The notes under the pieces: generated by a model
Database searches by the model: none
The model's input: the letters and a program-made list of their open reading frames with translations, nothing else
What the model was told of the DNA's origin: nothing
Program-made: the position numbers and the translations under genes
Origin: Candidatus Bathyarchaeia archaeon
GTDB lineage: Archaea; Thermoproteota; Bathyarchaeia; Bathyarchaeales; Bathycorpusculaceae
Assembly: GCA_050010755.1 (NCBI GenBank)
Contig: JBEKKK010000001.1
Location: 128,001 to 192,000 of the forward strand
Reading direction: 5' to 3'
DNA length: 64,000 nucleotides
Shown here: one piece after another, positions 1 to 64,000 of the stretch
How positions within the stretch are numbered: the stretch's first letter is position 1
Layout of the letters: each line of letters opens with the position of its first letter

Positions 1-150
1 ATTACAAAGCAACATCACAATGCAACATTACAACTGACCTCACAAACAAACAGAAAAAGTCAGCCGTAAGGCACAGTCAAGCCTGTTTTCAACATCGTTT
101 GTCACAAAACGACATTACAATTAACCTCACAAACGCAGAGGCGGGGGGCG
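1..150 (+). repeat. Degenerate copies of the CATTACA-containing repeat (window edge)
   Basis: cattacaactgacctcacaaac (26-47) recurs as cattacaattaacctcacaaac (113-134). 1-35 shows the same 13-bp-period (c)attacaNNgcaa units as the element at 155-412. Confidence 0.6.
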
Positions 151-154
151 AAAA

Positions 155-412
155 GCAACATGGACACATATGTGTGTTCATTACATTTCAACATTACATC
201 TGATGTGTGTGAAAAAAAGGGAGGGCACCGTTTACCATTGAAATCTGACATAACCCCAGGTTGTAAACCCGAAGAAAATGGCCGAACTCAACTCCCGCCA
301 GGACCAAGTTTCAGCTTGCTTCGGGACGGGCACTGGCAACATGGAAAACTTACACTGCAACATTACACAGCAACATTACATCTGATGTAAAGAAAAAAAG
401 GGGAGGGGGCCG
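155..412 (+). repeat. Dispersed ~255-bp element, copy 1 (two ~75-bp units, 155-230 and 336-412)
   Basis: Both units read gcaacatgga...cattaca..caacattacatctgatgt...gaaaaaaaggg(g)aggg. 361-410 matches the reverse complement of 12056-12105 at 44/50 positions by manual count. Confidence 0.85.
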
Positions 413-479
413 ATCGCACAACTCGCAGGCTTGCATTCTACGAAGCTTTCCCTAAAAGGCAAATTCGAAAACTTGTGAT

Positions 480-1274
480 TCAGAAAAATCTCGCTAACAG
501 GCTACTCACCGAGGGAATGTGCACGAAAATTCGAACGTAAATAGCTGAGGCCAGGACTCCGAGTGTGATGGCCATCATGACAGCATCCCCTCTGTGCAAT
601 CTCAGCACATACAGGTTGGTACGTTTCTTAGTCGCTCCCCAAGCACGCGACTCCATGGCCTCAGCAAGTTCCAGACTCCTTCGAATCGCACTCACAATCA
701 GAGGGATAAGAATCGGAATGTAATTCCTAATCCTTTTCAGAAAGTTCCCTTTCTCAAGCTCCAACCCCCTCGCCTTCTGCGCGTCCATAATCGTTTCAGC
801 CTCTTCCGCCAAAACTGGAACAAAACGCACCGCCGTCGTGAAAGCAAAAACGAACTCGTACGGCACATGTGTCTGTTCCATGGCGAGACCCAAGTGATCC
901 GGCGAAGTTGTAAGAAAGAAAATGGAAAACGACTCCACCAACACGACGAAACGCAAGGTCAAAGCTGTAGCCGACTCGACTATGCTAGACGTGAGCACGT
1001 AATGATTGCCGAAAAAGCTGAAAACCAGATTGGTCAAAAAGATTACCGCGGCAAGAAACGCTCCTCCACGCATCGAACGAAGCCATTCCCGCCTCACCCC
1101 GGCCAGAAGGACAAACGGAATTTGAAAGAGAAAAAGCGCTATCAAAGGCAAAAGTTGCCAAAACGTTATCGCAACCCCAAATATCACGCAAACATAAACG
1201 AACTTTATCCTCGGGTCCAAGTTATGTATAGGCGAGAAGACCTTGCGAAACTTGAGCCCTTCGAAAACGCTCAT
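480..1274 (-). CDS. ecfT: ECF transporter transmembrane component T (EcfT/CbiQ family)
   Basis: LDPRIK N-terminal motif, AQKARG and EAMESRAW X-R-X motifs, hydrophobic, follows two ECF ATPases. Confidence 0.9.
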   Translation of the reverse strand: MSVFEGLKFRKVFSPIHNLDPRIKFVYVCVIFGVAITFWQLLPLIALFLFQIPFVLLAGVRREWLRSMRGGAFLAAVIFLTNLVFSFFGNHYVLTSSIVESATALTLRFVVLVESFSIFFLTTSPDHLGLAMEQTHVPYEFVFAFTTAVRFVPVLAEEAETIMDAQKARGLELEKGNFLKRIRNYIPILIPLIVSAIRRSLELAEAMESRAWGATKKRTNLYVLRLHRGDAVMMAITLGVLASAIYVRIFVHIPSVSSLLARFF

Positions 1275-2095
1275 CCTTCGCGTTTCCCCAGCATTCCAAG
1301 CAGAATTCTCTGCGCCTCATAAATGTCAATAACGTCCTCGCAGACATTCATTCCGCGAAGCTGAATGAATATCTGAGCCACCTGCGGAGGCACAATCGAC
1401 GCCTGCATCAGAGTGTACTCCTCCGTGAGAATCTTTCTCGCCTCGCCATCAGCAATGATTCTTCCCTCACGCATCAACAGAACCCTCGGGTTGCACTCAG
1501 CCACAAACTCAACATCATGCGTCACCACGATGACGGTTTTCTTCTGTGTATGCATCTGAAGAATGAACTGTCGAAGCTTCTCCTTTTGCTCATAATCCTG
1601 CCCTATAGTCGGTTCGTCCAGTATCAGCATCGCCGGATCCCAAGCCAACACCGAAGCCAAAGCCACACGCTTCCTTTCTCCACCGCTGAGCAAGAACGGA
1701 GAAGTCTTCCTGTACTGCGTCAACCCCAAAAGATTCAGAGCCCAAGTCACCCTGCTTTCAATGACGTCCTCACCGAAACCGAAGTTTCTCAGTGCAAAGG
1801 CTATTTCTGCCTCCACTGTCTCGCTGAACAGCTGATTGTCCGGATTTTGAAAAACGAACCCAACGTTTCTGGAAAGAGCCGCCACGCTCACCTTTGTCGT
1901 ATCCACCCCGTCAACGAGCACCTGTCCAGCGGATGGTTTGAGCAGACCGTTGAAATGTTTTACCAACGTCGTTTTTCCTGCTCCGTTCTGACCCATTATA
2001 GCTACAAACTCGCCTTCCTGGACGGTCAGGCGTATTTCCTTCAAAGCCTCCACGTTGTTCGGATACCTAAAATAAACATCCTTGACCTCTATCAT
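1271..2095 (-). CDS. ecfA2: ECF transporter ATPase (EcfA/CbiO family)
   Basis: Walker A GQNGAGKT, Q-loop VFQNPDNQLF, LSGGE signature, ILDEP Walker B. Confidence 0.9.
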   Translation of the reverse strand: MIEVKDVYFRYPNNVEALKEIRLTVQEGEFVAIMGQNGAGKTTLVKHFNGLLKPSAGQVLVDGVDTTKVSVAALSRNVGFVFQNPDNQLFSETVEAEIAFALRNFGFGEDVIESRVTWALNLLGLTQYRKTSPFLLSGGERKRVALASVLAWDPAMLILDEPTIGQDYEQKEKLRQFILQMHTQKKTVIVVTHDVEFVAECNPRVLLMREGRIIADGEARKILTEEYTLMQASIVPPQVAQIFIQLRGMNVCEDVIDIYEAQRILLGMLGKREG

Positions 2096-2943
2096 CGGCC
2101 TCCCAGACCCTCCTTAATCAAAGCTGCCATCTCATCCGAAGACAAGGGGACCACATCGCCAAGTTTGACTCCGTCCTTCAGGAGCATCTGGTAAAGCCTC
2201 GTTGCTTTCGGAATTCCGACGCCGACAAGCCGAGCTTCTTCAGATCTCAGAATCTCGTGCGGATCGCCGTCTAAGAGAATCTTTCCCTGATCCATCACGA
2301 TTATATGATCTGCGTACTTGGCCGTCAAGTCGAGTCTGTGCTCCACGAGTACGACAGTGATACCGAGGTTTCTGTTCAAATCGTGAATCACCTCGAATAT
2401 TCTTCTCGCCGTCAGGGGGTCAAGGAAAGAAGTCGGCTCATCAAGAACAATCACCTGAGGCTTCATCGCCAGAACTGAGGCAATGGCCACGCGTTGCTGC
2501 TGTCCACCCGAGAGTTCATGAGGTGCTCTTTCCCTCAGATCATTGATGCCGGTAAGCTGTAGCGCCCAGTCAACGGTTTTGCGCATCTCTTCTCTTGAAA
2601 CGCCCAAGTTTTCAAGCCCAAAAGCCACGTCCTTTTCCACAGACAGTGCAAAAAGTTGATTCTCAGGATTTTGAAAAACTAAACCCACACGTTGCGCCAG
2701 TTCGTACGTTGGGTGTTCCTTGACATTCAGCCCCGCGACGGTTAATTCACCCTTCATTTCACCCTGATAAAAATGAGGAATCAACCCGTTGAAGCATCTG
2801 CAAAGCGTCGTTTTTCCGCATCCGCTGGGCCCTGTGATGAGGACGAACTCACCTCTGTCTACGCTTAAGGAAACATCATTGATTGATTGCCTTGTGCCGC
2901 CTGGATACGTATACGTTAGATTGGTCGTTTCAATTATCGCCAT
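2092..2943 (-). CDS. ecfA1: ECF transporter ATPase (EcfA/CbiO family)
   Basis: GPSGCGKT, VFQNPENQLF, LSGGQ, VLDEP. Confidence 0.9.
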   Translation of the reverse strand: MAIIETTNLTYTYPGGTRQSINDVSLSVDRGEFVLITGPSGCGKTTLCRCFNGLIPHFYQGEMKGELTVAGLNVKEHPTYELAQRVGLVFQNPENQLFALSVEKDVAFGLENLGVSREEMRKTVDWALQLTGINDLRERAPHELSGGQQQRVAIASVLAMKPQVIVLDEPTSFLDPLTARRIFEVIHDLNRNLGITVVLVEHRLDLTAKYADHIIVMDQGKILLDGDPHEILRSEEARLVGVGIPKATRLYQMLLKDGVKLGDVVPLSSDEMAALIKEGLGGR

Positions 2944-2998
2944 GCTGACAGTGCCTGCCCACTTGAAGCGGGCTTTCGGCTCATTTAAGAGTAACTAC

Positions 2999-3994
2999 CT
3001 AATTATGATTACCCAGTTTTTCCTTCAGAAGCCACAGACACCGTTTGAGCCCGAGTTCTATGTCGCCTTTCCCGTTAACTCCCGCCGCCGTGGCATGCCC
3101 CCCGCCCATGCCGTGAAGGTATTCACCCAAAGGCTTCGCCACGTCCTTTCCGAGGTGAACATCAGTTTTTTTATAGAAATCCATTGAGCTACGCAAGCTT
3201 ATTTCCAGGTTTCCATCTCTCTCTCCTGCCACGGCGGCAACGTGAGCCCCCAGCTCAATCATCGCCCGCGCGGCGGAAGCCTCGTAAGCGCTGACGTGTG
3301 ACAAAGCGATTATCCATTCTCCCACTCTGAAGAGTTTGGTTCTCCGGCAAGCCTTAAGCCTCGCAACGCGTTCAGAGAAATCCATTGGCAACGAGAGCAA
3401 CGAAAGGGTCTCTTGAGCGTTAACGCCAGCATCGATGAGTCCCACGATACTCTTCAACGTGGACGAGTTTGCTAAGATGAAATGTCGCGTGTCAAAAGCT
3501 ATGCCTAAAAACAGGGCCTTGGCCTCGTTCTCGCCTGGTTTTATTCCAGTTTGCCTGTAGAAATCGTACACGATCTCGCACGTGGATGATGCCGTTTCAT
3601 CTGTTATAGAAATCTTCGCCAGCCCCTCAGTGTCGGGGTGAACGACGTGATGATCAACAACGATGATTGGAGCCTTCGAAGTCCTAACCGTGTCAGCCAA
3701 ATCATCTAGCTGCTGAACGGTGTTCGTGTCAAGCAGCACGATCGCCTGTGCTTTTTCTACACTGGGTTGTGTTCTCACTTCTACGGGCAAGTGGCTGAGG
3801 AGATGTTTTGAAAGTCGACTTATTCCATGTGCTGCCCCAATCTCAACCGTTATTTGTGGCCGTGACTGTTTCAGCAAGCTTGAAAACGCATATGCCGAAC
3901 AGATTGCGTCTGGATCCGCATTATGGTGGCACAGCAGGACAACAAACTCGGCGTCAACAGAGTCTAAAAGCTTGATTATTTCTGTGAATGACAC
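2999..3994 (-). CDS. DHH/DHHA1 family phosphoesterase (NrnA/RecJ-like nuclease)
   Basis: HHNADPDA, LLDT, VVDHH and C-terminal GGGH motifs, in exosome superoperon context. Confidence 0.88.
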   Translation of the reverse strand: MSFTEIIKLLDSVDAEFVVLLCHHNADPDAICSAYAFSSLLKQSRPQITVEIGAAHGISRLSKHLLSHLPVEVRTQPSVEKAQAIVLLDTNTVQQLDDLADTVRTSKAPIIVVDHHVVHPDTEGLAKISITDETASSTCEIVYDFYRQTGIKPGENEAKALFLGIAFDTRHFILANSSTLKSIVGLIDAGVNAQETLSLLSLPMDFSERVARLKACRRTKLFRVGEWIIALSHVSAYEASAARAMIELGAHVAAVAGERDGNLEISLRSSMDFYKKTDVHLGKDVAKPLGEYLHGMGGGHATAAGVNGKGDIELGLKRCLWLLKEKLGNHN

Positions 3995-4287
3995 GCTATT
4001 TCCCTCAAGTGTTTTTCAGCGGATATGAAAGCTTCTCTCACAGCCTCGTCGGCAAGCTTCTGCACGTCGAAGTCTCTCATCGAGGGAGATAACGTGACGG
4101 CCACATCAACCTTCAACGCCACAGGTTTTGCACCCTCTGCTTCGGCGCTGATGTCGAGTGTTTCTATCTTTTTTGAAGGGATTTTCGACAGAATGTGTTC
4201 TCTCGCCGCTTTCTCCGCAATCAGACACAGCTTCTCAATCTGTTCACTGCTTAACTCTGGTATTCCCAGCGCTTCCATAATCCCCAC
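3976..4287 (-). CDS. Conserved archaeal small protein (DUF3194-like)
   Basis: 103 aa, located between prefoldin beta and the DHH gene as in other archaeal superoperons. Family assignment is from position and recollection. Confidence 0.65.
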   Translation of the reverse strand: MGIMEALGIPELSSEQIEKLCLIAEKAAREHILSKIPSKKIETLDISAEAEGAKPVALKVDVAVTLSPSMRDFDVQKLADEAVREAFISAEKHLREIACHSQK

Positions 4288-4301
4288 TTAGAAGCGATAA
4301 T

Positions 4302-4673
4302 TTACTCGGACGGAGGAGAAACGGGGTTCAGGTCTTGTTGAAGCTTTGTCTGTACGTCTTTCAGTTGAGCGCGTAAACGCTCTTCTTGTTTTGTCAGAAT
4401 CGTGGACCTTGTGTTGAGCAGATCCTTTCTTTCAGTCAATTCGGTGATTACTTTCGGCCGTTCAGACCTCATCAGCAAAGTGCCGGCAGATTTGTAAATC
4501 ACCGCGTCGTCAGTCATTTTTTGCAGTTCATTCAAGGCTTGATCGATTTCGGTTGCTTCAAGCTCCACCTGCTGCTTTTGCCCAAGAATTGATTGAAGCG
4601 TTTGCTGGAGCTGTTGAAGTCTGAGTAAACGTTCTTGAACCGGCTGCGGCAGCTGCGAAATCTCGTCACTCAC
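4302..4673 (-). CDS. pfdB: Prefoldin beta subunit
   Basis: Coiled-coil/beta-hairpin pattern LQQLQQTLQ...AVIYKSAGTLL. Likely start is GTG at 4673 rather than the ORF-track start at 4721. Confidence 0.93.
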   Translation of the reverse strand: MSDEISQLPQPVQERLLRLQQLQQTLQSILGQKQQVELEATEIDQALNELQKMTDDAVIYKSAGTLLMRSERPKVITELTERKDLLNTRSTILTKQEERLRAQLKDVQTKLQQDLNPVSPPSE

Positions 4674-4922
4674 GTGGATCCTTCCATCTGCACAGCAATA
4701 AGCCGGGCTATTAATTAACATTTTCTCAAATGGTCAGTAAGCTCTCAATTTAAGCCGTTGCGTCTCGCGCCGCTGTGACTAATTATCTTTCCTTCTTAGG
4801 AAAATGCAGTTCTCGGGTTGCTTCACTCTGATAACCGACTAACGGTTTCTTCTGCTGGAAAATCGCACGGATTGAAAGCACGATAGATTTGCAGGGGCAC
4901 TCAAGTGGGGATTGGGCACCAT

Positions 4923-5201
4923 TCAAAGCTGTGATTTCATGGGTGCGTGCTCTTCTTCTCTTTCAAGAGTCTGAAACACGTTTAGAATTGAGTTTATCCA
5001 TCTCAAGTATGCGTTTATGGCTGCGCGTAGCGCAACCGTGTCTTTGGCTTCAACCTTTAGGAGTAGATAATCGCCTTCCCTGATCAGACTTGCTCGCGAA
5101 CGCGAGGTCGGGCTGTTAGTCTCTGGCTCTAGGGATGTGAGAATCGTCTGCAACTTTTGCTCTGACTGTAACTTTAGGCGTACGGTTGCTCCCGCTTTCA
5201 T
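4923..5201 (-). CDS. pcc1: KEOPS complex subunit Pcc1
   Basis: SLEPE...SRS...LKVEAKDTVALRAAINAYLRWI signature, canonical position before prefoldin beta. Confidence 0.88.
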   Translation of the reverse strand: MKAGATVRLKLQSEQKLQTILTSLEPETNSPTSRSRASLIREGDYLLLKVEAKDTVALRAAINAYLRWINSILNVFQTLEREEEHAPMKSQL

Positions 5202-5265
5202 TAGAACATTTCCAGAAAAACTGTTCGCAAGCTCAAGGTCAGCCTAAATTTCGCAAGAGAGAAGT

Positions 5266-5568
5266 TTAGGCGCTTTCTTCTTCCACTTTCTCCAACGTCT
5301 CTTCCGCTGGTGCGCCCTTGGCTGAGCGTTTTGCCACTATTCCGAGTTTTGTGATTGGGGTGTAGGCTCCGCCAGTGTATGTGAAACCGCATTTTCTGCA
5401 TTTCCAGATTCCGACGCTTTCTCTTTTAACTCTCGAAAAGCCGCATTGGGGGCACTTGTGAGGTTTCTTCATCTCTTGCATTACTTTGATGTAGCGTTTT
5501 CTGACGGTTGAACCGTAGCGGGGACCCAGCCCGCGAGTAGGCCCAACTTTTTTGGTTCTGTTCCCCAC
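5266..5568 (-). CDS. rpl37ae: 50S ribosomal protein L37ae (eL43)
   Basis: RTKKVG..GPRYG..RKR, CPQC...GIWKCRKC zinc ribbon, GGAY. Confidence 0.97.
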   Translation of the reverse strand: MGNRTKKVGPTRGLGPRYGSTVRKRYIKVMQEMKKPHKCPQCGFSRVKRESVGIWKCRKCGFTYTGGAYTPITKLGIVAKRSAKGAPAEETLEKVEEESA

Positions 5569-5575
5569 CGCGTTT

Positions 5576-6367
5576 TCACCAGTTCAGTTTTTTCCGCATT
5601 TCCGTGGATTTTTCCTTAGCTATTCTTGCGGCTTCAAATACTTGTTTGGGTTCAAGGTATCCGCTTCCGCCTTTTTGAATGGCACATATGTTTTCGTCGT
5701 CGTCGAATGCGAATGAGATTCGGGCGTCCATGACTTGCTCTTCTTCCAGCCAAGGGTCGACGACGAGTTTGTCGCCTATTTTGGCGCAGGTGACCGTTAT
5801 GGGGTGTTTCTTTAGTGGAAGCTGCTCGTAGCCTGACTTCATCTTCACTTCTTCATCCTCGACTTCGTACTTACCCATTTTCGTGTTAATCAGTGCAGCC
5901 ATCGCGGCCAGCGCTGAGGCGTCTATCAAATTTCCGTCATGATTCAGGACGTAGACGTCAACGAATACGACGAAAACCTTCTTCCCAGGTATGACGCAGA
6001 GTTTTTCCATATCGATTGCTTTGGACTCTCTGATTCCCCTATCGACTACTCTCGCGAGCTCTATCGAACTTTCGTCTGGGGGTCCCGGTTCAAAGCCCGG
6101 CGACGCAAGCGGTACGAGTTCTGCGTTCACGGTCAAGACGGCCTCGTTCGGCGTATCCGAGAATGGCTCGCCCGTCTCGATTTTCACTCCGACGACGACC
6201 TCGGTTTTTCCAAGAAGCACCCTTGCCGAACCCTCGGCTTTTTCAATTATGCCCTGTTCGATTTTTATTTCGCGATAGTCTGTCAATTCTCTGCCGTCTA
6301 AGCGTTTTCCCTTTTCTATCAACTGCGCAATCTGTTTTTGTTTCACTTTCGTGATTACTGCTGCCAT
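5576..6367 (-). CDS. rrp42: Exosome complex component Rrp42
   Basis: RLDGR, AEGSA, FEPGPPDE..IELARVVDRGIRES, DGNLIDA, IQKGG. Confidence 0.96.
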   Translation of the reverse strand: MAAVITKVKQKQIAQLIEKGKRLDGRELTDYREIKIEQGIIEKAEGSARVLLGKTEVVVGVKIETGEPFSDTPNEAVLTVNAELVPLASPGFEPGPPDESSIELARVVDRGIRESKAIDMEKLCVIPGKKVFVVFVDVYVLNHDGNLIDASALAAMAALINTKMGKYEVEDEEVKMKSGYEQLPLKKHPITVTCAKIGDKLVVDPWLEEEQVMDARISFAFDDDENICAIQKGGSGYLEPKQVFEAARIAKEKSTEMRKKLNW

Positions 6368-7119
6368 TATTCTTCGGCCTCCTCCTTGTTTTCTTCTTCT
6401 TTAACGTTCACGTACTTAGTCCTGAGCGCTTCTTTCTGAAGTACGTAGATTTGTTTGCACCCTTCGAGAGCCAAGTTCACCGCGCTTTCAAACTCGTCGG
6501 TTGAGAGTGAACCATCCATCTGCAGCAAAGTGATGGCGTTCAGGTTGGGCATCAGAGCCACGGGAACATCAGCGCTGCCCAACTTGTCTTCAGTGTCCAT
6601 CAAGTCCAGCACGATTTTGTCCTCCACTTTGCCCGCTGCGCAGGCGACGATTAGGTCCCGCATCGGTATGCCTGAGTCTGCCAAGGCCAGAGCGGCTGCC
6701 GTGATACTAGCGCATCTTGTCCCCCCGTCAGCCTGTAAGACTTCGATGAATATGTCTATCATCGTGCGCGGATAGTATTCCATGAAGATGGCCGGTTCCA
6801 GCGATTCCCTGATCACTTTCGAGAGTTCGATTTCCCGCCTTGACGGAGCAGGTGACTTACGCTCCTGAACTGAGAACGGAGCCATGTGGTATCGGCACTT
6901 TACGACCGTTCGGTCCGGGAGGGCTAAATGTTTGGGATGAACTTCTCTCGGTCCGTAAACACCGGCCAGGATCTTGTTTTTTCCATGCTCGATGTATGCT
7001 GACCCGTCTGCGCGTGATATCACGCCGACTTGAAGCTTCACTGGCCTTAACTCATCGGGCTTTCTTCCGTCCAGTCTTAGGCCTTTTTTGTCGATTAACT
7101 TTTCAGGTTTATCATTCAT
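6367..7119 (-). CDS. rrp41: Exosome complex exonuclease Rrp41
   Basis: [37 protein letters not shown] RNase PH motifs. Confidence 0.97.
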
Positions 7120-7822
7120 TTTTCTTTTCCTCCTTTCCAGTTTTTGCCTCTTTCAGCATCTTGGTTATGCGGTCCGTCAGACCGCTTGTGTGGGATTCTG
7201 CTTCTATTTTCAGAATCGCCATCATAGCCAACTGTTCGTCTTCAAGAGTCTTTCCAGTAATGAGCACGACCCCGTTAACGCCCAGGATAATGTTGCAGCC
7301 CGTCTCTTGCTTTATGGTGGATATCATCGAGCCTTTTCTGCCTATCACGCGGGGAATTTTCGTCGGCGTGACCTTTAGTATCTGCCCGCGTGTTATCTTT
7401 CCTAGCCCAGGTTCTGCAACAGTCAACTGTGGATCGTGCGTCCTGTCGTAAGAGACTATCTTGGCCACCACCAAATCCCCGACATCAAGAACCTGTGGCA
7501 AATCGTCTTTTTGGGGTCTAAAGGATCTGCTTAGTACGTCTGAAGCCCTGAGAAGAGCGGGATAGGGCGAGTTGATGTCCACAGTCCACCCGCTGAATCC
7601 AACTTCCGTGATGGTTCCTATGACGATGTCTTCCATCCTCGGAACGTAAAAAGACTTCAGAGCGACAACATCCAATTTTTTTGTTTCATACTCGACGATT
7701 CCAACTCTTGAAGCGTAAATCTTGTTGTTTTCCATGTACGTGTTTTCTCCAGCTATGTAATCGCCCTCTGCGATCAAGTCGCCAGGCGTCACAAGCTGTC
7801 TTTTTTCCAAAAATATTGGCAT
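7112..7822 (-). CDS. rrp4: Exosome complex RNA-binding protein Rrp4
   Basis: VTPGD, S1 domain ([14 protein letters not shown]), KH domain ([11 protein letters not shown]), HTSGLTDRI. Confidence 0.96.
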
Positions 7823-7858
7823 GAAATCACTCCTTTTCTATTCATACAAACTTTATTG

Positions 7859-8548
7859 CTAGGGGTTGATTTTTGCTTCTCCCGTTCCCTTAGTTATTTC
7901 TCCGAGTTTATCCAGGAACGGGGCGTACACTCCTGCGGGCATTTCTAGGACCCCGTACCATGAACCGTTTGCGCGCCATTCTTCACGTTTTATCGTTCCA
8001 AATCCCTTGATTGTTCCATAGGCCTTAACGGAATGTTCCGCAGGTATTGTAATGCCAACGGTTATCTGCTCCATTTTCAGCGGCAGAATCGTCCGCAAAA
8101 GCTTGATTATTTCTTTAGCCTGTTCTTCCACAGGCTTGAAAGGGTCTATCGAGTAGCGAACCTGTTCCATGGCGTTTTCGATTCGTGTTGGCGGATGCGG
8201 AAGATTAGTTCTGGGATCAACGCTCTGTCTCGATATGAAATCCACTATCTGTTTTCTCTTGTCCTCAATCATTTTCCTGCGTTGTTCGGTGGTCACCTGC
8301 AACGTTCCCTTTGTGAGTATGGTCTCGGCTATCTTCAGCGAATCCGTAGTGCCGAAAGCCTTACGCAGGCTTTCTTCCGAGGGCTTCGTGCCCTTGTTGG
8401 CGTCAGAAAATATCGTTTCAGCCGCCAAAACTTCGGTTATTCCCGCTATTCTTCCCGTTCGAAAATCTAGGGCTTTTTGAGGTTTTACAAGCACTTCGAA
8501 GTGTTCGTTGTCCTTTGTAATGCGCGCAACGGTGTACTTATCACTCAT
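7859..8548 (-). CDS. sdo1: Ribosome assembly factor SBDS/Sdo1
   Basis: HFEVLV, IFSDANKG, FGTTD, QRRKMIE.KRKQI, DPRTNLPHPPTRIENAM. Confidence 0.95.
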   Translation of the reverse strand: MSDKYTVARITKDNEHFEVLVKPQKALDFRTGRIAGITEVLAAETIFSDANKGTKPSEESLRKAFGTTDSLKIAETILTKGTLQVTTEQRRKMIEDKRKQIVDFISRQSVDPRTNLPHPPTRIENAMEQVRYSIDPFKPVEEQAKEIIKLLRTILPLKMEQITVGITIPAEHSVKAYGTIKGFGTIKREEWRANGSWYGVLEMPAGVYAPFLDKLGEITKGTGEAKINP

Positions 8549-8555
8549 CAGCGTG

Positions 8556-9284
8556 TCACTTGCCCGCGCCTAGCTCTTTCAGCATACCTTCAATTTTCTC
8601 CTCGCTCAACATTTCCAGTTTCTTGGTTTCTGTGGACACGACGGCTACTTTGATTCTCAGCGGCAGTTGTCTCGCTTCCAAGGCTTTGGCCAAGCATTTT
8701 ACCGTGAGCTTCGTGGTTTCTTCTAGGCTCAGATCATCCTTGTATTCCTCTTTCAGGATGTTGAACACGGTTTCTCTTCCGGCGCCTTCCGCTCTGGCCT
8801 TGTAGCCCCTGTAGGTTCCGCTAGGATGAGTTCCGAAGACTCGGCTTCCCGTTTTGTCCACTCCGGCAAACACCATCGACACGCCGAAGGGTCTCACACC
8901 CGCGTGTTGTGTGTAAAGCTGCTTAATATCGGAGATTCTCTTGGTCACGACTTCAACGTCGATCGGTTCATCATACGTTAGTTTGTTAGATTGCGCCATA
9001 ACCCGCGCCTGATCTATGAGGATCCGCGCGTCCGAACTCAAACCAACGATGGCCGCGCCCACGTGATCGTCAATTCGAAATATTTTCCATGAATATTCCG
9101 TTTCTTCCAGTGGGTCAACTGTCTCTTCAGCTCCGAGAACCACTCCTTCTGGGCATCGTATCGCAATGATTGTCGCTCCGCGGTTGACAAGTTCCATCGC
9201 GTATTCAACTTGAAAAAGCCGTCCATCCGGTGAAAAAACAGTTATCGCACGGTCGTAAGCACCTGGTGCTGCAAACACTGACAT
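8556..9284 (-). CDS. psmA: Proteasome alpha subunit
   Basis: YDRAITVFSPDGRLFQVEYA N-terminal signature, YTQHAGVRPFGVS. Confidence 0.97.
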   Translation of the reverse strand: MSVFAAPGAYDRAITVFSPDGRLFQVEYAMELVNRGATIIAIRCPEGVVLGAEETVDPLEETEYSWKIFRIDDHVGAAIVGLSSDARILIDQARVMAQSNKLTYDEPIDVEVVTKRISDIKQLYTQHAGVRPFGVSMVFAGVDKTGSRVFGTHPSGTYRGYKARAEGAGRETVFNILKEEYKDDLSLEETTKLTVKCLAKALEARQLPLRIKVAVVSTETKKLEMLSEEKIEGMLKELGAGK

Positions 9285-9339
9285 TCATTTCATCCTCACA
9301 GTATATCCTAACTATTTGCAGTCTCAGATACAACAACTA

Positions 9340-9360
9340 TACTAAAAACCTTTCCTATAC
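9340..9360 (-). promoter_or_regulatory. Candidate BRE/TATA promoter of the psmA-exosome operon
   Basis: Minus strand reads gtataggaaaggtttttagta (purine-rich BRE-like run then TTTTTAGTA), about 60 bp upstream of the psmA ATG. Confidence 0.45.
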
Positions 9361-9435
9361 TTTGCAGCCCTTATTTCAGGGTCTCGTTAGCGATATTTTC
9401 CGTTTTGACGTCCACGGGAAACCGTTAAACTTGGC

Positions 9436-10668
9436 CTATTCTTTCCAGTCGAGGAGCCTTCTTTCTCCTTCAATCTTTTTCAGGTCCGTGAGATCCTGTG
9501 TGACTTCCATTGTTCCGAGGTATTTTCCGCTTTTATTTCTCACTGCGAAGTACCTTATGTGGACCATGCGGTTGTTCATCCTTATCCAGAATTCGGCTGT
9601 GTTCTTTTCGCCGGTGGTGAAGGCTTCGATGATTTTGTTGACTATGTGGACGCTTTTCTGAGGGTGGCACAACTGCACGCTTCTGCCGATGACTGATTTA
9701 GTTCTCACGAATATTCTTTTTTCAGCCTTGTTGAAGTACTTCACGCGGTCGTCCTTGTCGATGAAGGAGATATCGATGGGCAATGTGTCGAGGATGGCCT
9801 CGGCCTCTTCTTTGGAGAGGCTGCCAGTTTCAAACTGCCACGTGTCTGCGGAGGGTTTGGAAGTTTTAGGTGCCGATTCTGCCGCTTGAAAAGCTGTTAG
9901 GACGTTAGGGGGTGTAAAATCTGGGTATCCAATCTCGTCGAATTCTGTTCTGATGTCTTCCCACTCTTTGTCGGTGACAACTTGGAGTGCAGTGGGGAAG
10001 AGTATGTTGTTTTCTTTGAAAAAGTGATCGGGAAGAAGGCTGCACAAGGGGCTTGCGTCTTTGCTTAAGCGTTTTTTGAAGTCGGGGTAGGGCATCGTGT
10101 TCCACTTTTCGACGGTGTTGTGGAGTTTCTTTTTTGTCTCCCTTATTTTGTTGTGTTCCATCCACATTATTGCTGGAGGTTCGGTGACTCCATGTTTTTC
10201 CATGGTTGGGAAAAGAACGTTTTCTTCTCGCAGATAATGTTTCTCTGAGTCCTGAAAATCTTTCACCAGGGTCTGAAGTTCCGTCAGCGCCTCGCCAACG
10301 TAGACTGAGTCACATGCTTCCTCTAACATTTTCACGAGGGTTTGCAGTCGTTCAGCCTTTTCTAGCATGACCCTGTGTTCTTCGATGAGTATGCTGATTG
10401 GATGGCCTGCGGGGATGTGTAGTTCTTGATCTTGAACCTGTTCGCCGAAAACGGCCAGATGAACGTCGCAGAGTCTTTGAAGCTCTTCTCTCGGCATTCC
10501 TTCTTTCACGAGTTCCTGCTCTATCTTGGCAATATCCTCGGGTTTTGTGCCCTTCAAAACTTCCTTAAATTTCTCCTTAACTTCGGTTGGTGACGCTCCA
10601 CCGTGTAATTCTTTGATTACTTCTTTCAACATTTTCTTCTTGTTGGCATTCGCCTTCGCCATCTTCAT
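9436..10668 (-). CDS. DUF438 / hemerythrin-like / PAS domain protein
   Basis: IAKIEQEL...RLCDVH (DUF438); HP...EH, HYLREENVLFP, MWMEH, HFFKENNILFP (hemerythrin); C-terminal PAS LPIDISFID...CHP. Start is ATG 10668 or TTG 10689. Confidence 0.88.
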   Translation of the reverse strand: MKMAKANANKKKMLKEVIKELHGGASPTEVKEKFKEVLKGTKPEDIAKIEQELVKEGMPREELQRLCDVHLAVFGEQVQDQELHIPAGHPISILIEEHRVMLEKAERLQTLVKMLEEACDSVYVGEALTELQTLVKDFQDSEKHYLREENVLFPTMEKHGVTEPPAIMWMEHNKIRETKKKLHNTVEKWNTMPYPDFKKRLSKDASPLCSLLPDHFFKENNILFPTALQVVTDKEWEDIRTEFDEIGYPDFTPPNVLTAFQAAESAPKTSKPSADTWQFETGSLSKEEAEAILDTLPIDISFIDKDDRVKYFNKAEKRIFVRTKSVIGRSVQLCHPQKSVHIVNKIIEAFTTGEKNTAEFWIRMNNRMVHIRYFAVRNKSGKYLGTMEVTQDLTDLKKIEGERRLLDWKE

Positions 10669-10722
10669 GCGCCTTCCCTGACGGCTCAAGTCATAGGTTT
10701 CTAGGTGATAAAAGTTTGGGAA

Positions 10723-11916
10723 TTACGGCATATTTTCCGATTTGATCTTGCTTGCGAGGGCCTTGCCGAATCCCACTATCTTGTCGATGTCGGCTTCGGT
10801 GGGCGGACCGTTTATTTCGAGTGCTCCGACGATTTCCATTTTTGTCGGTCCGAGTGTTTCTTGGATGTGTTTTATCGCTCCGCCGGCCCATCCGTAGGAG
10901 CTGAGGACCACTGCGTATTTTGTGGGTGGTTTCAGGGCTCTGACCAGATATGTCGCGTACATTGCTATGGGGTGAGCGCCGCCGAGAACCGTGGGGGTGC
11001 CTAGGACGATGGCTCTTGAGTCTACGAGGTCTTTTGCCACGTCGCCTATGTCGGCCGTGACCAAGTTGTGCCGTACGATTTCGATGCCTTCTGATTCCAA
11101 GAAGTCTGCGATGGTTCTAATCATCTTCTCTGTGCTGTTCCACATGGTTGCGTAGACTATGATTGCCTTCTGTTTGGTTTCGCCGTTTGACCATTTCCTG
11201 TAGGCTTGAAGTATGCGTTCTGGGTTTCTGTGTATTGGTCCATGGCTGGGAGCGATGATTTCAATCGGCAAGTCCTTTATCTTTTCCATTCCTTTCTGCG
11301 CGTTGAACCTGAACGGCATCATAATCTCGCCGAAGTACTTCTGAGCAAAAACGAGCAGGTCGCTGACTTCATCGTCGTAAACCCCTTCGGCCACGTGTGA
11401 GCCAAAGAAGTCGCATGGAAACAGGGTTTTGTTTTCCGAGACGTATGTGAACATGGTTTCGGGCCAGTGAAGCATTGGGGCCTCGATGAAGCGAAGCGTT
11501 TTGCCGCCTAAGTCGATGGTTTCTCCGTCGGCGACGGCTTTTATCCTGTTTTCGGGGACTTTGTAGAATGTTTGCGCCATCTTTGCGCCTCTGCTGGTAG
11601 CCACCAGTTTGGCTTTGCTGTTTATCGACATGATGTGGGGGATTGAACCCGCATGGTCGGGCTCAGCATGGTTCATTATCACGTAGTCCAGCTCGGCCGG
11701 GTCGGTGACTTTGCGGATTTTTTCTTCAAGCTCCTTTTCGAAGCCCGGGTTAACTGTGTCGATGAGGGCTTTCTTGTCTTCGCCTATCACGAGGTAAGCG
11801 TTGTAGGTTGTCCCCCTTGGAAGAGGGATTAGCGCGTCAAAAAGCCTGCGATTCCAGTCTCGGGAGCCTACCCAGTAAACGTTTTTTGAGATTTCAACAA
11901 CGTTCCGCCAGCTCAT
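10723..11916 (-). CDS. fprA: Flavodiiron protein (FprA, A-type flavoprotein; O2/NO reductase)
   Basis: GTTYNAY, HAEPDH, HWPE, CDFFGSH and PSHG di-iron ligands, flavodoxin TMWNST/SYGW. ATG 11916 follows an SD-like GAAGGTG. Confidence 0.93.
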   Translation of the reverse strand: MSWRNVVEISKNVYWVGSRDWNRRLFDALIPLPRGTTYNAYLVIGEDKKALIDTVNPGFEKELEEKIRKVTDPAELDYVIMNHAEPDHAGSIPHIMSINSKAKLVATSRGAKMAQTFYKVPENRIKAVADGETIDLGGKTLRFIEAPMLHWPETMFTYVSENKTLFPCDFFGSHVAEGVYDDEVSDLLVFAQKYFGEIMMPFRFNAQKGMEKIKDLPIEIIAPSHGPIHRNPERILQAYRKWSNGETKQKAIIVYATMWNSTEKMIRTIADFLESEGIEIVRHNLVTADIGDVAKDLVDSRAIVLGTPTVLGGAHPIAMYATYLVRALKPPTKYAVVLSSYGWAGGAIKHIQETLGPTKMEIVGALEINGPPTEADIDKIVGFGKALASKIKSENMP

Positions 11917-12053
11917 GTTATGCACCTTCAAATTTGTAATACGATTGTGATAAAGCATTGTTTATGCTTTTCGACAACGACACAGCGAAAAGCCCATGCA
12001 TGTTCATGACCATGCGAAGCGACAATGAGATGTGTTCTGCAGTTCGCGAGGTA

Positions 12054-12307
12054 CCGCCCCCTCCCCTTTTTTTCTTTACGTCTATTGTAATGTTGCATTG
12101 TAATGTGTAGGCGTAAATTTCCATGAATCGTGCAGTCTTCCGAAAAGGGTTGGAAATGGCACGCGTGTCAAACTCGGCCCCTCTGTGAGAGTTTAGATTG
12201 AGTTCCTGTTGAGATTTCAACGAGTGAACGGCAGGCTCCTCCCCTTTTTTCCTTTACATCAGACGTAATGTAGCCGTGTAATGTGTCAGCGTAAACGGTC
12301 ACGTTGC
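12054..12307 (-). repeat. Dispersed ~255-bp element, copy 2 (units 12234-12307 and 12054-12125), inverted relative to copy 1
   Basis: Reverse complement gives gcaacgtga..cattacacggctacattacgtctgatgtaaaggaaaaaaggggagg and catggaaa..cattacaatgcaacattacaatagacgtaaagaaaaaaaggggagggggc. The spacer shares ccgtt..ttgaaatct, ggccga and ttcgg..gcac with the copy 1 spacer. Confidence 0.85.
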
Positions 12308-12483
12308 GCGCGCCTATCTTGGGATACCTTAAGCTTTATATTTTCCACTCTGCTTTTGGCAACAAGAAAACAGGCGATCTAGCATGTTCGGTCGGCCTTC
12401 ACGCAGTCTCTTTTTTGGGAAAACGCCCTCGATGAGGGGTGCTTTGGACTGAGAGTGGGGATAGTTTTAGGAGAAGAGGAGCC

Positions 12484-13788
12484 ATGAGTTTAAAGTCGTA
12501 TACGTGCGTTTGTTTGTTGTTCTGCTCCGTTTTCCTCGTGGCGTTGGCGGGTTGTCTGGGACTTGTTATGAGGGGAGTTGCGCAGGGAAATTCAGGTCCG
12601 GTTGTGATAGTCAATTTTGACGTGCCGGTTGACCCCGGTTCTTCTGGCTTCTTTAGCAGAGCTGTCAACTATGCGATGGGACAGGGGGCGTCCGCGATAG
12701 TTATAGAGATGAACACTCCTGGCGGCTTGCTAAGCGACATGCTGTCGATAGTGACTTCGATAAACCAAACAGTAATTCCGACTTACACTTTTGTCGAGCC
12801 TAATGGTTTGGCAGCCTCGGCTGGAAGTTATATTGCGATGGCAACGAACGGGATTTACATGGCGCCGGGTTCCGAGATAGGCCCAAGCACACCCATCGTT
12901 GTCGGCGGCACAGACTTGGAACAAAACCACACTCAAGCGGCAATGCTGAATACTATGCTCGCTCTTGCTGAGAAATGGGGACGAAACAGCACAGACGCTT
13001 TTAACATGGTTCAGGCAGATGAGGCCTTCACAGCAAACCAAGCCGTCTCCGATCATCTGGTCGACGGGCTTGCAAACTCATTGAGCGACGTTATCACGCG
13101 GATAGGCCTTTCTGGCAGACAGCAGATCACGCTCAGCGAGTCTTTGTACGATGAGTTCGTAAGCGCGCTGAGCGACCCAACGCTCGACGGAATCCTTATT
13201 CTGCTGGGAATAGTGGCAATCGTGCTGGACTTCTACCATCCCACGATTATTCTCTCTATAGCCGGAGTCTTGGGCATAGCGATGGGGCTGATTGGTGCGG
13301 AGGTGATCGGCGCCTCTTTTCTCGGTTATCTGATCCTGGCGATCGCGGCGGTCCTGATCGTGCTGGAGCTGAAGTTGGGACACGGTTTTGCCATGATGGC
13401 AGGAGTGGCCCTCGGAGCGTTCGGCATATTTTACTTGGCACAAGGATTAAATTATTCGCCCTCGCCCATCACTGACGTAACAGAACTGGAGCTTTTCCTA
13501 GTCGTAATGGCCGGAGTAGTTGCTGGACTCTATTTTAGATGGATAATAGGGCCGATAATGCACCGCGGCAAACTAACCGGGCCGGAAGCAATACTCGGTA
13601 AGACCGGCATGGCCGTGACCGATCTGAAGCCAGACGGGGAAGTAAGGGTCGGAGGAATCGTTTGGAGGGCCAAGTCAATTCAAGGCGACATACAGAAAGG
13701 CGAATTGGTAAGAGTGAAGTCTCTTGAAGATCTCGTGCTGAAGGTCGAAAAATGCGACCAAGAGCCTTCGACGCAGACCAAGAAATAG
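12484..13788 (+). CDS. nfeD: NfeD/STOPP membrane-bound serine protease (long form)
   Basis: NTPGG, AASAG, GRN ClpP-like domain, TM bundle, C-terminal OB fold (TDLKPDGEVRVGGIVWRA), adjacent to stomatin. Start ATG 12484 (track: 12439). Confidence 0.92.
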   Translation: MSLKSYTCVCLLFCSVFLVALAGCLGLVMRGVAQGNSGPVVIVNFDVPVDPGSSGFFSRAVNYAMGQGASAIVIEMNTPGGLLSDMLSIVTSINQTVIPTYTFVEPNGLAASAGSYIAMATNGIYMAPGSEIGPSTPIVVGGTDLEQNHTQAAMLNTMLALAEKWGRNSTDAFNMVQADEAFTANQAVSDHLVDGLANSLSDVITRIGLSGRQQITLSESLYDEFVSALSDPTLDGILILLGIVAIVLDFYHPTIILSIAGVLGIAMGLIGAEVIGASFLGYLILAIAAVLIVLELKLGHGFAMMAGVALGAFGIFYLAQGLNYSPSPITDVTELELFLVVMAGVVAGLYFRWIIGPIMHRGKLTGPEAILGKTGMAVTDLKPDGEVRVGGIVWRAKSIQGDIQKGELVRVKSLEDLVLKVEKCDQEPSTQTKK

Positions 13789-13864
13789 CGTGAACCAGCA
13801 CTTTTTTCTATCATGGCAAAATTAATAAGTGAAGAGCTTTCTCTCAAAGTTAGGGTGATTCTGG

Positions 13865-14677
13865 ACGGATCCCGTCGTTCTAGGCATAGAGATTTTTGTG
13901 ATTCTGATCGTTCTAATCATTCTTCTGAGCGGCATTAGAATTCTCAGAGAATGGGAGAGAGCTCCACTGCTCACCCTGGGCCGATACAAAGGACTCAAGG
14001 GGCCAGGAGTAATTTACATTCCGCCAATCATCAGCCGCGTGCCTTTTGTAATATCAACCAGGCTGCAGGTAGTCTCATTCAAGACGGAGCAGACTCTCAC
14101 CAAGGACAACGTGCCCGTAGTAGTCGACGCCGTAATGTACTTTCAACCCGTAGACCTGCAGAAAGTCGTATTGGGCGCAGAGAACTTCCGAGACGCCACC
14201 GATTTTGCGGCACAAACCACCCTGAGAGAAGTTATCGGACAGGCAACCTTCGACGAAGTGCTCACCGAAAGAGAAAAAGTTGGGTCAATCGCAAGGGGCA
14301 TAATCGACTCAAAAACGGAAGCCTGGGGCATAAAAGTAACTGCCGTAGAAATCCGGGACGTCGGAATTCCACAGGTGCTACAAGACGCCATGTCAAGACA
14401 GGCCCAAGCCGAAAGAGAGAGAAGAGCAAGAGTCACGCTGGCCACGGCAGAATTCGAAGCCGCACAAAAGATGATTGAAGCCGCAAACCTCTACGAAAAA
14501 AGCCACGAAGCCCTCAGGCTCCGATGGATGAACATACTATACGAGATCGGACAACAATCCAGCACAAACACGATAATGCTCGTCCCCTCGTCCATGCCAG
14601 AAGCAGGATGGCCACCGATAGGCATGTTCGGCTTCAAGGAAATAGCCAAAGAAACGACAAAGAAAGAAACTAAATAA
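13865..14677 (+). CDS. Stomatin/SPFH (band 7) family protein
   Basis: EWER..LGR..GPG, TKDNV.V.VDAV, AQTTLREVIG, WGIKVTAVEIRDV, AMSRQAQAERERRA. Start is GTG 13898 or possibly ACG 13865. Confidence 0.93.
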   Translation, partial: TDPVVLGIEIFVILIVLIILLSGIRILREWERAPLLTLGRYKGLKGPGVIYIPPIISRVPFVISTRLQVVSFKTEQTLTKDNVPVVVDAVMYFQPVDLQKVVLGAENFRDATDFAAQTTLREVIGQATFDEVLTEREKVGSIARGIIDSKTEAWGIKVTAVEIRDVGIPQVLQDAMSRQAQAERERRARVTLATAEFEAAQKMIEAANLYEKSHEALRLRWMNILYEIGQQSSTNTIMLVPSSMPEAGWPPIGMFGFKEIAKETTKKETK

Positions 14678-14769
14678 ACACTCCAACGGCCCGAGCACAC
14701 AAGCCCAAACACCCTACAATTTCTGTCTTTTTATTGTACGCTAAACATGGTTTGATTGGTTCGTCTGGG

Positions 14770-16830
14770 ATGAAGGAGAAGAAAACTCTCGTTTCTTTGA
14801 GCGTTTTTCTAAGTCTGATTATTTTTTCTGCGAGCTGTGTGAATGCTGGAAAATCGTTGACGGATTCGAAGGTCTTCGCGATTGAACTGCCTGAAATCAA
14901 TCTGAATCAGACCGCGGATATGCGACTGATTTTTCTCGGTATCCCCTCAGGACAAATAGATCAAACAGCATTGTTTGATCAGGTTGCACAGAACTTCAGC
15001 CAGTTTACAGGCACTATGAGCGTCATCTGGAACCTTAATTACACATGCGATTTCTATCCGTTTCCTCAGAACATCACAGACTCATTGGTGGCCAATGCGT
15101 TCAGCTCCCAAGGAATCCTGTATTTTAACACTTCACTTCTAGATGAGCTGATGTTCAATGTTTCGGAATTTGCAATTCCAACGCATGGATACGAGCTGAC
15201 GTTTATGTCGATGTCCAACGCGCCTGATCACTCATGGTTCTACGTTCCAGAAAGCCCTGACCTCCTGCTGAACTTGACAACGATAACTCCCTCAGGAAAT
15301 TACACTGGCTCAACTTTTCCACCAAACTTCGGGGGAATACACAGATCAATCTACTATGACATGAGCACGTTGATGAATCAAAACCCTACCGGAACAAATG
15401 TGACGGACAAAGTCGCTGAGTTCATAAGCAACAGTCTAGCGCTCGTGTTTCCCACGTCAATGGGATCTCTGGATCCCTCATTTGCGGCTGCGGACTCCCA
15501 GACGTACAGCAACTATCAGGTGAAGATACTGTGGATTAACGGAACAGGAGAACAGCTTCCACTTGAAACCATACGAGAAGAGTTCGAGAGTCTAATGCCA
15601 TGGACGAACTGGACGGTGACGCTGCAAACGAGGCCTGCAGAGGAAGACCTGAACAACCTTGTCGAAAGTCTAACAGTTGACTTCCCGACACCTTCAAACT
15701 ACTCAAACATCTTTCCGAACGGAAGCAGCATCAATTTCGAGGCAAAGAGGGGCTTGACCTGGTTACCAGGTGGTGATGTCCAATTTGCAGAAAGCTACCC
15801 TTTGACCACCTACTTCAATAGCCGTCTCAACGACTATTTCGGCGTCACGGATCTGAATGATAAGTCCGTTATTCCTGTGGTGTTGCTGCAACTGGATAAT
15901 GACACAGAAATCGTTGGGGACGGATTAGGCGCAGGAACATCCTTGTTTCCGGACAACCTGATACTCACCGGCTTTGACGGCAGCTATTTCACAACCATGG
16001 GAGAGCTCGGCCCCTTGACTCTAGAGGAGTTACTGTTGCATGAGATCGGCCACTGGCTAAGTTTAACGCATGAATACTCGACTGGCCCTACGCAAGATCA
16101 AATAGGAATCATCGACCCAATGAGCAACATTGGCTTTGCAGTATTCGCGCCCAGTTTCTGTGCGTTCTGCAGGGATTCACGCGCGAGGATGAGCTTCATA
16201 TCGTATTATGACCAGACCGTTGAACTTCTGTCTCAGGACGAAACGATGGCTTCAGACTTGGAAGGTGAACTGAATGATTCGCTTCAGCTCTTCTACGATT
16301 GGAATTACTCTGCGGCGGTGGAGAATATCGCTTCTGTCTATTCCAGTCTTACGACTCCTCCCTCGATACTCGCCGTTTGGCAGACGCCCCTTGAAAGTAG
16401 TGTCTATCCTGAAAACGAAGTTCAGGTCTGGACAAATGTCACTGCCAACACCAGTGGATTGAAGAGTGTTATCCTGAACTACACGATCGACAACAGAACT
16501 TGGAACGAGGTCAACATGACGAACGTTGAGGGAATCACTTGGAATGGCGTTATCCCACCCTACCCGCTCGGAACAAACGTGACCTACGTTATCGTAGCCC
16601 AGAACGAGTTCAACAATGTGACAACTTCACAGACAATGGGCTTTCAATACGGGTACACAGTGACACCCGAGTTTCCATCTGTAATTCTGACGGGCATCAC
16701 GCTGACAACGCTTGCAGCCATAGTAGCTAACAAAAAAACGCGGCTCAAGCTGTCCATAAAACGGCAGCATGCGCGCTTTTGTTCACGGGTCTTGCCAAGA
16801 CGCGCACGGGTTACAAGGTGTGTCAGCTGA
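14770..16830 (+). CDS. Secreted metzincin-like zinc metalloprotease with PEF-CTERM sorting signal
   Basis: Signal peptide, HEIGHWLSLTH (HExxHxxxxxH) followed by DPMS Met-turn-like motif, Ig-like C-terminal domain, TPEFPS + TM + basic tail, many N-x-S/T sequons. Confidence 0.72.
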   Translation: MKEKKTLVSLSVFLSLIIFSASCVNAGKSLTDSKVFAIELPEINLNQTADMRLIFLGIPSGQIDQTALFDQVAQNFSQFTGTMSVIWNLNYTCDFYPFPQNITDSLVANAFSSQGILYFNTSLLDELMFNVSEFAIPTHGYELTFMSMSNAPDHSWFYVPESPDLLLNLTTITPSGNYTGSTFPPNFGGIHRSIYYDMSTLMNQNPTGTNVTDKVAEFISNSLALVFPTSMGSLDPSFAAADSQTYSNYQVKILWINGTGEQLPLETIREEFESLMPWTNWTVTLQTRPAEEDLNNLVESLTVDFPTPSNYSNIFPNGSSINFEAKRGLTWLPGGDVQFAESYPLTTYFNSRLNDYFGVTDLNDKSVIPVVLLQLDNDTEIVGDGLGAGTSLFPDNLILTGFDGSYFTTMGELGPLTLEELLLHEIGHWLSLTHEYSTGPTQDQIGIIDPMSNIGFAVFAPSFCAFCRDSRARMSFISYYDQTVELLSQDETMASDLEGELNDSLQLFYDWNYSAAVENIASVYSSLTTPPSILAVWQTPLESSVYPENEVQVWTNVTANTSGLKSVILNYTIDNRTWNEVNMTNVEGITWNGVIPPYPLGTNVTYVIVAQNEFNNVTTSQTMGFQYGYTVTPEFPSVILTGITLTTLAAIVANKKTRLKLSIKRQHARFCSRVLPRRARVTRCVS

Positions 16831-17386
16831 GAAACTCGGAGACTTCATCAAGGGACTTTCTGGATTTCGGCTGCGGAGTCTCTGCAGGCCAGCCGAGGGT
16901 TATTGCGGCCACTAGTTTCCACGTTTTGTGGAGATGTTTGGTGAGTGCTTGCGATGCGTAGTAGATGTCGCATATCCATAGTGAGCCCAAGCCCTTGTCG
17001 TAGGCTTTTAGCAGCATGTTTTCTGTGGCTGCTGCTACGCTCTGCAACGAAGACTCGCTCATCTGCGTCACCTCGTTAGAATCCCAGACAAAGACAAGGA
17101 CTGGTGCCTCTTCCATTATGCGGCAGGAGTTGAATGATGATCCCATCCTAGCGATGCCTATCCTTGTCGATAATTTTTCGAGTTCGTTACGGAAGAGTGT
17201 GGTCAACTCTTTCTTGGATGAGCCGGTGAGCACTGTGAATCGCCATTGTTGACCGTTCTTGGCTGATGGTGCCCATGTTCCTGCTTCCAGTACTTCGCGG
17301 ATAGCCTGCATGGGAACAGGTTTTTCAGTATACTTGCGCACGCTCCGCCTTCCCTTTATAGCCTCGTCGACATCCATGGAGACCAA
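16823..17386 (-). CDS. Nitroreductase family protein
   Basis: RRSVRKY, WAPSAKNGQQWRF, ENMLLKA..GLGSLW, LGWP. Confidence 0.92.
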   Translation of the reverse strand: MVSMDVDEAIKGRRSVRKYTEKPVPMQAIREVLEAGTWAPSAKNGQQWRFTVLTGSSKKELTTLFRNELEKLSTRIGIARMGSSFNSCRIMEEAPVLVFVWDSNEVTQMSESSLQSVAAATENMLLKAYDKGLGSLWICDIYYASQALTKHLHKTWKLVAAITLGWPAETPQPKSRKSLDEVSEFLS

Positions 17387-17413
17387 CCTCAGGTTACTTG
17401 AGTTTTAGGCTTC

Positions 17414-18268
17414 TTAAGAATTCTGGTCTGCCAGTGAGGACGTTGGTCGGCGTTTCTGTTTGGTTTTTTTGTTTGTGATGTTGAACCCGCGTTTTTCAAG
17501 CTGGTTCAGCAGTTCTTTCGGGTTGGGGTACCATTGTCCCCATTTTCGGCATATGTGTTCTGTCCAGCTGTAGTTGTCATAGGTGAAAGCTTCTTTTCTC
17601 TTGCCTTCCAAGGGTATCTTTGCTTTTGCTTTGCAGTAATAGTCCTGGGCCAGGTAGCCGTCGTCCATTTGTTTCATCGCTTTCGTGACCATCTTTGTGT
17701 TCAGCTCTGGGTATTTGTCTTCGAAGAGTGTGAATTCCATTGGGTATCTGGGTCGGGCAGGCGGGTCTTCTGCGGGGTAGCCGATGGTCAACTGTACGAG
17801 TGGAAAAACTCTTTCGGGCAATTGATATTCTTCTGCGATTTTGTCCGCTCGGAACATTGCGGAGCCGAGGAAGCAGCTTCCAAGGCCTAGGCTTCGTGCA
17901 GCGGTGACCATGTTCTCGGCCATGTAGGCGGCGTCTTGAATTCCGAAAAACAGCAGGGTCAGGTCGTTCGTGACGAGCTCCCAACCTCTTCTTGCCATTA
18001 TCTGCTCAAACTTGTGAGAGTCAACGCAAATCGTGAACAACAGCGGGGCCTTGAAGGGGTTTCGCTTTCTGTTTCTCGAAAGCAGGACACTGTAGAACTG
18101 CGATGCGAAGGGAGCTTGCTGACCTGCTCTCACGATAGTCTCAACCGTCTTGTCCGTGGGAGTCTGCTCAGTGTATTTTCTAATCGATTTGTGATCAAGC
18201 ATTGTTTGAATGACTGGATTATTTTTCATTGAAAGATCTCTCCCTGATTCCAAATGTCTCATTGACAC
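17414..18268 (-). CDS. Nitroreductase family protein (NfsA/Frp-like)
   Basis: HKSIRKY, AGQQAP, DAAYMAENM..AA.SLGLGSCFLG, IGYP, RPRYP. Confidence 0.88.
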   Translation of the reverse strand: MSMRHLESGRDLSMKNNPVIQTMLDHKSIRKYTEQTPTDKTVETIVRAGQQAPFASQFYSVLLSRNRKRNPFKAPLLFTICVDSHKFEQIMARRGWELVTNDLTLLFFGIQDAAYMAENMVTAARSLGLGSCFLGSAMFRADKIAEEYQLPERVFPLVQLTIGYPAEDPPARPRYPMEFTLFEDKYPELNTKMVTKAMKQMDDGYLAQDYYCKAKAKIPLEGKRKEAFTYDNYSWTEHICRKWGQWYPNPKELLNQLEKRGFNITNKKTKQKRRPTSSLADQNS

Positions 18269-18349
18269 GTCAATAAGTATGGTTTAGCTGCCGTTAAGTA
18301 ATTTATCGTCGGCGAGAAAAGACAAATCGCATGCTGGCTGAGCGTCTTT

Positions 18350-19315
18350 TCATGTTTCGGTCAGGCTTAGGTTGAACTTTCGGGACAGATTGTCCAGATC
18401 GTTGAGCACGTAGATGAACACGTAGCCTCTCCATTTTCCCCATCGTTCCTCCGCTATCTTCTTGAGCTTCGGAATCAGGTCGCGTGGAGATTCTGCCTTT
18501 TCTCCTAGAAGAAGCGTGTTGAAGATTTTTGCGCTCCAGACGTCCAGGGCGAACCCAGAATGGGGCAACACGATGTCTGCCGAGTACTCTCCTATCCCGT
18601 GCAGTTGCATGAGCTTAGCTTTGGCCTCTTGAGGCGACATTTCTTCAAGCTCTTGAAACGAGGGAAACCCTACTCGCAGTGTTTCCGCTATATCCTTGAG
18701 AAATTTCGCCCTGTAACCAAGCTTACACTTCTTTTCAAGTTCTCCAACGGCAACATCCGCTATCTTCTCGGCAGAGGGCCAGTACGTGATATGTTTTCCG
18801 TCGAAGCTGACTGAGTCGCCATACTCCTTTATCAGCGAATTCATCATCTGATCGCTTCTCGTTATCGGAGCCATCTGCAGGGTAACTGCTAATATGAGGC
18901 GTGAGAAAAGGTCGGGCTGCCTTGTATTTCTCATTCCGTGCAAGTCTTTTGTCAAAGTCTTGACGAGTGGGTCTCGTCTAGCAAGCGAGTAGAAAGCTCT
19001 GATGTCTTCTCTGAGATTCAGTATCCACGTCAAGGTTTCCAGCATCGCTTTTTTCTCGCTCGTCCCGAGCTTTTGGCGAGAATATATTTGACAGGATATT
19101 CTTGGTGTCTCAATCGTTCCCATGGATTTCAGCTTGAGTCCGAAAAGTTCACCAGAAAATGCTCTCATGACAGTCCACAGAGTGCCGTTTTCGAACACTT
19201 CAAAGGGTGTCGACATTGGCCATCCAGCGGGTTTGTGGACGGATAAGTCAAAATCGTATGGCGAAGTTGCCTCAAGTCTTAAGGTCGAGGAACAAGTCAG
19301 ATTGGTGAGACCCAT
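18350..19315 (-). CDS. HhH-GPD DNA glycosylase (AlkA/OGG1-like)
   Basis: LGYRAKFL, helix-hairpin-helix LHGIGEYSAD, ALDVW catalytic Asp, WGKWRGY. Confidence 0.82.
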   Translation of the reverse strand: MGLTNLTCSSTLRLEATSPYDFDLSVHKPAGWPMSTPFEVFENGTLWTVMRAFSGELFGLKLKSMGTIETPRISCQIYSRQKLGTSEKKAMLETLTWILNLREDIRAFYSLARRDPLVKTLTKDLHGMRNTRQPDLFSRLILAVTLQMAPITRSDQMMNSLIKEYGDSVSFDGKHITYWPSAEKIADVAVGELEKKCKLGYRAKFLKDIAETLRVGFPSFQELEEMSPQEAKAKLMQLHGIGEYSADIVLPHSGFALDVWSAKIFNTLLLGEKAESPRDLIPKLKKIAEERWGKWRGYVFIYVLNDLDNLSRKFNLSLTET

Positions 19316-19369
19316 TCATCCCATCGCTTTTCTTGGTCAGTCCTAGCAGGGCGGCTTCCAAGCTGAAAA

Positions 19370-20116
19370 TCAGTGTATCCTTTTTTGAACGGCTCTCCAT
19401 GAATTTGTGATGAGGAAGCTTTCGTTCATGTTGTCGACCATCTTCACAAACTTTGTCATGGGCACTGAAAATGTGAGAGTCTCTGCGGGAACGAAGGGGC
19501 GGGCTGAAACGTCGAACATGCCGATTACGGCTCTTGGGCGGTTGGAGTTTTTCTCGAGGTATGGGTACTGTACAATTGAGGAACAGCCCGACCCGAATGG
19601 GGTAAAGATAGGATCCGGTTCAGCCTCGTCGTAGCTTGCTAAGGTGAAAAGGCCTGAGAGGACGTCGGGCGGGGCGAAGAAGATGACCACGTCTGGTTCG
19701 TCGGACGCTTCTAGCAGATCCCACCTTTTGAACACGATGAACTTGGCTGGAGCCCTGAAGGAGGGCGCGAGCTTAATCGATTGCGTAACGAGCTGAGGCG
19801 TTTTCTTGTAACGTTCGCCTTCGATTTTTCCGGGAATTCCACAGGAGAGGAAATACTCGAAGTCAGGTCTGACTTTTTCGCGAAATCCTAGGTATCTCTT
19901 CCCGCCGAAGCAGCCAACAGATTCGACGTTGAAGCAGAGGGCTCTTCCTTTTCTCACTAGCGATAGCGCTTCGATGACGCATCTTGGAACTGAGCCAGGT
20001 TTCGCGAGTTCTGCATGCCCTTCCTCGTCCGTGTAATAGAAGACGATTGGGAGTTCTGCATCGTTAAAATATTTTTTCCAGAGACCGATGAAACCTTCCT
20101 TGAGCTTGATGTCCAT
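19370..20116 (-). CDS. DUF169 family protein
   Basis: LPIVFYY, GCFGG.RYLG, PDVVIFF, PFGSGC, GMFDVSAR. Confidence 0.75.
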   Translation of the reverse strand: MDIKLKEGFIGLWKKYFNDAELPIVFYYTDEEGHAELAKPGSVPRCVIEALSLVRKGRALCFNVESVGCFGGKRYLGFREKVRPDFEYFLSCGIPGKIEGERYKKTPQLVTQSIKLAPSFRAPAKFIVFKRWDLLEASDEPDVVIFFAPPDVLSGLFTLASYDEAEPDPIFTPFGSGCSSIVQYPYLEKNSNRPRAVIGMFDVSARPFVPAETLTFSVPMTKFVKMVDNMNESFLITNSWRAVQKRIH

Positions 20117-20136
20117 AAGCTTATCGCCGCTTGCTG

Positions 20137-21057
20137 TTATTTATGTCGTCTGCCGACTTGGTTGGGCTTTTTCAGATTTTTGCGCAGGATTTTTCTCACA
20201 TTGTCTACGTGAAAGCCCAGACTGCGAAGCAGAGTTTGTGAGGGAATGTTCAGTTCTGATGTTCCAAGCCTGACCGAGTCCATTCCTTTTTCGAACAGGA
20301 GGTTCATGCCCTGCGCCGTGAGTGCTCTGGCTAGATGCCTGCTCCGAAACTCTGGGAGCGTTGCCGCAGGGCCGAGAGCGCCGCGTCTGAGATGGAGATA
20401 CTTGTTGGATTCTGTGTCGGGTCTCGCCACGACGGCGGACACGATCCTTCCCCCGATCTCTGCGACTTGAACCCAATCTTCGGTGAACGGTGGATCCTCA
20501 GTTCTCCAATTTTCAAGAGCTCCGAGTTCGAGTCTTCTCCAGCCGAAGCCGGTGTTCATCACTTCGACCAATTTTTCTTCTTCTGAAAGCTTCAAACTTC
20601 GAAGCTTGGTGTCTTCGGCCACTCTCGGTATTTCTTTCAGATGGTCGAGTTTGGCGGACATCCTTAGCCAGCCAGGATTCAATGAATAGCCTCTTTCAAT
20701 CCAATCATTTATTCTCGGGCTTCCCTCCTCAACCCCCGCTGACACGGATTCGCCCCTGGCTTTTTTCTCAACTGTGTCTACGAGCAGGTCTTCAATGCTT
20801 CGTTGATCGGATCCTTCTCGAGCGGCGAGCCAAGAGATGTCCACTTCATCGTGCTCCTCAAGATGAGTCCCGATGAGTCCTGCCGCGTCGCCCTTTTCTT
20901 CTGCCACAAGAACGCTCATGTTTCGTCTTCGAATTTGATATCTGATTCTCTCCTCGTCGAACGGGATGAACTCGAATGAATCCCGGTATTCTTTGTTCAG
21001 CAAGTCGGCAAAGGCTTTGAAGTGCCTGTCGGCTAATTCCGAAATCTGAATGGTCAT
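20137..21057 (-). CDS. Tandem-GNAT acetyltransferase (MshD-like)
   Basis: Two GNAT folds, with C-terminal ATLPEFRSRHLARAL acetyl-CoA motif and N...L.RSLGF. Confidence 0.8.
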   Translation of the reverse strand: MTIQISELADRHFKAFADLLNKEYRDSFEFIPFDEERIRYQIRRRNMSVLVAEEKGDAAGLIGTHLEEHDEVDISWLAAREGSDQRSIEDLLVDTVEKKARGESVSAGVEEGSPRINDWIERGYSLNPGWLRMSAKLDHLKEIPRVAEDTKLRSLKLSEEEKLVEVMNTGFGWRRLELGALENWRTEDPPFTEDWVQVAEIGGRIVSAVVARPDTESNKYLHLRRGALGPAATLPEFRSRHLARALTAQGMNLLFEKGMDSVRLGTSELNIPSQTLLRSLGFHVDNVRKILRKNLKKPNQVGRRHK

Positions 21058-21134
21058 TTCGCCAACTGCAAAAGCCCAAATCAGTTATAAAGTTTTAGCT
21101 TGGCAAACAAAGCGATATCGGCAAATGGCAACGC

Positions 21135-21160
21135 ATAGAACAAACACAAATTTGTTCTAT
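21135..21160. promoter_or_regulatory. Perfect 10-bp inverted repeat (operator or hairpin)
   Basis: ATAGAACAAA-cacaaa-TTTGTTCTAT between the EamA stop and the GNAT start. Confidence 0.5.
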
Positions 21161-21219
21161 AACTAAATACTAGAACTAAATAACACGCACGGGCCAAAGA
21201 AAGCGCCAGGTATACTGTT

Positions 21220-22149
21220 TCAGACTATGAATAGAATTGCAACTCCGATAACAGCTACAACGGCGCCTATTATGCCGCGCCAGTTAGTTTTTTCTCTGTA
21301 GACTATCCATATAACGGGAATGATGAAGATAGGCATGAGGGACATTAGTGTTTGAGCGATTCCTGCGTTTTGGGTGTCAGCGAGGGCGACCATGGAGAGC
21401 GTCATGCCCAGGAACGGCCCGACCACTGCACCGGCCGCGGTATATTTGATTCCTTCCTTGTCTTTTGCGGCTTGCCGTACCGCCGGTAGTTTTCTTGCGA
21501 AGATAGCGACCACCCATATGAAAGCGCCGGCGAACAGCATCCGTATCAAAGCAGTGGAAACTGGGTTTACCGCCACGGTCGTGTTGAAGTACATTCCCTT
21601 TTTTGAAAGAACCGCTCCAATTCCTTGGCCCGTTGCCGAAATCAGACCGAACAGCACTCCCCAGGCCTTTCGATTCTTGGCAACGGACTTCATTTCTGAT
21701 TCTTCTTCCTCCTCCGCTATCACCACGATGATGCCCAGCAACGTGAGCGCTATTCCGAGGGAGGCCAACGGCGAGATGGTCTCTCCCAGCATGAAATAGG
21801 CGCCAAACAGCGTGAATATTGGGGCCGAAGCTTGAATCAGGACGGTGCGTCGCGGGCCGATTGTGACGTACGCCGCAAACAAGCCGGAATCGCCGATGCC
21901 GAGCCCGACTATTCCGCTCAGACCGATCCAGAACCATTGCCCGCCGCTTGCGAGAGGCAACAAGGTGCCCAGTAAGACGACTTGCGCAACGAATAGAAGC
22001 CCGATGGCCATCATCGTCCGGTACACGTTGACGCTGAAAGAGCCGAACCTTTTGCCGGCCGACGTGAAAAATAAGCAACTGGCAGTCCAGAGACACGAAG
22101 TGAGAATTGCAGCAGAGTCTCCCATCAGATCCGAGTTCAAATTCCTCAC
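21220..22149 (-). CDS. DMT/EamA family transporter
   Basis: About 10 TM helices in two EamA repeats (SGIVGLGIGD...IGPRR; GIAQTLMSLMPIF). Confidence 0.88.
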   Translation of the reverse strand: MRNLNSDLMGDSAAILTSCLWTASCLFFTSAGKRFGSFSVNVYRTMMAIGLLFVAQVVLLGTLLPLASGGQWFWIGLSGIVGLGIGDSGLFAAYVTIGPRRTVLIQASAPIFTLFGAYFMLGETISPLASLGIALTLLGIIVVIAEEEEESEMKSVAKNRKAWGVLFGLISATGQGIGAVLSKKGMYFNTTVAVNPVSTALIRMLFAGAFIWVVAIFARKLPAVRQAAKDKEGIKYTAAGAVVGPFLGMTLSMVALADTQNAGIAQTLMSLMPIFIIPVIWIVYREKTNWRGIIGAVVAVIGVAILFIV

Positions 22150-22347
22150 TGTTAGACTAAACCAACACGTTTCTTATGACCTTAAACCTTTCTTGCCCTT
22201 GATAGAGTTCAGAATGGCGCAGGCACAACACTATCCGTTCAGTATATGGTGCGTTTAACAAGCGGTGCCGGTGATATGTAAAAGAAAGCGGGTGTTTTGT
22301 AGACTACTAGTTCTTCAAAGTAGAAGCTGCTACGGGTCTGGCCATGT

Positions 22348-23613
22348 CTAGTTGGCAGCGTGTGTGTACTTGTTGACGAGGTCTTTTTTGTTGACGGCGT
22401 TGAGTTGTTTGAAGAGGAATTCGAATTTGTTTTCGACTTCTGCTGCTATGGCGTCGCGGGTTTTTTGCGGTAGGTTCATTATGTCTTTCTTGAATGGGCC
22501 TAGCGCTTTTTTTCTGGTTTTATATAGGAATTGTTCTTCTGTTTCGCCCTGTTTGGCTTCGTTTACGGCGTTGATTTTTAGCCATTCGTAGATTCTCTTT
22601 TTCAGGTCTGCGGGTAGGTGTTTTGATTCGTAAATCATGTTCTGAAACTCTGTTGCCAGGTGCACTTCTGCGGTTTCGCATTCGACGAATTTGTGGAATG
22701 CTTGAGGAGGCAGTGTTGATGCGCCGTGTTGCACGGCTCCGGCCAGTCTGTATTTTTGGCGGGCGAGGTCTGAGAGGGTTTTTAGGGTGTTGAAGTCGAG
22801 GTTTACCTGTGCTACTGAGCCGTCTGGAAGGACGACGCCTCCGTGAGTGGTTCCGGTCTGGACTGAGATTTTGCTTATTCCGGCCGATGGTTTGGGCAGC
22901 TTGTTTTCGAGGCCGGACATGAACGCGTTCAGGTCTTCGGGCGTTGAGTTTTGGTGTCCGATTTCACCTATTTCTCCGCCGACTGAAACGGTGATGCCTT
23001 TGGGTTGGATGTGGCGGATGTACTGTGTGAGTCTTGCGCAGACTTCGTAGTTCAGTTGCTGTTGTGTTTTCAGGTCGGGTTTGGAGAGGTCGACGAGTGT
23101 GGAGGAGTCGATGTCGATGTTGTAGAAGCTTGAGCCGATTGCGTCTGCAATGAGCGCCTGTAGGCTTTCCATTTCTTTGTTAGGGTTTTCTTTGAATTTG
23201 GCGGCGTTGGCTTGGAAGTGATCGCCCTGGATGAACAAAGGGCCTGAATAATTCTCTCTTATGGCCGCAGCCAGGACGGCGCTCGAGTATTCTATCGGTT
23301 GTTGACCTGTGTAGCCTATCTCTGACCTGGCAATTTCGAAGATGAACGCGCCTGAGTTGTTCTTCTCGGCCACTCTGAATATGGCACGAGCCAGGTCGTA
23401 GGTCATGCTTCGAAGGTTTATCGCGGGAACCGTGAAACCTTTGAATTCGCCCCTGCCGCGGGCCATGTAGAAATCAAAGATGCTCGCCGAGTAGATTCCC
23501 CGGCTGTGGGCAACGTCAAGAATGGCCTCGGCCAACTGTTTCTTCTTCGTCGGATCGTCGGTCATGACCAATTCCGTTATTGCTTTATCGATATCAAACG
23601 ATTTTTTTCCCAT
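22348..23613 (-). CDS. Class II (metal-dependent) fructose-bisphosphate aldolase family protein
   Basis: TVPAIN, QGDHF, DIDSS, GEIGEIG, GTTHGG and VQHGAS motifs. Confidence 0.82.
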   Translation of the reverse strand: MGKKSFDIDKAITELVMTDDPTKKKQLAEAILDVAHSRGIYSASIFDFYMARGRGEFKGFTVPAINLRSMTYDLARAIFRVAEKNNSGAFIFEIARSEIGYTGQQPIEYSSAVLAAAIRENYSGPLFIQGDHFQANAAKFKENPNKEMESLQALIADAIGSSFYNIDIDSSTLVDLSKPDLKTQQQLNYEVCARLTQYIRHIQPKGITVSVGGEIGEIGHQNSTPEDLNAFMSGLENKLPKPSAGISKISVQTGTTHGGVVLPDGSVAQVNLDFNTLKTLSDLARQKYRLAGAVQHGASTLPPQAFHKFVECETAEVHLATEFQNMIYESKHLPADLKKRIYEWLKINAVNEAKQGETEEQFLYKTRKKALGPFKKDIMNLPQKTRDAIAAEVENKFEFLFKQLNAVNKKDLVNKYTHAAN

Positions 23614-24038
23614 AGTGTTCGCGCTTCCTCAAATCAGTATTCGATCTTCTAGGCTCGAATTCTTCTCTTTGAATATTAAATTAGTGGTTGTTTAGGGTAC
23701 AGCGCACGGACTTCGCAAGCAAGGACTCAGTTCACATGTTTCCAGTGGGGCTTCCCTCGTGGGCTACTGGTGTCCTTGAAATTTTTCTGGGCGAGGTGAC
23801 TTGACACTCTGCCTGGATAAATTCGGGAGATTCTTCCATGAGCTCATTAATCGAGTTTAACCTCTCGGTGTGGAAGTTTGGGCGATATCAAAATGGCCTG
23901 TCTATCAACTAAATTAACATTTAGTACGCCGCCCAATTTCATATTCGTAGCGCGGCTCGAAATATGGAGTGGAAGTTGTTAGTCATCTTACAAAATAAAG
24001 ATTGATACGTGATTTATTCGGCGCGTCCGTGGAGAGTG

Positions 24039-24422
24039 TCAAAAGTGTAGCCAGCCTCTGCCTCCCTTCTTCAGCTGCCTCGAATTATCCACTTCAGGCT
24101 TGGGCAGGCTGTTCAGTCGCTTGTAGGCGTTCGCCCTAGCGAACCTTCTCCATCCGCCTGTGTGTGGATTCGCTTGAACGAAGCGGTCCACATTCAGGAT
24201 TCTATGCTGCTCCAAGATTTCCTTCAGCGTTAAGAATTTGAAACTTCGAGTGGCCAAAACAACCGTGCCACGCTCAATGAACAACTTTTCATAATTCTGC
24301 CCAGCTATGCCTTCTGCTCTAAATCGATCATCAATTCGTTCCCTCCACATGCGCCGCCACTGGCCACATATCTCCTCTGTGAGACTGTCCGAACTGGAGG
24401 TGGAACTCTTCGCGTCCGCCAA
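24039..24422 (-). CDS. Hypothetical protein
   Basis: 127-aa ORF with TTG start and upstream GGGGAGA SD-like sequence. No recognisable family. Confidence 0.6.
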   Translation of the reverse strand: MADAKSSTSSSDSLTEEICGQWRRMWRERIDDRFRAEGIAGQNYEKLFIERGTVVLATRSFKFLTLKEILEQHRILNVDRFVQANPHTGGWRRFARANAYKRLNSLPKPEVDNSRQLKKGGRGWLHF

Positions 24423-24610
24423 AACTCATCTCTCCCCAACAAATGTGGAAACGAAACAATAGTAGGTTGTCACGACCGACCCGCTCTCCTCTGTCCATCC
24501 TATGGGAAAGTTAGAGCGAAACCATTGTATTTAAACAGTAGCATATCGTGAATCTAGAATATTGTTCTATGCGAATGGTTTGTTCTGTTCGCTGGAAAAT
24601 CGTGCGTTAG

Positions 24611-25348
24611 TCATGATTCTTCGTGTGTTTGTGGGTTGTAAGTGTCGTGTGTAACGGGTGCGATGCCGTATCTGAAAATGATCGTGAACATTTTGAAGCC
24701 GTCAAACAGTATGCGTAACCTGGATTTGCCTTCTTCTCTCCTTAAGCAGAGTATTGGGATTTCTTCGAGTTTGAAGCCGTTTCTGAGTCCTTTAACCGTG
24801 ATTTCGGTTTCGATTTCGAAGCCGTCTGACTTGAGGGTGATGTGGTTGAGAAAGGTTTTTTTGAAGGCTCTGAAGCCTGTTTGACTGTCGGTGATGTACT
24901 TTCCTGTCATCATCGTGATGGAGAGGTTTAGGAGTTTGTTGCCTATTTGGTTAAGTTTTGTTGTAAAGTTTTCTCCGTCGCCGAGGAATCTTGATCCGGA
25001 TACGATGTCGGTTCCGTTGTACAGTGGATAGATGAGTTTGGGAATTTCTTCGGGTTTGTGTTCTCCGTCAGCGTCTATGGTTACGATTATTTCTCCGCGT
25101 GCCTGGCGGAAGGCTTTTCTCATTGCGTGGCCTTTTCCGTGGTTGCTTCCGTCTCCTATCACTATGGCGTTGGAGGCTAAGGCTACTTTTTTTGTGTTGT
25201 CTGTTGATCCGTCGTCGACGACCAATATTTCATGTCGCACCTTGAGCTTTTCCATGACGGCGGTAATTCTTGAGATGATATCTCCGATGGTTTTGCCTTC
25301 GTTGTAGGCCGGAATGACTATTGAAACCGATGGCCGCCACTGTTGCAT
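24611..25348 (-). CDS. Glycosyltransferase family 2 (DPM1/polyprenol-phosphate GT-like)
   Basis: SIVIPAYNEG, VDDGSTD, NHGKG, IDADGEH, GSRF, DSQTGFRA, FEIETE. Start ATG 25348. Confidence 0.92.
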   Translation of the reverse strand: MQQWRPSVSIVIPAYNEGKTIGDIISRITAVMEKLKVRHEILVVDDGSTDNTKKVALASNAIVIGDGSNHGKGHAMRKAFRQARGEIIVTIDADGEHKPEEIPKLIYPLYNGTDIVSGSRFLGDGENFTTKLNQIGNKLLNLSITMMTGKYITDSQTGFRAFKKTFLNHITLKSDGFEIETEITVKGLRNGFKLEEIPILCLRREEGKSRLRILFDGFKMFTIIFRYGIAPVTHDTYNPQTHEES

Positions 25349-25588
25349 TTGGTTCCTTTCTCCGTATCTTTCGCAGAGTACAATGTTGTAATTCATCGCT
25401 GCTTTACAAACAGCTATGGAAAAGCCCAAAACATAGTCTAGAAGAACATCATGGAAAAGTGGTGCCTATACTCTGTATGAAAGAACTAGAGGATTCATCC
25501 ACACGCGCGTTTGGTAAAGGATTGTTGACTAAATGCTAAAGGGTGCTTCACAAGAACCCTTAAGAAAAAAGAGCGCGCGCTAAAGGAT

Positions 25589-26656
25589 ATGCGGCAGGAT
25601 CTGGGAGAGAGGATTCTAGCATTAGCCTTAGCAGTGCTCATCATTTTGGCTTTCATGTATTGGTTTGAAGGATATAGCGTTCCAAGGGTCTCGGGCGTGG
25701 TAACTATCGGAGTGGGAGTCTATTGGGGAATGAACTGCTCTCAGCCTGTGGCTTCTATAAACTGGGGGATCCTCAGTCCAGGCTCGACGAAGAATACGAT
25801 TGTTTATGTCCGTAACGAAGCCCAACAGCTCATATCTCTCAACATGTCGACGGAGAATTGGAGCCCTTCAAGTGCGTCAAACTATATTCAACTCAAGTGG
25901 GACTACTCGGGGCAGGTTATGAATCCTAACAGTGTTCTCAAAGTAACATTGGTGCTTTCTGTGTCTTCTTCCCTGCCGAAAATATCCAGTGTCGGCTTTA
26001 ACCTTGTGATAGCTGGTGTTGCTGTTGCTTCGTCGAGCGTGATTTTTGCTGACGGCTTTGAATCTGGGAACTTTAAGGCATGGACCGGAACTTACGTCAC
26101 CACAGGCGAGACTGCCACCGTCGTTAGCACCGTTCACCAGAGCGGGTCCTACAGCGCCCTGTTCACGACCCACGGCGGGTCAACAGTTGCGAGAGCCTAC
26201 TGCTACAAGAACCTTTCCAACCAGTCCCAACTCTACACGCTGGCTTATGTGTACTTCAACAGCAGCGTGTCTCTTCCCAACTGGGACAGCCTGTGGCTAA
26301 TCCAGTTCCGTGACTCCGGCGGTTCTGCCATAGCGTCGTTTGGAGTAAGCAAGGACAGCACCTCCGTGAAGTGGACGACCCAGTATGGTCTTTCAACGAG
26401 GGTCTACGCAACATCTGGTCCAGCTGCTCATGTCTGGTACGCCGTGGAGGCTTACTTCAACAAGACTGCATCAGGCAAAGCACTGGTGATATACATAAAC
26501 GGGACTCAATTAGCTTCTTTAAGCGTAAACACGAGCGGATCCAACAGCGTAGCACAGGTTCGCGTTGGAATAACATACAATGCTGCGGGCTACAAGAATT
26601 GCTTGTACGCTGACACCGTCACCATCGATAACAAGTACATAACGCCGTCATCCTGA
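25589..26656 (+). CDS. Secreted/membrane-anchored two-domain beta protein (Ig-like N-terminal domain + jelly-roll/LamG-like domain)
   Basis: N-terminal TM; IGVGVYW..C..V.SINWG.LSPG domain; second domain starts IFADGFESGNF..W with W...E...YING. Confidence 0.65.
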   Translation: MRQDLGERILALALAVLIILAFMYWFEGYSVPRVSGVVTIGVGVYWGMNCSQPVASINWGILSPGSTKNTIVYVRNEAQQLISLNMSTENWSPSSASNYIQLKWDYSGQVMNPNSVLKVTLVLSVSSSLPKISSVGFNLVIAGVAVASSSVIFADGFESGNFKAWTGTYVTTGETATVVSTVHQSGSYSALFTTHGGSTVARAYCYKNLSNQSQLYTLAYVYFNSSVSLPNWDSLWLIQFRDSGGSAIASFGVSKDSTSVKWTTQYGLSTRVYATSGPAAHVWYAVEAYFNKTASGKALVIYINGTQLASLSVNTSGSNSVAQVRVGITYNAAGYKNCLYADTVTIDNKYITPSS

Positions 26657-26979
26657 AACTCTGGAAGCGGAAATGCACGCGCTTATTTTGGCCGTTTAGG
26701 GCGATCTGTAAGCGCGTGTTCTTGTATCATTTTATGCGTTTCTATTGGAGATATTCGAAAGGTGTGCAGGGTTCGATTGGCGTGTGCCCGTGGAGCGGGC
26801 GGTTGGATGTGTAGTTTTTGATTCAAGACTGATTAATTTTTTGTGGGAGTGCGTTTATCGGTGGTTTGTTTGTGTGGAAAAGTTAAAATATCTGGCAGTA
26901 TGCTGTATTGTTCCTCTTTTGCAGGTGAGAAGGAATGGAGAATTTGAGGGGGGCTCTTTTCTATGTGGAAAGGGCGCCG

Positions 26980-27270
26980 ATGAGAAGCCGTGTTGATATT
27001 ATGGCTAACATTTTGAATGAGGCGAGCTTGTCGTCTGAAGGGTTGAGGAGGACGCGGATTATGTACAGGTGTAATCTCAGTTCGAGGCAGCTCAAGGTGT
27101 ACGTCAAGCTCTTGAGTGAAAAAGGGTTTCTGGATGTGCGCTCGATTGACTCTTCGAATGGGACGAATAGAAAAGTTGAGTTCTATCAGATTACGAAGGA
27201 CGGCTTGTCTTTTCTGAAGGCCTATGGTGATTTGAAGCGTCGGATGCGTGAGGGTATCCTATCTCGCTGA
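26980..27270 (+). CDS. Winged-helix transcriptional regulator (HTH_45/ArnR1-like)
   Basis: RSRVDIMANIL...TRIMYRCNLS...Y.ITKDG pattern. Confidence 0.85.
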   Translation: MRSRVDIMANILNEASLSSEGLRRTRIMYRCNLSSRQLKVYVKLLSEKGFLDVRSIDSSNGTNRKVEFYQITKDGLSFLKAYGDLKRRMREGILSR

Positions 27271-27495
27271 AAGTTTCTCCTCGGTTTGGATTCGCGTCAG
27301 AAAAAGGCTTACGGTCCTCTCGATTTTCGCCCTCTTGCCCTGATCATTCAGTGATATGAACTTGTGTGCTGCGAGGAACTCTGTGATCTCTTCAGCATCT
27401 TTCATTCGAAGGTCTGTCTTTTCAGCAAGCTCGCTTATGCTGTGCCAGTCTCGGTCTGTTGCGAGTAGTTCCAGGATGCGATCGATCTCTAGCAA
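27259..27495 (-). CDS. Small winged-helix protein
   Basis: ILELL...WHSISELAEKT.L...FL..H.FI wHTH pattern, TTG start with GAGG upstream. Confidence 0.68.
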   Translation of the reverse strand: MLEIDRILELLATDRDWHSISELAEKTDLRMKDAEEITEFLAAHKFISLNDQGKRAKIERTVSLFLTRIQTEEKLSAR

Positions 27496-27863
27496 ACTCG
27501 TAGCCTCTTGAAAGCGTGCGCTTCTCTACTTTCGTGTTTTAGCAATAAACGATTTGTGAAGACTCATTCCCTAGGATGGTTGGAGTTTTTTTAGAAATTC
27601 AGCAGCGTTAGATCAGAAATGCCGTTTGGTTTCCACAGAAATTGGGCGTGAATGTTATAGAAAGATAGCCTAGAATCTAGTTATAGAAGAAGAGTATAGA
27701 GTTTCAGCCTAGACTTAGCTTCCGTAGGTATTAAAATGATTGTTTTCGGCTAATAGATGTTCATTGTGACATGGTTTAACTGCTGTTAATAGCGCGCGAG
27801 CTTTCCAATCCGCTTCCGTCAGGGAGGGATTTGAGAGCTTTGGCGCTCGATGGGGTGAGATTT

Positions 27864-28223
27864 TTGGGTCAGCATAGAACTTCTTTGGAGATTTTGGCGG
27901 AAATTCTTAGGATAGTCAGGGGTGGTGCCAGAAAGACCAGAATCATGTACCAGGCTAATCTGAGCTTTAGCATGTTGAAGAAGTACTTGGATTACGCGCA
28001 GGAGACTGAATTGGTGGTCTGTCCGGAAAACGGCAGTTGCTATTTTGCCACGCCGAAGGGTCATGAATTTCTGGAGAAGTATGAGAAGTATCTGTTGCGC
28101 AGTAGGCAAGTGGAGGATCAGCTGGAGACCATGGCCAAGGAAAGAGCGATGCTTGAAGAGGGCTACACGAGAAGGCAGAGACGTAAGGATCCATCAGCAG
28201 TTCAGTCTGCATCAGGGCAATAA
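27864..28223 (+). CDS. Winged-helix transcriptional regulator (HTH_45/ArnR1-like)
   Basis: RTSLEILAEIL..GARKTRIMYQANLS...YL...Y.ATPKG. TTG start after GGGGTGA SD. Confidence 0.87.
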   Translation: MGQHRTSLEILAEILRIVRGGARKTRIMYQANLSFSMLKKYLDYAQETELVVCPENGSCYFATPKGHEFLEKYEKYLLRSRQVEDQLETMAKERAMLEEGYTRRQRRKDPSAVQSASGQ

Positions 28224-28283
28224 TGCGTTCACAAAGCGAGGTTTTTGAAAACAATTGAAGCGTACGCTGGAGGTTGGGGACGG

Positions 28284-28745
28284 TTGAAGAAACTCTTTGT
28301 TCTTTTAGTTCTCTTTGTTCTCTTGTTGTCCTGTTTGTGTGTTCAGTGTAGAGCTGCGAGTGAGACGGATGCGCAATCGGCTGTTAGTGAGGCTTCGCAG
28401 AGGATTGTTACCTGTTACGGGGAGGTTGCAAACGCGAGCAGTGCAGGGGCGAACGTGTCTGCCCTGCTGCAGGTTTTGAACACTGCTGGTGACCTGTTGT
28501 CTAGGGCTCAGTTGGCTCTTGCCGATGGAGATTTCAATTCGTCATCAGCCCTCGCATTGCAGAGTCAGCAGGCGCTGGTGGGGTTTGATGCTCAGTCTGA
28601 GTCGTTGAGGAGTGCGGCTCTGCACAGTGGTTTCGTGGATTTTTGGGTTGACGTTGTGGGTTCTTCGGTGGGCGCGGTGGCTGTTTTAGTTTTAGGCTTT
28701 TTCGTTTGGCGATTCCTGAGCAAGAAGTATCCGGGGGTCACATGA
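28284..28745 (+). CDS. Secreted helical protein with C-terminal membrane anchor
   Basis: Signal peptide, Ala/Ser-rich helices, C-terminal TM followed by basic residues. ATGA overlap with the next gene. Confidence 0.7.
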   Translation: MKKLFVLLVLFVLLLSCLCVQCRAASETDAQSAVSEASQRIVTCYGEVANASSAGANVSALLQVLNTAGDLLSRAQLALADGDFNSSSALALQSQQALVGFDAQSESLRSAALHSGFVDFWVDVVGSSVGAVAVLVLGFFVWRFLSKKYPGVT

Positions 28746-29359
28746 TGAGCATAGGAAAATACGGGGTCACCTTTCTTATTGTCGTCGTTATCCTGGCTCT
28801 GCTGGTGGCTTCGCCGGCCCTGAGCAAGGCTCTTGTTTATCCTCGGACGGATTTTTTCAGTGAGATGTGGCTTTTGGGTTCGAATCATACGGCTGAGGAT
28901 TATCCGTTCAACTTGAGTAGTGGCCAGAGCTATGATATCTATTTGGGTCTTGGGGACCAGTTGGGTTATTGTGCGTATTATCAGGTTGAGGTTAAGTTTC
29001 GGAATGAGAGTCAGTCGATGCCGAGCAGTCTTGGGCCGGTTGAGGATAGGGTTCCGAGTGACTTGCCATCGTTGTATAATGTGAGCGCGTTTGTAGCGGA
29101 TCAGGGCAGTTGGGAGTTGCCGGTTTCGTTTGGTTTCAACTACGTCTATGATGCGAATGCGAGTGCAGTTAGGTTTGAGAGTTTGACGTTTAATGGTAAC
29201 CTGTTGAGTTTAGCTGGGGAAAGCACGGTTTGGAATAGCACGATGAGCAGGTTTTATGGTGATTTAGTTTTTGAATTATGGTTGTACAATAGTTCGTCGA
29301 GCAGCTTCGTTTATCATGACAGGTTTGTGGATTTGAAGCTGAATATGACTGTGACGTAG
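28742..29359 (+). CDS. DUF1616 domain protein
   Basis: N-terminal TM, FSEMWLLG...AEDYPFNL, Y.V.VK, L.FELWLY motifs typical of DUF1616. Confidence 0.8.
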   Translation: MMSIGKYGVTFLIVVVILALLVASPALSKALVYPRTDFFSEMWLLGSNHTAEDYPFNLSSGQSYDIYLGLGDQLGYCAYYQVEVKFRNESQSMPSSLGPVEDRVPSDLPSLYNVSAFVADQGSWELPVSFGFNYVYDANASAVRFESLTFNGNLLSLAGESTVWNSTMSRFYGDLVFELWLYNSSSSSFVYHDRFVDLKLNMTVT

Positions 29360-29368
29360 GGTTCTCGG

Positions 29369-30142
29369 ATGGGTCAATATTACGTGAGGCCGTATAGAGA
29401 CGGTGATGAAGAGGAGGCTGCAAGGCTCTTCAACCAAAGATATCTTGCCTACGGTGGGTTTGTTCCAAGAACTGGTGAGTATTGGTTGTGGTCCTGTCTG
29501 CATAGGCCTGATGTGAGTAGGGAGGGGGTTTTCTTTGTGTCTGAGGAGGGGGCTCAGAATGTTTGTGGGTATGCTGTTGTTGGAACGACTGGGGAGATTT
29601 GGGAGTTTTGTGCGGGTTGTGATGAAGAGGTTGTTTCCTCGGTGCTTTTGAAGGAAATCGCGAGATACGTTGACGGTTTGGGAATCTCTTCTATGAACAT
29701 AAACGTTCCCGATGATGAGGTTCTGTGCAGGGTTCTTGTTCGAGAAGGGTTTTCGAGAGTTCCGGCTGAGAGAATGTTTGTGAGTACGATGAGCGTCGTC
29801 AATTTGCTTTCAAAATTGGTTGTGGATAGAAAACTTGACAGTGAAGAGGTTAATTTCGTGTTTGACCACGTTCCGTTTGGCGTTGAAAGAATTGTTTCAG
29901 TGAAAGTTCATGATGGCGCTGTGTCGGTTGCTGAGGGTTTGTCAAAGTCTGCGGATGTCACGGTCAGAGTTGAATTCGCTTCTTTCTTGTCAATTCTGTT
30001 CGGAACTGCTGGCATGCGTCGAGAGTTGATTAGAAGAAGGATGCGGGTTAAGCCCTTCTGGAAGATTTCGGAAGCGACGGGTTTTCTTCGCAAGGTGCGT
30101 CTTCAGAACGTTTGGTATTGGCCCTTGAGCGATTTTGGTTGA
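29369..30142 (+). CDS. GNAT acyltransferase with C-terminal SCP2-like domain (Eis-like fragment)
   Basis: VRPYRDGDEE, PRTGEYWLW...RPD, GYAVV, C-terminal V.DG.V.V...ADVTV......L SCP2-like pattern. Confidence 0.68.
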   Translation: MGQYYVRPYRDGDEEEAARLFNQRYLAYGGFVPRTGEYWLWSCLHRPDVSREGVFFVSEEGAQNVCGYAVVGTTGEIWEFCAGCDEEVVSSVLLKEIARYVDGLGISSMNINVPDDEVLCRVLVREGFSRVPAERMFVSTMSVVNLLSKLVVDRKLDSEEVNFVFDHVPFGVERIVSVKVHDGAVSVAEGLSKSADVTVRVEFASFLSILFGTAGMRRELIRRRMRVKPFWKISEATGFLRKVRLQNVWYWPLSDFG

Positions 30143-30154
30143 GGATGCAGGAGA

Positions 30155-30979
30155 ATGAGTGAACCGTATTCTTGCCGTCCCTTTCGTAATGGCGACGAAG
30201 AGCAAGTTCAGGAACTTATGAAGACTATCTTCAGTAGGTTCATGGGTGGGGATTATTGGAGTTGGAAGTATCCGCTTAATCCTGGGTTCGATCCGTCTTT
30301 GGTGGTGGTTGCGGAAAAAGATGGCAGAATAATTGGGTGCAATCACTGGTTGCGGAGGAGGCTCAAGATCGATAGTGCTCGTGAAGTTGGTGCTGGTTTG
30401 GGTGCGGACGTTGCGGTGGCTCCTGACTTTAGGAGTATGGGGGTTGGTAAGGCGTTGTTGAAGTTTGTCAGGACGGCGAATCCTTCTAAGAGGTTTGAGG
30501 TGATGTACATTTTTGCTGACCCGGAGTTGGCAAAGCGTTTTCATTCACCAGTAGCGGGTTATGTTCCTGCGCCCGATCGGACGGTTGCCTTTACGAAGAT
30601 TTTGAGCTGGGTGAAGGTCAGAGAGAGCGTTTCTTCTTTCAACAAGAAGATTTCCGAAGGTTCTGGGAAAGAATCTCTCGGGGGCGGTGTTAGTGTTCTT
30701 TTCAGGGTTGCTTCTGCTCCTCCGCTCTTTCTGGGTATTAGAAAGGGAGGCGTGGACGTTTATGAGAAGGAAGCGGCGCTGGAGCGGCGAGCGGACGTTA
30801 CGATTATCGGCGACGCGACGACTTTGAGCAGTCTTAAGGAAGGGGGAAGTGGCATGTGGCCGATGGTGAAGGCTTTGTTGGCGGGGAGGCTCAAGTTGAG
30901 GGGTAAGCCTTGGAAGTTGTGGTCTGTTTATAGGAATTTTTGGGTTTTTAGAGAGGTTTTCGGTGGGAAAATTACGTAG
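30155..30979 (+). CDS. GNAT acyltransferase with C-terminal SCP2-like domain (Eis-like)
   Basis: VVAEKDGRIIG, DVAVAPDFRSMGVGKALL acyl-CoA motif, ADVTIIGD...KALLAGRLKLRG SCP2-like end. Confidence 0.78.
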   Translation: MSEPYSCRPFRNGDEEQVQELMKTIFSRFMGGDYWSWKYPLNPGFDPSLVVVAEKDGRIIGCNHWLRRRLKIDSAREVGAGLGADVAVAPDFRSMGVGKALLKFVRTANPSKRFEVMYIFADPELAKRFHSPVAGYVPAPDRTVAFTKILSWVKVRESVSSFNKKISEGSGKESLGGGVSVLFRVASAPPLFLGIRKGGVDVYEKEAALERRADVTIIGDATTLSSLKEGGSGMWPMVKALLAGRLKLRGKPWKLWSVYRNFWVFREVFGGKIT

Positions 30980-30989
30980 ATGAGGGGTT

Positions 30990-32279
30990 GTGGGTATGCG
31001 TCGGCTGTTTTGGAATAGGAAGATTCAGAAGGCTTCGGAATCTGAGCTTAGGCGGTTGCAGCTTAGGCTTCTCAGGGCACAGGTGCGTTTTGTTTATAAG
31101 AACAGTAGGTTTTACAGGAGGAAGTTCAGGGAGAGCGGAGTGGGCAATCCGCAGATTAGAAGTTTGGAGGATGTTCAGAAGTTGCCGTTCGTTAGTCGGG
31201 AGGAGCTTGAGAGGGGGTTTTGGGATGTGGTTTCGGTTCCGTTTTCTGATGTTTCGACGATTCGGATGTCGAGTGGGAGCGTTGGGTTGCCGTTGGCGAT
31301 TGCTCATACTCAGGGGGATGTTGAGGGTTTCGCTGAGGCGAGTGCTAGGAAGCTGAGTTATCATGGGGTCACGGGGAAGGATGTTGTGCAGGTCACGTCT
31401 GCTTATGGCTTGTGGCAGGGGGCCTGGTCGGTTCATTGGGGTGCTGAGAAGATTGGCGCCTGCACCATTCCCGTTGGGGCTGGGGATACGGAGAGGCAGA
31501 TTCGCATCATTAGACAGTTCAAGCCGACCGTTCTGTACGGTGTGACGAATTATCATTTGAGAATAGCCGAAGTTGCTAAGTCGATGGGCCAGTCTCTGAG
31601 GGATAGCAATCTGTGGTTGGGTGTTTGCGTGGCTGAGAGGCCGACTAAGCAGCAGGTTGAGGTTTTGAAGAGAGAGTTCGGTTATGAGAAGGTGGCGCTG
31701 GATTATGGGGCTACGGAGTTTCCGGGGTTTTCTGTTAATTGTGATTGCAGTGATTTTCATCATGTTTGGGCGGATTATTATTTGGTTGAGGTTGTGGATC
31801 CGCGGACGCATGAGCTTTGTGGGGAAGGCGAGAAGGGCGAGCTAGTCCTTACGAGCCTTCAGAGGAAAGGGTTTCCGTTGGTTAGGTATCTTTCTCGGGA
31901 TGTTACGACTTTCATGGGGTTCGGAGAGTGTGAGTGTGGGATGTCGCATCCTAGGGTTGGGACGGAGATTGACCGCGAGGATTTCATGATTAAGATTCGG
32001 GGAGTGCCGGTTTTTCCGAGTCAGATAGAGATTATTCTGGAGAGGTTTCTGGAATTGGTGGGTAATTGTCAGATAATGGTTGATAAGCGTACGCCGCAGC
32101 AGGAGGCCAGTTTGAAGGTTGAGATGCGGGAATCTCTAGGGCAGGATGATAAGAGGTCTTTGGCGTTCCAGATTGTTGAAGAAGTGAAGAACAGGGTGGG
32201 TGTGAGCTTTAATGATGTGGTTTTTGTTCCTGCGGGAACTTTTGATGTGAAGTATAAGAAATCCCTCGTAATCAGTTGA
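30990..32279 (+). CDS. Phenylacetate-CoA ligase family (PaaK-like) acyl-CoA ligase, divergent
   Basis: S.FYRRK, LPF, SSGSVG P-loop, IPVGAGDTERQI, YGATE, EVVDP, GELVLTSL....PLVRY, IRGV.VFPSQIE. Confidence 0.88.
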   Translation: MGMRRLFWNRKIQKASESELRRLQLRLLRAQVRFVYKNSRFYRRKFRESGVGNPQIRSLEDVQKLPFVSREELERGFWDVVSVPFSDVSTIRMSSGSVGLPLAIAHTQGDVEGFAEASARKLSYHGVTGKDVVQVTSAYGLWQGAWSVHWGAEKIGACTIPVGAGDTERQIRIIRQFKPTVLYGVTNYHLRIAEVAKSMGQSLRDSNLWLGVCVAERPTKQQVEVLKREFGYEKVALDYGATEFPGFSVNCDCSDFHHVWADYYLVEVVDPRTHELCGEGEKGELVLTSLQRKGFPLVRYLSRDVTTFMGFGECECGMSHPRVGTEIDREDFMIKIRGVPVFPSQIEIILERFLELVGNCQIMVDKRTPQQEASLKVEMRESLGQDDKRSLAFQIVEEVKNRVGVSFNDVVFVPAGTFDVKYKKSLVIS

Positions 32280-32325
32280 CGGTGCTTGCGTTTCTGGGGT
32301 TTCGGAGCGGGGAAGAGTTAGGAAT

Positions 32326-33603
32326 ATGTTGTTCTGTGTTTCGGTTTCTCACAAGCAGACGAGTCTTTCTATGTTGGAGTCTCTCAGTTTTCCGAGTGGG
32401 GAGGAGGCTGCGAGAGCGTTTTGTGAGCAGGGAACGTTGGCTGAGTGTGTGCTTCTTCAGACTTGTCACAGGATTGAGATTTACGGGGTGACTGCTGATT
32501 TTGCGAGGGGCGATGCTGTGGATGTGATTCTCAGGTCTTGGAGTTCTAGGGCGGGTGTGAGTTTTGATGTTTTGAGGAGGGTTTTTGAGTTGTATGATGG
32601 GCGGGAGGCGTTGGCGCATCTTTTTTCTCTTGCCGCTGGGTTGGAGTCTATGGTTGTGGGTGAGGATCAGATTCTGGGGCAGGTGCGTTCGGCTTATGTT
32701 GAGGCGAAGAGGGCGGGGAGTGCTGGTCGGATTCTTGATAAGGTTTTTATGAAGGCGGTGAACACGGGCAGGAGAGTGAGGACTGAGACGGGGATTAATG
32801 AGGGTTCGGTTTCGGTGAGTTCTGCGGCGGTTGATTTGGCTGTGAAGGAGCTTGGGGGTCTCGAGTCGGCGACGGCGCTGGTCATCGGTGCCGGAGAGGC
32901 GGGTTCTATCGCGGCGGAGACGCTTCAGAGGAGGGGTGCTAAACGGATTGTGGTTGCGAATCGAACGCGGGAGAGGGGTGAGGCTTTGGCCCTGAAGGTT
33001 TCTGGGAGGTCGATAGGTCTGGACGGTGTGTATGATGAGATTCCGAGCGTGGATCTAGTGATTTCTGCGGTGTCGGTGAAGAAGCCGATTTTGGAAGCGA
33101 GCCGTCTTAGAAGCGCGTTGGGGAAGAGTAGTAGTGGTAAGCGTTTGCTTGTTGTGGATATTTCTCAGCCGCGGGCTGTGGATGCTAAGGCTGGTTCGAT
33201 TCGTGGTCTTGTGTTGAGGAATATTGAGGATCTGAAAGGGGTTGTGGAGGATAGCATTCGGAGGAGGCGGGGTGAGGCGGAGAGGGCGAGGTTGTTGGTT
33301 GGTGAGGAGCTTGCTCGGTTTGAGCAGGAGTTGTCGTGGATTCTTGTGTTGCCTTTGGCTTCGGAGATTTATCGGAGTTTGGAGGTTGTTAGGAGGAGTG
33401 AGTTTGAGAGGGCTGTCAGGAAGATGGGTGAGTCTGATGGGCGGAAGATTTCGGTGATGGAGAGGTTTTCGAAGGAGTTGGTGGAGAGGATTATGCAGGT
33501 TCCGATGGAGCGGTTGAAGAGGGCGGCTCTTAACAATGAGGGTGAGTTGCTTTCGGCTGCGGAGAAGCTGTTCAAGAATAACCGGGGAGGCGTTGCAGAT
33601 TGA
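32326..33603 (+). CDS. hemA: Glutamyl-tRNA reductase
   Basis: TCHR.E.Y catalytic Cys motif, GLESMVVGEDQILGQV, VRTETGI, GAGEAG NADPH motif, ANRT, DISQPR. Confidence 0.95.
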   Translation: MLFCVSVSHKQTSLSMLESLSFPSGEEAARAFCEQGTLAECVLLQTCHRIEIYGVTADFARGDAVDVILRSWSSRAGVSFDVLRRVFELYDGREALAHLFSLAAGLESMVVGEDQILGQVRSAYVEAKRAGSAGRILDKVFMKAVNTGRRVRTETGINEGSVSVSSAAVDLAVKELGGLESATALVIGAGEAGSIAAETLQRRGAKRIVVANRTRERGEALALKVSGRSIGLDGVYDEIPSVDLVISAVSVKKPILEASRLRSALGKSSSGKRLLVVDISQPRAVDAKAGSIRGLVLRNIEDLKGVVEDSIRRRRGEAERARLLVGEELARFEQELSWILVLPLASEIYRSLEVVRRSEFERAVRKMGESDGRKISVMERFSKELVERIMQVPMERLKRAALNNEGELLSAAEKLFKNNRGGVAD

Positions 33604-34871
33604 CCAGGTCTGAGAGGCTTTTTGCCAGGGCGAAGAAGTTGATTCCAGGCGGTGTGAACAGTCCGGTTCGGGCTTTTTCGCCTTATCCGTTTTTCACGAA
33701 GTCTGCGAAGGGTTCGAAGCTTACGGATGTGGATGGTGTGGAGTTTGTTGATTATTGTTTGGGTTATGGGCCTTTGATTTTGGGGCATGCTGATGAGCGG
33801 GTTATGGGTGCTGTTCGGGAGCAGTTGGGTCGTGGGTCGTTGTTTGGTACGCCTTCCGAGGGGGAGGTGGAGCTTGCTGAGTTGATCTGTAAGCTTGTGC
33901 CTTCGGCTGAGATGGTTCGGCTTGTGAGCACGGGTGGGGAGGCGACGATGAGTGCGATTAGGCTTGCGAGGGGTTTTACGGGGAGGAAGAAGGTTTTGAA
34001 GTTTGAGGGTTGTTATCATGGGGCTCATGATTGTGTGTTGGTGAAGGCGGGTTCTGGCTTGTTGACGTTCGGGATGCCTGATTCTCTTGGGGTTCCTGAG
34101 GAGACGGCTGGGAACACGGTTGTGGTGCCGTTTAATGATGTTGCTGCTTTCGAGGCGATGGTGAAGAGGGAGCGCCGTGAGCTTGCGGCGGTGATTGTTG
34201 AGCCTGTTATCGGCAACATAGGCGTTGTCCTGCCTAAGGAGGGTTTTCTTGAGGCGTTGCGGGAGATTACGGAGCAGTATGGGGTTGTTCTGGTGTTTGA
34301 TGAGGTGATTACAGGCTTCAGATTAGCCCTGGGTGGGGCTCAGGAGTTTTATGGTGTTAAGCCGGATTTGACGACTCTGGGTAAGATTCTTGGGGGTGGT
34401 TTTCCCTTGGCGGCTTTCGCCGGGCGGGAGGATATCATGCGGATGATTGCGCCTTCTGGAAAAGTGTACCAAGCCGGCACTTTCAGCGGCAATCCGGTCA
34501 GCGTTGCGGCAGGCTTGGCGGTGTTGAGAACCTTGCGGGCTCGGAGGAGCTTCTATTCTATGATGGAGAAGAAATGCGAGGGGCTTGTCAAGCAGCTGAG
34601 GCAGGTTGCGAATGATGCGAGAGTGCAGGTTCAGGTTAACAGTGTCGGTTCGATGTTTCAGATGTTCCTGTCCGAGGAGCCCGTGTTCGACTATGCCAGC
34701 GCAAAGAAGAGTGACAGCAAGAGGTTCATGCAGTTTCATCATGCGCTCCTACAGCATGGAGTTTTCATTCCGCCCTCACAGTTTGAAACCTGCTTCCTAT
34801 CTGCGGCTCACAGCGATGGAGACTTGAAGATGACGATTGAGGCTTACAAGCAGGCTCTCGAGTCAATTTGA
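33600..34871 (+). CDS. hemL: Glutamate-1-semialdehyde 2,1-aminomutase
   Basis: PGGVNSPVRA, YGPLILGH, FEGCYHG, FDEVITGFR, TLGK (PLP Lys), YQAGTFSGNP, PSQFE. Confidence 0.97.
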   Translation: MTRSERLFARAKKLIPGGVNSPVRAFSPYPFFTKSAKGSKLTDVDGVEFVDYCLGYGPLILGHADERVMGAVREQLGRGSLFGTPSEGEVELAELICKLVPSAEMVRLVSTGGEATMSAIRLARGFTGRKKVLKFEGCYHGAHDCVLVKAGSGLLTFGMPDSLGVPEETAGNTVVVPFNDVAAFEAMVKRERRELAAVIVEPVIGNIGVVLPKEGFLEALREITEQYGVVLVFDEVITGFRLALGGAQEFYGVKPDLTTLGKILGGGFPLAAFAGREDIMRMIAPSGKVYQAGTFSGNPVSVAAGLAVLRTLRARRSFYSMMEKKCEGLVKQLRQVANDARVQVQVNSVGSMFQMFLSEEPVFDYASAKKSDSKRFMQFHHALLQHGVFIPPSQFETCFLSAAHSDGDLKMTIEAYKQALESI

Positions 34872-34953
34872 TTATAGCCCTGCAACGCACGCGTTGATTA
34901 TTGTGGTTCCTGTTTGAATTAGCGTTTGGTTCAGGCGTTATGGAGTTGCGATT

Positions 34954-36051
34954 ATGGGTAATCCCGAAGTTTCCGTGGTTGTTGCAACTTACAAGGGTGC
35001 AAATACGCTGAGGTATGTGTTGGAGGGTTTGAGTCAGCAGACTTTTAGGGATTTTGAGGTTGTGGCGGTTGTGAAGCCGAGTGCGGATCAAACTCTGGAG
35101 CTTCTGAGGAAGTATGCGGATCAGCTTGAAATCGAGGTTGTGACTCAGAAGAATGGGAACGTTGTGGACGCCGAACAACTTGGTTTAGAACGTGCTAAGG
35201 GAAGGATAATCGTTTTCTTTGATGATGACGCAGTTCCGAGACCGGATTGCATTGAAGAGCACGTCAAAACTTATGCAGACCAAAGGATAGGCGGTGTGGC
35301 GGGCGACCTGATTCCTTCCACTATAGCTGATGGTGTCGTGAAGGAGCTTGAGGAGGTTGAGGTGCCGCCTTCGCAGTCGGCTAGGACACGTCTTTCGGCG
35401 AGGGTCTGGGATCATCCGGTGGAGGGGCTTGAGCAATATCGCTGCTGCGTGACTAGGTGTGGTTTCATTTGGCATGGGTTTTTGTTGGCGGACAACCCAG
35501 TGGGAAACCTTGTTTATTGGAGAAAAAGGGGAATGGTAAAGTCTTTTCTGGGGCCAGGTGCCAACATGTCTGTTTTGGCCTCAGCAGGAAAAGGCACAGT
35601 GTTTGAGAAGACAGATTACTGGAGAAGAGGCTATGCGTGGGAGCAATTCTTGGCGTGGCAAGTATGGAAAAAGGGGTACTCAATGGTTCTTAATACTAAG
35701 GCGCGGGTGGAGCACATTCTTCTTGACGGGCATCTCACTGGAGGCCTTTATGCAACTAGCGTTAAGAACGCGGCGCCGGGCGAACTGGAGAAAACAGACA
35801 GCGTTGAAAAAGCGCGCGCTATTGGGTATGATCACATCAGGGAGGAGCATCTTCTCTTTTTTCGACTTTATCGCCGAGGAAGTGGGCTTTCGCTGTTTGC
35901 CAAATTCTGTTCCGTAGCAAATGATGCTTTGTATTTCTTTAAGACGGTGAGAAGTCTGCAAGAATCCAAGAATCTCAGGGTTCTGTTCGTTTCAAACTTG
36001 ATTGGTCTGAGATGGTTGTTGTCCGACGCACATGGTGCACGTCTTTCTTGA
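34954..36051 (+). CDS. Glycosyltransferase family 2
   Basis: VSVVVATY, QQTF.DFEV, FFDDDA DxD motif, GANMS. Confidence 0.85.
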   Translation: MGNPEVSVVVATYKGANTLRYVLEGLSQQTFRDFEVVAVVKPSADQTLELLRKYADQLEIEVVTQKNGNVVDAEQLGLERAKGRIIVFFDDDAVPRPDCIEEHVKTYADQRIGGVAGDLIPSTIADGVVKELEEVEVPPSQSARTRLSARVWDHPVEGLEQYRCCVTRCGFIWHGFLLADNPVGNLVYWRKRGMVKSFLGPGANMSVLASAGKGTVFEKTDYWRRGYAWEQFLAWQVWKKGYSMVLNTKARVEHILLDGHLTGGLYATSVKNAAPGELEKTDSVEKARAIGYDHIREEHLLFFRLYRRGSGLSLFAKFCSVANDALYFFKTVRSLQESKNLRVLFVSNLIGLRWLLSDAHGARLS

Positions 36052-36149
36052 AATATTGTTAGGCTGGGAATAACCTTCTAATAACGTCTTCAGGTTTTGT
36101 TGAGGTTGAAAGCACTAGCGCTCAATGCAAAATAGGTGGGTGTGACACT

Positions 36150-37370
36150 GTGAGAATTGCGTTCGTAGATGTGGACATGTCCCTGAGAACTGGGTCGAGG
36201 CGTTTTACTTGTGAGGTGGCATGTCAACTTCAGAGCATGGGGCATGAGGTCGGAATTTTCACGTCTAGGCTGGATACTCAGAGATGTTTCAGAAAGGTCC
36301 TATCTCTTCCTGTTTACGTTGCTTCGCGAAGTTCTTCTCAAGATGGGGGCGCAAGTGGTCTGGGGAGGGTTATCAGGAAGCTCGGAAAGAATGTGATAAT
36401 CAATCTCGCGAGTGAGTATAGATATGATATGGTAGAGACCGATTTCGCTTTGAAGACGAGCGAAAAGATCATGAGCATGGGATATGAAGCAGTTCTTTTT
36501 CAATACCATGGGGAGCATTGGCTTTTTCCAGTCTTCTATCACCTGAATGGAGCGAAAGGTGCCGTGTATCTTAACATGGTTCCTCCGAGGGCTGGCCGGG
36601 AGGCTTTGCCTTTTCAGAAATTGACTATGGAGCGAAGGATATTGGACAGATTGGTCAGTCTGCCTTTTGTCCATAGGTTTGAGAACGCAAGCCTCAGAAA
36701 CATCGGTCTGTTCATTGCCCCGAGCGAGTACCAGCTTCAACAGGCGACGGTGCAAGGTGTGATTGGGCAAAAGAGGGCTGCGGTTGTTCCATTAGGAGTT
36801 GATCATTCTGAGTTTTGTCCAACGGATGAAGAGGAGCCTTTTGCGCTCTATGTGGGACGGATCCATCCTCACAAGTCGCTGGAACTGGCGATGATTTCCA
36901 TGAAGAACAGGGGTTCAGACTATCCATTGGTGATTGCTGGAGATGTTGACCAAAGCAACGTCCAATATGTGGAGAGACTTCTGAGTCTGGCAGATGAATT
37001 GAAAATTTCTGACAGGTTTGAACTGATTCTGCGTCCGTCAGAAAAGCGGATTGTCAGGTTGATGCAGAGTTGTTCAGTTTTCTTGTTTCCAAGCACAATA
37101 GATACTTTTGGACTTGTGGTTCTTGAATCCATGGCTTGTGGAAAACCGGTTGTGGCCTGCAACAGAGGGGGTGTTCCAGAAATAGTCGGAGATGCGGGAT
37201 TATTGGTCGAGCCGGACGTGGCGCAGTGGAAGAGGGCCATGACAAGATTGCAGTCAGATTCTGAGTTTCGGCATGCTTTGGGACGAAAGGCATTGAAAAG
37301 ATCCGAAGCGTATTCATGGAAACATACGACTTGCCAGTTGCTTGAAGCTTTCGGCACTAACTGCGCCTAG
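36150..37370 (+). CDS. Glycosyltransferase family 4
   Basis: VPLGVD, YVGRIHPHK, FPS..DTFGLVVLESMACGKPVV, GGVPEIV. Confidence 0.92.
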   Translation: MRIAFVDVDMSLRTGSRRFTCEVACQLQSMGHEVGIFTSRLDTQRCFRKVLSLPVYVASRSSSQDGGASGLGRVIRKLGKNVIINLASEYRYDMVETDFALKTSEKIMSMGYEAVLFQYHGEHWLFPVFYHLNGAKGAVYLNMVPPRAGREALPFQKLTMERRILDRLVSLPFVHRFENASLRNIGLFIAPSEYQLQQATVQGVIGQKRAAVVPLGVDHSEFCPTDEEEPFALYVGRIHPHKSLELAMISMKNRGSDYPLVIAGDVDQSNVQYVERLLSLADELKISDRFELILRPSEKRIVRLMQSCSVFLFPSTIDTFGLVVLESMACGKPVVACNRGGVPEIVGDAGLLVEPDVAQWKRAMTRLQSDSEFRHALGRKALKRSEAYSWKHTTCQLLEAFGTNCA

Positions 37371-37493
37371 CTGATGTGTGCACACGTACATCATTGGTAT
37401 GATCATTGGGGTTTGAGCCAAAAGTTTCGCTTGTGGAAGGCTTAGTAACCCTGGCAAAATCTTGGAGCCGCACAGATTAGATCGTTAGCAAGG

Positions 37494-38357
37494 GTGTCAA
37501 AATTGCTTTCTGTTGTGATTCCTGCGTTGAACAGTGCGGTAACAATTTCGGACACTCTTTCATCGATTTTCTCGAATGAAACCAGTGGCGGAAGGTTCGA
37601 GGTTCTTCTGGTTGATAATGGAAGTTGTGATGAAACGGTTGAGATAGCAAGAAGGTTTCCTGTGAAGATATTCCACTGCTCAAGAAGAGGCATAGGGCCT
37701 CCGAGAAATTTGGGGATTCAGAAGGCCCGAGGGGACATCGTAATCTTCACGGACTCTGATTGCATAGTCGAAAAAGATTGGATAACAAAGATATCCGCTT
37801 TCTTCAACCGACACTCAGAAGCTGACGGAGTCGGTGGGCCGGTATTTCCCTACCCTTATTGTCAAAATAGGATTCAGGAATTGACTGGAAAACTTTTTGT
37901 GGAAGACCAAGGTTATCCCAGAAGAATCAGGAAAATTCAACCTGGTTCCACGCAGGGGCTTATTTTCGGCTCAAACAGCGCTTACAGGAGAAGCGTGCTT
38001 GTGAAATCTGGTGGCTTCAATGAGCCGGGAGGGTCAAACCTAGAACTCGCGTTGAGGCTTGTTGCTAATGGAAAGAACCTGTTTTTCTATCCTGGCATAA
38101 TAGTGTACCACGTTTTTCCAAGCAACCTTAAGTCTATTTTCAGACAACAATTTAGGTGGGGAGCACAATCGACTCACATGAAGCGGATGCATCACCTTGA
38201 TAAGGGAGCAAGGGAAATCGTTTACATTTCTTACTTTCCTGTTCGGCGTTTGCTTTCTTTACTTTTTCCTGTGGATTTGGAAAAGAAGTTGTTACACTTT
38301 ACTCAGGTGGCGAGTTACGGTTTAGGTCGCGTCTATGGATTTCAGTTAGAATCTTGA
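37494..38357 (+). CDS. Glycosyltransferase family 2
   Basis: SVVIPALN, VDNGSCD, RNLG, FTDSDC, QQFRWG. Confidence 0.9.
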   Translation: MSKLLSVVIPALNSAVTISDTLSSIFSNETSGGRFEVLLVDNGSCDETVEIARRFPVKIFHCSRRGIGPPRNLGIQKARGDIVIFTDSDCIVEKDWITKISAFFNRHSEADGVGGPVFPYPYCQNRIQELTGKLFVEDQGYPRRIRKIQPGSTQGLIFGSNSAYRRSVLVKSGGFNEPGGSNLELALRLVANGKNLFFYPGIIVYHVFPSNLKSIFRQQFRWGAQSTHMKRMHHLDKGAREIVYISYFPVRRLLSLLFPVDLEKKLLHFTQVASYGLGRVYGFQLES

Positions 38358-38446
38358 AGCGATGAATCTGAACCGTGAGATAGAGCCCGTATGATCGGGT
38401 TATGTGAAGCACTTGGAGTATCCGTTTGACATGTTGAGGAGAGAAG

Positions 38447-39529
38447 ATGAAAAGGAGTTTGAATCGTGCTTCAAATGCGGTACGATACGGTGTTCTGTAC
38501 TTGGGAAATTACTCTTTTCTGAAACTTATCTCTCCGAACCCAGATTATGCTGAGGTGAGGGTTACCGAGGGATGTAATAGCAGATGCGTAACGTGTAGGG
38601 CTTGGAAAAATTCGAGAGAAGGTGAATTATCTACTCAGGAAATGATCAGTGCCTTCGAGCAATTGAGAAGAATCGGGGTCGAGTCCATTCGCATCTCTGG
38701 AGGAGAGCCGTTGATTCGATCTGATATTATAGAGTTGATAAAAGAGTGCAAAAGGCTGAAATTTCGACAGATATACCTCGCAACAAACGGCCTTCTGCTT
38801 CATCAGAAGGCTGAAGATCTTGTTGAGGCCGGAGTTACCCATTTTGGCGTTTCGTTAGATGGAATTGAAGAGACTAATGATATGATTCGAGGAGTCCCTG
38901 GAAGTTACGAGAGAGTCTCAGAAGGCATTCGTGCTGTAAAAGGTTCTATGAAGAAAGTGGGGGTTAGCTTTCCTGTAACGGTCTTTACGACCTTGCTGAG
39001 GCAGAATATTCGTGAGGTGCCGCGGCTCTTGAAACTCTGTGAAGATATTGGTGCAAACTGGTGTTTCAGTTTGCTGGATGGGAATCTTGATTTTTTTGAG
39101 GGCGTTGATATTTCAGAATTGGTGGTTAACGATTGGAAAGTCATTGATGAAACCATAGATTATCTGCAGAAGCTATGGAGGGAGAAACCTTGGCTTGTTT
39201 ATTCTGGACCGAACATTCTTGAATATGCCAGAAACTACCTTAAGGGGGTAAACAGGGATGATGATGTTCCGTGCACTCTCGGATACAAGCTGATCTCACT
39301 AGGATCCAGGGGAGAAGTCTATCCCGGATGCTATGTTTTCAAGTCTATCGGAAACATAAGGCATAAGGCACTAGGTGAAATAGTGAAGTCTAAGGAATAC
39401 GCAGCCCTTGCTGAGAAAATGTATCGTGGAGAATGCGCGGGCTGCACCTTCTTCTATGAAGACAACGTTCTAATCAGGAACATGTTTCCAAGAGTGGAAA
39501 GAATAAGAAGTTTAATGAGAAGCAAATGA
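38447..39529 (+). CDS. Radical SAM protein with SPASM/twitch domain
   Basis: CNSRCVTC (CxxxCxxC), SGGEP, TNG, SLDG, and C-terminal C...GEVYPGC...GNI...CAGC. Confidence 0.92.
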   Translation: MKRSLNRASNAVRYGVLYLGNYSFLKLISPNPDYAEVRVTEGCNSRCVTCRAWKNSREGELSTQEMISAFEQLRRIGVESIRISGGEPLIRSDIIELIKECKRLKFRQIYLATNGLLLHQKAEDLVEAGVTHFGVSLDGIEETNDMIRGVPGSYERVSEGIRAVKGSMKKVGVSFPVTVFTTLLRQNIREVPRLLKLCEDIGANWCFSLLDGNLDFFEGVDISELVVNDWKVIDETIDYLQKLWREKPWLVYSGPNILEYARNYLKGVNRDDDVPCTLGYKLISLGSRGEVYPGCYVFKSIGNIRHKALGEIVKSKEYAALAEKMYRGECAGCTFFYEDNVLIRNMFPRVERIRSLMRSK

Positions 39530-40479
39530 ACATGGCTCTTCCACGCACTCTTTTTTTGACGTTTGATGTAGAAGATTTCATCAATGATAGATCAATCAAG
39601 GCTTTGAATTGCATTCTGGAGATGTTGAAAAAGAATAAACTTGGGGCTTTATTCTTTATCACGGGACACATGGCGGAAAAACTTGCCGGGCAGGAAGAGA
39701 CTCTCGGACTTCTTCGCGAACATCAAATAGGCTATCATTCATCATGCCATTCGGTGAGACCTACAATTCTTGAATACACGGATGTGGAGAACTATGATGA
39801 AGCTCTCTTGGAGTCCGAAAAAAGGGAGACTTCACACATAAATCCGCTGACAGGAGAAATTGAAGGAAAGGGCGGAATTCACATCTTGCGAGAGTTATTT
39901 GGGAACAGCAGGATTGAAGCTTTTAGGGCTCCAGATTACTGTTGGGCTCCCCCGCATCTGGAAGCACTGAACAAGTTGGGTTTCCATTATGATTTCTCTA
40001 CAAAAATGGTCCACGAGCCTGCTTCCTACAAGGGTATAACCTTTTACCCGTACCCTATGTGTCATTATTGGAAAGGAAGGTCTAGCTACCTTAGGCTAGC
40101 ACGCTGTGTTGCTGTTAAAAAGACGACTGTTTTGAATTTTCATGATTGGGATTTTGTAAACAGTAAAGCTTGGAATTACTTTTACAGAAACGGTAATCCT
40201 GAAAAGTTGTTCAAGGTTCCTCCCCGAAGCCATGAATCGATGGAAAACATGTTTACCAGCTTTGAGTCCTTTCTGAAAAGGGTCAAGGCTCTTGAAAAGA
40301 CAGGAATAGTCAGAGTCACGCCAAAGCTTGAAAACCCTGGAAAACGCCTTGAGATTAACAGAGTTCCTGTGGAACAGGTGTGCAGAGAAATTACGCGTTG
40401 GTTTAAAGGCGATTATTTCTACCAAATAAGATATCTTAATCAGCACTTCAAAACGTTTTTTGAAGCAGATCACGATTGA
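39526..40479 (+). CDS. Polysaccharide deacetylase (NodB/CE4-like)
   Basis: LTFDVED, IGYHSSCH, FRAP and NFHDW motifs. Confidence 0.85.
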   Translation: MNMALPRTLFLTFDVEDFINDRSIKALNCILEMLKKNKLGALFFITGHMAEKLAGQEETLGLLREHQIGYHSSCHSVRPTILEYTDVENYDEALLESEKRETSHINPLTGEIEGKGGIHILRELFGNSRIEAFRAPDYCWAPPHLEALNKLGFHYDFSTKMVHEPASYKGITFYPYPMCHYWKGRSSYLRLARCVAVKKTTVLNFHDWDFVNSKAWNYFYRNGNPEKLFKVPPRSHESMENMFTSFESFLKRVKALEKTGIVRVTPKLENPGKRLEINRVPVEQVCREITRWFKGDYFYQIRYLNQHFKTFFEADHD

Positions 40480-40594
40480 AATGTCTGCAATTAGGCATTT
40501 GGCAGGTTTAGGGCAATGAAGCCTTAAAAGCGACACCCAAGTGAAACTTGACTGATTAGAGAATGTAATGCTCAAAATATCAGGAGTGATTTTG

Positions 40595-41572
40595 ATGCGT
40601 TTAACATCTAGAATCAAAAAGTCGAAGGCGATGATCCGTCTTGTGAGACCTTTTGAATTGGCTCCTAGTGACCTGATTTATGCAATTTTTGTTAGGGAGG
40701 ATGGGAAGAGTTATGAGATACCTTCCATGAAAGGCCAGCGCTATCTTTCTCTGGATGGTGCCGCTGAGACCTGTCGGAAGACCGTTGAATTGGGCATCCC
40801 CGGGATGATGGTGTATGGCGTTTTGAAGGAGAAGGATGCGGACGGTTCCATAGCTCTCGGGAAGAATGCTTTTCACAGGAAAATCTTTCGAAGACTCAGG
40901 AAGGAGGTTGGTGACGATCTGGTCCTCATATCCAACCTCTGTCTGTGCGATTACACGGCAGAGGAGTTTTGCGTTTACTCAGATAAGGGAAAGGTGCTTA
41001 ATGAGAAGACTGCGGAGATGCTGGGAAAGATGGCTGTAGTTCACGCTGAGGGTGGCGCGGATGTGATTGCTCCTGCGGGAATGTGTGACGGGCAGGTTGG
41101 ATGCATAAGGGCGGCTTTGGATAGAGAGGGCTTTGAAGACGTTGCCGTGATGAGTTACATCAAGACTGACAGCTGTCTGTTTGAGCCTTATTTTGAAGCT
41201 ATGACATTGTCGAATACTCCTAGACGCGGTGTGGATTCCAGCAAGTTCCGAACGGACGTAATCAACGAGAAGATGTTCATGCAAAAGGTCGACTTGGACA
41301 TCAACGAAGGAGCGGACATGGTTATCGTGAAACCCGCGCTGACGAATCTGGATCTTGTGCTCGCAGTCAAACAGAGGTATCCTACGATTCCAATCGCTGC
41401 CTATCAGGTAAGCGGCGAATATGCCATGATCAAGCTGCTGGCGGAGCATACTCGTGTTGATGAGAAGACTCTGTTCTTGGAGACACTAAGTTCCATTAAG
41501 AGGGCAGGAGCAGACATGATACTGACGTATTACGCTCAGGAAGCAGCGAAACTCTTGACTGAGCGAATGTAG
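40595..41572 (+). CDS. hemB: Porphobilinogen synthase (HemB/ALAD) homologue, divergent A-site
   Basis: CLCDY...C Zn triad, GADVIAP..M.DGQV, MSY-K, EGAD...VKPA, AYQVSGEYAMI, KRAGAD.ILTY. Start ATG 40595 after GGAGTGA (track: 40568). Confidence 0.9.
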   Translation: MRLTSRIKKSKAMIRLVRPFELAPSDLIYAIFVREDGKSYEIPSMKGQRYLSLDGAAETCRKTVELGIPGMMVYGVLKEKDADGSIALGKNAFHRKIFRRLRKEVGDDLVLISNLCLCDYTAEEFCVYSDKGKVLNEKTAEMLGKMAVVHAEGGADVIAPAGMCDGQVGCIRAALDREGFEDVAVMSYIKTDSCLFEPYFEAMTLSNTPRRGVDSSKFRTDVINEKMFMQKVDLDINEGADMVIVKPALTNLDLVLAVKQRYPTIPIAAYQVSGEYAMIKLLAEHTRVDEKTLFLETLSSIKRAGADMILTYYAQEAAKLLTERM

Positions 41573-41757
41573 AAAATTCAGGTCAGCATGAGAATCGACG
41601 GTTAATAAATTCTCAGAGTGCGCTATTAGTGATCAGAAATTCTGAAATCTAGTATTAATCTGCAGTGTGCAAAGAATAATTACACCGCCAAACAATCCCT
41701 AGAATGCGCGCCTTACAGTAGAATACTCTCCACATGAAACCCGGGATGGTTACATAA

Positions 41758-42453
41758 TTGCCAAAGAAACGTGTTTTGAGGAAAAGAATGGTTGTGTTTT
41801 CTCCGCATCCTGACGATGGAGCTCTGGGCTGTGGAGGTACCATCGCGAAGAGGGTGAGTGAAGGGTTTGACGTTTATGTGGTCATGTTGACGGATGGCAG
41901 GCATGCGTTTTCCAAGAGGCTAGGGATAAGCTCGGAGCCAAGTCCGGAAGAAGTGAAGCAGATTAGGAGACTAGAATTCACAAAGGCTATGAAGATGCTG
42001 GGCGTGCCCGAGAAAAATCTTCTTTTCTTTGATTTCGAAGATGGAACATTAGAGATGCATAGGGACGAAGCTGAGGAAAAAACAATAGCTATAATTGAAA
42101 AGTATTGGCCTGCTGACATGTATTACCCGTTTAGAAGAGATTGTCATCCGGATCATCAGGCAACGAACTCGATTGTGCGTCACGCACTGCAGCAGCTGAG
42201 GTATGCCGGATCGTATGAATACACTATTACACACACGTACGCGCATCTGGGTCCGTTAATGGAGAGGTTCCTAAGTCTTCTCAAGAGAGACGAGGTTGAA
42301 GAAGACATTTCAGCGTTCCTCAATCTCAAAGAGAGGGTACTTGACGAGTACAAAAGCGTAACGACAATAATCTCAAGTAAGCAAAAAAAACCTCTTCACA
42401 CAAGCGTGAAAAGATTCTTGAAGAAGAAAGAGATATTCCGCGAATCAAAGTAG
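41758..42453 (+). CDS. PIG-L/LmbE family de-N-acetylase
   Basis: PHPDD...GCGG, LTDG, R..E...A...LG, HPDH. Confidence 0.92.
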   Translation: MPKKRVLRKRMVVFSPHPDDGALGCGGTIAKRVSEGFDVYVVMLTDGRHAFSKRLGISSEPSPEEVKQIRRLEFTKAMKMLGVPEKNLLFFDFEDGTLEMHRDEAEEKTIAIIEKYWPADMYYPFRRDCHPDHQATNSIVRHALQQLRYAGSYEYTITHTYAHLGPLMERFLSLLKRDEVEEDISAFLNLKERVLDEYKSVTTIISSKQKKPLHTSVKRFLKKKEIFRESK

Positions 42454-42586
42454 CGCACAAAAGAACTGGCGTACATTATTTTTGACGTTACGGAAATAGA
42501 AAGAAGCCGGCTTTCGGTTGTTCTTGACACGCGGTTGAGTTTGGGTTGGAGTTGCAAGGAAATAAGGTGGTGGATGTGAAGAAAAA

Positions 42587-43711
42587 ATGATAGAGTTCTT
42601 GTTGTTGCTTTTTGTCTTGCTGTTCGCGCTTTTTGTCGGGATTTATGGGATTTACTTTGTGTGTGTCAGTGTCTGGGCGAAAAGACCTTGGGGAATAACG
42701 ATTGACAACCACTTTCAATCCAAGGTGTCAATTCTCATTCCTGTTCACAATGAAGAAAAAACCATAACGGACAAGCTGGAAAACATCAAGAGCGTCGATT
42801 ATCCCAAAGAAAACATCGAGATAATAGTGACTGACGATGCTTCTGATGATGATACTCTGCAAACAGTGAAAAGTTTCACAGAGCTTAACCCAGTTCTCAA
42901 CATCAGGGTCGTCGAAAATAATGTGCGAATGGGGAAATCGGTTGCTTTGAACGGGGCTCTGCCTTTTTCTTCAAACGATGTGGTCATAGTTTCTGATGCA
43001 GACACCCAGTGGCCTGAGGATATGCTTAGGAAAACGTTGCCTTATCTTGCGGATTCGAAAGTCGGGGCAGTGACTTGCAGAGGGGTGAACAGAAACAGAG
43101 GTGAGACTTGGGTGACAAAGGGTGAAGATACTTACCTTCATTTTACTAATTTGATAAGGCTCGGCGAATCGAAACTCCATTCGACAATAAGGTTTGAAGG
43201 GGGGTTCTGTGCTTTTAAGAAGAACGCTTTTGACAGGTTTGACGCAGAAACTGGCTCGGATGATTCTGGGACGGCGTTAAAGGTGGTTCAGCGGGGATAC
43301 AGAGCAATAATGGTGCCTGACGCGGTTTTCTACACGGCTTTCCCAACTCTTTTTGCCGACAAGTTGAAAACGAAGGCACGCCGCGCGACTCAACTCGTCA
43401 GTCTGTGGACAAAATGCTCGAATCTTCTGTTTCAGAGGCGACTTCTTCTGCCCAAAAAAATCGTCATCCCCGAACTGCTGCTGTTCACTCTTAGTCCATT
43501 GATTCTCGCAGGCTTAATCGTAACAACGGCTTCAGCGATTCTGCTATCCCCGTTCTCACTTTTTACCTTGAGCGTTCTTCTTTTCGTTGGTTGTTTGTTG
43601 ATTCTTGCTCGAAGAACATTCATTGAGGTTCTGGTTGACAATTTCGTTCTGTTCTATTCACTATTGTCAAACGTGCGTGGCAGACGCTATACCGTTTGGG
43701 AAAAATCTTAA
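42587..43711 (+). CDS. Membrane glycosyltransferase family 2 (PgaC/IcaA-like)
   Basis: N-terminal TM, ILIPVHNEE, DDASDD, GKS.ALN, SDAD, SDD, C-terminal TMs. Confidence 0.9.
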   Translation: MIEFLLLLFVLLFALFVGIYGIYFVCVSVWAKRPWGITIDNHFQSKVSILIPVHNEEKTITDKLENIKSVDYPKENIEIIVTDDASDDDTLQTVKSFTELNPVLNIRVVENNVRMGKSVALNGALPFSSNDVVIVSDADTQWPEDMLRKTLPYLADSKVGAVTCRGVNRNRGETWVTKGEDTYLHFTNLIRLGESKLHSTIRFEGGFCAFKKNAFDRFDAETGSDDSGTALKVVQRGYRAIMVPDAVFYTAFPTLFADKLKTKARRATQLVSLWTKCSNLLFQRRLLLPKKIVIPELLLFTLSPLILAGLIVTTASAILLSPFSLFTLSVLLFVGCLLILARRTFIEVLVDNFVLFYSLLSNVRGRRYTVWEKS

Positions 43712-43802
43712 ACTACCTAAAATGAAAATCTGGCGATCTTAAAATGATTAAAGTCGGAATTATCTGTCGGGGCAGTTCCTGAAATTATTGGAGTGATAGA
43801 CA

Positions 43803-44792
43803 ATGGAGAATCGTAGGCTTAGGGTCGGCGTAGTGGGGTTGGGGAAGATGGGTCTCGTTCATTCCAGTATTTTGAGTGTTTTACCCAACGCTGAAGTTAC
43901 AATTTTGTGCGAGAAGAGTGGTATGCTCCGACGATTCTTTAGCAAGATCTTCAGGAGAGTGCCCGTCGTAGATGATGTTTCCATGTTTTCTGACCAGAAT
44001 TTGGACGCGGTTTTCGTAACTACTCCCATCAACTCTCACTTTCCAGTCGCGCACGCGGTTTATTCCGACAAGTTAGCCTCAAACCTTTTCGTTGAGAAGA
44101 CTTTGGCCAGCAGTTTTGGCGATTCTCAGGAGCTCTGTGCCAGGGCTCGGGAGGCGGGTGGCATCAACATGGTGGGCTATCTTAGAAGGTTCTACGTGAC
44201 TTTCAAGAAGGCAAAGAGTCTTTTGGATGAGAGCACGATCGGTGAGTTGTCTACTTTCAAGGCATATGCGTTTTCTTCTGACTTCGTTGGAAACGAGAAA
44301 GATGGCGAATTTGGGGGGGTTCTGAGCGATTTGGGCTGTTACGCGATGGATTTGGCGCTGTGGTTCTTCGGTGATGTCAATGTGAAGCCGGAGAGTGTAG
44401 CTCGGATTTCAGAGGGTGATGTTCAAAATGTTGTGCGGTTTGAGCTGAACCGGGCAGATGGTTTCAGTGGTACATGTGATGTTTCTTGGCGAATGAAGAA
44501 CTATAGAATGCCTGAAGTTGGTTTTTTGGTAGAGGGTTCGAAGGGAAAAGTCCAAGTTGATGATGACAGAGTTGAGTTGAAATTAAATGATGGAAATTCA
44601 CGCAGATGGTTCCGACATGATCTTTCGGACAACGTGCCTTTCTGGCTGTCAGCTCCTGAATACTACAGAGAGGACGAGTATTTTGTACGGTGTGCACTTG
44701 ATGGCTTTCGGACGGAGCCTTCTTTTGAATCGGCATGCAAGGTGGACAAGATGATTGACGACGTGAAGAGCAGATTGAAGCTGAGAGGTTGA
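43803..44792 (+). CDS. Gfo/Idh/MocA family oxidoreductase
   Basis: VVGLGKMG, TTP..SH, EKTLA, GG.L.DLGCY. Confidence 0.9.
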   Translation: MENRRLRVGVVGLGKMGLVHSSILSVLPNAEVTILCEKSGMLRRFFSKIFRRVPVVDDVSMFSDQNLDAVFVTTPINSHFPVAHAVYSDKLASNLFVEKTLASSFGDSQELCARAREAGGINMVGYLRRFYVTFKKAKSLLDESTIGELSTFKAYAFSSDFVGNEKDGEFGGVLSDLGCYAMDLALWFFGDVNVKPESVARISEGDVQNVVRFELNRADGFSGTCDVSWRMKNYRMPEVGFLVEGSKGKVQVDDDRVELKLNDGNSRRWFRHDLSDNVPFWLSAPEYYREDEYFVRCALDGFRTEPSFESACKVDKMIDDVKSRLKLRG

Positions 44793-45712
44793 GTGTTATG
44801 GACAAAAAATTTTTCCTCGTGGGGGATAACCCTTTTCACAGTATAAGTCATCTTTCGCAGGAACGGAGCAGGGCGAGGAGTGATTTCGCTACTCAGCCTG
44901 AGAGCGCTGCACGTCTTGTGTCTTTAGCAGTTGAGAATGGTGCAAATGGATTCATGTTTTCTGTCAGCGACACTACTCTCGGAATTCTGAGAAAGTTGCG
45001 GATAGAAGGGGTAACGTCAGGGTTAGATATTTTTGCAATCGTGCCCTATGCCTACGAATATGTGAGGCTGGCTGCACAGTCTGGCGGTCTGGTCGGGCTG
45101 GGGCAGCGATTCGGCAAGCAGCTCTTGCTTTCCGGCAATCTCGGGGCCGTTGGGGGCGGCTTGAAGGGCGTTCTGCGGATGAATCCTGAGTCGCTTCTGA
45201 GGACGTATCTGAGTTTTGAGCTCTCGAGAATCCGCTCGGCAGCTGGAAAGCACGCGAATGTGGAGTCAGTTTTGCTGCATGAGGTTATAACTGACATGGC
45301 TTTGGCGCTGGATATGGACTGGCTGTTCAAGGCCTACGTGAAGTTTCTGCGCGGTAAGGACATTGTACCCGGTTTCAACACTTGCAATTTTGCTTGTTTG
45401 GCTGATAAGTTCGAAAGATGGGGATTTGAGCTGGGTGAGGTTGTTATTGCCGCGCCTTTCAACAAGGTTGGTTTTCAAATGAACCCGTCAAGGGAAGAGT
45501 GCGAAAAGGCTCTTTCGAAGTTGAAGGTTTCTGTCACGATTGCGATAAGTGTCTTGGCCGCTGGGTATCTGAAAGTTCCTGAAGCAGTGGATTATGTCGC
45601 TGGGTTGCCAAACGTGAAAGGTTTGGCTGTCGGCGTCTCAAAAGAAGCTCACGCTAGAGATACTTTCAGGTTCATTAGAGAAAGGTTTGATAGTGCACGC
45701 GCTCTAGGTTAG
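44789..45712 (+). CDS. Conserved hypothetical protein (probable TIM barrel, aldo-keto-reductase-like)
   Basis: LVGDNPF..SH, PFNKVGFQM and SVLAAG motifs. Overlaps the oxidoreductase stop. Confidence 0.65.
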   Translation: MSVMDKKFFLVGDNPFHSISHLSQERSRARSDFATQPESAARLVSLAVENGANGFMFSVSDTTLGILRKLRIEGVTSGLDIFAIVPYAYEYVRLAAQSGGLVGLGQRFGKQLLLSGNLGAVGGGLKGVLRMNPESLLRTYLSFELSRIRSAAGKHANVESVLLHEVITDMALALDMDWLFKAYVKFLRGKDIVPGFNTCNFACLADKFERWGFELGEVVIAAPFNKVGFQMNPSREECEKALSKLKVSVTIAISVLAAGYLKVPEAVDYVAGLPNVKGLAVGVSKEAHARDTFRFIRERFDSARALG

Positions 45713-45759
45713 AGCTCTTCGAATGAGATATCGTGATGAGCTCAAAATGAGCTTGGGTT

Positions 45760-46749
45760 TTGCGTGAAGATCCAAGAATGAGAGTTCAGGAAGTGTATTT
45801 GAATCCAATGTTATATGCCTCTTTCCATTTCAGCGAACCCCAGCCTAAGGTCAAACCAAAAATCTCGATTGGTGTTTGCGTGAGAAACTGTGAGGGTTCA
45901 ATAGAGGAAGCCTTCAGAAGCTTGCTGGGTCAACAGTTTCCGCATGCACTTATGGAATTAATATTCGTGGACGATGGCAGTGAGGATAACACTCTTTCGA
46001 TAGTTCGCGACCTAGCTTCAAAAACTAGCATACCAACGCGAGTTTATCATACTACATGGCTAGGAATTGGTCACGCAAGAAACATCGTTATCGACTACGC
46101 ACTAGGCCAGTATATCGTCTGGGTTGATGGCGATATGGTTCTTTCAAACGATTATATCCAGAAGTTGGTGGAGTTGATGGATTCAAATCCTGACTTAGGA
46201 ATTGCGAAAGGCAAACAATCCTTAGAGCCTGTGGGAAATAGGCTTGCGATTCTGGAAACCTATGCTCGTGCCGCTTCCAGGATGGTTGATTACAGATCAA
46301 ACCCTGACCCCTCAAAGGCACTTGGAACCGGGGGAGCAATCTACAGAGCCGACACAATAAAGCAGGTTGGCCACTTCGATGAGACGTTAAGAGGGTATGG
46401 CGAAGACTGGGATTTTGAACTAAGAGCCAGAGCTGCAGGCTGGTCCCTCTGCGCCGTAGATGTCAACTTCACTGATTATGAAAGAAAAGGAGTAACCTGG
46501 GGTTCACTGTGGCGCAGATATTGGCTGCGGGGATATCATACCCGCTACTTTTTGCACAAACATAGGGGACTCATTAAACACACAAGAATGAATCCACCAG
46601 TATCTTTCTTTGCGGGGCTTCTACAATCCCGCCCCTTATTCAGAAAAACAAGGCAAAAAATCGTATTTTTGTTACCTTTTGAATATCTTTTCAAGACAAC
46701 AGCATGGTATGTAGGCTTTCTGAATAGTCATTCGGGTTCCCACGTATAA
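45760..46749 (+). CDS. Glycosyltransferase family 2
   Basis: SIGVCVRN, FVDDGSED, ARN, WVDGD, GED. True start is probably later. Confidence 0.9.
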   Translation: MREDPRMRVQEVYLNPMLYASFHFSEPQPKVKPKISIGVCVRNCEGSIEEAFRSLLGQQFPHALMELIFVDDGSEDNTLSIVRDLASKTSIPTRVYHTTWLGIGHARNIVIDYALGQYIVWVDGDMVLSNDYIQKLVELMDSNPDLGIAKGKQSLEPVGNRLAILETYARAASRMVDYRSNPDPSKALGTGGAIYRADTIKQVGHFDETLRGYGEDWDFELRARAAGWSLCAVDVNFTDYERKGVTWGSLWRRYWLRGYHTRYFLHKHRGLIKHTRMNPPVSFFAGLLQSRPLFRKTRQKIVFLLPFEYLFKTTAWYVGFLNSHSGSHV

Positions 46750-46795
46750 TAGCGTGCACTTTACAGTTTCATCTGGTTTTTGGAGTTAATGTAAT

Positions 46796-47791
46796 ATGGA
46801 AATGAACGATAGACCACGCAATACAGCTAAAGTAGCGCGCGCGCCAACGAGCACAGACTCAAGGGTTAGTATACTCTCTCCTTCGCGCGCACCTGTAGTT
46901 ACGATCGGAGTTTGCGTGAAGAATTGCGAAGGTCTCGTAGGGGATGCTATTGAAAGCATTGCTGAACAAGACTTCCCGAATGAGCTTTTGGAAATTATCT
47001 TCGTAGACGATGGTAGCACAGACAAAACACTAGACGTAATAGAGAGCCAAATTCGAAAACTGAAAATGGCGGCTAGAGCATTTCACCAAGAGTGGAAAGG
47101 ACTTGGAACCACAAGAAATGTCGTACTCTACAACTCAAAGGGAAAGTATATCGTTTGGGTAGACGGCGACATGAAGCTGTCAAGAGACTTCGTGAGAATA
47201 CAGACCAAGTTTATGGAAAAAAATCCCAAGGTCGGAGTTGCAAAAGGGTGCTATGGAATGTACGCCGCCAATGTTGTGAGTACCTTAGAGAACATGGAAT
47301 TCATAACGACTAACTCTAAACGTATGAGAAGAATTGATCCAAACCCCCTGGGGACTGGAGGATCAATCTATAGAGTCGAAGCCCTCAGAGAAGTTGGAGG
47401 CTTCAATGAAGATATTAAGGGCGCAGGAGAGGATGCTGACGCCGAGTACAGAATTAAAGCGGCTGGCTGGTTGCTGGACAATACGTCCGCAATTTTTTTT
47501 GAAAGGCGCAGAAGCACTTGGCGATCTCTGTGGGATGAATACTTCTGGCATGGAAAGGGCGGTTCAGGAGTTTTGAAAGGGAGCACCTTTACCAGTCAAT
47601 ACAAACTCTTGCCTCCAATTGCGTTTTTCATCGAATCTGTAAGGATTATCGTGGCATACAAGCTGACTCGAAGAAAACTCGCACTTCTGCTTCCTTTGCA
47701 CTATGGTTTCAAGAAGACAGCATGGTTCGCTGGTTTGCTTCAGACTATGCTGTTTTTCCAGAAAAATCTAAAATCGCAAGAAAACAAATAA
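46796..47791 (+). CDS. Glycosyltransferase family 2 (paralog of the preceding gene)
   Basis: TIGVCVKN, FVDDGSTD, WVDGDM, LGTGG.IYR and GED shared with 45760-46749. Confidence 0.9.
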   Translation: MEMNDRPRNTAKVARAPTSTDSRVSILSPSRAPVVTIGVCVKNCEGLVGDAIESIAEQDFPNELLEIIFVDDGSTDKTLDVIESQIRKLKMAARAFHQEWKGLGTTRNVVLYNSKGKYIVWVDGDMKLSRDFVRIQTKFMEKNPKVGVAKGCYGMYAANVVSTLENMEFITTNSKRMRRIDPNPLGTGGSIYRVEALREVGGFNEDIKGAGEDADAEYRIKAAGWLLDNTSAIFFERRRSTWRSLWDEYFWHGKGGSGVLKGSTFTSQYKLLPPIAFFIESVRIIVAYKLTRRKLALLLPLHYGFKKTAWFAGLLQTMLFFQKNLKSQENK

Positions 47792-47855
47792 CTGTCTAGT
47801 AACAATTCCGCGGTTCTTTTATGGTGAGAATAACGGTTATTATTTAATCTTTGAC

Positions 47856-48929
47856 ATGTTAGCTGGGGTTCTGATGAGAGTAGGTATCATAGGTTGCGGC
47901 GGAATTGCTCCGTTGCATATACGAGTATACAAGAACATCAAAGACGCTGAAATCGTAAGTCTCTGTGATTTGAATTTGGAAAGAGCCAAAAATCTTGCTG
48001 CCAGATTTGGCGTCCAGAAGATTTACAGTGACTATTGGAACATGTTTGATAAAGAAAAATTGGATTTGGTTGACATATGCACACCTGTCTCAACGCACAC
48101 TCGAATTGTCGCCGACGCAGCAGAAAAAGTTCCAGCGATTCTTGTTGAAAAACCCATGGCACTTAATGTTTCTGAGTGTGACAAAATAATACACGCTGTT
48201 AAGAAAAACGGAACAAAGCTTTGCATAGGGCACAACCAAATCTTCTCTCCCGTCATCAAAAAGGCAAAACAGATGGTGGATTCTGGAGACTTCAAGTTGT
48301 ATAGCTTCAGGACTTCCCTTAAAGCCAATTTTGAAGACTTGAAGGCGCGTGATTTGGCGCCTGCTTGGAATGTTTTGCCAGAGCAGAGAGGAATAATATG
48401 GGAGGTGTGTTGTCATCATTCCTATCTTCAATTGCACTTCTTGAGTGACATCGAGGAAGTCTATGCCGTAGGTCACAAAGTAAGATACCCGGTTTACGAT
48501 GACTTCGCAGTCGTCTTGAGGACTAAGAGTGACCGTTTCGGAATTATTGAACTTTCTTGGATCCAACACGAAATGGAGGTTGTCTACGAACTCAGAGATT
48601 CAACAGGAAGAAGACTTCAGATTTTCTATGACTTCTTCCATTATATGCAAGAGAATTCTCAGAAGCCTCCATTCACGACCGGTCTTGCAACGAAGAACAT
48701 GTTATCTGATGAAAAGCGACTCTTACAGAAGTGGGCGAAATTTGGATCATGTTATTTACAAAAAAGAAACCTTTTGCCGACGACTAACTTGATTACTAGC
48801 TATCTTGAGGCTCTCAAAAAAGACCTGCCTGCACCCGTAACGGCGGAAGATGGAAGAAGAACCGTAAACCTTCTGGAGTGCATCGAAAAGTCATTAGATT
48901 CGAAGCAACCAGTGAGGATGGACTATTAA
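47856..48929 (+). CDS. Gfo/Idh/MocA family oxidoreductase
   Basis: IIGCGGIA, ICTP..TH, VEKPMA. Confidence 0.9.
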   Translation: MLAGVLMRVGIIGCGGIAPLHIRVYKNIKDAEIVSLCDLNLERAKNLAARFGVQKIYSDYWNMFDKEKLDLVDICTPVSTHTRIVADAAEKVPAILVEKPMALNVSECDKIIHAVKKNGTKLCIGHNQIFSPVIKKAKQMVDSGDFKLYSFRTSLKANFEDLKARDLAPAWNVLPEQRGIIWEVCCHHSYLQLHFLSDIEEVYAVGHKVRYPVYDDFAVVLRTKSDRFGIIELSWIQHEMEVVYELRDSTGRRLQIFYDFFHYMQENSQKPPFTTGLATKNMLSDEKRLLQKWAKFGSCYLQKRNLLPTTNLITSYLEALKKDLPAPVTAEDGRRTVNLLECIEKSLDSKQPVRMDY

Positions 48930-49447
48930 TTCAGCCATTACAGTACTTGGTGAAGAAATTGATTATCAGCAAAACGATGATGCGCTTTTTCGGAATGTAT
49001 GCGCCATCACAAAGCATGCGCATAGCGATGTATAGAAAAGCTGGGATCAAAATTGGGAAGGTGCACACATTCGGCAGCAATATCTACCTTGATATTTTCA
49101 GCCCATATAATACCGTAATCGGCGACAACATTAATTTGGCGGGATACGCTCACATAATTACGCATTCTAATATTCTCTGGGGTATAGAAGACGAGGGCGG
49201 CCCGGTCGTTATAAAGAATGGGGCACGAATTGGAATTAATGTTACAATACTTCCGGGAGTGACAATAGGTGAAAACGCCGTAATAGGCGCTTGTTCATTG
49301 GTAAACAAAGACATACCTGATAATTGTATTGCCGTTGGTGTTCCTGCAAAACCGGTTAAATTGCACCACTTCTATAATAACGAACTATACAGAAAGCTCA
49401 CTCCATCAGACATGGTCAGGAATGTTGAGAAAATAAAAGGAGAATAA
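48878..49447 (+). CDS. Hexapeptide-repeat (LbH) O-acyltransferase
   Basis: IIT-H, PVVIKNGARIG..VTILPGVTIGENAVIGA.S.V.KDIP....GVPA. Start may be TTG 48947. Confidence 0.9.
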   Translation: MHRKVIRFEATSEDGLLIQPLQYLVKKLIISKTMMRFFGMYAPSQSMRIAMYRKAGIKIGKVHTFGSNIYLDIFSPYNTVIGDNINLAGYAHIITHSNILWGIEDEGGPVVIKNGARIGINVTILPGVTIGENAVIGACSLVNKDIPDNCIAVGVPAKPVKLHHFYNNELYRKLTPSDMVRNVEKIKGE

Positions 49448-49474
49448 GCGCGTTTGCAGAGCGCGCTAAATATT

Positions 49475-50992
49475 TTACTGAGTAAGGGGATGTGGATAAA
49501 CATAAGGTGTATAACCAGACGGTGGCGGTGCAGGAGCTGTCGGAGTCACTGTTCCGCCGCAGCTATCGCAGAAATAGTTTACTCCCGTGGTTATGCCATC
49601 ATTTGAAGTCACACTTAATGCAGTGCCAACATTATTGAAAACATTGTTCCATATCCAACAATCATTGATGTACTCTGGGTCTACTGGATCTCCGTTGTTG
49701 TAGTTTCTGTTTTGCAGATATATGCCGATGGCAACGTTTTTGATTGTGTTATTATAGATTAAACCTGAGCCGCCAGTATCATCTATTCCATACATTCCTG
49801 TTCCAGGAGCAGTACCATAAAGAGTATTATTGTAAACTTCTTCGCCACGAGAAGCGTATGCTACTGCTGAAAGACTCCATTCTCCTCCACCATGTTCATC
49901 CACGAATGGAAATCCCACCGTACCATTATAGCATGTGTTGAAACGGAAAACAAAATAGCCAAACCCTGAACTCGTCGCGCAGTGTCTTATCCAGTTGAAT
50001 GTCGAACTTTCGATGTAAACTGGCCCTGCCGTGAACGAAATATCAGAAGTTGTGTATACAGGCCAAGGCATCGTACCTGTATTAACATTTGCGGGAATAG
50101 TGGTATATTTGAGAGTGATTCCCTGCCAATCATATAGTCCCCACACTTGGCTTATGTTTTGTATCCACGTTGGCGTACCATACTCAGAACTTATGTAATA
50201 TTGGAAGTTGCCGCTGACTTGAACGCCATAGTTCCAAATGCCTCCGTGTATTACTTTGTACAAGGCCGAGAAGTCGCAGTTGCTAATCACGCCCTTAGAA
50301 GCACTTGAACTAATAGACGAGCCTGTGTTGCTATCGATAGCGCAGTGGTCTATCAAGAATCCGTCAACCCACGATAAAACGATGCCATCATTATCGTACA
50401 TTTGTGGATTCTCGCCAAGAGTAGGCTCTTGTATAACATCTCCTAGTATTGTAAAGCCTGAAATGCGAATATGCCTGTTCTCTGACTTGTAATTGTTAAG
50501 GTTACCACTTTCTTCTGGTGAACCTATAACGGAGAACGTGCATATCGGACCGGTCAGATTGTTGTCATTGCAAGCGTAGGATCGGAGGATGCATGAAGGA
50601 ACGTTGTAAAGTGCTAGACCATTTTGTTGAATAACCGTGGTATTCGTGTACGACCCTGTAATGTTAAGCCATGCTCCCGCAGGTAAATTTTCCAAATCGA
50701 TGGAAATTGCTCCGCCGTTTCCGTAGCCATCAACAGGCTGCTGGTCTACTCGCCAGTCACCAGCAGGAACATAGACTGTTCCGCCACCGTGTGAAATGAC
50801 GTTGTTTATGGCGCTTTGAATGGCTGCTGCCGAACCACTTGTAGCGGTAACTTCATAAATTGGCGATATCGAGAGCGTGCTCGGTATTACATCTGAGCTT
50901 GGGGGCAAAGAATATACATATGATAGAATTGCCGCAAACACCACTATTGCCAAGAATACAGCATAAGTTTTTCTGGGCCTCAAATTCCTCAT
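49475..50992 (-). CDS. Secreted right-handed parallel beta-helix protein (pectin-lyase-like)
   Basis: N-terminal TM/signal, IQSAIN...GGGTVYVPAG.W, IRISGFTI, repeated IDHC/ISNC/VYNN/IYNN/IWNN strands, C-terminal YTPYVYPHPL. Confidence 0.8.
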   Translation of the reverse strand: MRNLRPRKTYAVFLAIVVFAAILSYVYSLPPSSDVIPSTLSISPIYEVTATSGSAAAIQSAINNVISHGGGTVYVPAGDWRVDQQPVDGYGNGGAISIDLENLPAGAWLNITGSYTNTTVIQQNGLALYNVPSCILRSYACNDNNLTGPICTFSVIGSPEESGNLNNYKSENRHIRISGFTILGDVIQEPTLGENPQMYDNDGIVLSWVDGFLIDHCAIDSNTGSSISSSASKGVISNCDFSALYKVIHGGIWNYGVQVSGNFQYYISSEYGTPTWIQNISQVWGLYDWQGITLKYTTIPANVNTGTMPWPVYTTSDISFTAGPVYIESSTFNWIRHCATSSGFGYFVFRFNTCYNGTVGFPFVDEHGGGEWSLSAVAYASRGEEVYNNTLYGTAPGTGMYGIDDTGGSGLIYNNTIKNVAIGIYLQNRNYNNGDPVDPEYINDCWIWNNVFNNVGTALSVTSNDGITTGVNYFCDSCGGTVTPTAPAPPPSGYTPYVYPHPLTQ

Positions 50993-51466
50993 CCACTCTG
51001 CTTCTCTTCAATCAATTAATATGTTTCTGTTCAAGAGTGCTTCACATATACACAAATTCATTACCTCATAATAAATCTTGTGTCTCACGACAACAGTTGC
51101 ACGCGCTTTTTGCATCAGTTTGCACCCGTTTTTGAATTCAATTTGACGAGTATCTTGCTCGCCAATGTTCTTAAAGTCTCTTGATTAGTTCGCTTCACCA
51201 TTTAGTTAGCTCTAATTTGCATGACCGTGAAACATCTGCCTAGCACACGCGACTGTGAACGAGAGCACACGCAGGAGTAATAAAAGGTGAAAACGCCGTC
51301 ATACGAGCTACTCACTGGTAAACAAGGATGTGTCTGACGATATATCGCCGTTAAATTGCATCATTTCTATAAGCAAGATCAATGTGGAACACCAGAGTAC
51401 GCATTGTTGGGAATATTGGAGAAATCGAAGGTAACACGTCCGTAACACGAGATATGAGGCCACGCC

Positions 51467-53584
51467 ATGAATGAGTCAGACTTAACGGGCTTAAGACCAG
51501 CTCAACTTTCAGTCACCGTACTCGTTGCGACTGTTGCGCTTTGGTTTTCCGTGATATTTAATCTAGTGGTTGTTCGGGAAGTACTTGGATTCGTCTACCT
51601 CACTTTTTTGCCGGGTTTTGCACTTCTACGCTTGCTAAGGTTGAAGCTTGAAGTAGTCGAATCAATAGTTTTTGCGGTTGGTCTGAGCATCGCTTTCCTG
51701 ATGGTTGTAGGCCTTCTCTTAAATCTCCTAGGACCTTTGATTGGTATCTCAGGGCCTCTTGCACTGACCCCTTTAATGGTAGTTGTTACTGCAATTGTGC
51801 TATTGCTCTGGTTCGTTCGGCGAGACTATTATGATATTCGCGTATTTTCTTTTGGGTTCAAAAAGCTAATTGCCATTGGAGCCGTCGCGTCTGGGATAAT
51901 TATCTGTAGCGTGATTGGGGCAATTTTAGTTAACGCTCCTCCGCATAGCAATAACCTGATCTTGCTTTTCACGCTCGCTTTAATATCGATCCTCGTTGGA
52001 ATTTCAGTTTTCTCCAAAAGACTAGTGCCTCCTGAATCATATCCTCTAATCCTATTTGCTATCGCAACTGCGCTTCTGCTTCCCGTTTCCCTATTTTCTG
52101 AATACATACATGGTGGAGATATTTTCAGTGAATATGTTGCCTTCAAGCTCACGCTAAGCAGCTCTTTTTGGAACCCGGCAATATCAGGCAGAGTATATGC
52201 AATGCTGAGTGTGACGATTCTTCCGACGATATATTCTAACATTTTGGGTTTAGAACCAACTTGGATACTGAAAATTGTTTATCCTTTGATTTTTGCGATA
52301 GTCCCTCTAGGAGTATTTCAGCTCTTCAAATCCAAATTCGGAAAGGAAACTGCCTTTTTCTCCGTCGTTTTCTTTGTTTCAAACCTCGTTTTCTTCTCAG
52401 AAATCGTAACGCTCGCAAGACAGATGATTGGTGAACTGTTCTTCATCTTGCTGTTTCTGACGATCTTCAGTAAGAATATTAAGGGTTACGCAAAATGGTC
52501 GTGCTTTTGCATTTTCAGCTTTGGATTAGCCGTATCACATTATGCGTTGTCCTACATCTTTTTGATTTTCATCATTGCTTTTTGGCTTTTTAGTTTTTTC
52601 AGCAAACGCAAGATGTCAGTAAGTGTTGGCATGGTTTTCACATTTGCCGCCATCACTTTTGCTTGGTACATCTACAGTTCTGCATCATCAACATTTAACG
52701 ACCTGCTGAACATGATCAACAATATAACATCCAATTTTACCTCCGATTTTCTTAATCTTCAGTCCCGAGGAAGTTCGGTCTTGCAGGGCACCGGCCTTGA
52801 GAGCGGAGTGGGAACGTTCTGGCATATATGGGGCACATACCTTTACTATGCTACTGAAATACTCATCGTGGTCGGTTTTCTCGGCCTACTACTAAGGCAA
52901 CGAAGATCGTTTTTCAAGGACGAATATTATATTATGACTTTTCTTAACATGGCGCTTCTTGTGGCGTGCATCGTTGTGCCTAATTTGGCGACCAGTTTTA
53001 ACATGACCAGATTCTACCAACTGTCACTTTTCTTCTTAGCACCATTCTGCGTAATCGGAGGGAGGGATATCGTGCGCTTTTTGTCACGGAAAAGAATCAA
53101 AGAAAAATACCTTTTGGCAATCGTTGTCTTAGCGGTAATCATACCTTTCTTTCTCTTTCAGACTGACTTTGTTTATGAAGTCGCCAAGGAACAAAGCATT
53201 TCGTTGCCGCTCAGTTCATACAGGTTAAGTTCTTATCAGCTAACTTATGATGGCGTTCTCAAACCAACTGAGGTCTCGGGGGCAAGATGGTTATTGCAAT
53301 TCAACAGCCTGAACGAAACCATCTATTCAGATTGGCAGTTCGGAATAATGTTTGACTACGTGGGGATTCCAGAAATTATCGCGGGCGGCACTATCGCACC
53401 ATCTTCGGAAGTGCCGATGGGGAAAGGTTCTCTCCTTTATTTAGGGGAATATAATATAATCGACGGAGTCGTCTCCATCAGTTACGGGTCTGCTCCGCTA
53501 AATATCACTCAGATTGACCCTAATCTCAATGGCACAAATCTAGTCTATTCCAGCGGATCTTCTGAAATATACCAAATCCCTTAG
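51467..53584 (+). CDS. DUF2206 family polytopic membrane protein (possible GT-C/polymerase)
   Basis: FLPG...VGLSIAFLM, G.DI..EY, LSVTILP, ARQMIGE, SHY, R.YQ and E..GA.WL motifs, many TMs. Confidence 0.8.
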   Translation: MNESDLTGLRPAQLSVTVLVATVALWFSVIFNLVVVREVLGFVYLTFLPGFALLRLLRLKLEVVESIVFAVGLSIAFLMVVGLLLNLLGPLIGISGPLALTPLMVVVTAIVLLLWFVRRDYYDIRVFSFGFKKLIAIGAVASGIIICSVIGAILVNAPPHSNNLILLFTLALISILVGISVFSKRLVPPESYPLILFAIATALLLPVSLFSEYIHGGDIFSEYVAFKLTLSSSFWNPAISGRVYAMLSVTILPTIYSNILGLEPTWILKIVYPLIFAIVPLGVFQLFKSKFGKETAFFSVVFFVSNLVFFSEIVTLARQMIGELFFILLFLTIFSKNIKGYAKWSCFCIFSFGLAVSHYALSYIFLIFIIAFWLFSFFSKRKMSVSVGMVFTFAAITFAWYIYSSASSTFNDLLNMINNITSNFTSDFLNLQSRGSSVLQGTGLESGVGTFWHIWGTYLYYATEILIVVGFLGLLLRQRRSFFKDEYYIMTFLNMALLVACIVVPNLATSFNMTRFYQLSLFFLAPFCVIGGRDIVRFLSRKRIKEKYLLAIVVLAVIIPFFLFQTDFVYEVAKEQSISLPLSSYRLSSYQLTYDGVLKPTEVSGARWLLQFNSLNETIYSDWQFGIMFDYVGIPEIIAGGTIAPSSEVPMGKGSLLYLGEYNIIDGVVSISYGSAPLNITQIDPNLNGTNLVYSSGSSEIYQIP

Positions 53585-53852
53585 CGCGTATGGACAAAGA
53601 AACGAGCCTGGAAACGAAACTTACGGTCGTTGCTGGAATGGTTAATATGAAAAATATCTGGCGTAGCGTATTTGACAGCTGCGAGAGATACATTTCCGAA
53701 AAGCTTGCCTTTGGCGCCCATTTTCTAGTCTTTTGAGTTATCTGATGAAAAATCTGGACATACAGCTTCATTACATCTATTGGCTGTACAATCTCACTAA
53801 AGCATGATAACTTGTTTGTTCCCCCAAGGCTGAAGGAAGGACATAATTCAAC

Positions 53853-54959
53853 ATGCGAATAATTGAAGTCAACAAGTACGACGATTTCTTAGCACTTGAG
53901 GAAGCATGGAACGATATCCTCAAAAGATGCGGTCGTCACACTGTTTTTTCAACATGGGAGTGGCTAACAACTTGGTGGAAGCACTTTGGAAAAGACAAGA
54001 AGCTTCTGCTTCTTTTAGCGAAGGAAAACGACACGATTCTCGGAATAGCTCCGCTTATGTACTCGGTTCATAAAATGTTTGGTCTTCGAATGGGGAAGAT
54101 TGAGTTCATAGGAACGGGGACTTCAGATTACAACGATTTCATATTGACGAAAAGAACCGAAGAGTGCCTAAGACTGTTTATCGATTACCTTTATGATCTT
54201 CCAGAGAATTGGAAATGTGTTGACCTGATCGACATACAGGAGAATTCCAATAGCTTGCTCTTTCTAAGAAGAATTTCGAGTTTGAAGCCAGTTCACGAAT
54301 GTTCGTATTTTATCCTGCCAAACTCCTACGAAGCATTTCTGATGAATAATTTGAAAAGAAAACAAAGGAAACATGTCTATAGAAACGCGCGAAATCTTGA
54401 AAGGGCTTTCAAAGTAGAAGTTCTCGATTGTTCTAATGTTCAATCGTTTACAGAGGGAATGCAGTGTCTATTTGAACTGCACCAGAAAAGATGGGAATCG
54501 AGAGGATTTGAGGGAATCTTCGCTGATGGAAAATCTCGTGATTTCCATCTCGATATCGCTAGAGCGTTCTCGCAAAAAGAATGGTTGGGATTGGATTTAC
54601 TCACAGTTTCCGGGAAAAAAATTTCAGCAAACTACGGTTTTAAGTATCACTCCAAATATTACGCATATATCACCGGTTTTGACCCGGAATACACCAGATA
54701 CAGCGTCGGAAACGTGCTAGTTGCATATTCCATACGGAGATCTATTGATGAAGGACTGACGGAGTACGATTTCTTGAGAGGCGCAGAAGAATACAAAATT
54801 CGTTGGAACACAATCTCCAGATGGAATAGCAGAGCAATTCTGATCAGAAAAGGCATCGCTGCAAACATCGAGCTTAGGCTATATTATGAATACTGGAATC
54901 AAGGAAATAGACTGAAGTCCCTCTTGAAAATACCTTACGAGCATGTGCCAGCTTTTTAG
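53853..54959 (+). CDS. GNAT acyltransferase, CelD/BcsL-like (Acetyltransf_6)
   Basis: W..L....VFST.EWL.TWW..FG, GIAPL, SDY.DF, LHQKRW, GFDP...S.G, DFLRGAEEYK.RW. Confidence 0.88.
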   Translation: MRIIEVNKYDDFLALEEAWNDILKRCGRHTVFSTWEWLTTWWKHFGKDKKLLLLLAKENDTILGIAPLMYSVHKMFGLRMGKIEFIGTGTSDYNDFILTKRTEECLRLFIDYLYDLPENWKCVDLIDIQENSNSLLFLRRISSLKPVHECSYFILPNSYEAFLMNNLKRKQRKHVYRNARNLERAFKVEVLDCSNVQSFTEGMQCLFELHQKRWESRGFEGIFADGKSRDFHLDIARAFSQKEWLGLDLLTVSGKKISANYGFKYHSKYYAYITGFDPEYTRYSVGNVLVAYSIRRSIDEGLTEYDFLRGAEEYKIRWNTISRWNSRAILIRKGIAANIELRLYYEYWNQGNRLKSLLKIPYEHVPAF

Positions 54960-55015
54960 CGTGCGCCAGTCAGACATTAACTAGGTTTGGGAGAACGCAC
55001 TAAGGAACCAAAAAA

Positions 55016-55933
55016 ATGAAGCCAGTTGAAATAGGGGAACTCCCATTCGTTTCGATTGTTGTTTGCACTTATAATAGAAAGAAGCTTTTGAAGGATTGTC
55101 TCAATTCGATCTTTTCGGCTGACTATCCTTCATCCCTCTATGAAGTCATAATCGTCGACGGAGGATCGACGGACGGTACGAAAGAACTTTGCAAGGCCTT
55201 TCCTAAAATCCGATTTATTATCGAAAGCAAATTTGGACTAGCACATGCCAGAAACAAAGGGGCAAGCTTGGCTCGTGGCTCAGTAGTCGCATACGTAGAT
55301 GACGATTGCGTGGTTGACAAATTCTGGCTAAAAAACCTTCTAAAGGGATTTCAATATTCGAAAAGTGTGGTTGGTGTCGGAGGACCTGTCTTTCCATTGC
55401 ATCCTGAACTTATCCCTCCGAAGATCTTCGTACTGGCACCTTTGGGTTTCTATGATGAAGGGAGGGCAATTAAGTTGGTTTCGGGTATAGTCATGCCGAA
55501 TTCGGCGTTCAGAAGACAGATATTTGAGACTATTCAATTTGACGAAACCCTTGGAGTGACAAAAAGAGGAAAACTCATACTGCTCGGAGAAGACACTGAA
55601 TTCTGCAGAAACATCATAAACTCTGGATATCAACTGTTGTACACACCTTATGCGAAGGTTTATCACCAGATGATTATGGAACGGCTTACTGTAAGATACA
55701 TAATAGAGCATTCTTTCGGCAATGGAATAGTAACCGCAAAATCCATCCTGAAACAAAAGAACTCGAGAATCTGGGCAGTGAGAATAGCTTCGGGCGGAGT
55801 GGCTCAAGCTTTCTTCGCATCTTTCTCTAGAAGATCCTTCACTTCATGTTATATGTTAGTAGCCGCGGTATCAACACTTTTAATGAGCATTACGTCCCTT
55901 GATGAAGTATTGGTTCCATCACCCAAGCATTGA
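55016..55933 (+). CDS. Glycosyltransferase family 2
   Basis: SIVVCTYNR, VDGGSTD, GLAHARN, YVDDD, GEDTE. Confidence 0.92.
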   Translation: MKPVEIGELPFVSIVVCTYNRKKLLKDCLNSIFSADYPSSLYEVIIVDGGSTDGTKELCKAFPKIRFIIESKFGLAHARNKGASLARGSVVAYVDDDCVVDKFWLKNLLKGFQYSKSVVGVGGPVFPLHPELIPPKIFVLAPLGFYDEGRAIKLVSGIVMPNSAFRRQIFETIQFDETLGVTKRGKLILLGEDTEFCRNIINSGYQLLYTPYAKVYHQMIMERLTVRYIIEHSFGNGIVTAKSILKQKNSRIWAVRIASGGVAQAFFASFSRRSFTSCYMLVAAVSTLLMSITSLDEVLVPSPKH

Positions 55934-56196
55934 ACGCGGGGACAAACTGACGGCTTAGCTCAGGCAAATGTCGATAAAGACACACGCTTAGTAAAGGAGC
56001 GCGCTCAGATGAAGACTACTATTATGATTCAATCCAGTGAAGAGCGCGCGCAGGTCGTTTTTCGAGAGAGAACCCTATCATTTTCCGCAGATTGAATGCT
56101 TCTTATCACGCGTGTTTGACCATCGATGAACAGTTTTGAATAGGGCTGTTTGAAATATGCGAGCTTAAGACGGAGAAATGGAATGGTGCCCTTAAA

Positions 56197-57336
56197 TTGA
56201 AAGTGCTCATGCTTACGCCCACCTACTATCCTATCGTAGGTGGGGCTGAAACGATGGTTCAACGACTTGCTATCGAGCTTAATCTGCGTCAGATCAGAAC
56301 AGACATACTGACTTTTAACATGGACAAAGTATGGAGTCCTAAGTGGAGAGAAAAAACAGAGATTTCGAATCAAGGCTTTCGCATTTTCAAGATTCCAGCG
56401 TTGAACTGGACACCTATGATCAGTGCCTCAAGATACAAAATGGGCGTGAATCTTGTTCCTGGAAGGTTCTGGAACATGCTGAAATTTTATGACATTCTGC
56501 ATTATCACGTAGGAGATCTCAGTTTTCCCCTTTTCTCGCTTCCTTCCCAACAGCCGAAAGTATGTCAATTGCATGGCTTTGATTACGATGCTGCCAGAAG
56601 AAGTTTTCCCATTCGATACATCCTGAAGCATGCAGGAGATGTCTGGCTTACACCGACAGAACAGATGAAAAACGACTTAGCTAGGCTGGGTATGGCAGAA
56701 CAGAAAATCATGTGTCTTCCCAACAGCCTTGACATCCGAGTTTTCCGTCCAGCAGGGAAGAAGGAAGACAACCTCCTTCTTTTCGTTGGAAGAATACACC
56801 CTGGCAAAGGACTACATGTTCTTTTGAATTCATTACGTTATCTTGAACAGCCTGTTAGACTGGTCATTATCGGCCCTCCAGCCTGGAATTCAGAATACTT
56901 CAACCGAGTGCTCAAAACAATAGAAAAAATAAACCTCGAAGGCCAACATAGAGTCGAGTACATCGGCGAGAAAAGTCAAGAAGACATCATAGGATGGTAT
57001 CAACGAGCATCAATCCTTGTTTTGCCGCCCTTGGCGTACGAGGCCCTTGGCCTAGTGAACTTAGAAGCATTGGCTTGCGAAACTCCAGTAGTGGCAACGG
57101 ATGTGGGCGGAATCAGTGAAGCGGTTCATAGCGGAGAAAACGGAATACTCGTCAAACCGAATGATCCCGTCAGTTTGGCTAGCGCTATTCAGTACCTGTT
57201 GGACAACGAGAACATCAGAAGAAGGTTCGGCGAAGAAGGCAGAAGACTCGTCATGAAAAAGTTTTCAACAGACGCTGTTGTGCAAAAACTCATCACGATT
57301 TACGAGCGACTGCTTGCTTCCCGCTCTAGGACATGA
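56197..57336 (+). CDS. Glycosyltransferase family 4
   Basis: GGAE, FVGRIHPGKG, EALGLVNLEALACETPVVATDVGG. Confidence 0.93.
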   Translation: MKVLMLTPTYYPIVGGAETMVQRLAIELNLRQIRTDILTFNMDKVWSPKWREKTEISNQGFRIFKIPALNWTPMISASRYKMGVNLVPGRFWNMLKFYDILHYHVGDLSFPLFSLPSQQPKVCQLHGFDYDAARRSFPIRYILKHAGDVWLTPTEQMKNDLARLGMAEQKIMCLPNSLDIRVFRPAGKKEDNLLLFVGRIHPGKGLHVLLNSLRYLEQPVRLVIIGPPAWNSEYFNRVLKTIEKINLEGQHRVEYIGEKSQEDIIGWYQRASILVLPPLAYEALGLVNLEALACETPVVATDVGGISEAVHSGENGILVKPNDPVSLASAIQYLLDNENIRRRFGEEGRRLVMKKFSTDAVVQKLITIYERLLASRSRT

Positions 57337-57383
57337 ATGCTCGCCGCGTCAAAAACAAGTTACACAGAGAGGTCAAGTAGCAG

Positions 57384-58340
57384 ATGCGTAAACTTTTTCT
57401 GACGTTCGACACTGAAGATTTCATCAGCAACAACTCTATCCCAGTTTTGAAATGGATTCTCGAACAACTCAGAAAGCATGATTTGATAGCGCTCTTCTTC
57501 ATAACTGGCAACATGGCTGAAAAGCTTCAAAACTCCCCAGCTGTCGTGGACCTCCTCAGCGAACATCAAATAGGCTACCACGCATCCAGCCATTCAGTCC
57601 GCCCTGCAATCTTCGAATTCACCGACGTCGAAAACTACCAGCAAGCCCGCAAAATCTCCCTCGAAAGAGAAACGGCAAGCATCAACCCCTTAACAGGAGA
57701 AATCGAAGGCAAAGGAGGAATTCTCCTTCTAAGAGAACTATTTCCTCACAGACAAATAGCGTCCTTTAGAGCTCCAGGACATTGCTGGACGCCACCTCAC
57801 TTGGAGGCACTTAGAACTCTAGGCATAACCTTCGATTTTTCCACCAACCTTTCATCGACAACTATCAACTTTGAAGGCACAACTTTCTACTCTTATCCTA
57901 CCCTCGGTCATTGGGAAGGGAAAAGATGGGAATATCGTCGCCTACTTACATCTGTACTCAAGAAGAAACTGATTGTTTTGACATGCCATCCAAGCCTGCT
58001 GGTCAACAAAACCGCATGGGATTCAATTTATTTCTACTCCAACCCGAAGACGCTTACTTCACCCTCCCCAAGGACCCCTGCAGAAGCAAGACACTTGCTT
58101 CACAACTTCGATTCGTTGCTCAGCAACATCTCAACACTGCGTAAAATGCAGATCATCAACACAACACCAAAACTGGAATCAACGAACAATACCTTGAAAC
58201 TCACCGACTCAGGCATTAGAGAATGCTACAACTGGAGTATGAGGTGGGCAATAAGTCTCCACCATCATCCAAAATTCATCTTTAACCATTTCTTGGAATA
58301 CTTCAAACAAACACGTTCCAGCGACCCGAGAGCGGAGTGA
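57384..58340 (+). CDS. Polysaccharide deacetylase (paralog of 39526-40479)
   Basis: LTFDTED, IGYHASSH, INPLTGEIEGKGGI, FRAP, HP. Confidence 0.85.
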   Translation: MRKLFLTFDTEDFISNNSIPVLKWILEQLRKHDLIALFFITGNMAEKLQNSPAVVDLLSEHQIGYHASSHSVRPAIFEFTDVENYQQARKISLERETASINPLTGEIEGKGGILLLRELFPHRQIASFRAPGHCWTPPHLEALRTLGITFDFSTNLSSTTINFEGTTFYSYPTLGHWEGKRWEYRRLLTSVLKKKLIVLTCHPSLLVNKTAWDSIYFYSNPKTLTSPSPRTPAEARHLLHNFDSLLSNISTLRKMQIINTTPKLESTNNTLKLTDSGIRECYNWSMRWAISLHHHPKFIFNHFLEYFKQTRSSDPRAE

Positions 58341-58438
58341 ACGAAACATCCTAAGCAAGAGTTAAGAACTACGTTCGCAACTATTGGAAACAAATTATCC
58401 TTAATAGATTTCGCAAAGAAAGCAAGAAGGACCCTACA

Positions 58439-59338
58439 ATGAGTCTCGTCGGTTTTACCAAAGTATCAAACAACACAGTAGACTCGATCAGACAAGCCAT
58501 TCTCGATTGCCTAGCTACCATCAACTACTCATTTGTTAAAGAAGCCAAAAACGTCGTCATCAAACCCAACCTCTGCTATTACTGGGACTACACTACTGGT
58601 CAAACAACAGATCCAAAATTCACAGGCGCCTTAATCGAAGCAATCCGCAAGAAAACGATAGTTAGAGAAATATCCCTGGTGGAATCCGACGCCTCAGCCA
58701 TGAAATGCAAGCACATTTTCAAAATGATGGGTTACGACAAACTCGCAGAAGAATACAACGTCAAACTCGTCGACCTTTCAGAAGACCCCTGCGAAACTGT
58801 CAAAGTCACTGTCGACAACCACCCATTCACTATCAAAGTGCCCAAAACGATAAGAGACGCAGACTTGAAAATCAACGTGCCAAAAATAAAATACACCATG
58901 GAAGAAATCAAAATCACCTGCGCATTGAAAAACATCTTCGGCTGCAACCCCTACCCTAAAAAATTCCAGTATCATCCCAGACTGGGAGAAATAATAGTTG
59001 CAGTAAACAAAGCCATGAAATTCGATCTCTGCATCATAGACGCCAACACAGTCTCAGGCATCCAACCCCGCAGACTTGGACTTGTCATGGCCAGCAAAGA
59101 CCCAGTGGCAATCGACTCGGCAGCCGCAAAAATAGCCGGAGTCAGACCCAGCAGCATGAAATACCTTCAACTGGCACAAAAAGAAGGCTTGGGAACAACT
59201 TCGTACACTGCAAGGGGCATTACCCCAACCTATTTCCATCAAAGGTATCCAAGGAAAAAAGCAATGAACAAAGTCATGGCCAAAGCATATCTTCTCATAA
59301 CTCGTCTGAAATTGGGCAAGAGGATCGGGCTAGAATAA
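58439..59338 (+). CDS. DUF362 domain protein
   Basis: VIKPN, TTDP, ES, INVPK.K, TCALKN.FG, DPVA.D. Confidence 0.85.
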   Translation: MSLVGFTKVSNNTVDSIRQAILDCLATINYSFVKEAKNVVIKPNLCYYWDYTTGQTTDPKFTGALIEAIRKKTIVREISLVESDASAMKCKHIFKMMGYDKLAEEYNVKLVDLSEDPCETVKVTVDNHPFTIKVPKTIRDADLKINVPKIKYTMEEIKITCALKNIFGCNPYPKKFQYHPRLGEIIVAVNKAMKFDLCIIDANTVSGIQPRRLGLVMASKDPVAIDSAAAKIAGVRPSSMKYLQLAQKEGLGTTSYTARGITPTYFHQRYPRKKAMNKVMAKAYLLITRLKLGKRIGLE

Positions 59339-59354
59339 ACGTGGGGTCGAGACA

Positions 59355-60341
59355 CTGAAGAAAGTTGGTCTAGGCATAATCGGCCTCGGATACATCGGAA
59401 GCACTCACCTGAGACACAGCCTCAAACTCCCAAACGTGAACGTCGTCGGAGTCTCAGACGTATCAAAAAAAGCTCTCAACAAGGCCAGGAATGCCGGCGT
59501 CAAGAAAGCATACACAGACTACAAAGATCTTCTAAAACAACCAGAAATCGACGCAGTAATAATCGCTTTGCCAACCCACTTTCACCTTCAATGCGCAACA
59601 GAAGCCGCCGAAGCGAAGAAACAAATCTTTCTCGAAAAACCGATTGCAAGAAACCTTGAAGAAGCAAACGCGATAATCTCAGCCTCCAAGAGAAACTCTG
59701 TGAAACTCATGATCGGTTACCCACTAAGATTCAAAACAGATTTTATCGAGCTAAGAAAAAAAATCCTCAGCGGCATTTTTGGTGAAATAGAAATCGCACA
59801 TGCAACCTACGTCGGATGTGGGCCATTTTTCCACAGAGCCGAGGGATACGCTCCCGTCCCCGTACCCGAATGGTGGTTCAACAAAGAACTAACAGGAGGC
59901 GGTGCACTCATCGACGTGGGCATCCACCTAATCAACATCCTCCGATGGTACTTCGGCGAAATAACGGACATAAAAGGCCAACTGGGGCACAGACTCAACA
60001 TGGACATGGAAGACAGCGCCCTCTGCATAGGCAAATTCGATTCGGGCGTCAGGGCAGTCATAACTGCAGGGTGGTTTAGCCAGAAGAATCGAGTGGAACT
60101 CAAACTCTTCGGAACCGTTGACCACGCCGACACGCAGCAACGCCTCCAAAACCCCTTGAACACTGCGCTCCAAGTGTTTGCAACAGGGACCTCAAAATAT
60201 TTCCAACCGCATTTCGCTGAACTGGGATATTTCGCACACTGCGTAAGCAGAGACCTAAATCCGTCACCTTCAGGCGAAGATGGACTGAAAGACTTACAAG
60301 CAATTTTACTAGCATACAAGAACCAAATAAGCCTCCAATAA
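59355..60341 (+). CDS. Gfo/Idh/MocA family oxidoreductase
   Basis: KKVGLGIIGLGYIG Rossmann motif lies upstream of the track start (59436), which implies a CTG start at 59355. Also ALPT..H, EKPIA, GGGALID.G.H. Confidence 0.92.
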   Translation: MKKVGLGIIGLGYIGSTHLRHSLKLPNVNVVGVSDVSKKALNKARNAGVKKAYTDYKDLLKQPEIDAVIIALPTHFHLQCATEAAEAKKQIFLEKPIARNLEEANAIISASKRNSVKLMIGYPLRFKTDFIELRKKILSGIFGEIEIAHATYVGCGPFFHRAEGYAPVPVPEWWFNKELTGGGALIDVGIHLINILRWYFGEITDIKGQLGHRLNMDMEDSALCIGKFDSGVRAVITAGWFSQKNRVELKLFGTVDHADTQQRLQNPLNTALQVFATGTSKYFQPHFAELGYFAHCVSRDLNPSPSGEDGLKDLQAILLAYKNQISLQ

Positions 60342-60575
60342 ACCGTGCCATATCACTACCCGCGCTAGTTTCCATCGCCCATTAGGAAAAGACGGATTCA
60401 AAGACCTAGAAAAACATTATCATGGCTTACGAGCACGCGCCAGAAGCCAGAGAATGAGACGAACTACGCGCCCCAGGATTGGGGCTCTGTCAACATCATA
60501 TTCAAAGGTGATTTTGTGTGAGAAGCAGGCAAGCGCGCTGCGTCGCATGTTGACAATTGGCAATGTCAAGGATAA

Positions 60576-61703
60576 ATGCAGATGAGAATAAGCGAGGTTG
60601 ACAATTTCAACGATTTTGCAACGTTGAAAGACACTTGGAACAATCTCCTACAGCGAAGCAGTCACACTGTATTCTCAACGTGGGAGTGGCTTTCCACATG
60701 GTGGAGGCATTTCGGAAATGGCAGACGCCTCCTGATACTGTTAGCAGAGGAAGATAACAGGCTCATTGGAATAGCCCCCCTCATGTTTTCTGTCCATTCA
60801 ATGTTCGGCCTTCGCAAAGGAACGATAGAATTTCTGGGATCCGGTCCTGTAATCGCGGGCGCGCGCTTTGTAAACTACTCTGATTTCATAATAGAGAACA
60901 AACACGAAAAATGCCTACCCCTCTTTTTTGATTACCTGGACAATCTACAGGAAAAATGGAGTGATGTTGAACTAACGAATATTCCGGGAAAACAAGACTC
61001 CCTGTCACGCCTAAATCAAGTGACAAATAACATAAAGCCTGTGTACCCGTCCCTTCATATTCCGCTCCCAGCAACAAGTGATGCGCTTCTAAAGAGTCTC
61101 AAACACAAGGACAAAAAAGAACTAGGACGATACTCAAGACGGCTTAAAAAAAGCGGCCTTAAAAATGAACTAGTTGATTGTTCCAAAATACAATTAACAT
61201 CGAATGGAATGAAGATGCTTTTTGCTCTCAACCAAAAAAGATGGAACGCAAAAGGGTTGCCAGGTGCCTTCACCGATCCAAATCTCTGCAGTTTTTATTT
61301 GGATATAGCAGAATGTTTCTCACAAAAAGGATGGTTGGGGCTGTACTGCCTCAACCTCTCTGGAAAAACGGTAGGCGTGTTGTATGGTTTCAGATACATG
61401 GGTAAATATTATGCTTACAAAACGGGTATGGACCCGGCATACCGTCACTTCAATGTTGGCAATCTCCTATTCTTAAATGTCATGGAGGAATGCATTAGAG
61501 ATGGATTGACCGAATTCGATTTCATGTGGGGAACAGAAGCCTATAAGATGCAATGGAAAACCTCCAAAAGATGGAACTATGAAGCAATTGTCCCCAAAAA
61601 GAGACCCTTTGGCGGTTTCAAGTATTTACTTTACAACTGGTACTGGTACCAAGGAAAACGACTTGAATATTTTCAAAGAAGGTTGCTGAAAAGGAGTCAA
61701 TAG
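60576..61703 (+). CDS. GNAT acyltransferase, CelD/BcsL-like (paralog of 53853-54959)
   Basis: HTVFSTWEWL.TWW.HFG, GIAPLM.SVH.MFGLR, GMDP, FDFMWG.E.YK. Confidence 0.88.
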   Translation: MQMRISEVDNFNDFATLKDTWNNLLQRSSHTVFSTWEWLSTWWRHFGNGRRLLILLAEEDNRLIGIAPLMFSVHSMFGLRKGTIEFLGSGPVIAGARFVNYSDFIIENKHEKCLPLFFDYLDNLQEKWSDVELTNIPGKQDSLSRLNQVTNNIKPVYPSLHIPLPATSDALLKSLKHKDKKELGRYSRRLKKSGLKNELVDCSKIQLTSNGMKMLFALNQKRWNAKGLPGAFTDPNLCSFYLDIAECFSQKGWLGLYCLNLSGKTVGVLYGFRYMGKYYAYKTGMDPAYRHFNVGNLLFLNVMEECIRDGLTEFDFMWGTEAYKMQWKTSKRWNYEAIVPKKRPFGGFKYLLYNWYWYQGKRLEYFQRRLLKRSQ

Positions 61704-61706
61704 CGT

Positions 61707-62858
61707 GTGCGCATAAAACATAGGGTTTCGATTCAGGTAATTTCTAATATTGAGGGCTTACTTAAGATTGAGTACCAATGGAACACTTTAGTCAACAAGT
61801 CCTCAAACAACCCATTTTTACTAAGCGAATTTGCCAGGCAATTCATACAGCAAGGCTCGAGAGTTTGGGCTCCAATGATCCTCACAATTTCAGATAACCA
61901 AACAATCATAGGTATAGCTCCATTGAAAACGAGGAAGAACTTTACAGGTCGTCATGTCGATTTCTTGCATCCATTATGGTTTTCGGATTTCATTTTTGAC
62001 GAGCAGCACAGAAACGCATGTATTAAGTACACCTTTGACTTTTTGTTCAATACACTGAAGTGCGGCTATGCCAGCTTAATTCTTCCCGGCGACTCTCCAA
62101 ATCTCGAACTTCTAGAACAACAATGCAAAGTCAAAAAGATACATCTGAAAGCCACGCCTGAAATGGGGCGCAGAATTATCCCCGTAACATCTACCATTTG
62201 GGCCGAGTTTGAAGCATTACGAAAAGGGAAATTTAGAAAAGAGCTCAAGAGGAGAGAGCGAAATCTTAACAAAGCGGGTTCATGGACAACGATGTGCGTC
62301 GAGGGAAACGAAAAATCGGACATTTTTGAGAAAATCCTCAATGTTGAAAGGAAAAGCTGGAAACAAAAATGGCGGGTTCAAAGCGGAACCGGACCCGATT
62401 CGCTTTTGCTAGTAGTCCTGAAAGCAGCACAACGATTAGCCAAAATCGAACCAAGTTTCAAATGGAACACTTGGTTCATGGAACTCAACGGCAAAACAAT
62501 AGCCTATACAATAGTAATAGAGTACAAAGGAATCGCCTACATAGTGAAAACGTCGTATGACGAAAACTACAAGAGGCTCTGCCCCGGAATAGTCATCCAA
62601 AACTCAGTCATCCAAGGACTGCTCACCAAAGGACAAAGGAGTTACATAGATTTCATTTCAGATCTTCCTTACCAGAAAACATGGACCAGCAAATGCCTCC
62701 CTCGTGTCAAAGTCCAGCTCACCAAGGGTGCAATGCCTATCATTATACAAAGCTTTAAAGACGCAATCGCCGAAAAAGTCTTTTCTCGTTTTGTCCCATT
62801 CTTGAACCGCCAATCTTCTCGCAGCTCAATAGACGCGGATCAGAATCTTATCGCTTAA
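61707..62858 (+). CDS. GNAT acyltransferase, CelD/BcsL-like
   Basis: W..L....NPFL, GIAPL, E..SWK, KTSYDE.Y..L.PG, IDF....PY.K.W. Confidence 0.82.
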   Translation: MRIKHRVSIQVISNIEGLLKIEYQWNTLVNKSSNNPFLLSEFARQFIQQGSRVWAPMILTISDNQTIIGIAPLKTRKNFTGRHVDFLHPLWFSDFIFDEQHRNACIKYTFDFLFNTLKCGYASLILPGDSPNLELLEQQCKVKKIHLKATPEMGRRIIPVTSTIWAEFEALRKGKFRKELKRRERNLNKAGSWTTMCVEGNEKSDIFEKILNVERKSWKQKWRVQSGTGPDSLLLVVLKAAQRLAKIEPSFKWNTWFMELNGKTIAYTIVIEYKGIAYIVKTSYDENYKRLCPGIVIQNSVIQGLLTKGQRSYIDFISDLPYQKTWTSKCLPRVKVQLTKGAMPIIIQSFKDAIAEKVFSRFVPFLNRQSSRSSIDADQNLIA

Positions 62859-62912
62859 CTCCGTCAAGAAATCGAGCGCACGCGGCCCTATATTGCTGGA
62901 GCTAGAAAGCAC

Positions 62913-64000
62913 ATGGAAAAAGCGTTTGAGATTGGAAAGACTTCCGCTACTGGAAGCTTTCAACTGCTCATAGGCGTGGCCACGTCCACCATAATCATGG
63001 CCGCAGGAGCTCTAATCCTAGGCAAACTCCTCACGAGCGATGAACTTGGGCTGTACGGGATCGTGTTGGTCCCGTCTACCCTGATAAACTTGGTCAGAGA
63101 CTGGGGAATAAACTCCGCCATGACCAAGTACATCGCCACTTTCAGAGCTTCAGGCAAAGATGAAGAAATCCACGACATCATCATCGCAGGGCTAACCTTC
63201 GAAGTTGCGTCCGGCCTTGCCCTGTCATTCCTCTCCTTGCTCTTAGCCAGCTTCATCGCCACATTTGCCTTTCACAGGCCAGAATCCGCATCCTACATAG
63301 CCATAGTTTCGGCCTCGATAATCTCAGGAGCGCTGCTCGCAGCCTCCCAATCCGTCTTCGTAGGGTTCGAAAGGATGAAACTCTACAGCTTCACCCAAAT
63401 CTGCCAATCAATAGTAAAAACCTTGGTGAGCCTAACCCTTGTCATCCTAGGATACGCCGTCCTAGGAGCAGTGATCGGCTACACACTGGGCTTCGTAGCC
63501 GCAGCAGTCATCGGATTAGCTATCTTCTATTTCTTCCTGTTCAGGCCTCTCAGAAAAAGGGCCACAGGAAACTCTAACATAACCAAAACGCTCAGAACAA
63601 TGCTAAACTACGGGGTGCCCCTCTCAATAGCCTCCATCCTCGGCGGCGTCCTCGCACAAATCTACTCTTTCATGATAATCCCCCTGACGACTAACGCCAT
63701 GTACGGCAATTATACGATAGCACTCTACTTCACCGTCCTCCTAACCTTTGTCACCGCTCCGATAGCAACGGTGCTGTTCCCAGCGTTCGCAAAGCTGGAC
63801 CGACAGAGCGAGCACGAACTTCTAAAAAACGTCTTTGCATCTTCAGTCAAGTACGCGTCTATATTGCTAGTTCCGTTCACGATGGTCATAATGGTACTAT
63901 CGGGCCCGATTATCGGCACCCTTTACGGGGGCAAATACCCCTCTGCGCCCCTCTTCCTAACCCTGTACGTCATAAGCAACTTGTTCGTCATCTTCGGCAG
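62913..64000 (+). CDS. Oligosaccharide flippase (Wzx/MOP family), truncated by the window end
   Basis: Open frame from ATG 62913 (MEKAFEIGKTSATGSFQL...LGKLL...LGLY...DWGINSAMTKYIA...F.GFERM...L.YG.PL...LFPAF). Absent from the ORF track because it has no stop in the window. Confidence 0.88.
   Translation, partial: MEKAFEIGKTSATGSFQLLIGVATSTIIMAAGALILGKLLTSDELGLYGIVLVPSTLINLVRDWGINSAMTKYIATFRASGKDEEIHDIIIAGLTFEVASGLALSFLSLLLASFIATFAFHRPESASYIAIVSASIISGALLAASQSVFVGFERMKLYSFTQICQSIVKTLVSLTLVILGYAVLGAVIGYTLGFVAAAVIGLAIFYFFLFRPLRKRATGNSNITKTLRTMLNYGVPLSIASILGGVLAQIYSFMIIPLTTNAMYGNYTIALYFTVLLTFVTAPIATVLFPAFAKLDRQSEHELLKNVFASSVKYASILLVPFTMVIMVLSGPIIGTLYGGKYPSAPLFLTLYVISNLFVIFG

Follow-up and report, generated by a model that had tools for sequence, protein, structure and literature searches.

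Why would a peat-dwelling Bathyarchaeia archaeon carry genes for the initial steps of haem/B12 synthesis inside a glycan locus? The genes lie in a 64,000-nucleotide stretch of its 2.19-Mb genome, referred to here as the window. Each of the 13 genes listed in an initial annotation was found where it had been placed (13/13), all on the + strand, as are the other genes with coordinates below, and the locus extends as far as a flippase (Wzx-type, 62913-64000). Two Eis-like GNAT-SCP2 proteins (29369-30142 and 30155-30979), a PaaK-like adenylate-forming ligase (30990-32279), glutamyl-tRNA reductase (HemA, 32326-33603) and glutamate-1-semialdehyde 2,1-aminomutase (HemL, 33600-34871) are encoded by five genes spaced by 12, 10 and 46 bases, followed by a 4-base overlap between hemA and hemL; a porphobilinogen synthase (HemB) paralogue is encoded further downstream (40568-41572; PF00490, 312 bits). 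Because the sugar-coat cluster encodes the three enzymes that open the haem/B12 pathway and none that act later, the archaeon's product is probably a small pyrrole unit that decorates a glycan, rather than a haem-like cofactor.

The three hem genes could instead be ordinary tetrapyrrole genes that lie in a glycan locus by accident, with hemC and hemD in the unassembled 6.5% of a genome that is 93.46% complete and not closed. All three score above curated NCBIfam cut-offs (for example, 352.7 bits against 209.55 for HemA with TIGR01035, and 611.8 against 527.3 for HemL with TIGR00713), as this explanation would have it. However, the absence of hemC, hemD and cysG, first noted for the 64 kb, holds for the entire genome: profile searches of all 2.19 Mb gave no match for hemC (PF01379, Porphobil_deam) or hemD (PF02602, HEM4), and one match each for ALAD and GlutR_N, the window copies, which are thus the sole hemB and hemA. 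No uroporphyrinogen methyltransferase was found in the genome, the only PF00590 (TP_methylase) match being a diphthine synthase (282 bits, cut-off 114). The genome was also queried by tblastn with 45 ORFs from canonical Bathyarchaeia hem clusters; of the canonical hem genes among these queries, hemA, hemL and hemB alone matched, all at the window's copies, and the three canonical hemC ORFs gave no match.

The HemB paralogue was found in 13 Bathyarchaeia genomes, of which ten gave no hemC match and three contain hemC (G247, G412 and G394, the last as a contig-end fragment), counts that overstate independence because these genomes are kin, from three families. Exactly these three genomes carry a canonical hemB adjoining hemC, with the paralogue as a second copy. 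Relatives with canonical HemB have hemC in 6/6 cases, and hemD was absent from all six of the paralogue-only genomes tested. Completeness is known for six of the hemC-less, paralogue-only genomes (86, 92, 93, 96, 99 and 100%). Together with the loss of the canonical lid arginines described below, these findings leave the ordinary-tetrapyrrole explanation close to refuted. The entire module is absent from four genomes of the same genus, and is therefore dispensable.

Copies of the HemB paralogue share 62-100% identity with one another and at most 47% with canonical HemB. HemB identities among 401 genomes of the class are correspondingly bimodal (≥62% or ≤47%), and the paralogues form a monophyletic clade (SH-aLRT 99 in a quick tree of 51 rows). 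Among 1.84 billion representatives, the paralogue is represented by one full-length cluster and otherwise by fragments only. Alignments to PDB sequences and between the clades showed that both Schiff-base lysines and the C-x-C...C (Cys3) metal site are retained, as are the P-side motifs VSGEY and TY(Y/F)A; 54 of 334 columns are invariant across both clades. A residue found in 9/9 canonical and 0/9 paralogue sequences marks 24 columns, and 11 of these fall at residues 198-240, which form the lid. The changes include Arg to Phe/Tyr in GPFR, D-R to D-Ser/Pro, and YQ to FR, and the lid arginines that canonical HemB conserves are missing; in addition, the paralogue is one residue shorter ahead of the A-side lysine and has lost the N-terminal arginines. 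The roles given here to single A-side residues are in part what we take them to be. According to a review (PMC7729013), the substrate that determines Km is bonded through its carboxyl group to basic residues of the lid. The remodelled A-side lid suggests that the paralogue may do something other than condense one free ALA with another, and the order of steps may therefore differ from that initially proposed; the product itself may be something other than porphobilinogen. Since the lid has also gained basic residues close by (PR(R/K)G, SSK, FR), binding of a carboxylate is still conceivable, and ordinary porphobilinogen synthesis could persist despite the changes. Three copies are disrupted, by one in-frame TGA (G412), by one in-frame TAA (G025:C49) and by a split into two frames (G421), reflecting either assembly errors or decay.

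A rebuilt A-side pocket beside a conserved P side would also be expected if the HemB paralogue condensed a free P-side ALA with an A-side keto-sugar produced by the neighbouring GFO dehydrogenases, yielding a pyrrole fused or C-linked to the sugar; in that case the ligase and the GNATs would be needed elsewhere in the pathway. A GFO/IDH/MocA oxidoreductase of the sugar dehydrogenase type is encoded at 43803-44792 (Pfam), with weak NCBIfam matches to UDP-GlcNAc 3-dehydrogenase and inositol 2-dehydrogenase, and GFO oxidoreductase genes directly flank the paralogue in four loci. In synteny the GFO gene is always paired with the gene at 44789-45712, for a conserved TIM-barrel-like protein of no known family (no Pfam or NCBIfam match), whose AF2 model matches TIM barrels in the PDB including sugar isomerase/epimerase and 3-keto-glycoside lyases. 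As no DegT-type aminotransferase was seen among the 40 window ORFs scanned against Pfam, a 3-keto sugar would lack its customary onward step. We nevertheless give this condensation little chance: its basis is adjacency and a low-confidence model (pLDDT 68.8, TM 0.43-0.54), the paralogue loci of G412 and G247 have no adjacent GFO gene, and we know of no precedent.

The neighbourhood of the HemB paralogue is conserved. Its linkage with the ligase, the GNAT-SCP2 pair, a radical SAM enzyme, deacetylases and glycosyltransferases is kept in at least 13 Bathyarchaeia genomes, independently of hemC. The order [DUF1616]-GNAT-GNAT-ligase-hemA-hemL...radical SAM...HemB paralogue-PIG-L recurs in the loci of eight genomes. 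Ligase orthologues and the HemB paralogue each occur in 8/401 genomes, seven of them common to both, and the ligase is present in 12 of the 13 paralogue genomes. The initial annotation would have given up its reading had hemC and hemD turned up elsewhere with the linkage unconserved; both genomic checks came out as it predicted, and neither was found.

The module has its own hemA and hemL where the canonical pathway was not found, and the two lie directly 3' of the ligase in nine loci. The cluster HemA retains the TC(H/N)R cysteine motif, and HemL shares 62-85% identity with the copies in other clusters of this kind and 50-60% with canonical HemL. G247 is a partial exception: the canonical pathway is present, yet the paralogue locus has hemA (no hemL). 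In G412, which has a canonical hemA-B-L-C cluster, the paralogue locus is without hemA and hemL and retains the ligase, both GNATs and a B12-radical SAM gene. A ligase directly preceding hemA and hemL would also suit the ligation and transfer of ALA, or of an ALA-derived ring comparable to C5N, with the HemB paralogue in a side role such as removal of excess ALA, or non-catalytic here; ALA-CoA ligases do occur in C5N pathways (PMC4525017). This we regard as distinctly unlikely, since the linkage between paralogue and ligase is as tight as any, the paralogue stays in the G412 module though hemA and hemL have been dropped, its catalytic lysines and metal site are strongly conserved along with the invariant columns, and neither an ALAS nor an amide synthase was seen among the genes of the locus.

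The ligase contains AMP-binding and AMP-binding_C_2 domains; it scores 273 bits with TIGR02155 (cut-off 646), and its best PDB match is the phenylacetate-CoA ligase 4r1l (249 bits). The first of the two GNAT-SCP2 proteins (257 residues, unk257) has no Pfam match at E ≤ 0.001. Its AF2 model (pLDDT 84.6) has Mycobacterium tuberculosis Eis as best PDB fold match (4jd6, E = 6.4e-6), and SCP2 domains match the model separately. The second (GNAT274) matches Acetyltransf_9 (E = 8.9e-9), Acetyltransf_7 and Acetyltransf_1, and weakly SCP2 (E = 0.0057). The acyl-CoA motif RxxGxG of GNAT274 (R93, G96, G98) is invariant in 8/8 orthologues and is absent from unk257 across the 10 aligned orthologues examined, and GNAT274 is probably the catalytic subunit and unk257 its probable non-catalytic partner. 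A heterodimer of the two was predicted with an ipSAE of 0.88 (best control 0.00), a value attained by 58/80 solved complexes and 2/110 mismatched pairs; at least 96% of contacts agree between runs, with partner pLDDT ≥88. The prediction was built on our own shallow alignments and may simply reproduce the tandem GNAT arrangement of solved Eis structures known to the model.

The window locus encodes at least eight glycosyltransferases, the Wzx flippase, DUF2206 and a sequon-rich DUF1616 membrane protein (28706-29359; Pfam DUF1616). The latter has 8 N-x-S/T sequons in 217 residues, against 1.9 expected from composition, and its orthologues have 4-9; its gene is conserved immediately 5' of the module, preceding the GNAT pair in five loci, and the protein is a candidate glycoprotein target. 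Following hemL are genes for a GT2 (34954-36051; Pfam), a GT4 (36150-37370; Pfam), another GT2 (37494-38357; Pfam), whose position after hemL is conserved in related loci, and a radical SAM/SPASM enzyme (38447-39529; Pfam), whose nearest NCBIfam models are AhbD, NirJ and MoaA (106-117 bits, far below cut-offs) and whose best PDB match is BlsE (59.6 bits). A weak match to CE4-like polysaccharide deacetylases (39526-40479; PF01522, 27.4 bits, cut-off 23.1) has orthologues of 47-61% identity in two loci. A PIG-L family de-N-acetylase (41758-42453; PF02585, 98.6 bits) adjoins the HemB paralogue, as in L016, L015/L021, L022, L023 and L025, and is followed by a GT2 (42587-43711; Pfam) syntenic near the paralogue.

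These genes could also make a soluble or secreted pyrrole-bearing glycoside, similar to mycothiol or bacillithiol, instead of decorating a surface polymer; the glycosyltransferase, the PIG-L deacetylase, the ligase and the two-GNAT acyltransferase would act in that order. The best NCBIfam models are BshB1, BshB2 and MshB for PIG-L, and MshA and BshA for GT4, and in MshD, too, only one of the two GNAT domains is active. Between the GNATs and the HemB paralogue, the G247 locus carries tailoring genes typical of small-molecule pathways (UbiD, two B12-radical SAM genes, DUF362 and PNP_UDP). The Msh/Bsh scores of the PIG-L and GT4 genes are, however, far below cut-offs (70.9 against 182.5 and 94.7 against 462.5), DUF2206 and GT4 flank the G247 locus too, and the glycan genes of the window listed above count against it. 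We consider a soluble glycoside rather unlikely.

Gene content, the missing downstream pathway, the conserved linkage and the residue pattern are direct observations, and a non-tetrapyrrole, ALA-consuming module built around the HemB paralogue is very probable. The locus is best explained as a transferable module dedicated to channelling ALA derived from glutamate into glycan building instead of tetrapyrroles. HemA and HemL would convert Glu-tRNA to ALA, and the HemB paralogue, a neofunctionalised porphobilinogen synthase, would build a porphobilinogen-like monopyrrole, taking one ALA in its unchanged P site next to the rebuilt A-side pocket. The PaaK-like ligase would activate a carboxyl group, either on the pyrrole's acetic-acid arm or on ALA before ring formation. 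The GNAT-SCP2 heterodimer, with the acyl-CoA motif on one subunit and not on the other, would transfer the acyl group to a probably lipid-linked sugar, at an amine that the PIG-L and CE4 deacetylases had uncovered. The radical SAM enzyme would tailor the product, with the glycosyltransferases and the flippase effecting assembly and export. We give the chain as written, from ALA through pyrrole, activation and acyl transfer to glycan export, about an even chance, and infer its every chemical step and its acceptor. The genomic predictions of the initial annotation, which had read the locus as making an ALA/pyrrole-acylated glycan, were borne out in both checks; its chemistry is still what we infer, with plain porphobilinogen as the putative product, the ligase presumably converting it to a CoA thioester, and an amino sugar of a surface glycan as the presumed acceptor. 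Glycan loci often contain GNATs, PaaK/CapK-like ligases and deacetylases, and those here could act in unrelated steps. Our literature searches found no published precedent for such an ALA/pyrrole glycan module.

Compared with porphobilinogen synthase (HemB/ALAD, PF00490), the paralogue has the same family and fold, sharing 37-47% identity with the canonical enzymes of archaea and bacteria and having the same catalytic lysines, Cys3 site and P-side motifs. It differs in being unlinked to hemC/hemD and occurring in genomes without either, in being a second copy where canonical hemB exists, and in its altered lid, A-side deletion and N-terminus. Mycothiol, bacillithiol and lipid A synthesis follow a deacetylate-then-reacylate logic, with MshB/BshB PIG-L deacetylases, a ligase and the two-GNAT MshD. 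The module resembles them in its PIG-L, GT4, ligase and pair of GNAT domains with the acyl-CoA motif on one only; it differs in its sub-cut-off Msh/Bsh matches, in a ligase that is PaaK-like and not a cysteine ligase, and, relative to MshD, in having the two GNATs as separate proteins, each with an SCP2 domain. Eis (enhanced intracellular survival) acetyltransferases share the GNAT and C-terminal SCP2 domains, 4jd6 being the best structural match; whereas a single Eis chain of ~400 residues combines two GNAT domains with one SCP2, the module has two chains of ~260 residues, each with one GNAT and one SCP2, that are predicted to pair. The C5N unit of actinomycetes is made by a triad of cyclizing ALA synthase, ALA-CoA ligase and amide synthase (PMC4525017). 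Both systems use ALA outside tetrapyrroles through a small gene set with an adenylate-forming ligase in a larger biosynthetic cluster. ALA here would come by the C5 route (GluTR and GSA aminomutase) and not from an ALA synthase; the ring-former is a HemB paralogue, and the expected ring is therefore a pyrrole, not a cyclopentenone; and GNAT-type proteins would take the place of the amide synthase in transfer, in an archaeal host and in the context of a glycan locus.

The gene run at 29369-42453 very probably encodes a non-tetrapyrrole module that consumes 5-aminolevulinate (ALA) and is built around a cluster-type HemB, here HemB* (the asterisk likewise marks cluster-type HemA, HemL and PaaK). 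ORF calling and Pfam profiles bear out the gene layout of the initial annotation, with 13 genes in one orientation, on the + strand, separated by short gaps. The run opens with two Eis-like GNAT-SCP2 proteins, unk257 (257 aa, 29369-30142, no Pfam match) and GNAT274 (274 aa, 30155-30979, Acetyltransf_9 and a weak SCP2 match in Pfam), followed by the PaaK* ligase (30990-32279, AMP-binding and AMP-binding_C_2), hemA (32326-33603, all three GluTR domains) and hemL (33600-34871), which overlaps hemA by 4 bases. Downstream are genes assigned by Pfam to GT2 (34954-36051), GT4 (36150-37370), GT2 (37494-38357) and radical SAM/SPASM (38447-39529), a CE4-like deacetylase (39526-40479; weak, 27.4 bits against a cut-off of 23.1), hemB itself (40568-41572; PF00490, 312 bits) and a PIG-L deacetylase (41758-42453, Pfam). 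A GFO/IDH/MocA oxidoreductase and a 307-aa protein that belongs to no known family, whose genes overlap each other by 4 bases, lie further along the same strand (43803-45712).

The first 24 kb of the window hold housekeeping genes, and 24.6-64 kb is by Pfam a glycan locus, with additional GT2 and GT4 genes, GFO-type sugar dehydrogenases, a hexapeptide acyltransferase, DUF2206, a second CE4 and, at the end of the window, a Wzx-type flippase. Two HTH_45 winged-helix regulators (26935-27270 and 27831-28223) are on the same strand just upstream of the module. The glycan locus also contains three FemAB-like Acetyltransf_6 genes (53853-54959, 60576-61703 and 61707-62858); near them are DUF2206 (51467-53584) and DUF362 (58439-59338), both of which recur in the corresponding locus of genome G247. 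Since enzymes of the FemAB-like family often use aminoacyl-tRNA, the locus pairs the Glu-tRNA-consuming HemA with possible tRNA-dependent transferases. The DUF1616 membrane protein encoded directly upstream of the module (28706-29359) has 8 N-x-S/T sequons in 217 aa, or 3.7 per 100 aa compared to 0.61 per 100 aa across the proteins of the window, and its orthologues in six related loci have 4-9; judged by its sequence, it may be a candidate glycoprotein bearing the modified glycan.

The composition of the + strand at 28000-36000 is distinctive, with a very strong GC skew (0.28-0.48) and a G+C content of 0.48-0.53 compared to 0.42-0.48 in the remaining glycan locus, which suggests a mosaic origin of the GNAT-ligase-hemA-hemL block. 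The skew also produces spurious long antisense ORFs, as on the - strand at 30972-31811.

The genome that contains the window, G000 (2.19 Mb, 8 contigs, 93.46% complete), was searched for the remainder of the tetrapyrrole pathway. Genome-wide profile searches returned a single ALAD and a single GlutR_N match, both inside the window, and no match across G000 to Porphobil_deam (hemC) or HEM4 (hemD); the sole TP_methylase gene is a diphthine synthase (282.4 bits, cut-off 114.3). As a lineage-matched control, 45 ORFs of three canonical Bathyarchaeia hem clusters were used as tblastn queries. Among the hem-gene ORFs, only hemA, hemL and hemB matched in G000, in each case the window's own copies, and the three canonical hemC ORFs gave no tblastn match. 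The search proposed in the initial annotation, for hemC, hemD and further hemA or hemB copies, thus returned no hemC or hemD and no hemA or hemB but those of the window.

The same pattern extends to the related genomes. No hemC was found in 10 of the 13 genomes that have HemB*, that is, in all ten that hold HemB* alone: G000, G022, G023, G025, G232 and G377 (93, 96, 100, 99, 92 and 86% complete, respectively), together with G417, G418, G419 and G421, each with one HemB* locus and no other. Porphobilinogen synthase is expected to act upstream of hemC and hemD encoded by the same genome, and by the hemC search HemB* does not do so in these ten. The three genomes with hemC (G247, G412 and, as a 23-residue fragment at a contig end, G394) are exactly those with a second, canonical hemB adjoining it, and hemC is present in all six canonical-HemB genomes of the relatives' sample. 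No hemD was found in any of the six genomes tested (G000, G022, G023, G025, G232 and G399). Four genomes of the window's own genus gave none of hemA, hemB and hemC, which marks the module as accessory.

HemB* is a distinct paralogue that passes the PF00490 cut-off easily (312.2 against 24.6) and the NF006762 cut-off marginally (315.4 against 297). HemB matches were found in 107 of 401 genomes sampled from the class, and their identities to the window protein are bimodal: one group at 62-100% (G000, G023, G394, G025 with two copies, G232, G247, G412 and a contig-end fragment in G377), and every other match in the sample at 47% or less. Five genomes (G022, G417, G418, G419 and G421) were added through other loci, to give the total of 13. 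In a quick maximum-likelihood tree of 51 rows, which left out representatives of <300 aa or >345 aa as well as P0002 and P0006, the ten HemB* rows form one clade (SH-aLRT 99). Among 1.84 billion protein representatives, this clade comprises one full-length sequence (77% identical) and fragments, all others being at most 52% identical.

Three metagenomic HemB-like proteins (P0003, P0004 and P0006; 40-52% identical to HemB*) resemble HemB* in lacking one residue ahead of the A-side lysine and in having lost the GPFR arginine, and P0003 and P0004 branch beside the HemB* clade in the tree; from these sequences, non-canonical HemB paralogues may form a larger family. Of 80 loci returned by a metagenome scan with P0004, 79 carry GPFR (canonical HemB) and one, L051, is HemB*. 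With P0003 as query, there was no match in 401 genomes of the phylum at E<=1e-85, a blank that carries no weight because the search had no positive control. At the 62-80% protein identity seen within HemB*, synonymous sites are saturated. Three HemB* and two GNAT274 copies have an in-frame stop or frame break (G412:C1:2273497-2274471, G025:C49:4579-5550, L025 10001-10979, L047 6720-7540 and L048 10407-11223), which could be assembly errors or a sign that the module is decaying in the lineages concerned.

Examination of the neighbourhoods showed that the linkage of the ligase and GNAT pair with HemB*, which the initial annotation had expected to persist if its proposal of an ALA/pyrrole-acylated glycan pathway was right, recurs across HemB* genomes, including those where hemC was not found. 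The order DUF1616-unk257-GNAT274-PaaK*-hemA*-hemL* is repeated in G022, G023, G417 and G421; G399 has a PIG-L gene between DUF1616 and unk257, and G232, G377 and G419 have the same run with DUF1616 not adjoining. Downstream in the related loci are GT2, one or two radical SAM genes, CE4 or GFO genes and HemB*, usually followed by PIG-L, a GFO gene, the 307-aa protein and GT2. Orthologues of PaaK* (54-84% identity) were found in every HemB* genome but one (12 of 13), and in the exception, G025, hemA begins at a contig edge. In the 401-genome sample, PaaK* (E<=1e-100) and HemB* each occur in 8 genomes, 7 of them common to both, counts that are not independent events because the genomes are kin, from three families. 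The PaaK* genome without HemB*, G399, carries the upstream half of the module in full, on a contig of 14.8 kb whose end falls before the expected HemB* position.

The presence of ALA-supply genes in the locus follows the rest of the genome. Where no canonical pathway was found, hemA* and hemL* are both in the locus. G412 has a canonical hemA-hemB-hemL-hemC cluster, and its HemB* locus reads PaaK*-unk257-GNAT274-B12-radical SAM-HemB*, with hemA and hemL absent. G247 also has a canonical cluster, and its HemB* locus reads PaaK*-hemA*-CE4-unk257-GNAT274-UbiD-two B12-radical SAM-DUF362-PNP_UDP-HemB*, with hemL absent. Such a pattern would be expected of a constant core (HemB*, the ligase, the GNAT pair and a radical SAM gene) that depends on ALA as its feedstock. 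The identity of HemL* is 62-85% with cluster copies and 50-60% with canonical ones, and for HemB* the figures are 62-80% and 37-47%; together with the supply pattern, this sequence contrast argues that HemB*, and not hemA or hemL, would be the specialised step. In the variant loci L038 (G247:C5:108000-127900) and L046, a UbiD-family decarboxylase lies between the GNAT pair and HemB*, accompanied by two B12-binding radical SAM genes, DUF362, a PNP_UDP phosphorylase-like gene and a MiaB-like radical SAM gene. Substrates of UbiD enzymes are aromatic and heteroaromatic acids, pyrrole-2-carboxylate among them, and UbiD at this position would be consistent with a pyrrole as intermediate. Some of the variant loci resemble small-molecule pathways more closely.

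Both supply enzymes score above their NCBIfam equivalog cut-offs (hemA, TIGR01035, 352.7 against 209.55; hemL, TIGR00713, 611.8 against 527.3), and the GluTR catalytic cysteine motif TC(H/N)R is retained in 9/9 cluster hemA copies. PaaK* falls far under the cut-off for phenylacetate-CoA ligase PaaK (TIGR02155, 273.2 against 646.3), its likeness to PaaK being one of fold and domain pair only. For the radical SAM protein, none of the matches to AhbD/NirJ (117-108 bits), MoaA (106 bits) and, in the PDB, BlsE (59.6 bits) was adopted as an assignment, as all are far under the cut-offs or nearly tied. The 307-aa protein was modelled with low confidence (pLDDT 68.8) as a generic TIM-barrel fold, and among the PDB neighbours of this model are 3-keto-glycoside lyases and a subunit of a C-glycoside deglycosidase. 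Such enzymes are partners of GFO-type dehydrogenases, and the GFO oxidoreductase and 307-aa protein remain paired in at least five related loci.

HemB* was compared with solved structures and nine canonical sequences. Both Schiff-base lysines align with those of the E. coli, Chlorobium and Pyrobaculum structures, the metal-binding Cys triad (C-x-C...C) is retained as CLCDYT...C in 9/9 HemB* sequences, and the AAYQVSGEY and TY(Y/F)A motifs are also retained. At 24 columns, a residue shared by 9/9 canonical sequences is absent from 9/9 HemB*; 11 of these fall in the active-site lid (residues 198-240), 4 in the metal loop, including D123N and HGHCG to E-x-x-CV, and others include three N-terminal arginines and Y260N. 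In the lid, FYGPFR becomes (L/M)F-x-P(F/Y)(F/Y), with loss of the arginine, G-DR(K/R)xYQ becomes G(V/I)D(S/P)S(K/T)FR, and a one-residue gap precedes the A-side lysine. The canonical basic residues are therefore replaced in 9/9 HemB* sequences (GPFR Arg by Phe/Tyr, D-R by D-Ser/Pro) and retained in 9/9 canonical ones. From the structural literature, we take these particular lid residues to serve the A-side carboxylate. The P and A sides are the sites of the two ALA substrates as defined in PMC7725820, and according to the review by Jaffe (PMC7729013), the carboxyl of the Km-determining substrate is bonded to basic lid residues. Our reading is that the P side would be unchanged and the A side rebuilt. 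Because there are new basic residues nearby, a carboxylate could still bind, and HemB* could, with such a site, carry out ordinary porphobilinogen synthesis.

The transfer machinery appears to be of Eis type. The AF2 model of unk257 (pLDDT 84.6) has an Eis-like fold, with M. tuberculosis Eis (4jd6, E 6.4e-6) as best PDB match, followed by other Eis-like acetyltransferases; its C-terminal half is matched separately by SCP2 domains, and Atlas structural neighbours agree. The GNAT-then-SCP2 order of Eis was found by fold search and weak SCP2 Pfam matches, and the two GNATs that Eis has per chain are here separate genes, of 257 and 274 aa. The R-x-x-G-x-G acyl-CoA motif is invariant in 8/8 GNAT274 orthologues and absent from 10/10 unk257 orthologues. 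Pairing of the two proteins is predicted (ipSAE 0.88, best control 0.00, a mark attained by 58/80 solved complexes and 2/110 mismatched pairs; runs agree in at least 96% of contacts, with partner pLDDT >=88), a score that may reflect the Eis likeness because solved Eis structures have two GNATs per chain. From the SCP2 domains, the acceptor may be bound to lipid.

The PIG-L and CE4 deacetylases could free an amine on a GlcNAc-type sugar, and such deacetylate-then-reacylate logic is established in mycothiol, bacillithiol and lipid A. Arylacetic acids are the substrates of PaaK-type ligases, and porphobilinogen has a pyrrole-acetic acid arm, which fits the initial annotation in its idea that the pyrrole is activated. 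Alternatively, ALA could be ligated first and the ring closed second, and the lid changes would fit equally well; both orders would converge on a pyrrole attached via its acetate arm. We consider the complete proposed chain to be evenly balanced between right and wrong. A further, rather doubtful proposal is that HemB* would be the first enzyme of the porphobilinogen synthase family with a second substrate other than free ALA, with ALA in the P site and, in the rebuilt A site, an already tethered ketone (ALA in amide linkage to a de-N-acetylated sugar, ALA as a CoA thioester, or a keto-sugar). Ring formation would in that case take place on the glycan precursor itself, and the resulting surface glycans or glycosides of the archaeon would carry a monopyrrole.

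Porphobilinogen synthase is regarded as a committed tetrapyrrole enzyme and is routinely used to score haem and B12 capacity in metagenome-assembled genomes. In these Bathyarchaeia, pathway-completeness calls would mislead, since hemA, hemL and hemB pass curated cut-offs and the tetrapyrrole pathway was not found. If true, archaeal glycans or glycosides decorated with a monopyrrole or an ALA-derived group would represent a glycan modification of a new class, and HemB* a new activity within an intensively studied enzyme family. The hosts are abundant, uncultured archaea of peat and wetland, the sources of the metagenomes listed with DNA of these organisms, among which no RNA data set was listed, and the module, being small and conserved, is testable through heterologous expression.

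In literature coverage without most subscription journals, no HemB paralogue outside tetrapyrrole synthesis was found among the papers listed, and nothing relevant, as judged by title and abstract, on Bathyarchaeota with porphobilinogen. Among known pathways that divert ALA, the closest is that of the actinomycete C5N unit, for which PMC4525017 describes a cyclizing ALA synthase, an ALA-CoA ligase and an amide synthase. Neither a cyclizing ALA synthase nor an amide synthase is among the Pfam-scanned ORFs of the locus, so the C5N triad is not present there, and its ALA supply genes are GluTR and GSA aminomutase. Compared to the C5N pathway, the HemB* module differs in its source of ALA, its ring-forming enzyme, its transfer enzyme and its host.

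Follow-up and report, generated by a model that had tools for sequence, protein, structure and literature searches.

HemB, the porphobilinogen synthase of the ALAD family, is generally regarded as a universal, single-purpose enzyme. In a 64,000-nt stretch of a Candidatus Bathyarchaeia archaeon genome (contig JBEKKK010000001.1, positions 128,001 to 192,000; hereafter the window), a HemB homologue had been noticed whose P-site appeared to be kept and whose A-site appeared to be remodelled, and a product other than porphobilinogen had been predicted from this pattern. The question raised by the locus is whether such an enzyme still makes porphobilinogen for tetrapyrroles or has been turned to another use.

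The open reading frame of this variant HemB spans positions 40568–41572 on the forward strand and encodes 334 aa. The starts of its homologues align to M10 at position 40595, which gives a protein of 325 aa (P0001) and agrees with the start originally assigned. Residues 14–328 matched the Pfam family ALAD (PF00490) at 312 bits over profile positions 5–316 of 317, and the AlphaFold2 model (pLDDT 92.5) matched the Pyrobaculum calidifontis ALAD 5lzl with a TM of 0.94; by this full-length profile match and its TIM-barrel ALAD fold, the protein is a member of the ALAD superfamily. Compared with the zinc HemB/ALAD enzymes of Escherichia coli (1b4e) and P. calidifontis, it has the same fold (TM 0.91–0.94) at 36–39% identity. 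Its score of 315.4 bits lies marginally above the cut-off of the NCBIfam model for porphobilinogen synthase (NF006762), which is set at 297. Scores of the variants ranged from 307 to 335 bits, about 170–200 lower than the 482–523 bits of canonical Bathyarchaeia HemBs, and two sister proteins, P0122 and P0123, fell below the cut-off with 265 and 279, respectively. The source databases annotate the variant HemB as porphobilinogen synthase.

Active-site residues were mapped by a HMMER alignment of the variant HemB to E. coli ALAD 1b4e and are given in E. coli numbering. Both Schiff-base lysines (K195 and K247), the zinc cysteines (C120, C122 and C130) and the P-side carboxylate ligands S273 and Y312 were unchanged, as had been claimed, and are shared with zinc HemB/ALAD. 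Catalytic metal sites of porphobilinogen synthases are either of this Cys3 zinc type or of an Asp-rich Mg form. The alignment also recovered every substitution that had been listed by eye, namely R205F, R216S, Q220R, D118N, S165A (APS to APA), E232K and the change of the metal loop from HGHCG to EEFCV, together with Y201F, and the lid is three residues longer than that of E. coli ALAD. The N-terminal arm, fairly described earlier as eroded, reads MRLTSRIKK in the variant against MR---RLRR in canonical enzymes, an Ile standing in place of one conserved Arg. We take Q220 of E. coli HemB to be an A-side carboxylate ligand on the lid, and D118 and S165 to bind the amino group of the P-side substrate, from which the pyrrole nitrogen derives. 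In human ALAD bound to porphobilinogen, as described in PMC13465085, the A-site substrate has Arg209, Arg221 and the Cys3 zinc as its ligands, which matches the role proposed for R205 and R216 as A-side carboxylate ligands, and the P-site is formed by Ser279, Tyr318, Lys199 and Lys252. According to PMC7729013, the carboxyl of the Km-determining substrate forms bonds with basic lid residues and closes the lid. The lid A-side carboxylate ligands (R205, R216 or K, and Q220) are absent from the variants, which have F/Y, S/P and R at these positions. The P-site is only partly kept because D118N and S165A change as well; the claim of a retained P-site holds for the lysines, S273 and Y312, but not for these two residues. 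A product other than porphobilinogen is plausible from these residues. It is unproven, because the invariant new Arg at the Q220 position (Arg228 of the variant) could, together with the lid residue Arg219, still hold the A-side carboxylate.

Fixation was counted over the 120 proteins closest to the variant HemB (73–100% identity). All of them had F at R205, R at Q220, N at D118 and K at E232, and the R216 position was S in 113 and P in the other 7. Both Schiff-base lysines, all three zinc cysteines and Y312 were present in 120/120, S273 in 119/120 and the near-invariant Arg219 in 118/120. At 14 aligned columns, all 27 canonical Bathyarchaeia HemBs read D-C-C-C-S-K-Y-R-R-Q-E-K-S-Y, whereas the 14 variant rows read N-C-C-C-A/S-K-F-F/Y-S/P-R-K-K-S-Y, a clean split. 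The combination of R, R or K, Q and D at the R205, R216, Q220 and D118 positions was present in 84 of 102 diverse full-length ALAD representatives. Across 102 canonical ALADs, 54 columns reach a conservation of 85% or more; the variant HemB kept 38 of them, with clear switches at the metal loop, the A-site lid and the allosteric-Mg position. Since the pattern is fixed across close homologues and splits the variant rows from the canonical HemBs, it is not drift, and the remodelling of the A-site is real and clade-wide. The same substitutions in housekeeping HemBs next to hemC had been named as grounds for abandoning the original prediction; they were found in 0 of 6 hemC-adjacent canonical copies and in 0 of 27 canonical rows.

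The variant clade is isolated. In a 50%-identity library it was reduced to a single representative (568 bits), and the best of the other full-length proteins reached 255 bits. In a quick LG+G4 tree, P0122 and P0123 grouped with the variant clade, and all 70 canonical rows fell outside this group. A single clade of variant and canonical Bathyarchaeia proteins was not rejected by the AU test (p 0.154), so the variants may stem from a duplication within the lineage or from an older origin. Relatives of P0123 were not found at E 1e-80 in a large protein set, nor were P0123-like proteins found at E 1e-90 in 401 Bathyarchaeia genomes, in a search that was run without a positive control. Eleven bacterial look-alike loci from a pattern scan of GTDB (Terriglobia, Acidobacteriaceae and Desulfitobacteriaceae) proved on inspection to be canonical HemBs, and a search for fused forms of the variant HemB found none, its sole return being an unrelated canonical-like protein of 592 aa. 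The variant HemB is a Bathyarchaeia-specific relative of porphobilinogen synthase. Its distribution is patchy, with the gene carried by none of four genomes of the same genus; the copy of L059 contains frameshifts, and the frames are open in nearly all copies. Our literature search returned no report of a new function for any HemB-like or PBGS-like enzyme, nor of a Bathyarchaeia hemB without hemC.

Tetrapyrrole genes were surveyed in 41 relatives and in a class sample of 401 Bathyarchaeia genomes. The variant HemB is the only ALAD in the source genome G000, which is 93.5% complete. This genome and five others (G022, G023, G025, G232 and G377) carry the variant only; all six are metagenome-assembled and 86–100% complete, and neither HemC nor HemD was found in any of the six, nor SUMT in any of the five tested. 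A canonical HemB was present in six of the 41 relatives and HemC in exactly the same six, hemB and hemC being 1–2 kb apart, and the variant HemB never adjoins hemC. In the 401-genome sample, three of the eight variant genomes (G247, G394 and G412) also encode a canonical HemB, within a canonical hemA-hemB-hemL-hemC operon that is full in G247 and G412 and partial in G394. No second hemL above the cut-off was found in these three genomes, and the sole extra hemA of G412 is a pseudogene, yet its variant HemB frame is intact (328 aa). From these observations we concluded that the variant is not redundant with canonical HemB.

The variant gene lies in a cluster of genes on the forward strand of the window, as follows.

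28245–28745, + strand: first gene of the conserved module, encoding a small protein of 166 aa (no Pfam family; tblastn orthologues in the same place in G022 and G399)
28706–29359, + strand: DUF1616 membrane protein (PF07760, 33 bits; syntenic in G022, G023 and G399)
29369–30142, + strand: GNAT-SCP2-like protein of 257 aa, a distant paralogue of the next gene (BLASTP E 2e-6)
30155–30979, + strand: GNAT acyltransferase of 274 aa with a putative SCP2-like tail (Acetyltransf_9/7/1; SCP2 E 0.006)
30990–32279, + strand: PaaK-family adenylating ligase (AMP-binding and AMP-binding_C_2)
32326–33603, + strand: hemA, glutamyl-tRNA reductase (TIGR01035, 352.7 bits, cut-off 209.6; the only GluTR in the genome)
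33600–34871, + strand: hemL, glutamate-1-semialdehyde 2,1-aminomutase (TIGR00713, 611.8 bits, cut-off 527.3; 4-nt overlap with hemA)
34954–37370, + strand: GT2 and GT4 glycosyltransferases (Pfam)
37494–38357, + strand: conserved GT2 glycosyltransferase, found after hemL in most loci (Pfam GT2)
38447–39529, + strand: radical SAM/SPASM enzyme (Radical_SAM and SPASM; NCBIfam matches all far below cut-offs)
39526–40479, + strand: CE4-type polysaccharide deacetylase (PF01522)
40595–41572, + strand: variant HemB of the ALAD family with a remodelled A-site (residue alignment, profiles and AlphaFold2 model)
41758–42453, + strand: PIG-L/LmbE-type de-N-acetylase (PF02585, 98.6 bits)
42587–45712, + strand: GT2, Gfo/Idh/MocA sugar dehydrogenase and a conserved 307-aa protein (Pfam)

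The ligase belongs to the PaaK family, scoring 249 bits with PDB 4r1l, a phenylacetate-CoA ligase, but it is not the PaaK equivalog (TIGR02155, 273 bits, cut-off 646). The two putative GNAT-SCP2 paralogues are colinear at their N- and C-termini in BLASTP, the 257-aa copy having a weak SCP2 match (E 0.057), and no PDB sequence match was found for either. Full-length orthologues of the 274-aa copy occur in 7 of the 401 class genomes, 6 of which hold the variant HemB; its model is poor (pLDDT 68), with Eis-type GNATs as top folds at a TM of only 0.38. The radical SAM enzyme had BlsE, a cytosylglucuronate decarboxylase, as its best PDB match (59.6 bits). A tetrapyrrole role for it was considered and rejected, its matches to AhbD and NirJ being far below the cut-offs and no better than that to MoaA. 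For the PIG-L gene the best NCBIfam matches were BshB1 (70.9 bits, below the cut-off) and BshB2, and searches of Atlas and PDB with the 307-aa protein returned hypothetical-protein clusters only.

Synteny of the cluster is kept across several genera and at least two families. Genes for the PaaK-like ligase and a GNAT were present in all eight variant loci with visible upstream DNA. The 257-aa GNAT-SCP2 gene is syntenic in G022, G023, G232, G247, G412 and G399; the conserved GT2 has orthologues of 55–67% identity in G022, G232, L054, L057 and L059, and the radical SAM enzyme has orthologues of 43–81% identity in G022, G025, G232, L054, L057 and L059. CE4 orthologues were found in G023, G025, G412 and L054, with a paralogue match in G232 and a separate CE4 gene at the G247 locus identified by Pfam only. 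The PIG-L gene directly follows the variant HemB in G022, G023, L056, L057 and L059, and the pair of Gfo1 and the 307-aa protein is syntenic in G023, G232 and L054. The variant HemB of G025 had no detectable GNAT orthologue, and conversely a search of G399, which is 87% complete and has the ligase-GNAT-hemA-hemL module on a contig that ends, detected no variant HemB. In G023, nucleotide-sugar genes (two epimerase/dehydratases and a UDP-sugar dehydrogenase) stand immediately upstream of the variant HemB. The G247 cluster holds a UbiD-family decarboxylase, B12-radical SAM enzymes and a MiaB-like enzyme; the UbiD family acts on aromatic acids, pyrrole carboxylates included. The idea that B12-radical SAM neighbours are confined to genomes with a canonical tetrapyrrole pathway was dropped, as the variant-only genome G023 has one.

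From the loss of the A-side arginines, the lack of later tetrapyrrole genes, and a sugar-coat cluster with its own ALA supply, the product of the variant HemB is probably a pyrrole building block destined for neither haem nor B12. For the enzyme itself, we put at even chances the reading that it is a neofunctionalised porphobilinogen synthase paralogue, dedicated to one pathway and acting outside tetrapyrrole synthesis. ALA made by the cluster hemA and hemL would occupy the conserved P-site, and we infer that the partner in the A-site would be a keto compound with a blocked carboxyl end or none at all. The likeliest such partner would be carboxyl-linked ALA, a thioester or amide formed via the ligase and the GNATs, and the product would be a porphobilinogen-like monopyrrole. 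The deacetylases would unmask the amine of an amino sugar, to which the ligase and the GNAT pair would attach the ALA-derived acyl group, and the end result would be a pyrrole-bearing decoration on a surface glycan or glycoconjugate. This logic of de-N-acetylation followed by re-acylation is known from Nod-factor and mycothiol biosynthesis; an amino sugar is the acceptor suggested by the gene neighbourhood. In its most specific form, the proposal is that some Bathyarchaeia make a monopyrrole instead of tetrapyrroles by way of the C5 pathway and a re-tooled HemB, joining free ALA with tethered ALA (a thioester or glucosamine amide) into a porphobilinogen-like N-acyl group on a surface glycan, which we offer tentatively and consider rather unlikely.

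An alternative that we regard as possible, if on the unlikely side, is that the enzyme is an authentic porphobilinogen synthase serving this same secondary pathway, be it for a glycan or a natural product, with the roles of R205 and R216 taken over by Arg228 and Arg219. If these residues rebuild the carboxylate site, the product may be ordinary porphobilinogen, whose acetate arm the ligase would activate for transfer by the GNATs. This is consistent with the conservation of both lysines, the Cys3 zinc site, S273 and Y312, with the invariant Arg at the Q220 position and with an NF006762 score above the cut-off. PaaK-family ligases typically take aryl-acetates, and on chemical reasoning the pyrrole-3-acetate arm of porphobilinogen is one; given this preference and the 249-bit match to phenylacetate-CoA ligases, free porphobilinogen would fit as the ligase substrate at least as well as ALA. 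However, the fixed replacement of R205, R216, Y201, D118 and S165 is left unexplained, as is the retention of the variant in genomes that have a working canonical HemB and in which the cluster hemL (in G412 also hemA) was lost or decayed.

D118N and S165A, at the residues taken to hold the P-side amino group, also raise the prospect of another Schiff-base reaction that forms no pyrrole at all, such as an aldol-type condensation or a cyclisation with a keto-sugar or a compound derived from ALA as substrate, and the conserved Gfo/Idh/MocA sugar dehydrogenase neighbours could supply keto-sugars. We consider this improbable, as the zinc site and both lysines that serve two-substrate pyrrole chemistry are fully conserved and the cluster hemA and hemL point to ALA as the substrate. 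We know of no precedent in the ALAD family for a reaction of this kind, and none turned up in our literature search.

A housekeeping HemB of a divergent lineage, in which tetrapyrroles are still made and HemC and HemD are unrecognised analogues or missing from the assemblies, would agree with the source annotation as porphobilinogen synthase, with the lack of any other ALAD in G000, with the presence of hemA and hemL in the same window, and with the incompleteness of metagenome-assembled genomes. This explanation is very improbable in view of searches that found neither HemC nor HemD in any of six, and SUMT in none of five, variant-only genomes of 86–100% completeness, the coexistence of the variant with the canonical operon in G247, G412 and partly G394, and synteny with ligase, GNAT and glycan genes but never with hemC. 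Finally, the gene might be a decaying remnant, now functionless, of a tetrapyrrole pathway that was lost. The patchy distribution (0/4 same-genus genomes) and the frameshifted L059 gene might be ascribed to such decay, but this explanation is scarcely credible against intact frames in nearly all copies, catalytic residues in 120/120 homologues, fixed new residues and synteny held across several genera and at least two families.

The reading of a HemB dedicated to a glycan-linked pathway can be compared with several known systems. Unlike zinc HemB/ALAD, the variant is without both A-side carboxylate arginines (R205F/Y and R216S/P) and never stands beside hemC. The C5N (2-amino-3-hydroxycyclopent-2-enone) pathway of Streptomyces uses an ALA synthase, an acyl-CoA ligase that yields ALA-CoA, and an amide synthetase. 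As in the variant cluster, ALA is there used in a dedicated cluster for a non-tetrapyrrole purpose, and an adenylating ligase and an amide-forming step join an ALA-derived ring to a larger molecule, for example the glycolipid moenomycin. On the other hand, C5N is bacterial, takes the C4 (ALAS) route, is not known to involve a HemB homologue and produces a cyclopentenone ring rather than a pyrrole, whereas the variant cluster obtains its ALA through hemA and hemL and would form the ring with an ALAD-family enzyme. The de-N-acetylate-then-re-acylate modules NodC/NodB/NodA (Nod factors), MshA/MshB/MshC/MshD (mycothiol) and BshA/BshB (bacillithiol) resemble the cluster in having a glycosyltransferase, a CE4 or PIG-L deacetylase, and acyl or aminoacyl transfer to the freed glucosamine amine, and the conserved GT2 has weak matches to MftF, NodC and PgaC. 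The cluster differs from them in scores far below the family cut-offs, a proposed ALA-derived donor and the lack of a cysteine ligase. The fold matches of the variant HemB model included PDB 2woq, presumably a structure from the alaremycin system. Alaremycin is an ALA-analogue antibiotic that inhibits HemB, and that system likewise links ALA-like chemistry, an N-acetyltransferase and HemB; HemB is, however, the target there rather than a biosynthetic enzyme, and no A-site-remodelled HemB is known to be involved.

If the proposed role of the variant HemB is true, calls of tetrapyrrole capacity made from genomes would be wrong for the variant-bearing Bathyarchaeia lineages, ALA would have a second metabolic fate in archaea, and the ALAD scaffold would have been reused for a new two-substrate condensation. 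An undescribed chemical feature would then be expected on the surfaces of abundant peat and wetland archaea. In its most specific form, with a monopyrrole joined to a surface glycan, the proposal would also give porphobilinogen-synthase chemistry its first fate outside tetrapyrroles and establish a new class of glycan decoration.

The variant HemB gene (ALAD family) occupied the following open frame:

40568-41572, + strand, variant HemB open frame, 334 aa

Its homologues start at the tenth codon of this frame, position 40595, the same start as in the original prediction. The Pfam ALAD model matched the variant end to end (312 bits), and the cut-off of the NCBI porphobilinogen synthase equivalog model was narrowly passed (315.4 bits, cut-off 297). 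The closest solved structures were the ALADs of Chlorobium, Pyrobaculum calidifontis and E. coli (221, 209 and 187 bits, respectively). An AlphaFold2 model built from 74 sequences (pLDDT 92.5, pTM 0.91) was weaker only at the active-site lid and superposed on the P. calidifontis and E. coli ALADs with TM scores of 0.94 and 0.91, respectively.

Residues were mapped by HMMER alignment to E. coli HemB (1b4e), the numbering of which is used unless stated. The variant retained K195, K247, C120/C122/C130, S273 and Y312, and carried R205 to F, R216 to S, Q220 to R, D118 to N, Y201 to F, E232 to K, APS to APA and HGHCG to EEFCV, with a lid longer by three residues; all of the substitutions listed in the original prediction were recovered. 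The variant has the ALAD fold, its covalent and zinc machinery is intact, and its A-site lacks the two arginines. The P-site, which had been described as conserved, kept both lysines, S273 and Y312, but D118 and S165 were changed; we take these two residues to be ligands of the P-side amino group, and if so, the P-site would also be altered.

According to PMC13465085, in human ALAD with porphobilinogen Arg209, Arg221 and the Cys3 zinc hold the substrate at the A-site, and the P-site is coordinated by Ser279, Tyr318, Lys199 and Lys252; judged from their offset to the lysine, the two arginines probably correspond to R205 and R216 of E. coli. Jaffe (PMC7729013) attributes lid closure to bonding between the carboxyl of the Km-determining substrate and basic lid residues, and places an arginine at the allosteric-magnesium position in metazoan and fungal enzymes, and therefore E232K is not necessarily a defect.

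The gene cluster was compared by tblastn of the window proteins against the other loci, with Pfam searches of non-matching genes. A recurrent module comprised a small unknown protein, DUF1616, two GNAT-SCP2-like proteins distantly related to each other, a PaaK-family ligase (249 bits to PDB 4r1l, but under the PaaK equivalog cut-off), hemA, hemL, a conserved GT2, a radical SAM/SPASM enzyme, a CE4 deacetylase, the variant HemB and a PIG-L deacetylase, as well as Gfo/Idh/MocA dehydrogenases, DUF362 and a 307-aa protein. The variant is accordingly surrounded by its own ALA supply and by ligase, acyltransferase, deacetylase and glycosyltransferase genes instead of hemC and hemD. The ligase and GNAT were found in all eight loci with a visible upstream side, and full-length GNAT orthologues in only 7 of the 401 class genomes, six of which hold the variant; in the seventh (G399), a contig carries this ligase-GNAT-hemA-hemL-GT2-rSAM stretch and breaks off before any HemB could be reached. 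The 307-aa protein (window 44789-45712), conserved beside a Gfo/Idh/MocA gene, had no match in Pfam, NCBIfam or PDB and falls in 'hypothetical protein' clusters of the Atlas that are widespread among bacteria and archaea. At another locus (L059), the variant HemB (9995-10973) and the next GT2 (11936-12998) were each in two frame-shifted pieces, as pseudogenes or assembly errors.

Tailoring genes varied from locus to locus. A UbiD-family decarboxylase, two B12-binding radical SAM enzymes, DUF362, a PNP/UDP phosphorylase and a MiaB-like radical SAM enzyme lay between the GNAT and the variant in L073 (G247:C5:112001-132000), the cluster product of which looks more heavily tailored. G412 had one B12-radical SAM enzyme, a methyltransferase and DUF1919, and in G023 the genes immediately upstream of the variant were those of two sugar epimerase/dehydratases and a UDP-sugar dehydrogenase. 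The window module sits within a larger glycan island with eight GT2, two GT4, a hexapeptide acetyltransferase, DUF2206 and the following genes, which hint that the same glycan carries further decorations of the amino-acid type:

53853-54959, FemAB-like (PF13480) acyl/aminoacyl-transferase gene
60576-61703, FemAB-like (PF13480) acyl/aminoacyl-transferase gene
61707-62858, FemAB-like (PF13480) acyl/aminoacyl-transferase gene
62913-63998, Wzx-type flippase

In the mechanism that we propose, ALA would fill the P-site, and the A-site partner would lack a free carboxylate at the canonical position. For this partner, the most economical candidate may be an ALA whose carboxyl the ligase and GNATs have already bound, and the ALA-derived acyl group would pass to the amine of an amino sugar that the CE4 or PIG-L enzymes have exposed. 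The main rival explanation is that the variant still makes ordinary porphobilinogen, with the lid residues Arg228 (at the Q220 position) and Arg219, in the variant's own numbering, compensating for the lost arginines and the PaaK-like ligase activating the pyrrole-acetate arm.

The tetrapyrrole gene content bears on a housekeeping role. The window's own genome (G000; 2.19 Mb, 8 contigs, 93.5% complete) has the variant as its single ALAD gene and a single GluTR at window 32326-33603, and the NCBIfam equivalog scores mark the window hemA and hemL as genuine. HemC and HemD had no match in this genome in searches that gave a match for 11-12 of the 14 control genomes. Another class-III aminotransferase resembling hemL was seen at G000:C6:23786-25027 (TIGR00713 415.6 bits, under the 527.3 cut-off). 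Among 41 relatives, canonical-level HemB (39-47% identity to the variant) was found in six, with HemC in exactly those six at 1-2 kb from HemB; the variant was found in four (G000, G022, G023 and G025), and HemC was found in none of these. The two copies in G025 (L017 on contig C49 and L018 on contig C2) were each 69% identical to the query, and both had a Gfo/Idh/MocA gene and DUF362 as flanking genes. In the 401-genome class sample, identity to the variant was bimodal (62-77% or ≤47%), and eight genomes held the variant, one as a fragment. In two further variant-only genomes, G232 and G377, HemC was not found; HemD was not found in these two or in G022, G023 and G025, nor SUMT in G000, G022, G023, G025 and G232. 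A housekeeping role is unlikely for the variant.

Three genomes (G247, G394 and G412) hold the variant and, within a hemA-hemB-hemL-hemC operon, a canonical copy as well. In G247 a second, intact hemA was inside the variant cluster, and G394 had a second hemA on a separate contig; none of the three yielded a second hemL above the cut-off. In G412, where the full operon lies at 1.573-1.577 Mb, the sole extra hemA (C1:2248918-2249365, ∼24 kb from the variant) was broken by TAG and TAA stops, and the variant was an intact frame of 328 aa. The variant thus stays while redundant ALA-supply genes decay or vanish, which argues that canonical HemB is unable to replace it.

We collected at least 120 variant homologues (73-100% identity), the named sources of which were Bathyarchaeota or Bathyarchaeia except for one MAG labelled Acidobacteriota. 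F at R205, R at Q220, N at D118 and K at E232 were each present in 120/120, as were both lysines and all three cysteines, and S at R216 in 113/120. In these homologues the new residues are fixed like the catalytic ones, which reflects neither chance nor drift, and it is very unlikely that the variant is a decaying gene. Across 14 key columns of genome-derived copies, textbook residues were found in 27/27 canonical Bathyarchaeia HemBs and the new pattern in 14/14 variant rows, some of which represent one gene twice; Y replaces F at R205 in deeper variant branches. Of 54 columns at least 85% conserved in 102 diverse ALADs, the variant keeps 38, and the clean switches lay in the metal loop, in the lid of the A-site and at the magnesium position.

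Clustering of a library at 50% identity reduced the entire variant clade to one representative (568 bits), followed by the next full-length protein at 255 bits. Three divergent HemB-like proteins, P0125, P0122 and P0123 (52%, 42% and 40% identity), carried parts of the variant pattern, namely a one-residue deletion before K195, loss of R205 and Q220R; the Cys3 site was partly lost in P0122. P0122 and P0123 scored under the porphobilinogen synthase cut-off and clustered with the variant clade in a quick tree. An origin of the variant inside the canonical Bathyarchaeia clade was not rejected by the AU test (p 0.154).

Our literature search by term returned no report of a new role for HemB-like enzymes or of hemB without hemC in Bathyarchaeia. 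The variant belongs to a known kind of enzyme, and there is a realistic chance that it leads to glycan chemistry of a new kind.
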